From Prorocentrum cordatum (taxonomy: Eukaryota): 64,000 bases of DNA. Position 1 is the stretch's first letter, and the number at the start of each line of letters is the position of its first letter. Under the pieces are notes generated by a model. The model was not told the DNA's origin and made no database searches. It saw nothing but the letters and a program-made list of their open reading frames with translations. Location: the NCBI GenBank assembly GCA_963575745.1, contig CAUYUJ010000270.1:248001-312000 (forward strand). The letters are read 5' to 3'. The position numbers were made by a program, and so were the translations under genes. Of the stretch, positions 1-64,000 are shown one piece after another.

Positions 1-1
1 A

Positions 2-1321
2 CCGTAAATCGAATATGGGGTTTCTCCAAATAGCAGGGCCTGCTACTTTGGTTCCGTCATGCCCGAATGCCCGCCTCCAAAACGTCACCGTCACAGGTAA
101 GGGGGTTGTGTCTAAGTCCCCAATGTTTAAAAGGGTCGCGCTTGGGACGAGGACATCTTTTGCTTTGAGGTTCCAGCAATCTGATATCAGTGTCCGCCCC
201 CATTCTTTTGGCCCCTTCTTGTACTGCAATTTGCCCAAGATGAGTGATCGATCAGCCTCCGAATTCAGGGTCACGTGTGTTTCGCATTGCTGGCAAAACG
301 ATTCGTATTCGCGATGGTCCCTGGGTGCCCAAGGTAGACGTGCCAATTGAAGTAGGTCGGTGAATGCATGCATGTCTTCCGATGTACATTTGCACAACGA
401 GCACGGCGAGCACGATGAGTTCACACTGGGGAGCCCGTGAGTGCGCAACGCGCCGGCCCAGTCTAGCTTTAGCCATATCACGCACCCTGTGAAGCCCAAT
501 GCCCCCCCTTTCGATTTTGACGCACGATCCAATGAGTGGCCGTCAGGGATTAGGTCACCATTGTAACGATGTGTCGGTCGGACACCATCGGCCAACACTC
601 CTATGCACCACCTCAGGTAAGTAAGGATGGGGTACACACTGCACCACCCCCTGCACCCACAAGAACACGCACCTCGCGACCGCAAGGTTGTGATGAGAGT
701 TCGCTTCCGAGTGAGCACGTTCGTGCACCAAAAACCCAACACTGTATCTGGGTTGGATGATGTCATTGAACTGAAGCGAACTGCATCCGTGTAAATCGCA
801 AGCGGCACTGGGAGATCGGCGCCACTCCTTTGGGCCCGTTTTACAAGCGTGTGTTCCCAGTAAACGTCTGGAAGTTTTGTGTCGGGGCCGACGGTGCACG
901 TGTCCTTGTCTTTGGAGATCGCTTCAGCAAGGGCCTCGTGAAGTAGGGTTGCCTCTGTTTGTAATTCACTCCTGGATCCAGTGTGTTTGTCCGTGGTGGG
1001 GTAGTTAATCACATCAACCATTTCTGGGCATGGCATCGCTTCGTCTAGGTCCCTGCTATACCTCCCCGTTTGCAAGCCAGGCGGGCGCGCATATTTGTGA
1101 AAGTCCCCCCCCAAGACCTCAGCACGGTCGCACCAGTGACACAGGATGCATGTATCTGCAGCAGAAAGTTTCCCGATCGCGTAAAGTTCTTTGATCTTTT
1201 GAAGTAGGTTGTGTCCAGCATCCCTCTGTCGTTGCAACCTCGCGTCGATCTCCTCCTGGGTACTAGCTGGCGGCTGGAGTATCGTTGGTTGGGTCCGACG
1301 CCGTTTGGGACGTGCCTCCAT
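2..1321 (-). CDS. CMC (CACTA/EnSpm-like) DDE transposase, N-terminal ~440 aa, runs off the window
   Basis: Manual translation from ATG 1321 (MEARPKRRRT) has no stop before position 2. Motifs: LYAIGKLSAADTCILCHW, PVPLAIYTDAVRF (1st D), CSCGCRGWCSVYP, WLKLDW (2nd D), PCSLC (C2C). Missing from the ORF track because its stop lies outside the window. Confidence 0.75.
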   Translation of the reverse strand, partial: MEARPKRRRTQPTILQPPASTQEEIDARLQRQRDAGHNLLQKIKELYAIGKLSAADTCILCHWCDRAEVLGGDFHKYARPPGLQTGRYSRDLDEAMPCPEMVDVINYPTTDKHTGSRSELQTEATLLHEALAEAISKDKDTCTVGPDTKLPDVYWEHTLVKRAQRSGADLPVPLAIYTDAVRFSSMTSSNPDTVLGFWCTNVLTRKRTLITTLRSRGACSCGCRGWCSVYPILTYLRWCIGVLADGVRPTHRYNGDLIPDGHSLDRASKSKGGALGFTGCVIWLKLDWAGALRTHGLPSVNSSCSPCSLCKCTSEDMHAFTDLLQLARLPWAPRDHREYESFCQQCETHVTLNSEADRSLILGKLQYKKGPKEWGRTLISDCWNLKAKDVLVPSATLLNIGDLDTTPLPVTVTFWRRAFGHDGTKVAGPAIWRNPIFDLR

Positions 1322-3112
1322 GGAACCATGATGTGGCAGGGGTGGCAAACAAACAAACTGGATTGAGAGGGGCAGCTCGATGGGGACGCATCGGAAACGA
1401 GCGATACGACGACGATGGGCGGGATGATACGAAGGGAAGGTTACAGGTAGGGAAACTGGAAGACATGAGCACCGATCACGATGAAAACGAGGAATGATAA
1501 GGGGTTGTGCGTGTAGAGGCGTGCGAGCAGAAGGATGAATATAACCCGCGCAAGTGCTACAAGCCTTCGGAAACACAGCGTGAACTTAAGATCACAGTGG
1601 CGCACCCCCCCCCCCCCTGAGCTCGCGAGTCAATTCGTCCAGAGGTCCTGCCGTTCTCTTTCTGTCATGCTCTGTCTTTCGAACGTTCAAGGGTCTGAGG
1701 GCGAGTACAAAGCCCTGGGGCCGACACTGTGTCTCGAAGAAGGTCGACATCGAAGCAAACTCGGTACCAGGACCTGACCCAGAGACGACTGAGGGCCCGA
1801 TCGAACAAAAGGGACAGAAACCACGGGGTGCAATCCTATTGAGCTGCGAGTCGCATGAGACCAGTCCACAAACGATGACGATGACGCCTGAGGTGATGAT
1901 GACGCGATTCCATCTCCAAAAAAGGGGAGATGCTGCATCATGTCCTGGCGCTCGTTCAAAAGGATACTAACTGGTCGTTGTGCGTACTAGTACTGCTACC
2001 TGCATGCTGCTCTTCTGCTTTTGCTTATGCTAGATATCACTGATTGGCTGTTGCCTCCCCCTCCCCCTGCGGTATCCCATGTGATGCAGCCGATGCAGGC
2101 AGCTATCCCGCAAGCACTCTACAGAGTCGCTCGAGCTGTCTCGTGCGCATCCCCGCTGCGACACGATCAAACACGCAGCAGCGACCAGCGGGTATCTGCA
2201 GGGCTACCCCTACAGAACAATTGAGGATTCACGCAGCGACCCTCGAGCATCATTGAATGAATATCGAAGTCTAAGAAGAGTAGTAAGCTAAGAAAAGTGG
2301 AGTGTCTTTGAATTTCCCCCAGAGAGAGTTCAGAGTCCAGAGCCCCCCCTGTCAGAGGGGAGCCCCATCAGAGAGCCCCCCCTCTGTCCCAGGTCCGACC
2401 TGACAAAGTGCCCCGGAAAAGAGCAGACAGCCAGCCCCGAACCGGACTCAACGCGACTCAACAAAAACGGTGAACTCAGCGTTGAGAGAATAAGCTCCCC
2501 TCGATTGACATCCTCACAAAACAAGATGCCCTCACGCACTCAAACAACGCCGACTCAAACCGGTCCGCGGGTGGCCCAAACTGTCCACTAAGGACTAAAG
2601 AAGCTACCGTTTTTTCATGTCGCGAGAGAGTGGGGGGGGGTACGAACAATATTTTCCCGCCCTGATGGGCAGCAAATTACACAACCCCCCGCTCCACCTA
2701 AGGTCGCGCTGGCAGAACTTGGAACTCACCGGCCTGGTGCCCACAAATGCGGGCGGCGGCGCCGCGGACGTGTTTCGCGGGGCCCGAGGGCACAAGAGGA
2801 GGACGAGGAGGAGGAGGAGAAGGAGGAGGGGAGGAGGAGAGGATGGAGGAGGAGAGGGAGGAGGATGAGGAGGAGGAGGAGAAGAGGAGGAGGAGGAGAA
2901 GAGGAGGAAGAGGAGGAAGAGGAGAGGGAGGAGTGAAGACAGCATGCCAGGCCCCTATCGGGCAAACATATCCTTCCCACTTCGCGAGACACTCTTCGCG
3001 ATAGCCACTCTCGAGACAGTCCGAGGGGCGGCAAATGAGAAACAAAACTGAAGCAATGCCAACTGAGGTATGCTTGCCCGAGGTTGGTAGCATGAGCAGG
3101 GGCGGCCTGCGA

Positions 3113-4118
3113 TCAGGAAGCGGCGCCAGGTGCGGCGCCCTCGCCGCCCCTCTTGCGCTTCTTGCCGACCTGGGCCTTCGGCTTGGCGCTCGGGGCAAAA
3201 AAAAAAAAGAAAAGGGGCAAAAAAAAAAAAGGGCGAGAACACAAAAGAAGAAAAAAGCATAAAAAAACAAAGGTAAAAAAGATAAAAAAAAAAAAAAAGA
3301 AACAAACAAACGCACAGCAACCGTTCCCACAAAAAATAGGGTCAAAAAGAAAAAAAGGCTCCTCTGCGCCTCGACCTGGCCGCGCTTGGCACCGAGGAGG
3401 ATGCTCATCTCGGCCTGAACATCCTCGACCATCGGTTTGACGATGGCGCTGAAGTTCTTGAATGTCACCTCGGCGCCCGACAAGCCCGTCTGCTCGACCA
3501 TGCTCGACTTGAGCGAGCCCATCTCTTCGGCCACAATGAGGCTGAGCGTGCCCGACTGCTCGATCGTACTATCGAGCTTCTTGAGCGCATCCGTCAAAGG
3601 CTTCATGGCCTGCGGCGTGTTGAAGCGCGACCAAGAAGAGTCCTTGCCGATCTGCTTCTGGAGGTTCGTCGCTTGGGTCACGGTACTGCCGTAGTCCTCC
3701 TTCAGTGCGCATGCTGCTCGGAAGGCCGCCATCAGGGCCGCGTCCTTCTTGACCTTCTTCTCGCGAGGCAGATTGCCACCGCCACCACCATCACCGCCAG
3801 TAGTTCCATCAGGAGTTCCACCAGCGGCACCAGTAGTTCCACCAGGAGTTCCAACGGGACCAGTAGTTCCACCAGGAGTGCGAGCAGACGACGCAGCTGA
3901 ACCAGGAGGGGCACCACCAGCGCCTGCGCCAGTTGCTGCATCAGTAGTTCCACGAGGAGGCGCTGCCTCTGCACCATGAGCTCCACCAGCCTGGGGCGCA
4001 GCACGTGCAGCCGCGGGCGCAGCAGCTGCCGCCCCAGAAGACGCCGAGCCGCTGCCGCGCGGGGCCGCAGCCTGCTAGAAAGGGGTATCTTCCTCCTCCT
4101 CCTCCTCCTCCTCCTCCT

Positions 4119-4152
<34 letters not shown>

Positions 4153-5396
4153 GTCCTCCTCAAGTTGTTCCCCCCTCGCCTCCTTATGTTCCCTCATCCT
4201 GCTCCTCAGTTGCCTTCTCCTCTTCCTCCGCCTCCTCCTCCGCCTCCCACCTTCTCCTCTTCCACTCCCCCTCATCCTCCTCATTCTCCGCCTGCCTCTG
4301 TCCCCTTGTGTGTCTTTCTCCTTCGCGTTCCAGGTCCCCATCTCTTGTGCGTTCCTCTTCTTCTGTGTCTTGTTCGTCTGCTTATTCTTCTTCTTTCCCC
4401 TTTCCCCCCTCCCCCAGCCTCATCCCCCCCCCCATCCTCCTCCCGCCTCCTCCTGCCTCCTCCTCCTCCTCCTCCTCCTCCTCCCCCTCCTCCCCCTCCT
4501 CCTCCTCCTCCTCTTCCTCCTTTCAGCCCGTCTCATTTTGCATTCGGTGCTCTCTCATCGGATGCGCCTTGGTAATTCAAGCGATTCGTTTCTCGGGGCC
4601 GCTCGAGGCCTTTGAACGGGGGGAATTCACGTGTTTCGTCTCCTGGAGTATTAAACGATTGACTTCCGAACATTCCTTGGGCGCCATGGGAATGGGCCCC
4701 GAGCCCTACACGATTACGCCCAGCCTTTCAGAAGAGAAGCCCTTGGGCCTCTGAGCGGGTGGTCGAACCTTCACGCCTGAGAGACCAGTTCCTCACCATG
4801 GACTCCCTGAAGCCCTCCTCCACGTACAAGAAGCGTGCGCTCTGCGCACGGCTGCAATATTTGAAGTGCGGGTATCCCGTATCCAAGCAGGTCAAGGCCC
4901 AATTGACTGCATTCTTCATTCCCTGGGCCCCACCTCCCTCTTCGACCGCGATGCGCCCCAAGGGGCGGTAGACGCTGCCCCGAAATTCCTCCAGGATCTC
5001 AGACTCAGTGTAGCTTTTGCTGATTACAACCTTGTCGTGCTGCTGTTTCGCCCAAGTCTGGCGAAATGCTCTCTTTGCATCGGGGCCCTGGGCGCTCTGG
5101 TACTCGTCATGCTTAGCTGGGTTGGCCTTCAAATAACGCTGAAATCTCCCTGCAACTGGATTGCCCTTATATCCACGGGCGTCGAAGTCGAAACCGTTAT
5201 CTTTGATGTTTGTCCAGAACTTCTGTTCTGGAGTCAAGCTTTTTTCTTCTGTTTCTGTCTCTTGTTTGCGTTTGATCGCTGCCATGCTGACGATCACCTC
5301 ATCCACTGTGTCCTGCTGCCCCCCAGTGTGGTCGAACAACATCCTTTCCACGCTGGCAACTTCGAGGTTGGAGTTGGTCAGGCCCTCCACCAGCAT
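3113..5396 (-). CDS. Spliced hypothetical protein, probably TE-associated: exons ~5396-4749, 4071-~3362, possible last exon ~3196-3113
   Basis: ORF 4728..5396 joins in phase 0 through a GC-AG intron (4748-4072, GAG|GC...CAG|G) to the frame of ORF 2698..3732. The terminal segment APSAKPKAQVGKKRKR..* follows a poly-T tract; that junction is unresolved. Confidence 0.55.
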
Positions 5397-6832
5397 GTTG
5401 GCGAGATGCTGCAGACACGCATCCGTATTTTAGTAGGCATTCCGACATCTCAGCGCTCTGTGGACCTTTCTCTGTGGTTTGCGCTGCGACTGGCACTACC
5501 CCCCCCCCAAAAAAAAACAGGATGATGGAAAGGATGAGGCTGAGGAGGAGGAGGGGGGGGAGGGAGGAAGAGAGGCGGAGGAGGATGATGAGAAGGAGGA
5601 GTACGAGGAAGGAGCTCGAGGCGACGGAAAAGAAGGGTGAGGAGGGGGATGAGGAGGAGGAGCGCCCCAGACTCTGCAGCGTGGAGTGCGAGGGCTAACA
5701 GATTTGAAACGCTCGATCTTTCACGTGGCCCGCGCCCCACAACGTCGATCGGCCATGACACAAACATCTTGCGCGCATAAGACGTGCAACCATGGAAAAC
5801 GAATGTCGCAGCCTAAGGACCCAATCGCCATCTCGCCATTTAAGAGGGGGGCTTCCAGACGACAGGCCAACCAGAAGATCCGGACTGGAGAGCGTTGAGC
5901 TCCATTGGTTTTGATGCGGGGGAGGGGGGCCGACTTTAAATTCATAGAGGGGGGCGGCTGGCCTCCACTATCAGACTCCATGCCCCCAAAGACCCCTCGT
6001 TCAGTTTGTCGCTCGACCGATCGAAAAAAAGTGGTCCTTGTTAGAATCCAGAACTGCAGAACCCGCTGGCGATGACGTTGGCGTTCCTGAGGGGGTCGCC
6101 GCGGGGGGGGCGTTGACGCCGAAGTAGGGCAAGGTCGACGGTGAGAGGCCTGCCTCCTCCCGCATCTCGGCCTCCTCGCCAAGGGTCGGCAGTCGGTCGG
6201 TCCACGGGATGCCCGACGGAAGCTCCTGGCAGCGGCAACGGAAGGGGGATCAGCGCGAATGGACGTACGAGAGGGGGATGAGCAGTAGATCTCACGACCG
6301 CATGTCGAATAGCACAAGTGGGTTGGCCACCCAGGATGGATCGGGCGATTGGCGCAAGGCGGAGAGACGGGGGCAGGATAGGAGGGCTGGGGGGGGAGGG
6401 GTGAGGAATGTCAGGAGGACGAGGGGGGAGCACGAGGAGGATGAGGAGAATAACCCCGAGGAGGAGATCGAGGAGGAGGAGGAGTAGGAGGAGGAAGTCC
6501 ATCTGACGTTTCGGAGTTCTCCTGATCCCTTTGCGCTCGTTTCGTCTGTCGTCCCTCCTTCCCTTCCCTCTATCCTCCCTCCTTGCTCAGGCGGGCGCGC
6601 TATTTGATTTCTGCGATGGCGTGACACGCATGCCGAAACTATGCGCAACTGGATGTTCTCGCAGCACCCCTGGAACAATCGGACACGACTGCAAGTAGCT
6701 ATGTTGTGGTTTGTTGTGTCTGCGCACATCGTTCAACCATCCCACTGGTTCCTGCTCTGGAATGCCGCCTGGAAAACTTAGCAGCGTGCAGCGTGAAAAG
6801 TCGCTCTCTCACTCGCAGCTCTTTCAGTGCCT

Positions 6833-8452
6833 CTAGTCGAAGATGCTCCCAAAGCCTGGCGGCGGCACGTCGTCGAAGCCATGCCCCAAAGCTGTCCACG
6901 CCGCCGCCTCCTCGTCACTGCTGGCCACCGAAGCAGCCTCCTGCGTCTCGCCCGAAGCGCCAGGCCCCTTCGACGGCGACGCCTTCTTCCCCACAACCTT
7001 GGCCTTGCCCTTGGCTTTGCCCTTCGGCTTCGGGCGCTTGGCAGCCGCCGCAGGCGTCGTGTCGCCCCCGCAGCCTTTACCTCCTGCAGCTGCCTCGCCT
7101 TGGCCACCAGGTTTTGCTGCAGGGCGCTTGCGCACTGTCGTTAATGACGCCACCTTGGCCACGCAGCTGATCTTCTTCTTGATGAGGTCGTCCTTGTCGA
7201 TCTTGTTATTCGCGTACATGTGCACCAACTCCTCCATGTGCTTGCGGATCTGGCTGATCTGATCCTCGTTGAAGTCTCGCAAGGATTGCTGGGCGAACTG
7301 TTCATTGCCATCCGACTTCTCATGGCGAATTGCCAAAAATGAGAAGCCGCTCCGCTTGAAGTCGACGAGCCTGACTTGGCCGTCGGTCACGTGCTCGACC
7401 CAGTTCCTGGCTACCTGGGAACCCTTGGAGGAAGACTTCAAGAGCTCCTCCAACTTCTCAGCGCTTACATGCGGTACCGACCACGTGTCTCCATCTGGCC
7501 AGACCGCAACGGGGAAATCTTTGCAGTGCCCTTTCAGCAAGCCATTCTCAACGCTCGGGATCACCAAACGAATCGCCTTCTCTCGCTCCGCGCCCTTGGT
7601 GCGGAAGGCGGCCTGCATCTCAGCATCCCACGCGTACTTGCACACGTAATCCTCAGGAGTTGTTGTCCTCCGCCGCTTCGAGCAGGGCGCCCCAGCAGGC
7701 AGCTTGTCTGCAGCACTGGTCAATCCCGAAGCGCTCGATCCCGAAGCTGCAGTCTCCGCTGGCTGTTCAGCAGCCTTGCCAGCCGCCAACTCCTCGCCAG
7801 CTGACTCCTCGTCCTCAACTCCCTCCTCGGTGGCGCCAGCTTCGTCCTCAGCCTCATCCTTCTCGGACTGCTCCTCCTCTTCACCCTCTTCGAACTCCTC
7901 GCCGTCGCCCCCCTCCTCCTCAGCAGCGCGGCCTGCGTCTCCTCCTGCATCGCCAGCTGGCTCGGCAGGAACGACCTCGGCCGCGCTCCCTGCGCCGTCC
8001 TCCTCTGCGCCGCTGTCGGCACCGTCGACTTCCTCATCGGCAGGGCCGGATGGTCTCGAGTGCTTCCGAAACGCCGCCAGGCATTCTGGGATGTCCTCGT
8101 CGTCGGCACGATCCTTGAACTTGCTGACGTACTGCTCCATGTCGCGCCTCATTGCCCTCAATCTCTTGGCCAAGCCCTCTGCCCACTTGCTTCTCGAGTC
8201 GCTCAGGTGGAACGTGTCTTCCTTCTCCGCCGCCACTGTGTCGAGCGCCTTCTGTAGCTGGAGTTGTGGCAAGCCCGCTGGCAGCAACGCTATCGTGTCT
8301 GCCCACTTGAGCAACTCGACGTTGTTGCGCGGGCCTCCTGTCACATCATCCCTGTAGTCGGGCCTGGCGGTCGAGGTGATTACCTTACTGAGATCCTCGG
8401 TGAGCGCATCAAGATCATCATCGGATATGCTGGCTCTCCTCTTGGGAGCCAT
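6833..8452 (-). CDS. Hypothetical 539-aa intronless protein (globular N-terminus, acidic linker, Lys-rich tail)
   Basis: Long ORF with strong GC3 bias and MAPKRR start; SL-like relic ~50 nt upstream. Confidence 0.7.
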   Translation of the reverse strand: MAPKRRASISDDDLDALTEDLSKVITSTARPDYRDDVTGGPRNNVELLKWADTIALLPAGLPQLQLQKALDTVAAEKEDTFHLSDSRSKWAEGLAKRLRAMRRDMEQYVSKFKDRADDEDIPECLAAFRKHSRPSGPADEEVDGADSGAEEDGAGSAAEVVPAEPAGDAGGDAGRAAEEEGGDGEEFEEGEEEEQSEKDEAEDEAGATEEGVEDEESAGEELAAGKAAEQPAETAASGSSASGLTSAADKLPAGAPCSKRRRTTTPEDYVCKYAWDAEMQAAFRTKGAEREKAIRLVIPSVENGLLKGHCKDFPVAVWPDGDTWSVPHVSAEKLEELLKSSSKGSQVARNWVEHVTDGQVRLVDFKRSGFSFLAIRHEKSDGNEQFAQQSLRDFNEDQISQIRKHMEELVHMYANNKIDKDDLIKKKISCVAKVASLTTVRKRPAAKPGGQGEAAAGGKGCGGDTTPAAAAKRPKPKGKAKGKAKVVGKKASPSKGPGASGETQEAASVASSDEEAAAWTALGHGFDDVPPPGFGSIFD

Positions 8453-8503
8453 CTAGGCCGTTCTGCGCGCAGATGCACTCGGCGCGTGCGCAAACCTGAA
8501 TGT

Positions 8504-8520
8504 TTTGAGCCAAATCGGCA
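8504..8520 (-). other. Spliced-leader relic
   Basis: Minus strand reads TGCCGATTTGGCTCAAA versus SL 3' part GCCATTTTGGCTCAAG; upstream of ATG 8452. Confidence 0.5.
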
Positions 8521-9289
8521 ACAGAAGTCACGCTGAACAACAATTCGAATCGATGAGATTCGGCATGCCTGCCGAAAAATCAATGTGTCAAATCAATGAG
8601 TCATTGAGCGCGCCCTCAAGGGTACCGCCCTGCACGCTAGGATTCCGAAACTACCACGCCTGTGGTATCGCCCTGGCCAGCGATCGGCTGCGAATCCAGC
8701 TATGGCGACGAGGGTGGCACCACGCGCTACACCACGCGCCCTTCCATCTCCCGAATTCTTCTCTCTCTTGGGCGGGGGTTGGGGAGGGGGCTGGAGTTGG
8801 GGGCGTAACTAACATTGCTAGCTGCATGCCCCCGATTTGGTTCCGAGCGGGACTCCAATGGGTCGATCACGGGGCAATTCAGGAATCACCGCGAGACAGG
8901 CACGGGGAGATGTCGGCACCGAAAGGGGAGAGGTGAGCGAGAGTAGACAAGACACCTTGCAAAAAAAGAGAACATAAAAAGAAGAGCCGCTGCAGTCCTC
9001 CCGTTCCGCGACGCGACCTTCCAGCGCCATGGCCGCGCACGTATCTGTCTGGAGAAGAGAAGGTAGAATAATCTTCTCGGGCGCCCCCCGCGAACTCAGC
9101 CGCTGACTGGCGGCGAACGACAACGCACTGCACAATGCTCGCCGTCGTCCCTCGGTTTCGTCTCCCCCGTCGCCCTCGTCGTATCTGTCGTCGTCGTCGA
9201 CCGCCGTCGCCATCGTCGCCATCGTTTAAACGATGGCGACGATGGCGTTTCCGTCGTCGTCGTCGCGGCAGCTTCCGTCGACCATGGCG

Positions 9290-9350
9290 CGTGGAATTAT
9301 TTGACACTAGTGCCAAATAATTCCACGACCCCCGAAAGGGGGTTGGCGGG
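9290..9350. repeat. 38-bp palindrome followed by a GNRA hairpin
   Basis: CGTGGAATTATTTGACACTAGTGCCAAATAATTCCACG (one mismatched pair), then ACCCCC-GAAA-GGGGGT, then TGGCGGG. Confidence 0.8.
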
Positions 9351-9805
9351 TATGTGAACCCAAGATGTCGATGTTTCTCTATGTTTCCTCATCCTTGTCC
9401 TGTTTCTCCCTCCCCCTCTCTGTTTTTATCCTTCTGTTTGTTTGTTCATTTCCCCCTGTTTCTAGTTCGTGCCTTTTTTTTTATTGTGGCGCACAAGATG
9501 TCAGAAACAAGAAGATCGAAACAAAAAAAATGTAACTCAAAGAGTTGCTCACCAACTTTGTAAGCAAAACAAAGAAAAGCTTATAAATAAGTTTTGGATC
9601 TTATTATAAGCTTCAGCTTCGTAAAGCTTAAAATAAGCCGGTGTGAACCTCAGGGTCAGGCTCCGCTGGCCAGGTGTCGTCGGCTGGGGCGACGTCACCC
9701 GCGTGGCAGCGAGACGGTGCGGGACCTGTTCACGCGCGGCGAGCGCGCGAGACGGCGGTCTTCCTCGACCGCCGCCGCCCACCGGCGCCGCCGGTGCCCC
9801 CCCCC

Positions 9806-11034
9806 CCTGGCGCCCTGAACATGTTTATCGCGGGGGGTGATTGCCCCGGGAAAACTGAGCACATGAGCTACCCTACGCGAGCAGATGGACATTTTAATGT
9901 TCATTAAGCGTTTACAAATTAAATGTAATAAGTTTTGAACTTTGGATTTTTGCTTCTTCCTCCTCCCCTGCTTCTCCTGCTCTTCTTCCTTCTCATCATG
10001 CTGCTCTTTCTTTTCTTGTTTATTTATATCTCTCTTTCTGATTATTTTTCTCCTTGCCCCCCTGCCCCCCTGAACTTGTTTATCGCGGGGGGTGGTTATC
10101 ATGGAAAAACTAAGCGCGTGAGCTACCCTGCGCGAGCGGATGGAAATTTTTAATTATCATTAAGCACTTACGAATGAATTCTGATAAATTTTGAACTTGG
10201 GATTTTTGCTATCTCCTTCTCCTCCCCCCCTCTTGCTGCTTCTCCTGCTCCCCCCCCCCTTCCTCCTCTACCTCCTCTTCTCTTTCTACGTTTCTATTTA
10301 TAATTATATATTTCTTCTCCCCCCCCCTGCCCCCTGAACTTGTTCATCGCTGTGCGTGAATATCTGGGGGGGGGGGGGGGGGGCGAGGCGCATGGGGGAT
10401 CTCTGAAGAAACCAATAGGCATCTCTACAGAAACCAATAGGAATCTTAGGGGATCTATAAGAATTATAGGAGTGTGCACAAAAAAACTGCAGGAAACCAT
10501 GTGAATCTGTTTCTATTTTTCAAATGTAGAAGCGAAGCTCGGGGGCGCGCCGCCGCGCGCGCGGCGGCGCCCGGCTAAGCTTCGCTCCTAGATTATTCAC
10601 CATTAATAAATCTACATTTAAATCCAAAAGCGAAATCGAAAAATTCTGGGGCCCCCTAACGAGGCTGAAGGAACGCGCCGGCTTTTTATATTTTATAATG
10701 CAGAACTGAAGCTAGGAAGCGCGCGCGCGCGGTGACCGGGCCACCGCGCGCGCGCGCGGGTGGCCCGGCCACCGCGCGCGCGCGGGTGACCCGGTCCTGG
10801 GAAAACTAAGCACATGAGCTAAAATTGCAATTTTCATCAAGCGCTTACAAATTAAATCTAATGCGTTTTGAATGTTGGTGTTTTGCTTCCCTCTTGTTTT
10901 TTTTTCCTCCTCTTCCTCTTTCTCCTCCTCCTCATCCTCTTCCTCCTCTTCCTCCCCTGCCTCCTCTTCCTCTTCTTCTCTTTCTATCTTTCTATTTAAC
11001 TATCTATATTTATTATCCTCACCCCTGGCGCCCT
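9806..11034. repeat. Internally deleted copy of the 1.15-kb AT-rich repeat unit
   Basis: Shares CCCTGAACTTGTTTATCGCGGGGGG, GAAAACTAAGCACATGAGCTA and the left palindrome arm with 17565-19990; the right arm is missing after ~10795. Confidence 0.8.
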
Positions 11035-11039
11035 ACTAA

Positions 11040-11345
11040 AGGCCCTAGGGCCAGGCCCAGGGTAGGCCTAGGGATACCCTAGGGGTAAGCCTAGGGGAAG
11101 GCTCTAGGGGTAGGCCTAGAGGTAGGCTTAGGGGTAGGCCCAGGGGTGTAGGCCTAGGGGTAGGCCCTAGGGGTAGGCGTAGGGGTAGGCCCTAGGGGTA
11201 GGCCCTAGGGGTAGGCTGTATGGGGTATGCCCTCTAAGGTAGGTCTAGGGGTACGCCCTAGGTGTAGGCCCAGGATAGGCCCAGGGGTAGGCCCTAGGGG
11301 TAGGCCTAGGGCAGGCCTAGAGGTAGGCCCTATGGTAGGCCTAGG
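11040..11345 (+). repeat. GGGGTAGGCC(C)TA minisatellite
   Basis: Tandem ~12-14-bp units; the reverse-complement version occurs at ~13620-13745. Confidence 0.85.
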
Positions 11346-11476
11346 AAAGGCCAAAGGGCCTTTTAAGAAAGGTTGGAGGAGGCTTCGAGCGAAACGAGCA
11401 CGCTCGTCGAGGACCATCCAAACGAAACAAACACGTTCTTCGAAGACGTCTCAAGCGAAACGAGCAGCATAAATAT

Positions 11477-11499
11477 ACGTAGACATTTGGTGGCTCAAG
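11477..11499 (+). other. Spliced-leader relic (variant with GG insertion)
   Basis: ACGTAGACATTTGGTGGCTCAAG, 37 nt before ATG 11537. Confidence 0.7.
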
Positions 11500-11536
11500 A
11501 TTTCGAGCTACCCAAGATACTTGCTCCAAGGCGACA

Positions 11537-12325
11537 ATGGAACATCGCATCGAGTTCGAGAAATGTGAGAGGCAAGGGTCTCGACCGAGATCGCCGAGAT
11601 CAATGGCTGACCGCCCCCGCAGCCGTTGGCGAGACATCTTCCCCGAGGACATGGCTGCTCGTCTCCCGAGCGAGTGGCGAGACATCTTATCCGGGGAGAG
11701 CCTCGCGCCGTTCGAGAACACCCAAGACATGTTCGAAGCAACGCGGCAAGAGCTCGGGCTCACAGGACCACCCGAGAACGCGCAGTGTCTCGAAGAGCAG
11801 GAGGCGCTCGAGGAGAACGCCCAGCTCCCGAACAACGAGGCCGAGAGCCCGAGGTCTCGAGAGCCCGAAACACCAGAGAAGCCCGAGGGCGAGACCGACG
11901 AGCTTGACGACGAGGACACCAAGCGCCAAGAGCTCGAGGGACCCGAGACGCCCGAGAAACTCGAGGTCCGCGAGAAGGAGCTCCAGGCCGTCAGCAGCAG
12001 CGGCGAGAAGAAGCGAGGACGAGACCGAGACGAACTCGAGGCACCCGCGGAGTCCGAGGACGAGGTCGGGAGCCCGAGGTCCCGAGAGCCCGAAACACCA
12101 GAGAAGCCCGAGAGCGAGACCGACGAGCTTGACGACGAGGACACCGAGCGCCAGGAGCTCGTGCCCGAAGAGGGCAAGCGCCTAGTAGTGGAACCTGAGG
12201 TTTACGTAGTGTTCTCGAGCCCCGACACTGGGACGACCGAGCCAGCCTCAGACGCCGAGGCGCAAGCCAGGGCGCCCTACGAGCGCACGCACAGCCAGTG
12301 GATACTCGAGGGGCGCTCGAGTTAG
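11537..12325 (+). CDS. Glu-rich hypothetical protein with an internal duplication (SPRSREPETPEKPExETDELDDEDT x2)
   Basis: 262-aa ORF, GC3 bias, SL relic upstream, arrays on both sides. Confidence 0.6.
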   Translation: MEHRIEFEKCERQGSRPRSPRSMADRPRSRWRDIFPEDMAARLPSEWRDILSGESLAPFENTQDMFEATRQELGLTGPPENAQCLEEQEALEENAQLPNNEAESPRSREPETPEKPEGETDELDDEDTKRQELEGPETPEKLEVREKELQAVSSSGEKKRGRDRDELEAPAESEDEVGSPRSREPETPEKPESETDELDDEDTERQELVPEEGKRLVVEPEVYVVFSSPDTGTTEPASDAEAQARAPYERTHSQWILEGRSS

Positions 12326-12389
12326 ATTCACGCGCTCAGAGTGCTTCGAGAAAACAAGGAAGATGCCCCTATCGTGCGTCGAAAATGGC

Positions 12390-12755
12390 TCGAGGACATT
12401 TCAAGCGAAGCGACAGAATTGCAGAGGATGTCTCAAGCGGAAGAAGCTTTTGTTCGATGATATTTCAAGCGAAACGAGCACGCACGCGAGAATGTTTCAC
12501 ACGATACGAGCAATTGTTCGAGGATGTCCCAAGCGAAACATCAAATTGTTTCAAGGATGTCTCAAGCAAATGCTTCAGTAGCCTGAGGAGTCTCAGGCGA
12601 AACAAACAATTACGTCGAGGACGCCTCAAGCGAAACAAACTATTTGTCGAGGATCTCTCAAGCGAGGTAACGCATAATTTCGAAGATATGTCAATGAAAA
12701 CAAATGTTTTGTCGAGGATGCCTCAAGCGAAGCGAGAGTGCTTTCGAGGATGTCT
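12390..12755 (+). repeat. Tandem array of ~32-33-bp units, core GAGGATGTCTCAAGCGAAAC
   Basis: About 10-11 degenerate units. Confidence 0.85.
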
Positions 12756-12833
12756 CTTCCCGCGGTTCGCGTTGGCTCAAGGATTTCGAGCGCGAGCGAG
12801 GAACGCACCTGGAGCGGGCGCGCTGCAGGCGAC

Positions 12834-13185
12834 ATGGCCAAGCGGGCGACTGTCTCCCAGAAGCCAGCGCAGGCGCCGAGGGGGCCCAAACCTTCTGTCG
12901 TGAAAAAAACCAACGCAGGACTCGAGGAAGTCCAAGCCGACAACCGTGAAGATCGAGACGGAGCTCAAGATCGAGACTGCGGTCAAGACCGACGTCAAGC
13001 AGCAGAGGGCGGAGACCGAGACGGAGGTCGAGACCGAGCTCGACCCCGCCCAAGAGAACAAGTGGAGGGCCTCTCTCGTGCGCGGCAAGACAGCCGAGCA
13101 GCTCCAGCCAGACGAGCCCACGCAGTTCCAGGACGACGAGCTTCAGTCGAGAGAGGCCAGGGTTGAGTCGAGTGAGGCACTCTAG
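12834..13185 (+). pseudogene. Small frameshifted ORF (MAKRATVSQK... / ...KIETELKIET...SSEAL*)
   Basis: Two overlapping frames with coding-like bias; TTGGCTCAAG at 12772-12781 upstream. Confidence 0.4.
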
Positions 13186-13299
13186 ATGGCCGAGGCGCTG
13201 CTCTTGCGAGCTAACCGAGGCTGGACGCGAAGAAAAATGTCGAGTGGCCCAGTATCGAGGCTCCCACTCGATGAATTCAAGAGAACCCAAAGAGAACCC

Positions 13300-13535
13300 T
13301 CGAGGATGTCTCAAGCGAAACAAGCATACACTAGAAGGTGTCTCAAGCAAAGCGAGAGATTTGTCGAAGATGTCTCAAGCGAAACGAGAGATTTCTTCGA
13401 GGATGTGTCAAGCGAAACAAGCAAATGCTCGAGGATGTCTCCAGCGAAATGAAAGATTTGCCAAGGATGTCTCAAGCGAAACGAGAGATTCGTTCGAGGA
13501 TGTCTCAGGCGAAACAAGAAATTGCTCGAGGACGT
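13300..13535 (+). repeat. Tandem array of 32-33-bp GAGGATGTCTCAAGCGAAAC units
   Basis: 7 units; CAAGC-like core at 13312, 13344, 13376, 13409, 13441, 13473, 13506. Confidence 0.9.
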
Positions 13536-13537
13536 AC

Positions 13538-13745
13538 CTAGGCCTAGGCGTGTAGGCCTAGGGATGGCGAGACTAGAAAAGGAATGGGTAGGCCTAGGCG
13601 TGTAGGCCTAAGGATGGGCCTAGGCCTACACGCCTAGGCCCATCCCTAGGCCCACCCTGGGCCTACCCTTAGAGCCTACCCCTAGGCCCACCCCAGGCCT
13701 ACCCCTAGGGCCTACCCTAGGCCTACCCTGGGCCTACCCTAGGCC
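13538..13745. repeat. CCTAGG/GGCCTA palindromic minisatellite
   Basis: Self-complementary units; the second half is the inverse of 11040-11345. Confidence 0.8.
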
Positions 13746-16700
13746 AGCCCTTCCTTTTCTTATTCGAGGGCGTCTCAAGCGAACAACAGCAACAGTTCTC
13801 AAACGATACAGGCACGTATTCGAGGTCTCAAGCAGCAGCAGCTCCGCATGGACAACATCCGTAGCCTTTCTGGCCCCAAGCCTTTCGAGCACGCCACTCG
13901 CGCAGAAGCTTCGCCTCTCGAGCGCGACAGTCAAACGCCAGTCGACATGAGCACGCCGATCAAGCGGCAGTCGAGCCTGTCAAGCTTATGGGGACTAAGC
14001 TCGAGTCCGGTGGAATCCCCGAGCTCCCACAGGAAGCTCAGGAGCTCGCCTTACCTGACTCCCGAGGCAAAGACGATGTTCTTCAAGGAGCTCGAGGCGA
14101 AGAGGCTCGAGGCGGAGAAGTCCGAGCAGGAGCGCCTCGCAACCGCTGCTGAGCGCCGAGCGAAGGCGAGCGCCGAGGGGAAGGTGCTCGACCCCGACGA
14201 CATCGGCCGAGGCGTCGCTCGGGGGCCGAAGAAGGGCGGCAGACCCGAGGGCTCGAGTCGCAACTACCACGGGACGCACAAGCCCCGAGCAGCTCCCACC
14301 CTGCGCCGAGACCCGCCCGCGCAGTGCAAGCTCCAGATCGTACTCGACTGGTGCAAGCAGGCCGACAAGCACGAGCTCGCGGACTTTTCCCAGCTCCCAG
14401 TCGGCGTCAAGGCTCAGCTCACCGAGAAGTGGCGCTGGCCCTACGAGGCAGTCAAGAACTGGCACAAGAAGAGAGCGTCTCTCGAGAAGCTGGTCGCCAC
14501 GGCGAGGCTCGGCAAGAACGGCATCCGAGCCTGCGGCCGACACCGGCCGCGTCAGGCAAGGCCGGACAAGAGCCAGGGCGCGAGGTTGCAGAACTTCGCT
14601 CCTGGCCTGGCGTGCCCCGAGCGCCCCCTCGAGGGAGTCATGGGCCGACTCGAGACCCGGTTCAAGCGGGAACGCATGCGCGGCCACGAGGTTCGCCACA
14701 AGACGGTCTTGACCAGGCTCAAGTACGAGCTCGAGTGGTAGAAGGTCAAGCAGCTCCATCTCAAGAAGACGAGCCACCCCTGGTACAACCCCGAGATTCT
14801 CAAGAGACCCACCCAGCGGCTCGCGACCTTCAAGATCAACAACGTGGCCAGCAAGGACCCGAAGTGGATCGACGAGGTCGTGCCCCCGAGGCTGCGCGCG
14901 TCAGGGCACAAGGGCCAGCGCCTCTCGGAAACCAAGAACAAGACCCTCTCCCAGAGCAAGGCCAAGCTAACCTGGGCCACCGCCGACACGTTCCAGCACC
15001 TCCTGGCGAGGGGCAGCGCCGAGGAGCTCAGCCTCTTCGTCGCAGGCGCCGAGGCCTTCGCCGAGCGCAGGCGAGACGCGAGCGCGGTCGTCGTCGACGC
15101 CGCCGCGCTCTGGCCCAAGCTCCGAGGCGAGGAGAAAGTCTACCTCCGCGAGTCCGAGCTCCAGAGCGCAAGCCACAATGCTCGGATCCAGAAGCTCCGC
15201 CGCAAGTTCCGCGAGACGCAGGCCGAGGCAGACGAGGCAGCTTGGGGGGCCGAGCGAGAGAAGTTCTACGAGGAGCATGGCGACAAGAAGCAGCAAGTAG
15301 ACCAAGCGTACTCGAGCGCGGGCGACAAGTACAGGCTCGCGCTCATCAACGTCTCGGGCGTCGAGGGGTGGTTCGACCCGAGCCGGGGTCCGAGGTCGGC
15401 CAAGAAGCGCAGCGCGCCCCTAGTCCCGTGCGCGAGGCGCTGCAAGATCTCCGGCATGAACCTCGAGAGCGGCACCTGGCTCCGAGACGTCCGCTACGAG
15501 CGGGGCGACGGCGAGGCCGAGGTCTTCCGAGCAGGCGAGAACATCGGCACGACCATGAAGGGTTGGCGCCAAGCCCTCCTCGAGTTCGACCCCGAGGAGC
15601 GCGCCAAGATCTTCGAGCAGATCGACATTTGGGGCCAGCCGAGAGCCTGGACGGACGAGCTCATTGCAAGCTGGACCATTGACTTCATCGAGCAAGAGCA
15701 CGGCCAAGCCCTCGTCTTCGCAGATTGCCTGTCGAGCCAGTAGAACGAGAGCGTGGCGCTCCGAGCTTGGCTCAAGAACATCGTCAACGCGCCGATGGCC
15801 CCAGACGCGACGAGCTTCCCCCAAGAACCCGACGCCCACGAGCGCAGCCAGCTCAAGGCGGCGATCCGCAAGGTCAAGAGCGAGATCCACTGGGCGGTCG
15901 AGCAGGAGTGGCTCCAGAAGGTTAAGGCCGACCCACCAAGGACTACAAGTACACGATCAACTGGGGGCCCGACGAGTGCATCTACTGCATCCCCGAGGCC
16001 TACAAGCGCTTCCGCGAGGAGAACAAGGAGGCCGTGCCGCCCCATGGCATGCAATCGAACCAGATGCTCGCAGCGAGGCGGCGGGAGGGAGGAGGAGGAG
16101 GAGGAGGAGGAGGGGGAGGAGGAGGAGGAGGAGGAGGAGGGGGGGGGGGGGAGGAGGAGGGGGGGGGGGGGAGGAGGGAGGAGGAGGAGGAGGAGAGGGA
16201 GGAGGAGGGGGGAGGGAGGGGTGAGGAGGAGGGAAGGAGGAGGAGGAGGAGGTCGAGGAGGAGGGGGAGGAGGATCTCGAGCCTGGAGCTTGGATCTTCA
16301 AAGATTTCAAAAGAATCCCAAGAGGATCTCCGAGAAAGCTTCCAAGATGACTCCAAGTATTCGCTCGGGGATGTCTCGAGCGAAACAGGCGTTTTTTCAA
16401 GGATGCCTCAAGCGAACCAGATGCTCGCAGCGAGGCGGCGGGCGGGAGGAGGGGGGGGAGGAAGGGAGAGGGGGGCGGGGGGGAGGAGGGAGGAAGGAGG
16501 AGGGAACAGGGGGGAGGGGGGAGGGAAGAGGGGGGGGGGGAGGAGGGGGATGAGGAAAAAGAGGGAGGATGAGGAGGTCGAGGAGGAGGAGGAGGAAGAG
16601 GATCTCGAGCCTGGAGCTTGGATCTTCAAAGATTTCAAACGAATCCCAAGAGGATCTCCGAGAAAGCTTCCAAGACGACCTCAAGCATTCGTTCGAGGAT

Positions 16701-16967
16701 GTCCCAAGCGAATCAGGCGATTGTTCAAGGATGTCCCAAGCGAAACAAGCAGTGCTTGAGGAATCCTGTTCTGCTCCACCTCCTCCTGCTATTCATTTCT
16801 CCTCCCCCTCCTCCTCCTTCTCCTCCTCCCCCCCCCTCCTCTGCCTCCTGCTCCTCTACTTTCTCTCCTCTTCCTGAGTTTCCTCCTCCTCCTCCTCCTT
16901 CTCTCTTCCTCCCCTTTCTTATATCTCTCTTTCTCCCTCTCGCTTTCCTTTTTTTTTATATGGTTGT

Positions 16968-17550
<583 letters not shown>

Positions 17551-17564
17551 CCCCCCCCCCCCCC

Positions 17565-19990
17565 CCCCTGGCGCCCTGAACTTGTTTATCGCGGGGGTTG
17601 ATGATCCTCGGAAAACTGAGCACATGGGCTACCCTACACGAGCAGATGGAAAGTTTAATTCTCTTTAAGCGTTTACAAATCAAATCTAGTAAATTTTGAA
17701 CTTTGGATTTTTGCTTCGCCCTCTTCCCCTGCATCTCCTGCTCTTCCTCCTTCTCATCCTGCTGCTCTTTCTTCTCTTCTCTCTTTATATCTCTCTTTCT
17801 ACTTATGTGTCTTATTGTCTCCCCGCCCCCCTGAACGCGCTCATCGCGGGGGGTGGTTACCATGGGAAAACTAAGCGCATGAGCTACCTACCCTACACGA
17901 GCAGGTGAACATTTTAATTTTCATTATGCGTTTACAACTTAAATTTAATAAGTTTTGAACATTGGATGTTTGCTATCTCCTTCTCCTCTCCTCCTCTTGC
18001 TGTTTCTCCTGCTCCTCCTCCTCCTCCCCTTCCTCCTCTGCCTCCTCCTCTTTCTATATTTCCAATTATCTTTATCTATTTATTATCCCCCCCTGCCCCC
18101 CTCGACTTGTTTATCGCTGTGGTTGAATTTCCGGGGGAAGCGAGGAACATAAGGAATCTCTGAAGAAACCAATAAGAATCTCTATAGGAACCAATAGGAA
18201 TCTGAGGGGGGGTCTATAAGAATTACAGTAATGTGCACAAAAAACTTGTAGGAACCCATGCGAATCTTTCTATTTTTCAAATGTAGAAGCGAAGCTCGGA
18301 GGCGCGCCGCCGCGCGCGCGGCGGCGCCCCGCTAAGCTTCACTTCTATATTATTCACCATTAACAAATCTACATTTAATTCCAAAAACGAAATCGAAAAT
18401 TTCTGTGGCCCTTTAAGGGGGCTGAAGGAACGCGTCGGCTTTTTATTGTATAATACGGAACTGAAGCTAGGAAGCGCGCGCGCGGCGACCGGGCCACCGC
18501 GCGCGCGCGCGGGTGGCCCGGTCACCGCGCGCGCGCTTTCTAGCTTCAGTTCTGCATTATAGTAAAATAAAAAGCCGACGCGTTGCTTCAACCTCCTTAA
18601 AGAGCCCCAGAATTGTTCGATTTCGTTTCTCGAGTTAAATGTAGATTTATTAATGGTGAATAGTATAGGAAGCTCAGAGGCGCACGCGCGCGCGCGCACC
18701 TCCGAGCTTCAGCTCTGCGTGATAAAAATATTAGAAGCAGTCGCGTTCCTGGGGAAACTAAGCACATGAGCTACTACACGAGCAGATGAAAATCTCAATT
18801 CTCTTTAAGCGCTTACAAATTAAATCTAGTAAATTTTGAACTTTGGATTTTTGTTTCGTCCTCTTCCCCTGCATCTCCTGCTCTTCCTCCTTCTCATCCT
18901 GCTGCTCTTTCTTCTCTTCTCTCTTTATATCTCTCTTTCTGCTCATGTTTCTTATTGTCTCCCCGCCCCCCTGAACGTGCTTATCGCGGGGTATGATAAT
19001 GATGGGAAAACTAAGCACATGAGCAACCCTGCGCGAGCAGGTGAAACTTGCAATTTCCACCATGCGCTTGCAAATTAAATTCAATAGCTTTTGAACATCT
19101 GATTTTTGCTATCTCCTTCTCCTCTCCTCCCCTTGCTGTTTCTCCTGCTCCTCCTCCTCCTCCCCTTCCTCCTCTCCCTCCTCCTCTTTCTATAGTTCCA
19201 TGTATCTTTATCTATTTATTATGCCCCCCCTGCCCCCCCCCCCCCTCCCCCCTCAACTTGTTTATCGTTGTGGTTGAATATCCGGGGGGAACGAGGAACA
19301 TGAGGAATCTCTGAAGAAAACAATAAGAATCTCCATAGAAACCAATAAGAATCGTAGGGGACCTATAAAAATTACAGGAATGTGCACAAACAACTTGTAG
19401 GAACCCATGCGAATCTTTCTATTTTTCAAATGTAGAAGCGAAGCTCGGAGGCGCGCCGCCGCGCGCGCGGCGGCGCCCCGCTAAGCTTCACTTTTATATT
19501 ATTCACCATTAATAAATCTACATTTAATTCCAAAAACGAAATCGAAAATTTCTGCGGCCCTTTAAGGGGGCTGAACGAACGCGTCGGCTTTTTATTTTTT
19601 TATAATACGGAACTGAAGCTAAGGAGCGCGCGCGCGGCGACCGGGCCACCGCGCGCGCGCGCGGGTGGCCCGGTCACCGCGCGCGCGCTTTCTAGCCTCA
19701 GTTCTGCATTATAGTAAAATAAAAAGCCGACGCGTTGCTTCAACCCCCTTAAAGAGCACCAGAATTTTTCGATTTCGTTTTAGGGAATTAAATGTAGATT
19801 TATTAATGGTGAATAGTATAGAAGTGAAGCTCAGAGGCGCACGCGCGCGCGCACCTCCGAGCTTCAGTTCTGCATGGTAAAAATATTAGAAGCAGACGCG
19901 TTCCTGGGGGAACTAAGCACATGAGCTACTACACGAGCAGATGAAAATCTCAATTTCCATTAAGCGCTTACAAATTAAATCTAATAAGTT
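17565..19990. repeat. Two tandem ~1149-bp units, each with ~250-bp subrepeats and a ~430-bp palindrome
   Basis: GAAGCTCGGAGG at 18291 and 19440 pairs with CCTCCGAGCTTC at 18699 and 19854. The centres are GGGCCACC(GC)nGGTGGCCC. Confidence 0.9.
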
Positions 19991-20136
19991 TTGAAATTTG
20001 GATTGTCGCTGCTTCCTTCCCCGCTCCTCTCTCCTCCTCCTGATCCCCCTGCTCTTCTTCCTTTCCTATATTCATATGCATGTTATCTGGGTGTTGTTTG
20101 ATCATATATATATATACTCTCTCTCTTTTTTGTGTG

Positions 20137-20195
<59 letters not shown>

Positions 20196-22309
20196 TTAAC
20201 CTTATATCTCCCCCCCCCCCGTGGCCCGCTGAAGAGGAGAGGGGGGGCGGGGTGGGGGGGGGGAAGGAGGGGGGGGGAGAGGGCAAGAAGGAGGAGGCTA
20301 AGGATGAGGAGGGGGATGAGTCGCGGCGAGGCCGACCGGGCAGAACGAGCTGAAGATCGCGACGGGCGAGGAACCCTGGAGCTACCCCATCGAGGCTGGC
20401 AGAGGCATCGAGCCGAGACTGGCCAGGGAGAGGCTCGAGGCCGTTGCGAGCTGGCCCGAGAACGCGCCCCCAGTGCCCGACTGGAGCTCGCTAGACGGCG
20501 AGTGCTTCGCAGTCGAGGACTTGCCGAGGGACTACGCGGACGACGAGAACCCCTGCCCCCTCGAGCTTGCAGAGCTAGACCTCGGGCTCACAGACGAGCA
20601 GCAACAGATGCTCAAGCCGCCAGAGGAGCGCATCAAGAACGCCCAGTTCCCGCGCGCCCTGGAAGGCCGAGTCAGGCTTCGCAAGGGAAACGAGCGCAAG
20701 AACAAGTGGGCGAGCAAGTTCCGAGGCCAGTGCGCGGGCAAGCTGGCGGCCAAGTGGAACAAGGCGAATCGCGAGCAGAAGGGCCGAGACGCACTCGAGA
20801 GCAAGAGCCGAGGCATCGCCGAAGCGAAGCTGACAGGGCGAGCCCCCAAGCCGAAGACCTCCTTCTCAGAAGGGCCCAAGCAGAAACCGAGAACGAAGCA
20901 AAACAAGACGGCAACAGACAAGAAGAAGCAGAACGGGGGCCTCGAGCCTTGCAAGGACTCGCCCTGGCACGGCAAGATCGCGCGGGTCGACGAGGAGCGC
21001 TTGCGCGAGGGCAGGCATGGCAGAGTTCAAGACGTCTGGCGCGTCAAGGACTGCGAGGGCGAGTACCAGCTCCGGCTGCTCGAAGTCGAGACGGCGGCGA
21101 TCTTCCAGATCCGTTCCAGCCAGGCTCGAGGGGCCATGGGGCAGGGCCGGAAGCCGAGCAGAAGGGCCAGCGGAAACAGAGCGGAAGTTGACGCGGAAGC
21201 CGAGCGGGAGCTCGCGGGGAAGCCGAGCGGAAGGGCAGCGGAAGCCGAGCGGGAGGTCGCCCCTAGTGACCCACCGGCCCTCGAGCCTGAGAGGTCGTGG
21301 TCGAGCAGGAGTGGGCGCCCGCCAAGCCCCTCAAGATAGATTGGCGAGTGTGCAGGATGTTCAAGCGCACCGAGCTCGCCAAGCATCTGGCGATCACGAA
21401 TTGCGAATTCGTCGAGAAGATCCGCACCCTCGAGCTCGGCACAATGCGAGCCCTGATAGGCGAGTTCGGGGAGCGAGTGGGCGTTCCCGAGGATGTCCTG
21501 CTGATCGAGCCGACAATCGCTGTCACCTGGGCCCGAGGAGACCAAGGCGACGACGAGCCCGCGACCGAGGCCCAGAGCGAGCAGAAAGCCTGGCTCGAGA
21601 AAGTCGAGAACGCCAAGCACATCCTCATTTGCGTCCACAGCGAGAACCCAGCGCACTACACCTACCTCAAGGTGACCAAGGAGCACGCCAACAGGGCCAT
21701 CGAGTACCGAGACGCCCTCAGGGTACCGTCCGAGTCCGCCAAGCAGGCGGCCGCGAGGATCCTCCACAAGCTCCTGGGCCCTGAGGTCGAGTGCCCCGCT
21801 CCGAGCAACACGAGGTTCCAACTTGACGAGTGGTCCTGCGGCCTGTGGGTGACGAGGTGGTTCGAGCGCGCCCTGCGCGAGATCCGCGGCGAGGGCCGCC
21901 TGCCTCCGAGCACCATCCAGGACATCTACTCGCGAGGCAACGAGTGGATCCAGAAGCTGCTAGATGCGAGCGGCAACGCTGCCGCCCAGGCCAAGGCAGA
22001 GGGCAAGGCCACGCCCAAGGGCAAGGCCAAGAGCAAGGCCAAGGATCCGCTGGAGGCCGAGCCCAAGCACGCCGCCCTCGAGGCAGCCCTGCAAGCGGCC
22101 AAGGATTGCAAGAAATGCGAGATGCTCAAGGACGGGTCCAAAGGATGCAGGGCGTGCATGGGCGAGCAGTTCGAGGCGGTGCGCAAGAAGGGTTTCCTTG
22201 CGAGGGTAGCCAAGGAGTTCGAGAGCAAGGTTATGAACATTTGACTGCGAGCAGTCTCAGCTGTTCCGAGCTTCTGCGCGAGACCCTGGCAACCAAAAAG
22301 AATACGATT

Positions 22310-22630
22310 CCGAGGTTGTCTCAAGCGAAATAAACAATCATTCGAGGATACCTCAAGCGAGACAACACTTATTTGCAGGATGTCTCAAGCGAAATAAGCA
22401 ATTAGTTGACGATGTCTCAGGCGAAACCAACAATTATTTCGAGGAGGTCTCAAGCGAAACAGACAATCATTTCGAGGATGTCTCAAGCGAAACCAGCAAT
22501 TCGTCGAGGATGTCGCAGGCGAAACAAACATTTATTTCGAGGGTGTCCCAAGCGAAACGAGAGATTTGCCGGGGATGCCTCAAGCGAGACAAGGAATGAT
22601 TTCTTTGAGACGTCTCAAGCGAAACAAGCA
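22310..22630 (+). repeat. Tandem array of 32-33-bp GAGGATGTCTCAAGCGAAAC units
   Basis: 10 units (core at 22322, 22354, 22386, 22418, 22451, 22484, 22516, 22549, 22581, 22616). Confidence 0.9.
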
Positions 22631-22639
22631 AGACTGATC

Positions 22640-22663
22640 TCCGTAGTCATTTGGTGGCTCAAG
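22640..22663 (+). other. Spliced-leader relic (same GG-insertion variant)
   Basis: TCCGTAGTCATTTGGTGGCTCAAG. Confidence 0.75.
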
Positions 22664-22740
22664 ATTCCGAACTTCCCAAGAGTTTCACAAACCAAGACCC
22701 AAGCCGACGCGAGAGAGCGCCAGGGCTCCGAATATCGAGG

Positions 22741-23190
22741 ATGTCTTTGCCGAGTTTCTTCGACATGGATGAGATGCCCGAGATGAGCACGCAGCTACCG
22801 CTCGAGGCGCCCGAGGAGCGCGAGGAGCGCGAGGACCCCAAAAAGATGGAGAAACCGCTCCAGGACTCCAAGGGGAGCGGGGACGAGACGCCGCTCGAGG
22901 ACGTCAAGAGCCAGAAGCGCACAAGAGAGCAGGAGGAGACCCCGAGCAGCAGCGACAACGAGGGGGAGCGAGCCTACCAGAAAGCCAAGCGCCGCCAGCC
23001 CGCACTGCAGCCAGAGGACGAGAGCCCGAGGACGACAGCGGCAAGCGCCCGAAGCTTGAGCCCGAGCCTGTTGCAAAGGCGCTCTCCGAGCGGCCCCAGC
23101 GCAAGTGGGCGCTCGAGGGCGCGCCCTAGCCTTAGTTTATGTTTCGAGCGTGTCCTGGCGGATGTTTCCAGCGAGATCAGCAAAGGTTGA
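22741..23190 (+). CDS. Small charged hypothetical protein
   Basis: ORF directly after an SL relic and between two arrays; start codon uncertain. Confidence 0.45.
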   Translation: MSLPSFFDMDEMPEMSTQLPLEAPEEREEREDPKKMEKPLQDSKGSGDETPLEDVKSQKRTREQEETPSSSDNEGERAYQKAKRRQPALQPEDESPRTTAASARSLSPSLLQRRSPSGPSASGRSRARPSLSLCFERVLADVSSEISKG

Positions 23191-23440
23191 AACGAGAGAT
23201 TTGTCGAGGATGCCCCAAGCGAAACAAGCAATGATTTCAAGGATGTCTCAAGCGAAACGAGAGATTTGTCGAGGATGCCTCAGGCGAAACAAGCAGTGAT
23301 TTCAAAGATGTCTCAAGCGAAATAAGCAATACTTTGAAGATGTCTCAAGCGAAACGGACAAATAGTTCGAGGATGTCTCAAGCGGAACAAGCAATTCGTT
23401 GAGGATGTCTCAACCGAGACAACTCATTGTTGAGGATGTA
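23155..23440 (+). repeat. Tandem array of 32-33-bp GAGGATGTCTCAAGCGAAAC units
   Basis: About 9 units; last array of the module. Confidence 0.9.
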
Positions 23441-23572
23441 TCATACAGGGCCAAAGACCAAGGACCCTCAATATATCTTTGGCTTTTTCCTCTTGATATC
23501 TCTTTATGCTGGCTCTGGCGGGCAATTTTTACTATCTCCCCGAAAACCCAGAACTTTACCATCCCTGGGGGG

Positions 23573-26500
23573 TTATTCTCGCGGGTTCAGGGTTAACCTG
23601 GACAGTGAGGGGAGAGTCCTGGCTCTCTTGCGCGCGCGGTCGTCGCCCACTCTGCGCTTGTACTCCTGTAATAGCCACTGCATGGACTTCTTGGCACTGC
23701 GCTCCGTTGAGTTGGGTTCGGGGACGTGCGCCCCCTTGCTTTCCAGGGAGCTGGCCCAGCATTGCTCGCAGAGCCATCTGCAATTCTTGCCCTTCGTGTA
23801 CGCCTGAGCTCGGTTCTGGGCTAGTAGTTCCCGGGTGTCGTCATCCTCCCAAGTGCCTGCTGCCCCCTGCAGTCCTGCGCTGGTGCATCCGTCGCAATTG
23901 CAGGTGGCGTCCTTCTGCGGCCTGCGGAAGCGGTCGCCTCGAACGATCGGGGGGGGCAGCGTTGTTCCTGGGGCCGGGGGGGGGGCCGGGATGTCTTCGT
24001 CGAGACGGTGGTTGGACATTGCAACCCCGCCCCCTATGTGCTGCAGGTCCTCCATGGTGTGTGGGCTGCCAAGCCCCACGTCTGGTCCCGTCAAGGCCTT
24101 GTGCAACTGGCAGATGGAGCAGTCTCCACTGCTTAGCTGCTTGACGTTCGCGGGCTGGACTATTGCCTCCAGCGCGCGTAAGGGGGCCTCGAGGGTGAAG
24201 TCATTCCTGCCCATGTCCTGCGGCAATTGCGCTCAGCTGCAATCTCGCGGTGATGGGCGCATGTGGCCAACGTGCTAATGTGGTGAATGACCTGCTCTAA
24301 CTTGGCGTGGAGGGAGGCAAAGTCCGTGAGCTGGAATCCCCGCGTCTCAGCGAACTGGGCGCGGAACTCTTTGCGGCCTCTATGACGTCGCCCGTGGCCT
24401 CTGGGAATGGGAAGGGCCAGAGTGTGGCGCGAGGCTCACGCAGCTGCAGCATCATCACCGCCAGTAGGACTCTGAGTGTGGGGGGGCTGAGGGGCCGCCC
24501 ATCGCCTCCTAGTAGGGCATGCGTGAGATCTGCATCGATGTTATCGGGGCTGAGGAGGGAGTGCAGATGCTCCGTTCCCGGGTGCATCCTGCGGCGTTTG
24601 CACCAGCAGGTGGTGCTGCTCCAGGCCGCGGGGAACTGGGAGAGCGCGTCCCGGGGGGTGCAACGGGTCGAGGGCTCGGGGCGGCGATTGCACCCAACCA
24701 TGTGGGGCAGTGTGGGGGGGGGGGGGGGGGGGGCGAGTCATATGCGACGCCTAGCTGCTTGTCGTGCCACGGCGTGCCCAGTCCGAGGAACCAGACCAGG
24801 GCCGCCCACGCGAGGTTGTACACAAAGTTACTGGCATCGATTCCGACTTCCACGTCCAAGCAGTACCCTAGGTGACTCCAGGCCTTCCATGTCTAGGCTG
24901 CCCGGCTGCCTGGGGGCGGCCCCCATGCGCCACTGATGGGGATGTAGTCCGGACACTGTGTAGAGAAGGATGCCCATTGTAGGATCGTCAACCAGCTTCC
25001 GCATGCTGTCTGCGAGGGCAGCACTCAGCTTGTCCCAAGAGAACCGGGGGTCGAGTGGTGCAGCGATACGGTCTGCGAAACTGCTCTCCATTCTGGCTTT
25101 GGACTTCTTGATGGCGTCGTCTAGTCCTTTTACGCTGTCGCCCCCATGCGTGGGTGGGGGCGGGGGGGGGTCCACGTCGTAAGGTCACCAGTGGGGTCGA
25201 ATGCCTTGTCGATTTGAAGCAGCGCCCTCTTGCCCAAGTTGGTTCCTTGGAAGCGGGCCCATAGTCCCATAGTTTGGCGAGCCTCCCGTACTCCGAGAGC
25301 TCCCTCAGGTGAGCTCCTGCGGCGGCGCCAAACATCCTTCCATCCCCGATTATGACCACATTGGAGGTGGCACGTGCGATTGCGACGTTCACTCTGTTGG
25401 GATTGTCCATGAAGCCCCAGTCATGCCAGCTGTTGGATCGCGTGGTCAGGTATATAACTAGGTCAGCCCCCCCCCCCCCCCCCCTCCCTGGCTTGAGTCT
25501 ACTGTGGAGATGGTGAGTCTGCCGTTGGCAAGGTGTTCTTCCGCAACTTGACGCAGCCGCAGGAAGCGTAGGCCGATTCCAGTGAGGGGGGCACTCCATT
25601 GTTCGAACACGCGCGCGTGCCCCTTGAAGTCGTCGTCGCGTTCGGGGGGGAGTGTGGTGTAGTCACTTGCTTTGGCTGTTCCACCATTGCCGCTTCCTTT
25701 CTCCTTGGTCTTGGTCTGCCCCAGGGCGCCGCTGATGATGCGCCCTGTCTGGGGCCAGCCGTTCTCAAGGACGGCGCATTGCCGCTGGTAGCCAACCACG
25801 ACGCGCACTGTAGTACCCTTTCCCATGGCGGGCAGGAGCGCACGCACGATGTCCACTGTCTGCGCAGCCTCTGGGAGGTTCGCGTACCCTGAGTGGAGGT
25901 TGGACGAGACCTCGAGGGAGGGGTTGTCAACCAGGAGAAACCGATGCCTCTCTTCTGGACGCTGGGGAGTGGACTGGAGGTCCCTCAGTGACTTTTCCAA
26001 GTCCTCCGAGGTGGTGGCAGTGGCTTTGGCCAGGTCTTCGAGTCTCGCACTGTCCCAGGGCAGTATCTCCCGCCACGGTAGTCTTTCAACCAGCGGTCTT
26101 TGCCTGAAGGGGTCGGTGAGACCTGACCGTATCGACTTGCTGTAGAAGACCACGCTGGGCCAGGACAGGAGACGGGGGTGCTTTCGGTAGCAGAGGCTCA
26201 ATTGCACCACTGCTGAGGTGTCCTCGTCCAACGCGTTGTGCAACCGGTCGAATATCGAGAGGCACAGCCCACGGTCGGCCGCCTTTCTGGAGACGACGGT
26301 GGGGGGGAGTTGTTTGGGGTCGCCGACCAGCACCAGGTGCCCGCCTGAGCGTGTGACGCTGTCGAGAGACATTGCGGCCATCAGTTCGTGGGCTGCCTCA
26401 TCGATAATGAGCAGGGCTACTGGTGCAGCGAATTTGAGGGACGCTGCCGCCTCACGCGTGGCGGTGATCGTCTTTGCGTCCCTCAGCAGCTGCGCGCGGA

Positions 26501-27200
26501 AGGCGATGAATTCCTTAGAGGGTCCGCTCTGGTGTGGGGGACGGTTGTGTGTTCTGTGAAAATGTCCACCTGGTGTGAGCGGGGCAAGCTTCTGCGCAAC
26601 TCGTAAATCTTTGGCCAGTCTGACGCACGTGTTGGGGAAGCAACTCCCATGAGCCAGTCTGCCTGCATCGTGCATATCCCCTGGGCCAATGGCAGGTTGG
26701 CCGGCTGCTGTGTTCGACCCTGCAGTCAGCGCCACCGCCGGCCCATCGGGGAGCGAGCTTGCCCACGTGTCCATGGATGGTGGCGACTGAAAAGACAGTT
26801 TGTCAGTCCCGGGGGGCCCGTGAACCACCGTGACGTGGTGCTGTATGGTGGCAACAAGGGCCTTCGTCGCATCCTCGTTGAGACGGTGACGTTTGGCGCC
26901 ATTGTCCAGAGTGGTGATTGGGGTGGGGGTTCTGACCCGCTGAAATACCTGACCCGTAGCGCTGTCTACTTCCTCGTCGGAGAAAAGGGGTGTCTGCTGG
27001 CCCCTCGCTCTGCTGCTGCTTATCTGCCGCGTTACCACTCTCATTTGCCGGGGGTAGGCCAGATGCCTGGGCCCTGATGGTGGCCCTCGCCCGCGAGAGG
27101 AGGGAGTTGCCGCACGTCCTGGTATTTTCTACGTCGTTGGCCCGCACCCTGTCCTTTCTGTCGGTGGCGCGGGGGTTGAGAAGGAAGGAGATGACGCGAA
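23573..27200 (-). pseudogene. Upf1/DNA2-like superfamily-1 helicase with a long C-terminal extension, frameshifted
   Basis: VVHGPPGTDK (degenerate Walker A), LLIIDEAA, LVGDPKQLPPTV, SIFDRL, CYRKHP, YANLPEA, STVDSSQG. In another frame: TTRSN..GFMDNPNRVNVAIARA..VIIGD. Frameshifts at C/G runs. Confidence 0.8.
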
Positions 27201-27464
27201 GCGTCTAGAATTGCTGCGAACGGAAACCAGAGATGCATGAACCGTAAGGTGTTGTGCAAGCTACATGGGATGCGCGCGCGGCGTACGACTCACAGGTTTG
27301 ACGTGCTTTAGACCCAAATGGCAACTGCATCAAGTAATGCTCGAGACATCCCAAGATTGTTCCATACGGCTCCATGACGCCCTGTGAGGCTCCATGATTG
27401 AGGCGTCACCCAGCAGGAATCCCAGCAGCAAGCAAAAGTGGCCATTCACATTTCGCAGCAGCCC

Positions 27465-28060
27465 CACGGAGGCGAGGTCTAGTTCCGACGCTTTCAACAC
27501 GCCACTCCTCCGGACCCCCGAGGAGCCCTCGAAAGTGGCGACAGTCTCAACGTTCGCAGCCCCCCAAGGAGGCGAGGTCTGCCTGGGACGCCTTTCAGAC
27601 GCCACTCCGATTCAATCCCCAGCAGCTCACGGAAGTGACGACATTTTGGCAGTTGTCAGATTGCCAGCCCCCCAGGAAGGCGCGGTCTAGTTGCGACACA
27701 TTCAAAAATCCGCTGGGCTCCCCAGCAGCCCTCGCAAGTGGCGACAGATTCACACTTCGCATCCCCACCAGGAGGCGAGGTCAAGCTCCGACGCCGTTGA
27801 GAAGTCACTCCGCTGGACCCCTCAACAGCTCTCGAAAGTGGCAACCGTTTCACAGTTCGCAGCCCCGTACGGAGGAGAGGTCTAGTTCCGACGCCTTTCA
27901 GACGTCACCCAGCTGGACACCCCAGCAGCCATGGCGACAATGTCACAGTTCGCAGGCCCCCAGGAAGGCGAGGTATAGATGCGACGCCTTTCAGGCATCA
28001 CTCCGCTGGACCCCTCAGCAGCCCTAGAAAGCGGCAACAGCTTCGCAGTTCGCAGCCCAA
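27465..28060. repeat. ~100-bp tandem repeat, 6 copies
   Basis: GGCGAGGTCT-like anchor at 27471, 27571, 27679, 27774, 27874, 27967. Confidence 0.85.
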
Positions 28061-28479
28061 AATGGGCAGCGAGGGCAGCAGGCAGGCTGGCAGGCAGGCA
28101 AGAGACAGGTGGGAGGCAAGATGGGAGAGGAGGAGGGAAGCGGGAGAAGTAGGATCATGTGGCGACTGCAGCGATACATCCAGACCGGGAACCCAACAAA
28201 CGAGGGTTGGGAGAAAGAGCGGAGGAGGGAGGCGAGATGAGAGATGCGCACGCGATGAGCTATTCAAAACAAGAACCCAACGGAGGGTTGGGAATAACAA
28301 AGACCTGTACCGTCGGACTTCCTCCTGCTCCTCCTCCTCCTCCGCCATTCCTCTTCCTGATAAGTAACTCCTCCCTGTCGCACCCCGAGGCCGGTCGAAA
28401 GGGCGGGCTGGGCGTTTCGCCTGAAACTTCCGACTTCCTCACCGTTCTGGATCCTGAAGCTTCAGATTTCCAGCAGTTC

Positions 28480-28950
28480 CACGGATGGAGGGCGGGTGGT
28501 TTTCAAGACGTGGCTCTCGCCTTAGCGCCGCAAAAGTTTGCAGCAGCTGCACGGATGGAGGGCGGGTGGTTTTCAAAATGTGGCTCTCGCCTCAGCGCCG
28601 CGCGCATTCGTTCAAAAACAGCTTGCAAGAGCTTCACGAATGGAGGGCGGTTCCTTTTCAAAATGTCGGACTGTCAGGGCGCAACAGTTCGGTTGATTCG
28701 TCGTGTTGAAACCCAGAAACGGCGTTTTGGCACGATTCGGGATCGTCAAGGCGCAACAGTATTGTTGGTTCGGGGAGCTTGAAGTCCCAGGGAGGTTGTT
28801 CAGCCACAACTCAGGATTTTCAAACAGTGTCTTCCACAGGGGCACTTCCTTCAATGAGAACGAATCCTTGTAGGGGCCGGTGACGATGGAACTTGGAGGG
28901 AGGCTTCATTGCATTCTCGTTGATGGATCTTGGGTTTACACTGGTCCTCC
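28480..28950 (+). repeat. Dispersed repeat family (GAGGGCGGGTGGTTTTCAAAATGTGGCTCTCGCC... / GTTGAAGTCCCAG...)
   Basis: Related copies at ~34420-34790, 41085-41250, 53620-54400 and 61210-61680. Confidence 0.8.
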
Positions 28951-28959
28951 TCGTCCTCC

Positions 28960-29000
<41 letters not shown>

Positions 29001-29699
29001 CTCCTCCTCCTCCTCCTCCTCCTCCTCCTCTTTCTCCTCCTCAGCCACCTCCACCACCTCCTCATCCACCTCCTCCTACTTCTCCGCACGCTGACTTCAG
29101 AAAATTGATCGGGTGGGTATGCTCCGCGATGCCGTGCCGCAGACTCGAGCAGGTCGGGCCCGAAAACTGTTCGCTCAGTGGGCGAGCCAGCCAGGCTAGG
29201 AAAACAGGCAGGGCTGGCGTGGCGCACTGGCGAGCGGGCCGCGCCATCTGCGCGGGAAAACCTGAATGGTCCTCCATCCCCTCCCCTCCCCCTCCCCCTC
29301 CTCCTCCTCCTCCGCCACCTCTCCCACCACCACCGTCATCCTCTCCAAAATTTCAGCGCATCGGGTTGCACAATATTCACGTGCCCCTCAACTTCTGGCC
29401 TCTGGGCTCTGTTTCAGGCTTCAGGGCGATCATGCAATAATCTGGGGACCCCGTTTTAAAACAACAACGACAGCCCTAGGTCTGGCTGAAAAACGCCATT
29501 GGAGGACCACGGGGAGACAGAGGACCATCACATTTTCTGAATGTTCTGGGCCCGTGTGGACCTTCAGGGGAATCTGGAGGCCTTCGGGGGAGCTCCTCCT
29601 CCCCTCTTCTCCTGCCATTATCTTCCTTCTCCTCCATCTCCTCCCGTTCCTCCTCCTTCTCATCTTCCTCCTCCTCCTCATCCTCCTCCTCCCCAATCC

Positions 29700-32600
29700 T
29701 CGCTCGACAAGATTGACAGCTCCGCGCGCCGATACGTCGGACGGGATGGACCTCCACGCTTCCAATGGCAGCAGTTACGCTGGGAACGGCCGCGACGGCG
29801 GCTGTATGCAGACGCGGGTACCCGCGCCTGGACTACTGCGCGGCGTTGGGCTCAGCACTTGCGGTCTGAGCGCAACCGGCTACAACGCTGCTGCGAGAGG
29901 CTCACAATTGCCTCCACTACGTGTGCCATCGCCCCTGCCCCGCACAAGTTGGTGCTTCGCGCCTTTAACGAGGCGGCTGCCTACTGCAACCGCATCGGCC
30001 AGACCGACCAGGTGCTCAAGTTCCTGGATGGGTCCTACCGCGACTTCTTCAAGCGGGGGGTCACGGTCCTGGTCGAGCTCGGCTTCGATGACATGGTGGA
30101 CGCCATCATCGGCCGTGCTGATGAGCTCCTGGCTGCGGACCGTCGCGTCAAGGAGTCGGCCTGGCGTGAGTGGGCTCGCGATGCCTTCGACGGTGGCGCT
30201 AGGGGTGCACGCGCTGCATCCAAGGTTCGCGCGAGCCAGGAGGTTGTTAGATTTGTGGCGGATGCCCAACCTCACCTGCTGGCCAACAAGACCCTGGAGT
30301 CCTGGAAGGAAGTATGGACCACGCACAACTTGTGTTCCGTCCCCTTGCCCGATGACGTCGACGACTGGGAGTGCCTGCCGCCCATCACGGTGCCGATGTT
30401 GAGGGAGGCCATTCGCTCCTTCCCCATGCGCACTGCGGCTGGCCAGACGCGGCTGGCTCCACGGACCTTGGACGTATTGTCAGACCAGGCCTTACGAGCT
30501 CTGGCCGACATGTTCATGATCTTCGAAGATCGCCTGCGATGGCTGCCGAACCCATCTACAGAGAGATGGTGCGGCTTCCGAAGCCAGACGGGGGCCGTCG
30601 GCTCATCGTCCTGAGCAACACGCTCGTTCGCATCTGGGCTAAGGTTCGACGGCCGCTCTCGGCGCAGTGGCAGGAAGTCCAGAACTACGACGAGATGTGG
30701 GGTACGAGAGCAGGTCACACCTCCTCCGACTCCGCATTCGACCACAACCTCCAGCAGGAGATTGGAGAGCTCTTTGGTGAGTGCACCGCCACCATCCTGC
30801 TGGACATGATCAAGTGCTTCGACATGGTTAACCCGTGGGCCTTGCTCCGCGAAGCCCGAGAGCTCGGCTATCCATTGCGGTTAAAAATGGATGCTGATCT
30901 CCTTCTACCGCCAGCCGCGCCGCATCAAGGCGCTCGGTAGTCTGTCGGACCCGTTCAAGGCCTTCCAAGGGCTGCTGGCGGGCTGCACGCACGCCATCTA
31001 CCTGCTCTACTTGCTTACGTACCGGGCGGTGCAGCGCGCTCGCACGGTTGCTCCGGCTGTCACCCCGCGTGCTCTCGTGGACGACGTCGGCCTGCAGCTC
31101 GTTTCCGAGAGTTGGAACGACTTGAGGTTGCTGGCCAAGGTGGCGAGCATCTTCACCAAGGATGCGGCCGAGCTCGGCCTTATCCTCTGGCCCCAGAAGT
31201 CGGCCATCGTGGTCGGACCCAGAATGGCGCGGATCCTTCTCTCAAGGTGTCGGGCGCACGGCTTGCTCCAGGTGCCGCACGCCGACCACATGCGCAACCT
31301 GGGCACGAGCTTCACGGCCCGCGGGTTCGCAGGAGGGTCGAGAAGAAGCGGCTCAAGAAGCTCAAGGAGCGTACAAACCGCTTCCTGATGCTAAAAGCGG
31401 CTGTGGGCTGTAAGGCGACGCGTCTGTGGCGAACGGGGGCCATGCCCTCCGTCGCTCACGGAGCGTCGGTGTCGGGCGTCACGGGTGCGACTCTTCGGAC
31501 ATTGAGGCACTTTGCTGCTGTCCTTAACGGAGCCCCAGGCGGGAGTTCCAGCGCTGGCGTGGCTGCCTACCTCATTACACACCCCTCGGCGGAGTACGAC
31601 CCCATGTACGCCGCCTCCATCGACGTCGTGATGAAGTTACGCGGAGTGGGTGTGGGACGGGAGAGCATCTCCTAGTCGACTCCGACGTGCCTGGGAGGTC
31701 ATCGCGGCCAAGTTCGATGACGCCACTACCTGGGCGCAGGCCAGGGGGTCCCTTGGCGCCACCTGGCTGTCACTGCGCCGGCTGGGTTGGCGGTTGGTGT
31801 CGCCGCACATCCTGCTGGACGATGTTGGGAACACCATTGACATTCATCGAGTTTGTCCTGCTGACCTTCGGCCCTTCCTCGCGGAGGGAGCAGCGCGAAC
31901 GCCTGCAGCACCACATGTACAACAAAAACGGCGCGGACATCTGGCACCGTGGGCTTCGACATGCCGTCGCGGGCATCAGACGCCGCCGGCAGCTCGGCGC
32001 CGTGCAGGCACATTGGGCGGACACCATTCCCATGCCTCCTCGGCGCGATATGATTTTGGGAAGGCCTATGCGTCATGCCAGGCCTGTGGGCAGCACTTAG
32101 CCCAAGACGAGTGCTGGGGGCATGTCGTCTTCCAATGCCCCGCACTCTTATCTGCTGATGCTCCCATGCCGCAGGATACAAGGGCGACTGATGGCCAGAC
32201 CGTCGGCGCCCCCCCTGAAGTTCGGTTGAGTTGCGGCGGAGATGATGATATCTTACCCGCGGTCGGCGAACAGGATGGGGCGACTGAGTTACACGCTCCG
32301 GCGCACCTGATGGAAGCGCGAGCTTGGCAGGACAATTTTCAGACCCATTGGGTCGACGTAAGAACGAGAATGGGATGGAGCAACATCCTACTCCTGGAGG
32401 GTCGGAACCGAAGGTCGTCGTCGAGCCACCGCCGGCAGCGAGGGCCCCGGCAGAAGGCGTTCCCGACCATCTGCTGGAGGTGCGCGAGCGTTTGCTGAAG
32501 GCTGGCATGATAACGAGCGTCCCCTCCTACGAGAAGCCCTACATGGTATTTGGCCTTCCTGAGCCGCCAGCTGGAATTCCAAGTGCAGCTTCGATTGGTA

Positions 32601-34280
32601 CTGGCTACTTTGAATGGGGGGACTCGGCAGGATAATGGGGTACAAAGTCTTATATAGATGGCTCAGGCTACGCCTCGGGCATGCCCGAAATCCGCCGCTG
32701 CGGGTGCGCAGTTGTGCAGCTTTATCCCAGCACGCTCTTGCAGATCAGGGCCCGCTATGGCTCACTGCCGTACCGACTGCAGCCGGTAGGCAGAGCGGAG
32801 CGCTTCTCGATAAAGATGGGCCTCGATGCAAACCCCGATCACGAGCTCTTCGTCTCGGACTTGCTCTCCCTCGTCCGCGAAGGCACGCCATGGGCGCCTA
32901 GGCTGGCCCGTGGGCGGGCGAAACATGCGAGGGTGCGGAGAGACATCTTCGGGGCCACGCGAGGTCGTACCTCTGCGGGCCCGCCCACTTTCAGGTGGAC
33001 ACCTGCGCATCGCAGCATGGATGACATCGTCGACGCGGACATGGCGGACCTCGAAGATTGGCTTGGTAATAGCTGGGCTGACTACTTCGCCAAGCTCGGC
33101 TCCTCATGCCACATGGTGGCCACCACCGTCGGCGAGGCGATTCAAGAGTCGTTACGCGAGCATCGACGGGTGTTGCAGCATGTTGCCTGGGTGTGCTTGC
33201 AGGTCGTCACCGGGAAGAAGTGGGGAGTGGATGACACGCATACGCCACCCGCTCCGCGGGCGCCTGGGGTTGTGATTCAGCGGAGCACCGACCACGAGCT
33301 GGTGCATTACGGTGCCGACGGGCTATTCGGCGAGTACCGCTGCAAGCGATGCAACGCCACTGCTCGGACTGCATGGTCGCTTGAGTCTTTGAGGCGCGGT
33401 TCGCTGCGGACGCGCGCCCCCGACCACCTTCAGACGTTCGCAGCCTGTCAGTTCTTCGGCAACGCGCCTTTGGAGTGGAGGGCGGTCACGGACAGCCGCG
33501 TGGCGATCGCCCTCGATATGGCCACGGACGTCTTGGGAGAGGCCGACGCCCGCCGGCGGCCCCGCAGGCAGGCAGCTCTGACGGCCTTGAGTGTTTTTTT
33601 AGCGCTGGGACACGACGTGTTCCGGGTGGATCCTTAGTTCTGCTGCAGGCGGTGCGGCGGCTACTGTGAAGTACAAGATGCTCGCACGGCCCGCAAGCTA
33701 AGGCACAAGTGTCTGGGCTTATCCGAAACGCCTGCCACTCGCCGAAACCAGCTCTCTGCCACTGACAGAATTGGCAGAGGACTGGTTCCCCGATTGCGGG
33801 GGCCTTCCCAGGCCCGCCTGGCCTGGCCAGGCCGCCCTTGCTGCGGGGAGGAGCCCCTCTGGGTTTCCTGCCCGCTTCTCCTTCTCGCGAGCCGCCCGCT
33901 CCAGGGAAACTGGGCTGTGCACCGCTGGGCGGCGTGCAGTCCAGGATCCGCGGTTGGGCGGCTTGTGGCGCCTGGCTGCCGCTGGCGCCTGAGCTGCTTC
34001 GGCTGCCTGGCTGCCGCGGCGCTGGGTGCTTTGCGGGAGGGAAGCCCTTTTGGTTTTCCTCCTGTCTTGGCTGGCGGCCCCCGCCGCCTTCATGCGGCCC
34101 CCGTGCCGCGCGCTTCCCACGCCGCGCCACGCGGGACGGGGAAGTCGCTGCCGCTGGCCTCTGGCCGCGGCAGCCTCTCCAGCTGGCCCCTGCCTGCCTT
34201 TCCGCTTCGGCGTGCGCCGACTGCGCTCTTTCCCGCCCCGCGCCTGTCCTCTCAGACGCGGCCCGCGGAGCTCTGCGCCT
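29700..34280 (+). mobile_element. Degenerate non-LTR retrotransposon pol: reverse transcriptase + RNase H + C-terminal Cys motifs
   Basis: RT motifs across frames: LPKPDGGRRLI, ILLDMIKCFDMV, QGLLAGC, LVDD, KSAIV, RNLG. RNase H: YIDGSG (32651), RAE, FVSD, WTPAH, GNSWADYFAK. C-terminal CKRC and CRRCGGY. Several frameshifts. Confidence 0.9.
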
Positions 34281-35214
34281 CCTCCTCCTCCATTCCTCCT
34301 CCCTATAAACAACTCCTCCTTTTCGCACCACCAGATGTGTCCGTAGGCTGGGCCAGGCCTTTCGCTTGAGACTTCCTGACAACGTACTTTCCAACAAGTA
34401 CGCGGATGGAAACCGGTAACTTTTCAATGTGGGGCTCTCGTCTAAGCGCCACGCACATTCGTCGTACAAGTCTGTAGCGGCTGCGAGGATGGAGGGCCTG
34501 TGGTCTTCAAAATTGGCCTCTCCCCACAGAGCCGCGCACACTTGTCATCAACAATTGCAGCTAATGAGAGGAGTGAGCCTTGTAAGCTTTCCAAGTACGG
34601 TTCTCGCTTGAGACTTCCTCGGGGTTCATTGACCGAAGTTCCAACTTGTGCAACTCGTTTACAACATGAGGCTCTCGCTCAAAACTTCCGCAAATTCGAC
34701 GACCAGAACTTGAAGCTGTGCAGCGCTTGAACGGATGGAGGACAAATCCTTTTCAAAACAGGGCTATCGCTTGACGCACCCTTGCACTGTAACATCCAAT
34801 CCCTGCGCGTTTCTTCACGGAAAGGAGTCTCGACTGAATGGCAGGACCCCGGGGCGCTGGTCATTCAAGGGAGGCGCCTCCCGCAGTGGAAAGGAACACT
34901 TGTTGTGACTTCTGGAAAGGGGCACTTGGAACGGAAGGGTGTCTTGCAGCATCGCGGATGGATCCTGAATGTTTTCATCGAAAACCAACAGGAAGGCATA
35001 TCGAATAATCCGCTGCCCCTCAGGTACTCATCCTGCATCCGCCACCGTGCCGCTGGGCACGGAGTGGGCGTGTCCTCAAGTCCTTTGTCTAATCCCTGGA
35101 AGCTCAGTCCTCAGCCCTGGGGAGTCCTTCAAGGCCTGGACCGAAAATTGCCAAATCTCCTGGGGATTCCCACGTGCCCCCTGGGCTCTGGGAAGTGTTG
35201 TCGCATGACTTTTT

Positions 35215-35735
35215 AGAGCCCAAGAGGGCCCGAACACGAACCAAGAGGGCCCCACGACGCCCCCAACACGGTCCAAGAGCGCCCCGAATTGCCGAAATAT
35301 CGTTCCAAGACGCCCCGGATGGCCTCAAGATGGCCCCACGACCACCCACAAACTACCAAAGGGGCCTCAAAGAGGGCCCCAAGACGGCCTACGAGCGCCA
35401 CAAGACGGCCCAAGAGGGCCCCAAGACGTCCCCCAAAGGGGCCCAAGAGAAGGAACACGAACCGAAAATCCGAGCCTTCTGCCCCAAGGGGTTCCCAGGA
35501 GGCCCCAAGAGGCGCCAAGGAGGCTCCAAGAGGCCCCTCAGAGGCCCCAAGAGGCCCCGAGAGGCTCCCGAGCTGCCCAAGAGGCCCCAAGAGGCTGCAA
35601 AACGACCCCCAAGAGGCCTCCAAACTGCCTCCAAGAGGCCCCTGAGAGGTCTCCCACGAGATCCCAACGAACATACAAGATGCTGCATACACTCAGCCCA
35701 AGCACGATGGCGGGATGGTCCGAAGGCTGTTAGAA
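35215..35735. repeat. GGCCCCAAGA minisatellite-containing repeat
   Basis: Tandem ~10-11-bp units. Confidence 0.8.
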
Positions 35736-35811
35736 ACTGGATGTGCTCTGGTGTTCCCCCTCCCACTCCTCCACCTCTTCCTCCTCCTCCTCCTTCTCCT
35801 GCTCCTCCTCT

Positions 35812-35833
35812 TCCGTAGCTCTGTTGGCTCATG
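35812..35833 (+). other. Full-length spliced-leader relic at the 5' end of the second non-LTR element
   Basis: TCCGTAGCTCTGTTGGCTCATG, 18/22 identical to TCCGTAGCCATTTTGGCTCAAG. Confidence 0.75.
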
Positions 35834-38112
35834 ATGATTTCCTTTGGCACTGTTCAGCCTCCAGGCAACAGGGATTCTGCTAGTCCGCGGCCAGTTTCGT
35901 CACCTCGGCATGGTCCTCCCCAGGCATGGACCTCCGTGCCAGCGCGCGGAGGCGGTAAGTTCCTTCAGAAGCATGCCCGGCACCCGAGTGCTGGGTTGGC
36001 GAGCTCCTGGCGGAGCGTTGGTGGTCGAGGCGGCCCTGTCCTAGTGCGATGACGCCGCCGCCGCCCCTTCACCAGCGCAAGTGATTATGCAGGCACTGCT
36101 TGCACAAGCGCACTAGGAAGCCATTCCTCAATTTCGCTGAGAACCAGCACTGCCACCAGTGCAAGCGCTCGGAGGGCCAGTGTTTCAACGGCTACGTGAC
36201 GCTCAAGGAGCCGTCGACGTCTACGCGCCAGCGGAATGGTTCGGGCAAGGGGTCCGAGCCGCCGTGGGCCAAGGGCTCGTCAGCCGAAGTTCAGCAGTTC
36301 TCGGCTCAGGTCAAGCAGTTGCATGAGCAGCTCAAGCAAGCCCGCAAGCCGCCAGACACCGTCATCATCGACGCGGATGGTGAGGGGACGCCCGACTTGC
36401 GGGCTACTCGGGCCCGCCTCGCCGAGGTCGAAAAGGGCTGGCTACCGCCGAGAGCTTCTCGGGGACCTCGTGGGAGAACCTGGCAAGACAGCTGGCAACT
36501 GAGCAATCGCAGCTGCAACAGGATCTGCTGGCGGCCAGGCCTCAGAGCCAGCAAATGCGCATCATCCTCCTTCGCCAGATTGAGGGGCCGAGCGAAGCCT
36601 TCAGAAGAGCAGTGACTCTCTCGGAGCCTCGCAGGAGAAGGTCGCGGAGATGTAAGCGGCCGTCGGGAAGGGGGGAGCTGCCATCGCGCAGCAGGAGGCC
36701 GCGCTGGCAAACTTTCGGCGTCGGCAGGCGCTGCTGGTGGCCGCGTCGCCGCAGCCCGCGCCCATGGAGGAGTGCTGGGGCGCCTGCCCAGGCGGCCCCC
36801 CTCCTGCAGCTGGACACGGACAATCTTACGGCGGTGCTTGTCGGGCTCGGTGTCCAGGGGCCTGGCCAGACTGGCGCAGCAGCTGCCCCAGTGCATGGCC
36901 CAGTGCCCAGCAGCGCCCCGGGGGTGGGCGGCGGAGTGGCCCGCTCGGCGGCTGCCGGCCCGCCGCCAGCCCCTGCTGCCCCAGCCATCGGGTTTGACGT
37001 CGGCGAGATGCGGCAGCGGCTCGCCGAGGCGGGGGCCCAGGTCCCCGAGTCCGACGAGCTCGGCGTGCAACTGGCCTCCAGAGGTCCAGGGCCGCTGCAG
37101 TTACGACCATCTCCAAGGGAGCTGGCCAGGGCCAACGGGTTTCGTTCCTAGCTTGATGCGCACCATCGCCATGATGGCCGCGGTCTTTCTGATTCTCGGC
37201 AGCAGCCCAGCGACGGCGAGCAACTTTTCAGCAATTAACCGTGCACCAGATCAGATGCGGATGGGCGCTGCCGCGTCGTCGCCGCTTGTCTGCTTCGTGC
37301 GCCGCTCGGACCTGCAGATGCTCGGGCTCGAGCGGAGCCCCCGCGTCAACTGGGCGTTGTCGCGCGGCCCATGGGGCTCAGTGCCAGCTTGCCTGGCGAC
37401 TCCGCGGAGCGCCCTCGCGCCCGCCGGGCTGCCTTGGCAGCGCTGCTGGGCGGCTCTGGCGGATCCCCTAGCGAACCAGAGGGCCCCGTGGCCCAGGGGC
37501 GCCGCCGTCGCCCGCAGCAGCAAGTGTCTGGTCCAGAGGAGGGCCCTTGCCAGCACCTCCTGGCTTGGCCCCCATCGAGACGACGAGGAATCGTGCGCCA
37601 GTGGAAAGCCCGACGCAAATCGGCCCCAACGTGCCACCAGAGCCGCTGGGCGGGTCGGCGGGGCCGCCAGAAGCGCCGCCGAAGCCGCCGCGGCTGTCGG
37701 GAAGTCCGCTGGAGACGCCGCCGACGCCAACTGGGCAGTCAGAAGGGCTTCTGGGGCCGCCGCCGAAGGGGTTCCAAGGGCGCCGGAGCCGCCGCTGGCA
37801 GCTTGCGGGGGCGCTGGGGCCGCCGCCCAGCCCACTGATCACAAGCCTGTTTTTGTGGTCAGGCCGTGGCCCCTCCAGACTTGCCGGGCCCACCCAGGCT
37901 GCTCGCGGGAATGCCTGGCCCCGCGCCGCCGCCGGGCGCCCCCCGCCGGGCGCGTCGGCGGGGCCGCCAAGGGCGCCGGGCGCGCCGCTTGGGCCGCCGA
38001 GGCCACTGGGGCCCGCCCGGTGCGGCGCCAGAGCCGCCAAGGGGCGCGCCGGGCGCGCAGGCGGGGTCGCCGGGGGCGCCTGGCGCGCCGCTGGGGCAGC
38101 GGGGGGGCGCCA
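35812..38112 (+). mobile_element. 5' part (ORF1-like) of a degenerate non-LTR retrotransposon
   Basis: NFAENQHCHQC zinc-finger-like motif plus coiled coil, frameshifted. It is contiguous with the endonuclease fragment at 52454+ once the 14.3-kb insert is removed. Confidence 0.55.
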
Positions 38113-38148
38113 CTACCATGTCTTTTTCGGTTGCGGGGCCTTATAAGT
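38113..38148 (+). repeat. Left TIR
   Basis: CTACCATGTCTTTTTCGGTTGCGGGGCCTTATAAGT, preceded by CA (38111-38112). Confidence 0.9.
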
Positions 38149-38307
38149 ACTTAAGACGCCTTATAACGACTTATAAAACAATTAAGAAAAAGTTAGCTTG
38201 GCTTTATCATAAGTGTTTGTAAGTGTTTATAAGTTCCCCATAAGTTTTCCATAAGTTTTATAAGTGTTTTTAAGTGTTTGGTTAAGTTTAACATAAGTGT
38301 TTTTAAC
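38140..38307. repeat. Left subterminal repeats (TTATAAG / ATAAGTGTT, ~10-bp period)
   Basis: AT-rich island in a GC-rich context; same motif at 52141-52420. Confidence 0.85.
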
Positions 38308-38685
38308 TTTTCTTGCTCTGTATATACATTGCCATTTGGGGCCCATATACCAGACAGCACTTGGCAGTCTATCACGCCTCAGCGTGCCAGGGGGCACGGT
38401 GGTGGATCTCATTAATTCACTGCGTGGGCAACCATGGGGCAACCACGGGACAACCAGAGGACAACGGCCTCAACCAGAACAAAGGTCCCAGAAATATTGC
38501 CACGACCACTGCATCAAACATCATCATAATCAAAAACGTAAGCATCATTCAAAACATCATCGGCATAAACGCAGCCATCGTAACCATCAGAAACATCATG
38601 TACGCAACAATCATATACATCACAGTCTCATGATTATAGCACGCAACATAAACATATCATCAACAGAACGCAAATGCCAACATCA

Positions 38686-38707
38686 ACCGAAGCCATTTTT
38701 GGCTTAG
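38686..38707 (+). other. Spliced-leader relic
   Basis: ACCGAAGCCATTTTTGGCTTAG; a second degenerate copy GCCCATTTTGGGCCCAG at 38742-38758. Confidence 0.75.
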
Positions 38708-38775
38708 TCCTTTATCGCACTATAGGGCGCAGTTCTTTGTCGCCCATTTTGGGCCCAGTTCCCGCGCGGTCAGGG

Positions 38776-40773
38776 ATGTCTCAGCTGATCGGTTTCGTTC
38801 GGCAGCGCGTCGAGTATGTGGCGCTCATGGCAAAGTGCGGCTCGACGGGCGACAAGCTCCAGCAGTTGAAGACCGACGCTTGCACTGGCATCCTACAGGC
38901 CATTCGCACCGTCAAGGGCGTGAAGCCAGAGGACGCCATGCAGATACACCAGATCATCAGTGAGTGCCTCCCGTCGAGCAGCGTGGAGCTCATCATGGCC
39001 AGCCTCGACGGAAAGGTGCATTTGGCAGGCACCACTCTGACTGGTGTGGTCATCCAGGAGAAGCAGGCCCACACTCACCTCGACCTCTACTTGACCGAGG
39101 AGGCCTGGACAAAGTTCCTCGACTCGAGCATTGACCCTCAGACTAAGCTGATGTCCATGGCGATGTTCTTCGTGCTGATCGGCCTTCGGAACCCCGACGA
39201 GAAAACGTTCGCTCGTGGCGCAGCGCTGGCCCTACAGACGGAACCATACAGCGTCGGTCGTCTCGTCGAGGAGACCCGCAGGTTGAAGCTGCTCGTGAAG
39301 TCCACGGCTGAGAGCTCCCCGCACATGCTTGTGGGGCCAACTGTGTATCCTGATGACGTGGAGGCGTTCAAGCAGATGTTCCCAGACGTGTGGAAGCAGG
39401 CCTTCGAGGCCTCTCCGCCAGCTCCTACGCGGTGGAGCCCGCAGCACAGGGCCATGGTGGAGCAGATGAAGGTCTGCAGGAGCTCGAAGAACGGGTGCGA
39501 GCAGGTAGTGCAGCCCGCGAGGGCGACCAGGAGCTTCATGCGGCAGTGCACGAGCAGCCCGTCCACCATGTGTGCACCGAGGTCCCTCCTACCTGGCGCA
39601 GTGGCGAACCCGTCGGCCATGGTGCCCTATACGGCGCCTTCGCCGATCGAGATCGGGGACTCGCATCAGTTGCCGCCTCCAGCGACCTTTCCAGGCGGTG
39701 CTCATCAAGTTCCAGGCGATGCTCTTGTTCCAGTCGGTGCTCAGACAGCTCCAGTCGGTGCCGCTCCAGTTCCACAGGCTGCTGCAGTTCCAGTCGGTGC
39801 TCATCCAGTTCCAGGCGGTGCTCATCAAGTTCCAGTCGGTGCTCACCCAGCTGCAGTTCCAGTCGGTGCTCATCAAGTTCCAGTCGGTGCTCAAGTTCCA
39901 GTCGGTGCTCCAGTCGGTGCCGCAGTTCCAGTCGGTGCTCCAGTCGGTGCTCACGTTCCAGTCGGTGCTGCCCAGGCGGTTGCAGGCCCGAGCATGAAGG
40001 AGGTCACGCAGATGATCCAGAAGAAGCTCAAGGGCGGCGCCAAGGACATCACGGAGCAGGCGGACGGCGCTGAGGGTGACGAGGACGGAATCGGTCGAAT
40101 GGCGATGGTGATGGCGACGGTGGCGACGGTGATGACGACGACGGTAGCGGTGATGATAACGACGGTGATGACAACGATGATGTTGACGATGACGTTAGCG
40201 ATGATGACGGCGGTGATGAGGGTGACGATGATGACGATGACGACGATGACGACGATGATGATGATGACGATGATGACGATGGCGTTGACGATGCTGATAA
40301 CGACGATAATGCTGACGATGATGACGACGATGATGATGACGATATTTGCCTCCTCCCCCTCCTCCTGGAGGGGGGCTGGGGAAGGCGTCAGGAATTGTGG
40401 CCCCGTCCTCTCCCCCCTCCCGACCTCTTCCGTCCAGGAGCCAAAGCTCGAGCCGATCGCGGCGCCGAAGAGCAAGGCCAAAGCCAAGGCCAAGGGCAAG
40501 GCCAAGGCAAAGGCCTCGAAGAAATCCCCTGCAGTGTGCAAGTCGGCATCCCCTCAGAACGTACATAAAGGTGATGACGACCTCAAGTATTCTACGAAGT
40601 TGCTTCCGAGGTATTTCAAGGGCGTGACGATCTACACGTCCATGGCAAAGAAGTGCTACAGAGTGAAGCCGCGCCCAGGTGCCATCGAGGAGACCCTCTT
40701 CGCTTTCGGCGTCCACGGCGGCCGCGCGAAGGCCTGGGCGGCAGCCGTGAAGCACGCGCGGTCCGTCAAGTGA
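38776..40773 (+). CDS. Transposon ORF A: hypothetical protein with PVGA repeats, probable intron 40084-40437, small basic C-terminal domain
   Basis: Part of the 699-aa ORF; ATG 38776 follows the SL relics. The (GAT/GAC)n block is bounded by GAG|GA and CAG|G in phase 0. Confidence 0.7.
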   Translation: MSQLIGFVRQRVEYVALMAKCGSTGDKLQQLKTDACTGILQAIRTVKGVKPEDAMQIHQIISECLPSSSVELIMASLDGKVHLAGTTLTGVVIQEKQAHTHLDLYLTEEAWTKFLDSSIDPQTKLMSMAMFFVLIGLRNPDEKTFARGAALALQTEPYSVGRLVEETRRLKLLVKSTAESSPHMLVGPTVYPDDVEAFKQMFPDVWKQAFEASPPAPTRWSPQHRAMVEQMKVCRSSKNGCEQVVQPARATRSFMRQCTSSPSTMCAPRSLLPGAVANPSAMVPYTAPSPIEIGDSHQLPPPATFPGGAHQVPGDALVPVGAQTAPVGAAPVPQAAAVPVGAHPVPGGAHQVPVGAHPAAVPVGAHQVPVGAQVPVGAPVGAAVPVGAPVGAHVPVGAAQAVAGPSMKEVTQMIQKKLKGGAKDITEQADGAEGDEDGIGRMAMVMATVATVMTTTVAVMITTVMTTMMLTMTLAMMTAVMRVTMMTMTTMTTMMMMTMMTMALTMLITTIMLTMMTTMMMTIFASSPSSWRGAGEGVRNCGPVLSPLPTSSVQEPKLEPIAAPKSKAKAKAKGKAKAKASKKSPAVCKSASPQNVHKGDDDLKYSTKLLPRYFKGVTIYTSMAKKCYRVKPRPGAIEETLFAFGVHGGRAKAWAAAVKHARSVK

Positions 40774-41519
40774 GGCGCGCGGTTCGATTCGAACCGTTCG
40801 AATTCTACGGGAGGGAGCTTGTGGTGATTCATTGCTCTCGGTGCGCGTGCGGGGCGCACGCATATCCCCGCATGTGCTGCCCTTCCTTTTCAGTCGTCCC
40901 GCGGCGGCGCGAAGCCGGAATTCGGCTGGCTCCCCGCGGGCGCGCTCTCCCTCGTCGTGGATACGGCCGCGATTGCTCAGTGTACGCAGAAAGGCAGAAA
41001 AGCAAACAGGTTGCTCAGCGTGCCCAGCATGACGACGACAACGGACGACGACGACGATAACGACGGACGACGACGATGACGACGGAGGAGGGCGGTTGAT
41101 TTTCAAAATGCGGCCCTCGCCTGAGCGCCTCGGACATTCGTCTTACAAGTCTGCAACAGCTACTAGGATGGAGGACAGGCCGTCATCAAAATGGGGCTCT
41201 CGCCGTGGCGCCGCGGACATCCGCCCTAAAGGTTTCAACAGCTCGAGGGATGGAGGGTGCGTACTCATCATGGTTGCCACCATCGTCGTCATCATCATAA
41301 CCACCGATGTCACCATCGCACGCATCATCGCACTAAAGGTTGATATCGCGACATACAATTACGATCACATCCATGAGCACGACGACACACATCGCAATGG
41401 TTCAACTAATACCACTTACATCGTCATGCTCACCATCCTTGCCGTAGGTAGCTACCTCGGCTCAGTCCTCGCGATTAGGCCCGCGCCGCGGCCCCTCCGT
41501 GAAGTGCGATCGCCCATAC

Positions 41520-41822
41520 ATGGCCCCGAAAACGCAACAGCAGCCCACGCGGGAGGCGCTGGCCCGCAAGGTGACTAGGCTCGAGAACCTTGCGCAGAAA
41601 TACAAGAACGAGCGCGACCTTGAGAAGAAAAAGCTTAAGGAACTAAGCCGTGAGAAGAAGTTGTTAGAGACCGCCATTGGGGACCTCTTGAAGACAGGCT
41701 TTCGGTTTCTCAGGTCAGGGTGGACCCCGACCGTGGTGAGGAGCGTAGTTCGCAAGGTGTTTGACGACGCTGGGCCGCATTGGATGAAGCTCAAAGTGTC
41801 TCAGAGCTCTGACAGTGATTGA
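41520..41822 (+). CDS. Transposon ORF B: 100-aa basic coiled-coil protein
   Basis: MAPKTQQQ... start; degenerate SL-like GGTAGCTACCTCGGCTCAG at ~41447-41465. Confidence 0.55.
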   Translation: MAPKTQQQPTREALARKVTRLENLAQKYKNERDLEKKKLKELSREKKLLETAIGDLLKTGFRFLRSGWTPTVVRSVVRKVFDDAGPHWMKLKVSQSSDSD

Positions 41823-42138
41823 GTCTGCCAGTGAGGTTATCGTTGCGCTGCGTTTTTAGATTTTGTCGCCAACTCCATCGGGGGTTGGAGGACGATGGGC
41901 GGAGGGAGGTTAGGGGGTGGGGGTGGAGTAGGGAGGAGGGGGGAGGATCGTAGTGCAACTTAGCAGGGCGGTGCAGCAGTCAGCGCGAGTTTGCCGTGAT
42001 TCGTTGCTCGGTGCCAGCAATGAGGAAAATCTTGGCGCGTCGTCTGCCCCCCCATATCATCCTCCCCCCACTCCCCCCCGCGAGAGGCTACGTGGATGCA
42101 TTGCCACATCTTCTGGCCCCCATCCACCCGTACATAGG

Positions 42139-42151
42139 ATTTTGGCTCAAG
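42139..42151 (+). other. Spliced-leader relic
   Basis: ATTTTGGCTCAAG, 13/13 with the SL 3' end. Confidence 0.75.
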
Positions 42152-42207
42152 CATTTCGCCTCGACCCTTTTTGCAGCTGCGCTCAGTGCCAGCATATATC
42201 GGACACA

Positions 42208-43110
42208 ATGCCAGGCGCGTTGTCCAAGTGCTCCAGTTGCGGGCAGGAGTGCCCAGAGGGGCACAAGGGCCGCTGCAGGAGGTGCAACACCATGAACACC
42301 AGGGTCCACCGCGTGCTGGAGGGCGATGACGCCAGCAAGTTAGCGTTCTCAGCGAAGGTCGTCGACAAGGCTGGCTTCTTCGAGCGCGCCAAGAACGTCT
42401 TCGGGGAGGAGCTGAGGTCCATGATCATGTCGGAGATCGAGGAGAAGTCCGAGAGCTTCACCGAGGTGGAGCTGCAGGGGACGGGGAGCTTCCTCGACGA
42501 GGAGGACATGAGGGACAAGTACAAGAACAAGCCGAAGCGCCTGCAGGGCATCTTGGATCGCGCGAGGCGCTTCACGGACCCGATTTCGGGCGTGGAGCTC
42601 ATCGAGGACATGGAGTACAAGAGCCTGTCGAGGACAGGGCAGAAGGAGACGTCCTCGGTGAAGCGCACGGCCAACAGCGAGGAGCAGTACAAGCCGCCGA
42701 AGAAGAAGAAGGCCGAGCAGCCTTCAGCCGCCGACGGTTCGACCGACCAGCCCGAGCCCTTGACTGATGCGGTCAAGAAGCACATCACCGCGGCGAAGGG
42801 TGTCATCGAGAAGGCAGTGGAGAAGCTCGGGAACTCGCAGTGCGGCATCCTGGATGAGCAGAAGCCCAACTTCTACGAGTACGTCCCGCAGTACGTCATC
42901 AACAGGAACGCCTCCGTGGTCGCCAGGGCCCAGGCGCTCGTGACGCTCATCGGCCTGGCCTTGGAGGCCGAACAGATCGTGAACCCAAAGGATGTCAAAA
43001 GCCAGATCGCGGAGCTGAAGTCGGAGCTGCAGGAGACCACGCGCATCACGAAGCTGCAGGTGACCGAGGCCAAGAAGTTGGTCGAGGAGCCTGAGGAGCC
43101 CGAGGCTTGA
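42208..43110 (+). CDS. Transposon ORF C: 300-aa protein with an N-terminal C4 zinc-finger-like motif and helical C-terminus
   Basis: CSSC-x10-CRRC, strong GC3 bias, NLS-like PPKKKK. Confidence 0.75.
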   Translation: MPGALSKCSSCGQECPEGHKGRCRRCNTMNTRVHRVLEGDDASKLAFSAKVVDKAGFFERAKNVFGEELRSMIMSEIEEKSESFTEVELQGTGSFLDEEDMRDKYKNKPKRLQGILDRARRFTDPISGVELIEDMEYKSLSRTGQKETSSVKRTANSEEQYKPPKKKKAEQPSAADGSTDQPEPLTDAVKKHITAAKGVIEKAVEKLGNSQCGILDEQKPNFYEYVPQYVINRNASVVARAQALVTLIGLALEAEQIVNPKDVKSQIAELKSELQETTRITKLQVTEAKKLVEEPEEPEA

Positions 43111-43658
43111 GGCCGCAGGCGGAGCTGCAGGAGCCAGCAGCGCGAGGTCGCACGACCTCGCCCGAGCCCCGTGGTGCACCGAGACGGCGGTGCAAGCGCA
43201 CTGTGTTTAGTGCGATTCCTATGCGCCGTTGCACGCTTTCACGTGGAGCCGACCCCCGCGGGCATGTGGTGGATCATTGCCCGCGGGCGTTCAAAGGGGA
43301 AAAACAGTCATCACCACCAACACCACCAACAACATCATGATCATCACAATCAAAATGAACATCACCAGCATCATAAGCTCTCAAAGGTCAGCATCAGCAA
43401 CATCATAGCCCGCACCAGCATCAACACCAACAACCTCATCATCAACATCATTATCATCAACTTCAGCATCAAAGGAAAGCAATTAACATCAACATCATTA
43501 ACATCATCATCGACATCATTAACACCATCATCGGCACCATTATCATTTCTCGGGGGGCAAACAAAGGAAGCAATTAACATGAAACTGGCGTGCCCTCGCC
43601 CCCCCCTCCCTCCTCGGTCAACCCCATCTGCCCTCCTCCGCCGTTTCAGTTCGAGGCT

Positions 43659-44033
43659 ATGGAGAGATCGGAGCCGCTCCCCGAAGTAGAGGCCGACTTC
43701 CGAGATGATATCTCTAGCTCCTCAAGCACTGCCTCTTTTATGGCCCGCACGGGGTGCGTAATTAGGTACCACAGGAGGTTAGAGACATTTGTGTTGCAAT
43801 GGTGCACTAAGCATAGATTGACTAAGTTCCGACCGTTGTCGCATCGCGAGCTGCAGAGAATCGAAATCCCAACCCCCTCTGCCATGCCTAACAATTTGGT
43901 CTGCCCGACCGTTCGCGCCCGATGGGATGAGATATACCAGCACATAGAGCCGCACGTCGAGGAGGCGATCGCGAATTTCCACAAGTGGGTCATGACCTCG
44001 AGCCCCGAGGGTTGGCAACCGTTCAAGGATTGA
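43659..44033 (+). CDS. Transposon ORF D: 124-aa hypothetical protein
   Basis: Complex-sequence ORF between low-complexity spacers; only a very degenerate SL-like sequence upstream. Confidence 0.45.
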   Translation: MERSEPLPEVEADFRDDISSSSSTASFMARTGCVIRYHRRLETFVLQWCTKHRLTKFRPLSHRELQRIEIPTPSAMPNNLVCPTVRARWDEIYQHIEPHVEEAIANFHKWVMTSSPEGWQPFKD

Positions 44034-45544
44034 CCCTAATTGCCCGAAACCTTCGAGGGGGTGGGAGGGGAGGATAGACCGAGGGCGGGAGGAGGGGAGG
44101 GTGGGGGGAGGGCAACGAAAAATGACCCCCCTGAGGAGGCCTTGCAGCGAACGGCACGCGGATTGGCTGAGATCAGCGTGGGAAGGCCGACTGCGGCCGA
44201 CTATGAGGACACGGGGGTGGAGGGAGGAGGGAGGAGGAAGGAGGGAGGAGGGGGGAGGGAGGAGGGGGGAGGGGGGAGGAAGGGAGGAGGAAGGGAGGAG
44301 GAAGGGAGGAAGGGAGGAGGAAGGGAGGAGGAAGGGAGGAGGAAGGGAGGAGGAAGGGAGGAGGAAGGGAGGAGGAGGGAGGAGGAAGGGAGGAGGAAAG
44401 GAGGGGGATAGGGAGGAGGGAGGGGGAAGGGAGGAGGAGGGAGGAGGAAGGGGGGAGGGAGGAGGAAGGGAGGAGGAAGGGAGGAGGAAGGGAGGAGGAA
44501 GGGAGGAGGAAGGGAGGAGGAGGGGAGGAGGAAGGGAGGAGGAAGGGAGGAGGGAGGAGGAAGGGAGGAGGAAGGGAGGAGGATAGGGAGGAGGAGGGAG
44601 GAGGGAGGGGGAAGGGAGGTTGAAAGGAGGGGCATGTCGGCCAGGAGATGGATATGTACATGAGCCTGCCGATGAACGAATCTGAGACCGCGCGCGAAGC
44701 TGGCTGGCCATGGCCGTTTCCTTTCTCCTAGGGATCGAGAGGCCAGCGTGGAAAACAAACGAGCGAGGGGCTCAGGATGGCCCATGGGGGCCTTATAAGA
44801 GGGCCCTGTAGGAAGGGCCAAGAGGGCCACGTGAGATCTTAAGGGGCGCAGGATTGCTCATGGGGGTTTCAGGGGGGCCCCAGGAAGTTTCCCATCGGGA
44901 CCCAAGAGCCCAAGCGGGCCCCCAGAGGGCCCCATCTGAAGCCTTTGGCACGGAGCTTTCCAGAGGGCTCCTGGAGATGTCAGGAGGGCTTCCCAGGAGG
45001 GCTCCAAGAGGGACCCATTTGAATTGGATGGCAGGATATAAGATCTCAGAGGGGCCCTGAGGGAACCCCAAGAGGATCTCATTTGAATTCAGAGTGGGGT
45101 TCGGGCTTATTGGAGTGCCCCCCCCATCTTGGCTGGGGAGGGGCCCGAGATGGATCCAGGAGGCCCCGCCCCCCGTGTGACGGAGGTGTGCCGGAATGTG
45201 CCGGGGACCCGCGGGGGCCCACGGCCAACGCAATGTATCGTGTGACGGGACCCCCCCCGTGTGACGGAGGTGTGCCGGAGGTGTGCCGGAGTGTGACGGG
45301 GACCCACGGGGAGGGGAGCAGGCTTTGGGGTGGAAATTTATGTTGGGGGGAACCTCCAGGGGGGGACTTGCGCGGCCACCCCCCGTGGGAGACTTATGTA
45401 CGGGGGCAAGGGCCGTCTCGGGGCCGTCTGAAAGCTTTCTTGGGCCCTTCCTTATAGGCTTTCATAAGGCCTCAGAAAAGCTCTCTTAAGGGCCCCCTAA
45501 CCGAACACACATACAAAAAACACGAGGGGAACCACCCCTTATGC

Positions 45545-46640
45545 TCCACCCGCATACCCACTCCCATAGGCTCCGCCCCCTTGAGTCCACCCCCACCATA
45601 GGCTCCACCCCCATCGGCCCCCCCCCCTTGGGCTCCACCCCCATAGGGTCCACCCCCATGGGCCCCACCCCACATGTAGGTCCCACCCCCAGAGGCTCCA
45701 CCCCCATAGGCTCCAACTGCATAGTTTCCACTCCCATACATGGCTCCACCCCGATAGGCCCCACCCACCCCCATAGGCTACCCCCCCATATAGGGTCCAC
45801 CCCCATGGGCTCCACCCCCCTGCATCCACCCCCTATCTCATAAGCCGCACCCCCATATAGGCCCCACCCCCACAGGCCCCACCCCCATGGGCTCCATCCC
45901 CATGGGCTCCCACCCCCATAGGCCCCACACCCATATACCCCACCCCCATAGGCCCTACCCCCATAAGCCCCACCCCCATGCATGGGCTCCACCCCAAAGC
46001 CAGAGGCTCCACCCCAGACCCCAGAGGCTCCACCCCTTTCCACCCTGGTATTTTCCATAGGCTCCACCCCCATAAGCCACCCCCCCTTCCCCATAGGCTC
46101 CACCACTTTCCATCCACCCCCATAGGCCCCACCCCCTCAGGCCACACCCCCATAGGCCCCACCCCCATAGGCCCCACCCCCATTTGGGCTCCAACCCCAT
46201 TTGGGCTCCACCCCCATGGGCTCACCCCCATAGGCTCCACCCCCACAGGGTCCACCCCCATAGGCTCCATTCGGCCCCGCCCCCATAGGCTCCACCCCCG
46301 TGAGCTCCAACCCCAAAGTTTCCACCCCCATAGCCTCCACGAGGATTGCAAAACAAAAAAAAAACAATGGGCTCCATCCCCATAGGCCCCACCATCCATG
46401 TATACGTCCCACCCCCATCAGCACCGCCCCCATAGCTTCCACCCCCATGGCCATGTAGGCTCCAATCCCACGGGCTCCCCCCCCACATATGGCCCCACCC
46501 CCATATTCCCACCCCCATGGGCTCCAGCCCCATGGACTCCAGGATCCCATATAGGCTCCACCCCCATGGGCTCCACCCCCATATAGACCCCACCCCCTTA
46601 TATGCCCCACCCACGGAGGCTCCAGCGCCCCCCCCAGGTA
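45545..46640. repeat. CCCCATAGGCTCCAC ~15-bp minisatellite inside the transposon
   Basis: Dozens of degenerate tandem units; a GGA-rich tract lies at 44215-44620. Confidence 0.9.
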
Positions 46641-46775
46641 AGCTCCACCTGTTTGGGGCCGTCGTTGGGCCATCGTCAGCGTGGAGCTGGCCCCCCTTGG
46701 CCTTCAGGGGAATTCTTATTCCGACGGGGCCGTTATTGGCCCCGTCGTCACTCTGCTAACCTCCTCAATCCGAGC

Positions 46776-46793
46776 TAGCCGTTTTGGCTCAAG
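46776..46793 (+). other. Spliced-leader relic
   Basis: TAGCCGTTTTGGCTCAAG, 17/18 with the SL. Confidence 0.85.
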
Positions 46794-46831
46794 GCATCGG
46801 CGCCCAACGCGCGCGCAGACCAGGGCTCATC

Positions 46832-47590
46832 ATGGAGGCCGCTCGGGACGTGGAGGCCCAGGTGCAGGCCGCGCGCCCCAGCTTCTGCATGCGGGTCCGT
46901 GTCCCCGAGGAGGACCTGCTGAGGGAGTACGACTACGTGACGCGCCTGCCAGTGCTGGTCCAGGTTCGCAAAAAGTACAAGAGCAGCCCAGCGAACGACC
47001 AGAAGCAGGTGACTGAGCATCCCAGCGCGAAAGAGCAGCACGAGCAGCCCAGCGCGAAAGAGCAGGAGCAGCCCAGCGCGAAAGAGCAGCACGGGCAGGA
47101 GGGGCAGCCCAGCGCGAAAGAGCAGCACGAGCCGAAGGAGCAGGTGAAGTTGATGGACGTCATCGAGCCCCTCAATGGTCCGACGACCGCCTACCCGACG
47201 GTGCGCAAACTAGAGTACAAGGAGCCCGCCGAGCAGGTGCTGGGGGCCGACCTCGACACCGACGTGGCGACGCAGCTGCAGGACAAGACGGAGAGGAAGA
47301 CCTCAGCTCTGCCGAGGGCCCCGACACCGAGCACGTTGGCAGTGGACGACTACTTGGCGAACATCCACGCGGCGATCGGCATGCCTGCCCCGTCGAAGTT
47401 GCCGAAGCACGACAAGACGGAGATCGTGGACCTGCTCGATGGCGACACGTTCGAGACCTCCATCTTCGACGCGCTGGCAGCCGAGCAGAGCAGCCAGCCG
47501 CCGCTTGAGTTTTCGCCGCCGCCCGACTCGCAGCCTCCAGCTGACTTGGACCCCTACGAGTGCGAGTCGTCGCAGTGCCTGTCGCGCTAG
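46832..47590 (+). CDS. Transposon ORF E: 252-aa hypothetical protein with QPSAKEQ repeats
   Basis: ATG 38 nt after the SL relic; GC3 bias. Confidence 0.65.
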   Translation: MEAARDVEAQVQAARPSFCMRVRVPEEDLLREYDYVTRLPVLVQVRKKYKSSPANDQKQVTEHPSAKEQHEQPSAKEQEQPSAKEQHGQEGQPSAKEQHEPKEQVKLMDVIEPLNGPTTAYPTVRKLEYKEPAEQVLGADLDTDVATQLQDKTERKTSALPRAPTPSTLAVDDYLANIHAAIGMPAPSKLPKHDKTEIVDLLDGDTFETSIFDALAAEQSSQPPLEFSPPPDSQPPADLDPYECESSQCLSR

Positions 47591-47904
47591 GCGGCGCGGT
47601 CGGGACGATGACTTGGACGGCGAGGAACGGCATGCAAGGAGGATGAGGGGCAGGATTGAGGGGGCGCGGATAGGGAAGATCATCTTCGAAAGTTTAGTGC
47701 GATTTCTGTGCGCCGTGTGTATATCACTCTTTGATGCGGCGCCGTTCCCCGCGGGCCTGTGGTGATTCATTGCCCGCAAACTGCAAGCTTGATAAATGGA
47801 AACAATCATCATCCTAACCCACTTAGTCCTCAACGCCATTATGGCAATCATAGCCATCACCGACGTCAGCACCAACATCATCAGCACCACCACAACCAGT
47901 ACTA

Positions 47905-48110
47905 ACTCACATTCGGTTTCGTCGGACCCGCTCGCATTCAGACGAACTCCTTTCCAGCCGCACTCGCATTCAGACTCGCTCCTTTCTACGTTCAGGTCTG
48001 TCAGACCCACTCGCGTCAGGCCCATTCGCATTCAGACCCGCTCGCATTACGACCCACTCGCATTCAGACCCACTCGCATTCAGACCCACTCGCATTCAGA
48101 CTCACTCCTT
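47905..48110 (+). repeat. CAGACCCACTCGCATT 16-bp tandem repeat
   Basis: Directly upstream of the transposase SL relic. Confidence 0.8.
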
Positions 48111-48131
48111 AGGACTCGTGCAGGTGCCATT

Positions 48132-48153
48132 TCCGTAGCCGTCTAGGCCCCAG
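48132..48153 (+). other. Full-length spliced-leader relic
   Basis: TCCGTAGCCGTCTAGGCCCCAG, 17/22. Confidence 0.65.
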
Positions 48154-48203
48154 TGGAAAGGCCACCCTTTAGCATATCGTTCCGCATAGTTTCCTTCGCG
48201 CTT

Positions 48204-50183
48204 ATGGCTGGCAGGAAGAGGAAGTTCGACCAACCGCTGCAGACATGTGCCGCTGCGGCGGCTTCGAGCGGGTGCGCTGCGCAGACGATGTTGCAGGCCA
48301 TGTCAGAGCAGACCGCGTCCGATGCGAGGAGGGTGCAATGGGCGCGCAAGCTATCCCACCGACTGCTGCACTCCATTCGGAACACAGGCACCCCGTACGG
48401 CAACGTGGCCCTTGCATCGTCGATGGCAGGCCCAAAGGGCACTCTTGAATTTGATCACGTGTGTCCAGCTGCACTCTTGTACCATTTGTGTTCTGCCTCG
48501 GCAGGCTTTTTCAATTTCCTTCGCGGGGTCGCAAGTTCCGTCGCCGACGGGTTTTTGGACGTCGTGATGTACCTGGACAAGGCTACGCCAGGCAACGAGA
48601 GGCGCCCTGATGATGGAAGGTCGTGCCAGTGCTTGTATTTCACGTTCCTGCAGTACCCCGATTGGTTTAGAAAAGGTGACTTTGCTTGGATGCCGTTTGC
48701 ATACGTGAGAGTGTCTGACCAAAAAAGCTCAGGCGTGACGGACTCACAGCTCGTTCGGTTCATGACCCGATCGTTTCTTGTGTCGTTGAACTGCGTTGGC
48801 TTGCAGTCACAGGGGGAGTTCATGCAATTTCGTGCTCGTCCCTCAGTGCTCGTCGCCGACTGGGAACAGCATGTGCGGGGCTTCAACCACATGGGTTTCA
48901 ACGGTAGCGTGCCCTGCGGATGGTGCCGCAATGTGCTGGGGCGGTGCCCCCCCTTTCAGCACGCCTACCTCGTCCACGTGGACAGCGCAGAGTACGACCG
49001 CATGGACCCGCACACGCCCGAGAGCAAGCACGAGCTGGCCAGGGACGTGCAGGCGTGCGCGCAGGGCGGAGGAAACCTCGCGCGCGTGCAACAGTCCACA
49101 GGCATCAAGTGGGACCCTGAAGGCGTGTTGTGGGACGACCTCGTGAGGTCCACGCTGCGCCCGCCCTGGTGCGAATATCCAGACTGGATGCACGTGTATG
49201 TGGCGTCAGGGGGAGTGGCGCAGTACGAGGTCAACGGGCTCGTGAACTTGATATGCGGTCACGGCATTACCAATCATGACATAGATGCATGGTGTAGCCA
49301 AGTCACTGCGCCGAGAAACTCGAAGAGCTTAGGGCGGAAATTTTTCGCGGACCGCATCGTCGCGGCGCCTGGTAAGCACCTGAAAGGCTTTGCAGCGGAG
49401 GCGCTTTCAGCTGTTGTAGTTTTGGGGCTTTTCATTGATATGGTTGTGGCGCCGCAAAACATCCCAGGGCTGCAGCGAGCATTGGACTGTTTCGCATTGC
49501 TTCGGGTTATATTGGCTATATTCCAGAGGGGCTGCCTTGCCGACATACCGACACTGCAGGGCGCCATGCGGACTCACCACGAACTGTTCGCGAGGCTGTA
49601 TCCGATGTCTGTGAAAAGGAAGATGCACCAGCAGAAACACTTGCCTGAGTTTTGGGTTCGGTGGAAAGTTCTCCTGTCTTGCTTTGGCCCTGAACGTCAC
49701 CACAAGCTGATGAAGCGCGTGCACGGCTACGCGTTTAACCGTAGTCCGAAAACAGTTCTCGCATGTGATTTGCAGAAGTTGGTGAAAGGATTGGGGAGGG
49801 CCGACACGGTGGAGCCATACAGTCTGCGTGGGTGCGTCCATGCATGCAACGTGACTTTCGCGACTTCAGGCCAGCGCCATATCCAGTGCACAGCCTGGGC
49901 ACTCCTTTTGAATTCACCGACGGGGCAACTCGCGAAGGGAGACCTCCTGCAGTGGCGCGAGAATGGGCTTATGCGCGTCGGGTTTGCTTTAGGCTTCGCG
50001 CGCGCAGATGGAGCCCGCCCCGAATACGTTGCCATCGCGCGACCCTGCAGGGCGCTCAGCCCGTCGACTTGGGCGAGGCAAGGCGCCGAGGTGTGCGTCG
50101 TGCGGTCGCCAGCAATTGTAGGGAACGTGTTTTTTGCAGACGTTGGTGGCTTGATCACGCCTGCGTTGTTGCACGACCCCTAG
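48204..50183 (+). CDS. CMC-superfamily (CACTA/Mirage/Chapaev-like) DDE transposase, intact, 659 aa
   Basis: VMYLD (D), LVADWE (D), CGWC (C2C), DWMH (M/L-H), KMHQQKHL (H3H), SCFGPERHH (E): the ordered signature of CMC transposases. Confidence 0.85.
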   Translation: MAGRKRKFDQPLQTCAAAAASSGCAAQTMLQAMSEQTASDARRVQWARKLSHRLLHSIRNTGTPYGNVALASSMAGPKGTLEFDHVCPAALLYHLCSASAGFFNFLRGVASSVADGFLDVVMYLDKATPGNERRPDDGRSCQCLYFTFLQYPDWFRKGDFAWMPFAYVRVSDQKSSGVTDSQLVRFMTRSFLVSLNCVGLQSQGEFMQFRARPSVLVADWEQHVRGFNHMGFNGSVPCGWCRNVLGRCPPFQHAYLVHVDSAEYDRMDPHTPESKHELARDVQACAQGGGNLARVQQSTGIKWDPEGVLWDDLVRSTLRPPWCEYPDWMHVYVASGGVAQYEVNGLVNLICGHGITNHDIDAWCSQVTAPRNSKSLGRKFFADRIVAAPGKHLKGFAAEALSAVVVLGLFIDMVVAPQNIPGLQRALDCFALLRVILAIFQRGCLADIPTLQGAMRTHHELFARLYPMSVKRKMHQQKHLPEFWVRWKVLLSCFGPERHHKLMKRVHGYAFNRSPKTVLACDLQKLVKGLGRADTVEPYSLRGCVHACNVTFATSGQRHIQCTAWALLLNSPTGQLAKGDLLQWRENGLMRVGFALGFARADGARPEYVAIARPCRALSPSTWARQGAEVCVVRSPAIVGNVFFADVGGLITPALLHDP

Positions 50184-50512
50184 CCTAGCCACGTGCAGTA
50201 AAACAATGTAAACACGCATCGCATCAAACATCCAACATCAAACATCAAACAATAAAGCACTTGCCACTTGCATCAAACATCAAACATCAAACATCAAACA
50301 ATCAAAAAATACAGCAAGAAACCAACAACGCAGTAAAACCATAAAGCAATGACATCGAACATCAAACATAAAATGTCAATCAAACATCAAACACGCATCG
50401 CATCAAACATCAAACGTCAAACAGTAAACAATAACATATCAAACATCAAACATCAAACTCCACTCACTGCCGTCTTTCATCGCCGCCATGCCGCAGCCGT
50501 TTCCGAATCCGA

Positions 50513-51355
50513 ATGCATATTCGCGGGGCTCCCCGCTTTCTCGCCCCAATACGGTACGTGAACTCTCGTGGCGAGTCCATTCCTTTGTTGCGGCCGCGTA
50601 TCACCGACCCCATCCTGCTGCAGCCGCGCAGCGCTGCCGCCAGGCCGCCTTGGCTGAGGCCGCGCGGCGGCGGCGACGGCGACGCTGAGGTAGGGCTTGC
50701 CGACCAGGCCGCGTCGGAGGAGCTCGACATCCAGCAGGTTGCGCTCGATTTTTGCAGGGGCATCAGGCAGGCCGACTCGGGGGAGCTCGCCGACCAGGCT
50801 GCCTCGGACGCTGCAGCCAACCAGGACACGCTCGCCGACCAGGACAAGGCCGCCTCCGACGCTGCAGCCAACCAGGACAGGCTCGCCGACCAGGCCGCTA
50901 CGGGGGAGCTCGCCGACAAGGCCGCCTCGGACAAGCCCCCCAACCAGGACGTGCTCGCCGACCAGGCCGCTACGGGGGAGCTCGCCGACAAGGCCGCCTC
51001 GGACGGTGCAGCCGTCACCGACCAGGCCGCTGCGGGGGAGCTCGCAGACCAGGCCGCCTCGGACGGCAGCCAGGACGTGCTCGCCGACCAGGCCGCTAAG
51101 GGGCTCGCCGACCAGGCCGCCTCGGACGGCGCAGCCAACCAGGACGCGCTCGCCGAGGCCGCGGAGGAGCTCGACGACAAGTCGGTCTGCGACGGCAGCA
51201 CGACCGAGTGCGACGAGAGCGAAGATCACCGCCCAAAGCGACGCCGCACTCTGGACGAGCGGATGAGCGATTTACGCAAGTTTGCCCGCAGGCTGCGCAG
51301 GCATAGAGATGTGCTGCTTTCGCGGCCGTCGGGCGGTGGCCCCAGCCCGCAGTAG
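50513..51355 (+). CDS. Transposon ORF G: acidic repeat protein (LADQAA units) with a basic C-terminus
   Basis: 280-aa ORF with in-frame repeats; GCCGCAGCCGTTT (like the SL 5' half) upstream. Confidence 0.55.
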   Translation: MHIRGAPRFLAPIRYVNSRGESIPLLRPRITDPILLQPRSAAARPPWLRPRGGGDGDAEVGLADQAASEELDIQQVALDFCRGIRQADSGELADQAASDAAANQDTLADQDKAASDAAANQDRLADQAATGELADKAASDKPPNQDVLADQAATGELADKAASDGAAVTDQAAAGELADQAASDGSQDVLADQAAKGLADQAASDGAANQDALAEAAEELDDKSVCDGSTTECDESEDHRPKRRRTLDERMSDLRKFARRLRRHRDVLLSRPSGGGPSPQ

Positions 51356-52140
51356 GCGGTGGCTCCGACAGGAAACACGGCCTGCACGAAAAAAAACATC
51401 ATCACTTTCACCAGCATCAGCATCATTACGCATCACCAACACGAACAACTAGAATGTACATCACCAACTACCAATCGCCACCAATCAACATCACTAACAT
51501 CACTAATCCACCGATTTAACATCAATATCACCACAAACCAACATCACCATCATTAACATCAACATCATCAACATCATCATCATCAACATCAACATCATTA
51601 ACATCATCAACATCTTCATCATCACCACTACCATCACAATCAACGCGATAACAACGTTCTTGTATATATTCCAGCGGCGCTGCCGCGCGATTCCGCCGCC
51701 CCGCTCGGGAGGCAGAGAGGCGGCACGGGCAGCGACCTGGCGAAACCTCGGCGGACCCACCCGAGGCGGCAGCGAGGCGACACGTGCAACAGCGTGGCGA
51801 ATCCTCCGCAGACCCACCCAGCGCACGAGGCGGCAACGAGGCGGCGCGGACGGCAACGCGTCGAAACCTCGGCGGACCCGCCCAGCGCACGCGGCGGCAA
51901 TGCTAGGTTCACAATAACCGCGTGCAACGTGATATAGGCAACATACAGCCCGCGTAACTTTATAATGCGACCCGAACGGCCCCCAACACTTCCTGCACGA
52001 ACTAGAAGTCATGAGTTTTGCGAAGGCGGTCATATGAGCAATGTTACGGCCAACATGAGTTTTCATAGGTAACCTGTAAGTACGTATGACAGATATGCTG
52101 TGCATTTTGTAAAGACCCGAGATCGCCCATACGTTGTTTT

Positions 52141-52420
52141 CATAAGTGTTCCGTAAGTGCCAACATAAATTTCATAAGTGTTTATAAGTGTTTCATAAGT
52201 TTTTGATAAGTTTTATAAGTGTTTATAAGTTTTCGATGAAACCTTATGTTGGCCTTAACATACCACTTGTGATCGCCTTGTGGAACTTATAACTTCTAGT
52301 TTGCGTTATATGTTTTTTAGACCTTATGGGCCGCCTTATAAAGTTATTTGTGTTATAAACTGGTTATAACAAGTTGTACATTGGTTATAAATTGGTTGTG
52401 TAACGCCGCCTAACCACTTA
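52141..52420. repeat. Right subterminal repeats
   Basis: CATAAGTGTT / TTATAAG units. Confidence 0.85.
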
Positions 52421-52451
52421 TAAGGCACCACAACCGAAAAAGACATGGTAG
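52416..52451 (-). repeat. Right TIR
   Basis: Reverse complement is CTACCATGTCTTTTTCGGTTGTGGTGCCTTATAAGT; followed by CA (52452-52453). Confidence 0.9.
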
Positions 52452-52453
52452 CA

Positions 52454-53520
52454 GGGTCCGGCGCGTCGCAGCACTCCTTGGATAGGACTCGATGGCGTTC
52501 GGCGCGATCAACGGCGATCAGTGGTCGGGCGCCAGAGCAGCGGCGGAGTGGCTCGGCTCGTCGCTCCCCGACGCTCATTTCCTCCAGGAGACGCGCGTCT
52601 TCGACGACGAGGCGGCGGGACGGGCCAGGCAATGGGGCGCTGGCGTCGGCCGCCAACTTGCGCACGGCCCTGCGCGACGCACAGGGCACAGCCGCCTGGC
52701 GGTCTCAGGCGGCGTCGGGGTGCTAGTTGCAAACGACATAGGCTTAGCCACGCGGCGTACGTGGACGCCACCCGGGCCCATATAATCCCCCTTAAGTAGG
52801 CGCGCGCACCTCGGCGGAAGGGCCTCGATCATCATCTTGCCCCTCTGCGTGGTCACCTCCGTCGGCCTTGACGGGGAAAATATTGACCTCCTGCAGTGCG
52901 TGGCGTCGCTCCTTGGGCAGTTCTGCAAGCCGTTCCTAATCGGCGCTGGCTGGAACATCAGCCCCGAGGTCCTGCTGGCACGCAGTGGGTCAACCAGCTG
53001 GGCTGAGTCGTCCTGGCCTCCGACAGCCCCACGCGCGGCGACTCGGAGTGCGACGTCGCGTCGGCCACCCTGGGGCACAGGGCCACGGAGCCGCAGGCAC
53101 ACTTGGCGAAGCCCACTGGCACCCAGACCCCTGCCACGGCGGCCGAGCAGGAGTTGGGAGTCCAGCCGCTGGAGGACCTGCAGGCCGCATGCGCCGCCTG
53201 GCTCGACGCGGCGGAGCAGCGCCTGCCGGCGAAGCTGGAGCTTGAGTCGGCCAGCGCGCGGCACTACGCGGGCCGCGGCCGTGGCACTCGCTTGGTACAG
53301 CGCCCGCTCGTGGAGCTGCGCGGCGTCCGGCACGGGCGCGCGGTGGGGGTTGCTCCGCTGCTGGCGCGGGCTGAGACGCCGGGGCCATGCGGCCCGCGGG
53401 TCCAAGGGCCGCCGTCCGAATCTGCGAGACCAGCTCGCCGGGCAAGCGGCCGCGCGTCGGCCGCCGCCGGCTGCGTCCGAGGCCCCCGCCCTCGCCCGCG
53501 GCTCACTGTTCAATCCTCCC
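52454..53520 (+). mobile_element. APE-type endonuclease region of the interrupted non-LTR element (degenerate, 3'-truncated)
   Basis: GAINGDQW, HFLQETR, SGGVGVLV, FLIGAGWNISPE (GDxN motif), then RHYAGR, which resembles RRYVGR preceding the RT in the 29.7-kb element. Confidence 0.75.
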
Positions 53521-53619
53521 GAGTCGGACCCCGAAGCCAGTTTTTAGGGCGGGCCGGGCGTTACGCCTAAGACTTCCTCACCATTTACGACACTGAAGCT
53601 TAAAAGTGGCAGCAAATTC

Positions 53620-54110
53620 AAAGACGGAGGGCGGGTCGCTTTCAAAATGTGGCTCTCGCCTTAGCGCCGCTCGCACATTCGTTATAACAATTTGCTAAGA
53701 GTTCCACAGATTGAGGGCGGGTGGTTTTCAACATGTGGTTCTCGCCTTAGCGCCGCGCACTTTCGTCTAGCAAAACAAATAATTTCACGGATTGAGGGCG
53801 GGTCGTTTTCAAAATGTGGCTCTCGCCTTAGCGCCGCGCACATTCGTTTTGAGAATTCGCAAAGAGTTTCACATATTGAGGGCGGGTGGTTTTCAAAATG
53901 TGGTTCTCGCCTCAGCGCCGCGCACTTTCGTCTTAAAAGATTAGAAGAATTTCGCGGATTGATGAGGGCGGTGTCGTTTTCAAAATGTGGCTCTCGCTTT
54001 AGCACCGCGCACATTCGTTTTGAGAATGTGCAAAGAGTTTCACAGATTGAGGGCGGTTCCTTTTCAAAATGCGGCTCTCGCCGTAGCGCCGCGCACATTT
54101 GTTTCCACAG
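53620..54110 (+). repeat. ~85-bp tandem repeat, 6 copies
   Basis: GAGGGCGG at 53627, 53713, 53794, 53878, 53964, 54049. Confidence 0.9.
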
Positions 54111-55199
54111 ATTCCCATGATCAGCGCACCAGAAATGGTATTTTGGAAGGATTCAGGATTTTGCGGGCGCAGCAATTATGTTGATTCGTTGTGTTGAAGT
54201 CCCAAAAATAGCGTTCTGGCACGATTCTGGATCGATGAATCCCGAGAACATTGTTTGGCACGCTTGAGGATCTTCAAACTGTTCTCTTCCAACGAGGCAG
54301 TTCCCTCACTGGAAATGACCGTTGTAGGGGCCTATGAAGAGGGAGCTTGGAGAGAGGGTTAATTCCAACACATCGTTGATGACTCTTGGGTGTCAACTGG
54401 TCCTCCTCCTCCTCTTCCCCTCCCTTCTCCTCCTTCTCCTCATCATCTTCCTCCTCCTACTCCTCCGTCTCCTACTGCTCGTCTCCGGAAGACCCCTTGA
54501 TGCCTACGGATGTCTTTATGAAGAGGTGTGGAGATCCACGGAGGCCTCCAGAGGCCCCAAGGGGCCTCCGAAGCCTCCAGAGGCCCCAAATGTTTCAGAA
54601 ACTTACTGCTCATACCCCCCTACCCTCCTCGTCCTCCTCCCCCATCACATGATCCTCCTTCTGCGCGCTTGCGAAAATGAACGTAGCGAGGATGGAAATC
54701 CTGCTTTTTACCATTGGTAGCTTGGTTGACAAACCTGAAGCCTGAGAGCGGCCCCAAGACGCCCGAATCGAGGAAAACCCAGTCTTGATGGTATTCGAAA
54801 CGTCAGTGAGAAGTGTGGGTTCCCCTTTTTCCCGCCTCCTCCCCACCTCCTCCGCTGAATCGAAGATGCGATGGTGGGCCAGGCCAGCGCGATTGCCAGC
54901 GACCGGTCACCACTGCCGCACGCCCCTTCTGTCACAGCCATGCACTGGAAAATTGGAGCAAGCGAGCCCTGTGACAGGCTGGTGCTCCAGTAGCCTCCCC
55001 TTCGGCTACGACTGGTTACTGTAGCCGCTTGCGTTCACAGCCCACTGCATGTGCTGACCCAGGCAAGCAAGTGAACGTTTTTGTCCCCTTCCCAGGTAAC
55101 GGTCGTTACCCTGGGGGGTGGCCGGGCGGGAAGGTTAACGGTAACGGCGGCCGCGGCGTGCACCCGCCAGGGTGCGTCCGCGCCACCGGTGCATCAATC

Positions 55200-55530
55200 G
55201 CCTGTGTGCGCCACAGTCCTTATGCACGCGACAAGTCCCAATGCCTGCGTGCAACACAGCGCCGCCTGTGTACATCACAATGCTTCCGTATACCACCACG
55301 GCCGCGTGCACCGAAGCACCACGTCGCCTATGTGCACCGCAGTGGCTGTGTAAACTGCAGCAGCCGTGTGCGCATCAGCGCCTGCGTACACCACATTGCC
55401 TGCGTGCACCAGAGCGCTGATATACCCCACAGCGCGTGTGTACACCACAGCAACCATGTGCACCGCAACGCCTGTGCACGACACAATGCCTCCGTGCACC
55501 ACAACGCCTGTGCACACCAGAACGCCAAAC
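55200..55530. repeat. 18-bp tandem repeat (GCCTGCGTGCACCACAAC-like)
   Basis: Degenerate tandem units. Confidence 0.75.
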
Positions 55531-56964
55531 GTGCCAGCGATTACATCAATAGGTTGCAAGACTTCCTTGCCGGGCTCGCCACATATCACGGAGGCGGAGG
55601 CCCTCAGGACTCGTCATTAATCTCCTCCTCCTCCTCCTCCTCCTCTTCCATCCTCCTCCTCCTCCTCCTCCTGCGCCTCCTCCTCCCTCTCCTCTTTCCC
55701 TCCTCTTTCAACGGTTCTGGCGGCCTTCGTTGAGGGGGGAATACGGAGCGGGAGGAGGAGCAGCAGGAGGAGCAAGAGAAGCAGCAATAGAAGGAGCAGC
55801 AGGAGCCTCACGACGGTGTCGAAAGCTCCAGCGCCGTCGGCGTTGATTTCTGACACCGCGTGGATCGTTCAATCTTGAATGAGATCCGCTCCCGGAAGAC
55901 CCTGGAAACCCTCGACCTCATCTTCGATATCGATTTCGCGCCGTGGGCTCGTTTCCGCTGGACCAGGGGCCCGAAACCGGCCCTTGCGTTGCGTTCAACA
56001 TCGAACGCCCGCGCAGCCGAAAACCGCTCGATATCGGCCCCCCGACCCGCCGCCCTCCGAGTAGAGCACAGTGGCAACGAGTCCGCCTGACCTATGCGCA
56101 CCGCAATAGCCTGCAAGCGCCACAACCCGCATATGAGCATCGAATCATGCCTTTCAGCACCACGCCACGCCCGTGAGCTCGGCGCCGCAACAGGTGGAGA
56201 GCCTGCGAGCGCCACAACACGCTTGTGAGCACCAAATCATGCCTTTACAGCGTACCTGCGGGAGGTCCACCCCCTAGCATGTAGAGCGGGGTCCAGGCCA
56301 CCCCGCCCAGTACGATCGTTAGCGTTACTTATGGGGGGGGGACCCGGGTAACGAGCGTTACGCTGGGGAGGGTAAACAAAAACGCTCGCCAAAGAACAGA
56401 CTACAATGCCCCCGAAGACAGAGGCACCCTGGATACGATAGGAAAACCTGCGCAAACGATATTGGATTAAGCGGCCGGAGGATAAGTCTGAAGCAGGACT
56501 GGATGCAGCTCCACTGCACGTTCATCAAGCCGTGCCCATACTAGCTCTGGCAGCGCGCAGAAAGGGGATGAGGCGGCGAAATGGGCGCCTTCTGACAAGT
56601 CGGGGGGGCTTCTTGGAAGCACTCTTGCCTTCGAGGAGGCATCCTGAGGAGCCTCAGGCCCTCTCTAAGAAGCACCCTGCCCTCTCAGGATAGAAGCCCC
56701 GCTCGCCCCTCGCCCTGCCCCCCACCCTGATCCGGTCAGAGCAGATCCCCAGACGCTTCACAGGGTCAGGAGTATCCATTTGTTCGAGCTGCGCCTAGCC
56801 GTGGCCACGAAGAACCTGGAAGGCACAAAAAAAACAAACAGCGTCAGAATCCTGGAGTCCGAGGCCGCCATTTATGATCACAGGCTCCGGGCCATCAGGC
56901 CCCCCCCCCCAGATGGGAGGGGTCCCACGGCTCCACGTGCCCCCCCCCACCTGTGTAATGGGAG

Positions 56965-57017
56965 GGCGACGACGACGACGAAGACGGCGGCGACGACGAC
57001 GACGACGAGGACGGTGG

Positions 57018-57069
<52 letters not shown>

Positions 57070-57280
57070 AACGACGACGGCGGCGACGACGACAAGGACA
57101 GCGACGACGACGACGACGGCGACGGCGGCGGCGGCGATGACGACCACGACAACGAAGACAGCTACGACGGCGACGGCGACGACGACGGCGGCGGCGGCGA
57201 CGACGACGACGACGGCGGCGACGACGACGGCGACGACGACGGCGACGGCGACGACGACGGCGGCGACGACGACGAGGACA

Positions 57281-57329
<49 letters not shown>

Positions 57330-57559
57330 CGACGACGACGACGACTAAGGCAGCGACGACGACGACGGCGATGACGACGACAAGGACAGCGACGACGACG
57401 ACGACCACGGCGACGGCGACGACGGCGACGACGACGACGGCGACGGCGACGAGGACAGCGACGACGACGACGACGACGGCGGAGGCCACGACGACGACGA
57501 CGACGAAGACAGCGACGACGACGACGACGACGACGGCGAGGGCGACGGCGGCGGCGGCA

Positions 57560-57591
<32 letters not shown>

Positions 57592-57618
57592 AGCGACGAC
57601 GACGACGACGGCGACGGC

Positions 57619-57650
<32 letters not shown>

Positions 57651-57756
57651 AGACGGNNNNNNNNNNNNNNNNNNNNNNNNNNNNNNNNNNNNNNNNNNNN
57701 NNNNNNNNNNNNNNNNNNNNNNNNNNNNNNNNNNNNNNNNNNNNNNNNNNNNNNNN

Positions 57757-57801
<45 letters not shown>

Positions 57802-57822
57802 AACGACGACGACGACGACCAT

Positions 57823-57853
<31 letters not shown>

Positions 57854-57952
57854 GCGGCAGAGGGGACGGCGGCGACGACAACGACGACGGCGACGACGAC
57901 GGCGGATCCGACGGATGACGACGGCGGCGGCGACGACGACGAGGACGACGGC

Positions 57953-58009
<57 letters not shown>

Positions 58010-58406
58010 CGGCGACGACGACGACGCGACGCGTGATGACGACGACGGACGACGGCGACGACGAAAGACAGCGAGACGACGACGACGAAGGCGGCGGACG
58101 ACGACGCGGCGGCGACGACGACGACGGGAGACAGGCGACGACGACGGACGACGACGACGGCGGCGGCGGCGCGACGACTACGACGACGACGACGACGACG
58201 ACGCGGCGGCGGCGACGACGACGACGAAGACAGCGGCGACGACGACGACCACGACGACGACGACGACGACGGCGACGACGACTGCGGCGGCGGCGGCGAC
58301 AACTACGACGACGACGGCGGCGGCGGCGACGACGACGACGACGACGGCGGCGGCGACGACGACGACGACGGCGACGACGGGAACGACGACGGCGGCGACG
58401 ACGACA

Positions 58407-58445
<39 letters not shown>

Positions 58446-58644
58446 ACGGCGGCGACGACGAAGACAGCGACGAACAACGACGACGACGGCGGCGGCGACG
58501 ACGATGACGACCACGGCGGCGACGATGACGACGACGACGGCGGCTCCGACGGACGACGACGACGAAGACGGCGAAGACGACGACGACAATGACGACGGCG
58601 ACGACGACGGCGACGACGACGACGACGGCGACGACGAAGACAGC

Positions 58645-58714
<70 letters not shown>

Positions 58715-58842
58715 GCGACGACGACCACGACGACCACGGCGACGACGACGGCGACGATGACGACGGCGGCGGCGGCGACGACGACAACGACGGCGGCGAC
58801 GACGAGGACAGCCACGACGACGACGACGGCGACGACGACGGC

Positions 58843-58882
<40 letters not shown>

Positions 58883-59014
58883 ACGACGAGGACAGCGACG
58901 ACGACGCCGACGACGGCGACGACGACTGCGGCGACGACAACGACGGCGACGGCGGCGACGACAACGGCTCCGACGACGACGACCACGGCGACAACGACGA
59001 CGACGACGGCGACG

Positions 59015-59050
<36 letters not shown>

Positions 59051-59101
59051 GCGACGGCGACGACGACGACGGCGACGACGACGGCGACGAGAATGTTGAC
59101 G

Positions 59102-59134
<33 letters not shown>

Positions 59135-59153
59135 ACGACGACGACGACGGCGG

Positions 59154-59184
<31 letters not shown>

Positions 59185-59215
59185 AGCGGCGGCGGCGGCA
59201 GCGGCGGCGGCGGCT
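56965..59215. repeat. (GAC/GGC)n trinucleotide microsatellite
   Basis: Direct inspection; spans the assembly gap. Confidence 0.95.
57657..57756. other. Assembly gap (100 N)
   Basis: Run of n. Confidence 1.
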
Positions 59216-59925
59216 CCGGAGCCCTCCTCCTCCGACGACGGCGGCGACGACGACCTCCGGAGCTCGCCTGGAGCACCACAGTACCACGCCACACACGCCA
59301 CACCCACAGCACCACACCACACCCACAGGGGAAGGGGGAGACCATCGCGCGGGGGGGGGGGAAGGCCCGATGGCATCAGCACGAGGGGGGGGGGGCCCAG
59401 ACCCTGGACCATCTATACACCACCACCGTTCCGTGCCAGGCCGATCCTGGGCACAGGATCGGTGTGTGCGCGCCCAAGCCAGGAGGGCGTATACACCGAT
59501 CGCAAGCCCAGGACGATCCTGGCGAGGCAGGGAGGCTCGGCCTCCAATGGAGGCCGAACCTCGCGGAGGCCGCGCCTCACCCCCGCTGGGCGCGCATCTG
59601 ATGGCCGCAGCCGAAGGCGGAGGGCGGAGCACCGACCAGCGGGCCCAGATCCCCCCCGCCCAGCTCGCCGCCGCAGCAGCTGCAGCGGGGCCCACCCAGA
59701 ACGCCGCCCGCCAGCCCGCGATGCCGGCGGCCGCGGAGCCGCCTGAGCGCCACGGCGGGCGATCGGCGCGGCGCCCGAGAAGCCCGCCTGGGAGGTGGAC
59801 GCCAACTATACACCGACACCCATCCGGGCGTGTGCACCGACCCTGGGCCCAAGATCGGTGTTGGTGTATCGTCGGTGCCCTCCGACCCGTGGCTCGCCCT
59901 TCGCCCTTCGCTGCCGCTGGGGGCC

Positions 59926-60710
59926 TCACGCCGCCGTCTGCGAGGCCGCGGCCACCATCGCCTTCGCGCGCCAAGCGTGCCTCCCCCGCGGGCGCTTGGC
60001 CGGCGGCTCGCCCCCGCCCGCCTTCCGCGACTCGCAGGTAAACGCCTCCTCGGCGGGCCGCTTGGCGGAGCCGGGGCCCTCCTGCGAGGGGCAACGTGAG
60101 GGGGGACCGGCTCCAGGGGGGAAACCTCGACCTGGAGTCTGCGATCCGTCGCCGATAGATCGGCGACAGGCAACCGCCAGCAAGTCCGCACGCTCCTCTC
60201 AGCGATCAAGTCGGCGATTGGGAGTCGATGCGTTCCCTCCTGAGCCTGTCCCCCCCAAGCATTGCCCCTGACTCCTGCGGGTTGGGGAAGACCGGGCCAT
60301 GCGGCTGGCCAGCGCCCACCTCGCTGGAGCAGCCAGGGCCGCAGGTTGCGGTCAGCTTCGGCACCCTCCTCTCCTCAATCTCCTCGAAGGTCCTCTGTTC
60401 TCCTCGAGGTTCCTTGGGCCTTCGGGCCCTTTGGGGGGACGATCTGGAGGCCACCGGGGATCCCCGGAGACTTGCGGGCGTCTCCCCTCCTCTTCCTTCC
60501 TCCTCCTCCTCCTCCTCCTCCTCCTCCTCCTCCTCCTTTTCGTCGTACTGTCCTTTTCCTGCTCATCCTTCTCGTCCTCCTTTCGCGTTGCACAGACTAT
60601 CCTCAGGTGGTCTCTCGTCCTCCTCCTCCTCCCCGTCCTCGTCGGCAGCTCGCGTGCCCCCGTCCTCCCAGGAGGACGCCCAGTTTGCACCTCTGCCGTG
60701 CCTGGCCTGG
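59926..60710 (-). CDS. Possible further small 3' exons of the CER1/3-like gene
   Basis: Candidate phase-0 exons near 60640-60708, 60315-60383 and 59926-60081 (EGPGSAKRP...QTAA*); no homology support. Confidence 0.25.
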
Positions 60711-61915
60711 CCGATCCTGGGCCCCAAAGTCGGTGACCGAACGCCCTCCCCGCCAGGGCAGGGAAGCATGCGTACCCGATCCCGGGTAGGCTGGGTGGCT
60801 GGTGGTCGTTGATCCTCCTCCTTCCTCCTCCTCCTTCTCCTCATCTGGGAGGGCGCCAACTACACTCTATACACCTACACCGATCCTGGCCAGGTACATC
60901 ATGGGCACAGGATTGGTGTATTCACCCTCCTGGCTTGGCCAGGAGGGCACATACACCGATCCTGGACACATGATCGGCCTGGACAGGATCGGTGCAGGTG
61001 TGCGCCCTTCCGTACCCACCTCAACCACTCTCTCTCCTCCTGGTCCTCCTCCTCCCCCTCCTCCGCCGCCTGCCCCCTCCCCTCCTCCTCCATCCCGCAT
61101 CCTTGCAGAGAAACTCATCCCTGTCGCACTCCCAAATGTGTCGGTAGAGCGGGCCAGGCGTTTCGCCTGAGCCCTTCTTACACATTATCGTCCTGAAGCT
61201 TGACATTTGTCACAATATGGCTTTCGCCTTAGGGCCGCGCGCATTTGTCTCAAAGTTTGCAACAACGTCCAAGATGGATGCCGGCTCTGGCTCTCGCCTT
61301 TGCGCCGCGCGCACTAATTTTGAACAATTCTAGATGTTTCAGAAAATCGTACGGTTGAAGTCCCAGGAATGCTGTTCTGGCACGGTGTGAAATTTACCAG
61401 ACGCAGCAGTCACGTGAATTCGCGGTGTTGAAGTCCCAGGAATACTGTTCTGGCACGAAGTAGGATTGTCAGGACGGAACAGTCACGTTGCTTCGCGGCG
61501 CTGGAGTCCCAGGAATTGCCTTTCTGGTACGATCGAAGATTCTCAAAAGGTTGTCTTCCAATGAGGAACTTCCCGCAATGAACATTAAAACTCGTCAGGG
61601 GCCTACGAAAAGGAAACCTGGAGGGAGGGTTGATTGCAACATCGTTCATGCACCATGGGTTTGCACTGGTCCTCCTCCTTCTCCTCCTCACCAACTCCTC
61701 CTCCCCCTTCCCCCTCCCCAAGTGGGGAGCCAGCCGCAATGAGGGGAGAGGAAGAAAGGGGAGAAGTTCGGGATCAGAAGGGAAAGGGGAGAAGGGGCGG
61801 GGAGGAGGAAAGCGATTCTTAGGGTGCGGTTGGGGCTTTACGGGTGCGCGCTGAACATGGGGACGGAGGAGGAGGGAGGGAGGAGAGAGGAGGGACGATG
61901 AGAGGGGAAATGAGG

Positions 61916-61982
<67 letters not shown>

Positions 61983-62069
61983 CCAACGAAGACGACGGCA
62001 GCTGCGACGACCACGACGACGGGGGAAATACCTCGCTGAGGCCCTGTGGTTTTTTTGCTACCACCAAGC

Positions 62070-62902
62070 CTGGGGCGGGGTCGGCTCGAAGCCGTGCTTC
62101 CTGGCGAGCTGCAGCCACCCGTCCATCCTCGCGACGTCAACCTCGCGCTCAGAAGGGGCACGAAATTGTGTTGCTGGATCCACGACCATCACCACCACCA
62201 CCCCGCGCACTGTTTTAGGCAGCCCCATCCCGTGCCACCTCGCCCGACAACACACTCCGACCCCCCTCCGCAGCGCGGATAAAAACCTCCTCCAAAACGT
62301 GATCCCCCCTTCCCGCACACCGCGGCACCTCCCCGACCTCGTGCTCCTCGAGGGCCTCAAGGCCGTGTATGATGGTCGCCGCCAGGCAGGCAGGCATCTG
62401 GTCGGAGCTGTGGTCGTGGCAGAAGGTGAGGTCGCAGACCTCGACGGTCGAGGACCGAGGACGGCGATCACGGGTCGAGGGTCGATTACTCTGGGAGCCT
62501 CTGGATCTTTCTGGGCGCCTCTGAAGCATCCAAAAGGTCCCCAGGGGCCTCCGGGAACCCACACATCGGGCCCCAAAGGTCTGGACCCCTTCCCGGAATC
62601 TGTTTGTTCATCCCGAGTCCTTTCTCGACGGTCCCAGGCCTGGCGAGGGCCCCCAGAGGCCGAAAATGAACTACAGAAACATGCCGTCGTGACCTTTTCA
62701 CAGCGCGAGGACGTCAGAGAACCTCCAGGGAACTCCAAGGGTCAAGATCTGGGGCGGCACCGAATCCTTCCGGGCCGCAGGGCCTGCCGGTTCACGCGCA
62801 TGCTGGCGATGCTCACCACGCTGTGCGGCTGCAGGAACTCTGCGCTCGAGACCTGCCGCCCTTGCTCCTGATCTTCCTCCTCCTCCTCCTTTTCCTGCTC
62901 CT

Positions 62903-62938
<36 letters not shown>

Positions 62939-63991
62939 TCTCCTCCTCCTCCTCCCCCTTCTCCTCCTCCTCATCATGATCCTCCTCCTCCTCCTCCTCC
63001 TCCTCCTCCTCCTCATCCTGCTCATTCAACTCCTCATCCCCCTCTTCCTCCTCCTCCTCCTCCTCCTCCTCTTCCTCCTCCTCCTCCTCCTCCTCCTCCT
63101 CCTCCTGCCCCTCCCCAGAATGACTTGCGCAGATCCGAGGGCGCAAGCAGATCCCAGGGCGCCGAAGGCAGTCACTGAGGCAACGCACAACGACAACGCG
63201 TATGGCCGTTAAACCTCATCTCAAGGGGGGATCCCTCTGACATACCTCGTTGGCGTTCTCATATGTGGCAGCTTCGAGACCTTCGAGGGACAAACCTTCC
63301 TCCTCCTCCTCCTCCTCCTCCTCCTCCTCCTCCTCTTCCTCCTCCTCCTCCTCCAGCTGCCCCTGCTCCGCCTGTCCTCCTCCCTCCCCTCCTCCCTCCT
63401 CCTCTTCCTCTCGAGTGATAGGAAGCACGCCACAGTAAAAGCTGAAGAGCGCACGGCTTCCCGATCTGCGAGGCGCGGGAGTGCAGGCTGCCCCAGAGAA
63501 GCACCAGAAGACATACTTAGCCACCACCGGTCCTAAGGTCTCCTCTGCCCTTCCTCCTGAAGGTGGTGGTGGTGGTTGTCACGAAGGAAGAAGGTCCTAA
63601 AAAGATACAAGTTTGGGGCACCAGGAGCTTCCCCAGGACCGGGTCTCACCCTGGGTCATTGCTTGGTGTTGGGAAACCTCAGGGCCCCCTCTCACCTCCC
63701 ATCAAGACCCTTTGCCTTCGTGGTGGTAAAGATCCTCCCCACTCCTACCGGCACGCCGAACTCGTAGAACGTGGTGCCTGCTGGCACCAGGTGCCCCAGC
63801 GGTCGGGTCGCGAAGGTGCCTAGCACCCAAGCGCGGCAATCTGCCCCCTCCTCGTAGCGCTCGATCTGAAGCAGTCTGTCGCCGTGAGCGCCCGCCTTGC
63901 GGCGGAGGTCAGCGAAACGCTCCGCAGATCGCGTCACGATGCGGATCCTGAAGCCCTCCTGCAGCAACCTGAGAACGACGGGCGTGCCCAC
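62070..63991 (-). CDS. 3' exons of a CER1/CER3 (WAX2 C-terminal domain)-like gene: 63991-63749, 62852-62784, 62439-62329, 62141-62070
   Basis: Phase-0 exons with AG|G acceptors and GT/GC donors splice to VGTPVVLRLLQEGFRIRIVTRSAERF...CRAWVLG...PAGTTFYEFGVP|VSSAEF...ASMRVNRQ|VCDLTFC...ACLAATIIHGLEALEEHEVGE|VDVARMDGWLQLARKHGFEP. This parallels plant CER3/CER1 motifs as recalled (CKTWIVG, PAGTHFHQFVVP, HMLEGWxxHEVG, RHGF). Confidence 0.8.
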
Positions 63992-64000
63992 CTGCAGGTC

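What the first reader, a model, noticed from the sequence alone, without database searches (positions are those of the whole stretch)
38686..50512. Spliced-leader relic in front of nearly every gene inside the transposon
Seen: SL-like sequence up to ~70 nt before the ATG of ORF A (38686, plus a second copy at 38742), C (42139), E (46776) and the transposase (48132), with weaker traces before B, D and G. Known: genomic SL relics mark retro-copied trans-spliced mRNAs in dinoflagellates. Inference: either the DNA transposon was built by serial capture of its own or host cDNAs, transposase included, or it keeps SL mimics as cis-encoded leaders or trans-splice acceptors (most end in AG) to express a polycistronic array.
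Basis: partly seen in the sequence, partly recalled or inferred. Interest (0 to 1): 0.82.

Follow-up and report, generated by a model that had tools for sequence, protein, structure and literature searches.

The report
Spliced-leader relics inside a dinoflagellate DNA transposon
Five of the seven genes inside a 14-kb cut-and-paste transposon, its transposase included, carry a decayed copy of the dinoflagellate spliced leader just upstream, the known footprint of genes copied back from mRNA, and neighbouring genes outside the transposon carry it too.

Summary
DinoSL-like sequences are strongly enriched on the + strand: 7 hits at score >=26 against 0.08 expected and 0 on the - strand. They lie at the stated coordinates, 38-71 nt upstream of the first ATG of ORFs A, C and E (strong), the transposase (p=0.003) and B (p=0.016). 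D and G have none, so the count is 5 of 7 ORFs.

The transposon is real. It has 51-nt terminal inverted repeats at 38113 and 52451, TTATAAG subterminal repeats, and a 659-aa transposase with a RAG1/Transib-like fold (Z 18.5) plus a C-terminal BAH domain.

The relics are not peculiar to the transposon. Equally good ones precede at least five + strand ORFs and one - strand ORF outside it. Six of 18 distant transposase relatives in metagenome contigs also carry one upstream.

Best reading: these are ordinary dinoflagellate mRNA-recycling relics, here marking the element's own trans-spliced cistrons. ORF C travels with the transposase in distant relatives, and four ORFs share an element-specific 3'UTR hairpin, which argues against capture of host cDNAs. 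A selected "SL mimic" role is untested, because no RNA data or other copies could be reached.

I rate it a new variant of a known kind, of moderate interest.

The parts
38113..38163 (+). Left terminal inverted repeat (starts CTACCATGTCTTTTTCGGTTG; with the two preceding bases it reads CACTACC)
   Evidence: pair I2 (51 nt, 84% complementary); the 24-mer occurs only here and at 52451 (0 and 1 mismatch).
52401..52451 (-). Right terminal inverted repeat
   Evidence: The flanks read CA|element|CA, a possible 2-bp target duplication (1/16 by chance).
38164..38320 (.). Left subterminal TTATAAG/ATAAGT repeats
   Evidence: 13 motifs in the 500-nt bin at 38000. Only three bins in the window reach >=4.
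52100..52400 (.). Right subterminal TTATAA/ATAAGT repeats
   Evidence: 18 motifs in the bin at 52000.
38687..38707 (+). SL relic A1 (CCGAAGCCATTTTTGGCTTAG)
   Evidence: Score 27. It lies 71 nt before the ATG at 38776, which is the first ATG downstream.
38742..38759 (+). Second, weaker SL relic A2 (CGCCCATTTTGGGCCCAG)
   Evidence: Score 20. Only 0.8% of 100-nt background windows reach 20.
38776..40773 (+). ORF A (665 aa; orphan; contains an in-frame ATG/GAC-rich microsatellite at 40091-40355)
   Evidence: One relative only (65% identity). No Pfam match.
41444..41466 (+). Weak SL trace before ORF B
   Evidence: Score 18, p=0.016.
41520..41822 (+). ORF B (100 aa)
42131..42151 (+). SL relic C (…ATAGGATTTTGGCTCAAG)
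   Evidence: Score 27, 56 nt before the ATG at 42208.
42208..43110 (+). ORF C (300 aa, N-terminal CxxC…CxxC), the conserved partner gene of the transposase
   Evidence: tblastn hits beside T-like genes in L014, L015, L022 and L023, E 1e-12 to 8e-8. Full-length alignment.
43659..44033 (+). ORF D (124 aa), no SL relic
   Evidence: score 12, p=0.52.
46771..46793 (+). SL relic E (CCGAGCTAGCCGTTTTGGCTCAAG), the best one inside the element
   Evidence: Score 32, 38 nt before the ATG at 46832.
46832..47590 (+). ORF E (252 aa, orphan)
48133..48153 (+). SL relic T (CCGTAGCCGTCTAGGCCCCAG)
   Evidence: 5 mismatches of 21. Score 22, p=0.003, 50 nt before the ATG at 48204.
48204..50183 (+). Transposase (659 aa): RAG1/Transib-like core (about residues 9-533) plus a C-terminal BAH-like domain (537-654)
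   Evidence: AF2 pLDDT 87, pTM 0.86. Foldseek RAG1 E 2e-7. VIA Z 18.5 to RAG1, 17.0 to BbRAGL, 15.9 to HzTransib, 10.9 to the ZMET2 BAH domain. 7216 representatives at E<=1e-3. No Pfam match.
50513..51355 (+). ORF G (280 aa, repeat-rich), no significant relic
   Evidence: Score 16, p=0.07.
40820..40835 (+). 3'UTR motif TGTGGTGATTCATTGC (loop of a hairpin) after ORF A. Further copies at 41992-42007 (after B), 43265-43280 (after C) and 47758-47773 (after E).
   Evidence: 4 matches, all + strand and all inside the element, against 0.34 expected. Stems differ between copies. Absent from the 41 related loci apart from 2 chance-level matches.
43299..43548 (+). A-rich, G-poor (ACATCA)n tract after the 3'UTR of C. 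Similar tracts at 38500-38666, 50196-50487 (after T) and 51389-51669 (after G, starting with A8).
   Evidence: 5 of the window's 8 such + strand tracts are inside the element. They may be poly(A)-derived (inference).
11475..11499 (+). SL relic outside the element (score 30), 37 nt before the ORF at 11537. Others end at 12781, 13880, 15776, 22663 and 35833 (+), and one spans 8504-8524 (-).

Best explanation
The SL-like sequences are genuine relic DinoSLs. A relic DinoSL is the 5' tag of a mature, trans-spliced mRNA that was reverse-transcribed and written back into DNA. In this genome that process marks genes in general, and the 14.3-kb TIR transposon (38113-52451) has not escaped it. Its own cistrons (A, B, C, E and the transposase) each begin with a relic, followed by an AUG-free leader of 38-71 nt and then an intron-free ORF.

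The element is therefore a same-strand array of processed-mRNA-derived cassettes held between transposon ends. The cassettes come mainly from the element's own transcripts, not from captured host genes.

Inferred, not shown: the array is transcribed as one or a few long precursors and resolved by SL trans-splicing at or beside the relics. Each relic offers two AG acceptors. Inferred from decay levels: the relics were already in the element when it inserted here.
For: - Enrichment and strand bias: 7 + strand hits >=26 against 0.08 expected and 0 on the - strand. The shuffled-pattern control gives 0.05.
- Position: 5 of 7 element ORFs have a relic within 100 nt upstream at p<=0.016. In every case the first ATG after the relic is the ORF start, as expected for a 5'UTR.
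- The distances of 38-71 nt are close to the published -50 to -100 window for relics (PMC6050394 passages).
- The same signature is present outside the element: 5 of 14 + strand ORFs tested at p<=0.008, plus one - strand ORF. This points to a genome-wide process.
- The similarity between upstream regions is confined to the SL itself. No larger duplicated promoter block is shared.
- The genes are the element's own. C-like genes accompany T-like genes in L014, L015, L022 and L023. A, B, C and E share a 3'UTR motif found only inside the element (4 matches against 0.34 expected).
- The pattern recurs in the family. Six of 18 transposase relatives have an SL-like sequence scoring >=20 within 150 nt upstream, against 3.3% of 487 background windows. 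These relatives share less than 58% amino-acid identity, so the relics cannot be a neutral inheritance from a common ancestor.
- C, T and G are followed by short A runs and then A-rich tracts.
- None of 9 relic ends is followed by GT, so these are not SL RNA genes.
- Relic decay is roughly 6-24% per relic, judged by eye. That is at or above the 16% difference between the TIR arms.
Against: - No RNA evidence at all.
- D and G lack relics.
- No target-site duplications flank the individual cassettes (p 0.045-0.8), and there are no clean poly(A) tails. The integration route is therefore unknown.
- Simple homologous replacement by a cDNA cannot insert a non-homologous SL, so the way the relics entered an intact element is unexplained.
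- The element rate (5 of 7) is higher than the rate outside (5 of 14). The outside ORFs are mechanical calls and the difference is not significant, but it leaves room for selection on the relics.
- The 18 relatives are not all independent: L007, L009 and L010 are near-identical to each other, as are L014 and L015.
Confidence: 0.6

Rival explanations
1. Functional SL mimic. The element keeps SL-like leaders under selection as portable expression modules in front of each gene. They could act as a TTTT-type promoter or initiator, as the preferred trans-splice acceptor, or as a translation-competent leader. This would make a multi-gene DNA transposon self-sufficient in a genome without conventional promoters.
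For: - Passages of PMC6050394 report that relics at -50 to -100 are better conserved whatever their age, and propose TTT(G) in the relic as a promoter.
- Passages of PMC9651163 discuss a DinoSL in a dinoflagellate RNA virus genome as mimicry.
- SL-like sequences recur upstream of transposase relatives that share less than 58% amino-acid identity.
- 5 of 7 element ORFs carry one, against 5 of 14 outside.
- All five in-element relics keep the internal AG. The chance of that under about 20% decay is roughly 0.1 by my own arithmetic.
Against: - The relics show ordinary decay. T has 5 of 21 mismatches, and C and E have insertions in the 5' part.
- D and G do without a relic.
- Host genes nearby have equally good relics.
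- Recurrent re-acquisition explains the relatives equally well.
- The one cross-copy comparison available is uninformative (98% identity throughout).
Confidence: 0.2
2. Pack-type capture. A TIR element carrying only T (and C) acquired A, B, D, E and G as retro-copies of unrelated host mRNAs that inserted into it one after another.
For: - A, B, D, E and G are orphans with no relatives beside transposase homologues in the 41 loci. A has a single relative.
- The relic-plus-intronless-ORF structure fits a retro-copy.
- A-rich tracts follow some of the cassettes.
Against: - A, B and E share the 3'UTR hairpin motif with the conserved element gene C. The motif is absent from the other 50 kb of the window, and unrelated host mRNAs should not share it.
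- No target-site duplications surround the cassettes.
- T and C carry relics themselves, although they are the element's own genes.
Confidence: 0.15
3. The matches are chance or low-complexity artefacts, or fragments of SL RNA donor genes.
For: Some score-20/21 hits lie in the C-rich 15-nt repeats at 46174-46465 and in the CCCCAAG repeats at 35488. These are likely spurious.
Against: - 7 observed against 0.08 expected at score >=26, and 0.05 with shuffled patterns.
- Strand bias and the first-ATG rule.
- No GT donor follows any of 9 relic ends.
- Rfam gives nothing relevant for 36000-54000.
Confidence: 0.03

Closest known systems
Relic DinoSL and mRNA recycling (retrogenes) in dinoflagellates. 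Slamovits & Keeling 2008 as described in passages of PMC3229502 and PMC7245778; review PMC6050394.
   Same: A sense-strand copy of the 22-nt DinoSL a few tens of nt upstream of the start codon, an intronless ORF, several genes in one unidirectional array, and decay that varies with age.
   Different: Here the tagged genes lie between the TIRs of a class II transposon and include its transposase and a conserved partner gene. The two relics before A are 35 nt apart, not abutting and truncated at the internal AG as in the published tandem relics (passages). My four literature searches found no paper describing relics inside a TIR DNA transposon.
Transib/RAG1/ProtoRAG transposases, and possibly CMC (CACTA/Plavaka) elements
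   Same: Whole-core structural match to RAG1, covering model residues 9-533 against RAG1 460-1001 (Z 18.5). Invariant D125, near-invariant D219, and invariant C238, C241, H475, H479 and E497 are spaced like the RAG1 DDE and zinc ligands; that mapping is recalled, not computed. The element also has TIRs with subterminal repeats, and the left end reads CACTA.
   Different: No sequence-level match to any Pfam transposase family or to any PDB chain. No 5-bp target duplication. An added C-terminal BAH domain. The Plavaka and Transposase_21 link is only a language-model lead (scores 0.93 and 0.91).
SL-resolved polycistrons (kinetoplastids, nematode operons)
   Same: Closely spaced same-strand ORFs, each preceded by a potential AG acceptor.
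   Different: Polycistronic transcription is not shown here, and those systems leave no SL copies in the DNA.
DinoSL upstream of virus-derived genes in Symbiodiniaceae (PMC9651163, passages)
   Same: Foreign or selfish genes in a dinoflagellate genome that carry an upstream DinoSL (13 of 59 in that paper), read there as evidence of integration through mRNA.
   Different: Those are endogenised viral genes near retroelements, not the cargo and transposase of a TIR element.

Membership tests
Relic DinoSL / dinoflagellate retrogene | Sense-strand sequence similar to the 22-nt DinoSL upstream of the coding region, above chance | tested here: met
   A, C and E score 27-32; T scores 22 (p=0.003); B scores 18 (p=0.016). 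D and G are not met.
Relic DinoSL / dinoflagellate retrogene | Relic lies within the usual 5'UTR distance of the start codon (-50 to -100 per PMC6050394), with no intervening ATG | tested here: met
   Distances are 38-71 nt, and the first ATG downstream is the ORF start in 5 of 5 cases.
Relic DinoSL / dinoflagellate retrogene | Poly(A) remnant at the 3' end of the retro-copy | tested here: inconclusive
   Short A runs (A5-A8) followed by A-rich G-poor tracts occur after C, T and G. None occurs after A, B or E.
Relic DinoSL / dinoflagellate retrogene | Mature transcripts carry a new SL joined at or in the relic | not testable with these tools
Class II TIR DNA transposon | Terminal inverted repeats bounding the unit | tested here: met
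   51 nt at 84%; the first 24 nt have 0 and 1 mismatches and are unique in the window.
Class II TIR DNA transposon | Target-site duplication | tested here: inconclusive
   Only a 2-bp CA|CA is present, and there is no 3- or 5-bp duplication.
Class II TIR DNA transposon | Encodes a DDE-type transposase | tested here: met
   Confident model, RAG1/Transib/P-element matches, invariant acidic and Cys/His columns. Catalysis was not assayed.
Class II TIR DNA transposon | Multiple copies or empty sites in the genome | not testable with these tools
   No genome is held. The relatives L007-L010 are 96-98% identical units, and L010 departs from L009 beyond L009:7516.
Transib / RAG1-like superfamily | RAG1-core architecture (RNase H fold with an inserted zinc-binding module) | tested here: met
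   Z 18.5, rmsd 5.5 Å, 458 residues aligned to mouse RAG1. Z 15.9 to HzTransib.
Transib / RAG1-like superfamily | 5-bp target duplication and CACAGTG-like terminal heptamer (features recalled) | tested here: not met
   The flanks CGCCA and CAGGG differ. The termini read CTACCATG, or CACTACC on the left only.
CMC (CACTA / Plavaka) superfamily | Match to Transposase_21, Plavaka or KDZ profiles | tested here: not met
   0 of 20 family members match any of these Pfam families at E<=1. The only link is the atlas lead.
SL RNA donor gene | SL exon followed by a GT donor and intron | tested here: not met
   0 of 9 relic ends are followed by GT.

The most novel reading that the evidence does not exclude
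The SL copies are not passive scars. They are portable expression cassettes that a RAG1-like DNA transposon family has adopted. Each gene of the element carries its own host-derived leader, serving as acceptor and/or TTTT initiator, and an element-specific 3' hairpin. The multi-gene element can therefore be expressed wherever it lands in a promoter-poor dinoflagellate genome. The leaders are renewed by repeated passage of the element's mRNAs through reverse transcription, which would make the element a class II transposon whose cargo is maintained through an RNA intermediate.
Probability: 0.17. Interest if true: 0.78.

Novelty: new variant of a known kind. Interest (0 to 1): 0.48.

Why it matters
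DinoSL relics are the standard marker of retro-copied genes in dinoflagellates. Finding them in front of the transposase and partner gene of an intact TIR element shows that the mRNA-recycling process also rewrites the inside of class II transposons. It may equally mean that such transposons are assembled from processed mRNAs.

This gives a concrete locus at which to ask how selfish DNA gets expressed in a genome that relies on trans-splicing rather than gene-specific promoters. It also gives a place to test whether relics have a cis function.

Separately, the transposase belongs to a very large, unannotated family (7216 representatives) with a RAG1/Transib-like core fused to a BAH chromatin-reader fold. 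That is of interest for the evolutionary history of RAG-like recombinases.

Tried and rejected
- Whole-genome search: no genome is held for this window.
- Expression: no RNA holder was listed among 7 runs.
- Cross-copy conservation of the relic against its flank: the only multi-copy relatives (L007-L010) are 98% identical across the whole spacer. All other pairs share <=57% amino-acid identity. The test is uninformative.
- Target-site duplications around single cassettes: none found.
- Restoring a host ORF by removing the element in silico: the open frames continue under several assumed duplication lengths in this GC-rich DNA. Inconclusive.
- Per-position conservation of the SL among 12 relics: the free-gap alignment inflates matches, so I did not use it.
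- No result from any of these: Pfam on 10+18 ORFs and on 20 transposase relatives, PDB by sequence, Rfam, and earlier findings of this scan.
- ORFs A and G against the neighbours of the L009 transposase: no similarity.
- The element's TIR and 3'UTR motif are absent from the 41 related loci.
- I did not fold ORFs A or C.

Full report
WHAT THE WINDOW IS. The window has about 60% G+C. Its long ORFs lie mostly on one strand and almost all lack Pfam matches: 1 clear match, a minus-strand AAA_11/AAA_12 helicase, among 28 ORFs scanned. No whole genome is held for it. The 22-nt dinoflagellate spliced leader is DCCGTAGCCATTTTGGCTCAAG. I first typed it from recall and then confirmed it in passages of PMC7245778 and PMC6050394.

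CHECK OF THE OBSERVATION: ENRICHMENT. I ran a local-alignment scan with the 21-nt core.
- The + strand gives 15, 8, 7 and 7 hits at scores >=20, 22, 24 and 26. The - strand gives 5, 2, 1 and 0.
- Fifty composition-matched simulations give 4.24, 1.2, 0.38 and 0.08 per strand.
- Forty shuffled versions of the SL pattern, run on the real + strand, give a mean of 1.2 hits >=22 (maximum 4) and 0.05 hits >=26 (maximum 1).
The enrichment is therefore real and strand-specific.

CHECK OF THE OBSERVATION: POSITIONS.
- 38687-38707, score 27.
- 38742-38759, score 20.
- 42131-42151, score 27, with an exact ATTTTGGCTCAAG.
- 46771-46793, score 32.
- 48133-48153, score 22, with 5 of 21 mismatches.
I compared each with 639 100-nt windows of the minus strand.
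- A, C and E exceed every background window.
- The transposase (T) has p=0.003.
- B has p=0.016.
- G has p=0.07 and D has p=0.52.
So 5 of 7 ORFs carry a relic. In all five, the first ATG downstream of the relic is the start of the long ORF, 38-71 nt away. Across the window, 7 of the 8 + strand hits >=22 are followed within 100 nt by a first ATG opening >=100 codons, against 18% for random positions. None of 9 relic ends is followed by GT, so these are not SL RNA donor genes.

IS THERE A TRANSPOSON? Yes.
- A 51-nt inverted repeat (84% complementary) lies at 38113-38163 and 52401-52451. Both arms start CTACCATGTCTTTTTCGGTTG.
- The 24-nt terminus occurs nowhere else in the window.
- Just inside each end lie dense TTATAAG/ATAAGT repeats, with 13 and 18 motifs per 500 nt. 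Only one other bin in the window reaches 4.
- The flanks read CA|element|CA. A 2-bp duplication is possible but weak evidence, and 3- and 5-bp duplications are absent.

GENES OF THE ELEMENT. Seven + strand ORFs lie between the ends: A 38776-40773, B 41520-41822, C 42208-43110, D 43659-44033, E 46832-47590, T 48204-50183 and G 50513-51355.

THE TRANSPOSASE (ORF T).
- It has no Pfam or PDB sequence match.
- It has 28 relatives in the word-indexed search and 7216 representatives at E<=1e-3 in the exhaustive one.
- An AlphaFold model built from 20 relatives is confident (pLDDT 87, pTM 0.86).
- Residues 9-533 align to the RAG1 core: Foldseek E 2e-7 and VIA Z 18.5, rmsd 5.5 Å over 458 residues.
- Other matches are BbRAGL Z 17.0, HzTransib Z 15.9 and P-element transposase Z 13.9.
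- Residues 537-654 match BAH domains (ZMET2 Z 10.9; also DNMT1 and ORC1).
- D125, C238, C241, H475, H479 and E497 are invariant and D219 is nearly invariant. Their spacing resembles my recollection of the RAG1 DDE and zinc ligands; I did not compute that mapping.
- A language-model search points to Plavaka and Transposase_21 clusters (scores 0.93 and 0.91). This is only a lead.

ARE THE RELICS PECULIAR TO THE ELEMENT? No.
- Four of the seven strongest relics are outside it, ending at 11499, 13880, 22663 and 35831. Weaker ones end at 12781 and 15776.
- Each is followed by a first ATG that opens an ORF of 110-264 aa, except 35831 (73 aa).
- A minus-strand relic at 8504-8524 precedes the 539-aa ORF 6833-8452 by 52 nt.
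- Of 14 mechanically called + strand ORFs outside the element, 5 have an upstream relic at p<=0.008.
This is the published picture for dinoflagellates.
- Relics arise when SL-bearing mRNAs are reverse-transcribed and reintegrated (passages of PMC3229502 and PMC7245778).
- They are typically found -50 to -100 from the start codon (PMC6050394 passages).

OWN GENES OR CAPTURED HOST GENES? Two results favour the element's own genes.
- First, ORF C has relatives (23-30% identity, E 1e-12 to 8e-8, alignable over the full length) next to T-like genes in four metagenome loci: L014, L015 (near-duplicates of each other), L022 and L023. C is therefore an old partner of this transposase.
- Second, a 16-nt motif, TGTGGTGATTCATTGC (up to 3 mismatches), occurs four times in the window. 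All four are on the + strand, inside the element, and 47-170 nt after the stops of A, B, C and E, against 0.34 expected.
- That motif forms the loop of a hairpin whose stem differs between copies. C and E share about 90 nt of 3'UTR.
- Unrelated host mRNAs should not share such a module, and it is absent from the related loci.
- Around the relics themselves, the upstream regions share nothing beyond the SL. The relics were therefore not spread by duplicating a promoter block.

THE TRANSPOSASE FAMILY ELSEWHERE.
- Of 18 metagenome relatives with a (near-)complete N-terminus, 6 have an SL-like sequence scoring >=20 within 150 nt upstream: L003 26, L004 27, L017 24, L023 23, L006 20 and L032 20. 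Only 3.3% of 487 background windows reach that score.
- Some of the 18 are near-duplicates of each other.
- At score >=26 the 41 loci give 4 hits on the gene strand and 0 on the other.
- These relatives share less than 58% amino-acid identity with each other and with the window. The relics are therefore either re-acquired again and again or kept by selection.
- L007-L010 are 96-98% identical units with an SL-like sequence abutting the ATG of the gene after the transposase. L010 departs from L009 beyond L009:7516. This suggests a repeated unit, but it gives no power for a conservation test.

MECHANISM. Shown: the relics, their positions, the TIR element, the transposase fold, the conserved T-C partnership, and the shared 3' motif.
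Inferred:
(i) Each cistron passed through a processed mRNA.
(ii) The array is expressed through SL trans-splicing at or near the relics.
(iii) The A-rich, G-poor tracts after C, T and G, one of which starts with A8, are decayed poly(A). Five of the window's 8 such tracts are inside the element.
(iv) The relics predate this insertion. Their decay, roughly 6-24% by eye, is at least as great as the 16% difference between the TIR arms.
Unexplained: how SL-tagged cDNAs entered an element without destroying it. No target duplications flank the single cassettes, and plain homologous replacement cannot add a non-homologous SL.

RIVALS.
- A selected SL mimic (promoter, acceptor or leader) is compatible with the recurrence in relatives and with the published promoter hypothesis. 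It is not needed to explain the data and could not be tested.
- Pack-type capture of host cDNAs remains possible for the orphans A, B, D, E and G, but the shared 3' motif argues against it.
- Chance and SL RNA genes are excluded for the strong sites.

LITERATURE. Four full-text searches found no paper describing DinoSL relics inside a TIR DNA transposon or before a transposase gene. I read only passages of PMC3229502, PMC7245778, PMC9651163, PMC6050394 and PMC7789003, and no supplements. Subscription papers, including Slamovits & Keeling 2008 and Song et al. 2017, are known to me only through those passages.

VERDICT. This is a known phenomenon (relic DinoSL) in a new setting: the genes of an intact RAG1-like TIR transposon. 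Interest is moderate at 0.48. The bolder reading, portable SL leaders as an expression device for the transposon, has a probability of about 0.17.

Noticed in passing
window 40820-40835, 41992-42007, 43265-43280, 47758-47773 (+): An element-specific 3'UTR motif, TGTGGTGATTCATTGC, follows ORFs A, B, C and E (4 matches against 0.34 expected). It sits in the loop of a hairpin whose stem changes between copies: GGGAGC/GCTCTC, GCGGGC/GCCCGC and CCCGCGGGCA/TGCCCGCGGG. It could be a 3'-end or protein-binding signal. Single-sequence fold z-scores are only -0.7 to -2.8.
   Followed up: partly
window 48204-50183 (+): The transposase belongs to a large unannotated family (7216 representatives at E<=1e-3). 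Its core has a RAG1/Transib/ProtoRAG-like fold (Z 18.5) and it carries a C-terminal BAH-like domain (Z about 11). No Pfam family matches.
   Followed up: partly
window 11000-23200 (+): A second gene cluster. The ORFs at 11537, 12834, 13947 and 22741 are each preceded by tandem ~33-nt repeats (TTCGAGGATGTCTCAAGCGAAAC...), then an SL relic, then ATTTCGAGC. The upstream regions of 11537 and 22741 share a 74-nt block that includes the relic (84% identity). All four ORFs are orphans.
   Followed up: partly
window 34405-34580, 41084-41250, 53620-54136: An 83-84-nt satellite (GAGGGCGGGTGGTTTTCAAAATGTGGCTCTCGCC...) occurs both outside the element and between ORFs A and B inside it.
   Followed up: no
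window 44190-44650 and 45550-46630: A long (GGAGGA)n-type 11-nt repeat and a C-rich 15-nt repeat (CCCCCATAGGCTCCA) fill most of the 3.7-kb gap between ORFs C/D and E. The C-rich repeat produces spurious SL-like hits of score 20-21.
   Followed up: no
window 40091-40355 (+), inside ORF A: An in-frame GAT/GAC/GGT microsatellite is read as a Met/Thr/Val-rich stretch. It is the reverse complement in type of the (ACATCA)n spacers and may be an insertion or an intron rather than coding sequence.
   Followed up: no
window 25458-27044 (-): The only ORF with a clear Pfam match is an SF1 helicase (AAA_11 E 4e-15, AAA_12 E 6e-11) on the minus strand.
   Followed up: no
L007:2290-2640 and the equivalent stretches of L008-L010: In these related units, the spacer after the transposase holds three to four copies of a hairpin (CAGCGGTTGCTACCGCT). 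The spacer is more conserved between copies than the start of the next ORF.
   Followed up: no
window 57657-57756: A run of 100 N (an assembly gap).
   Followed up: no
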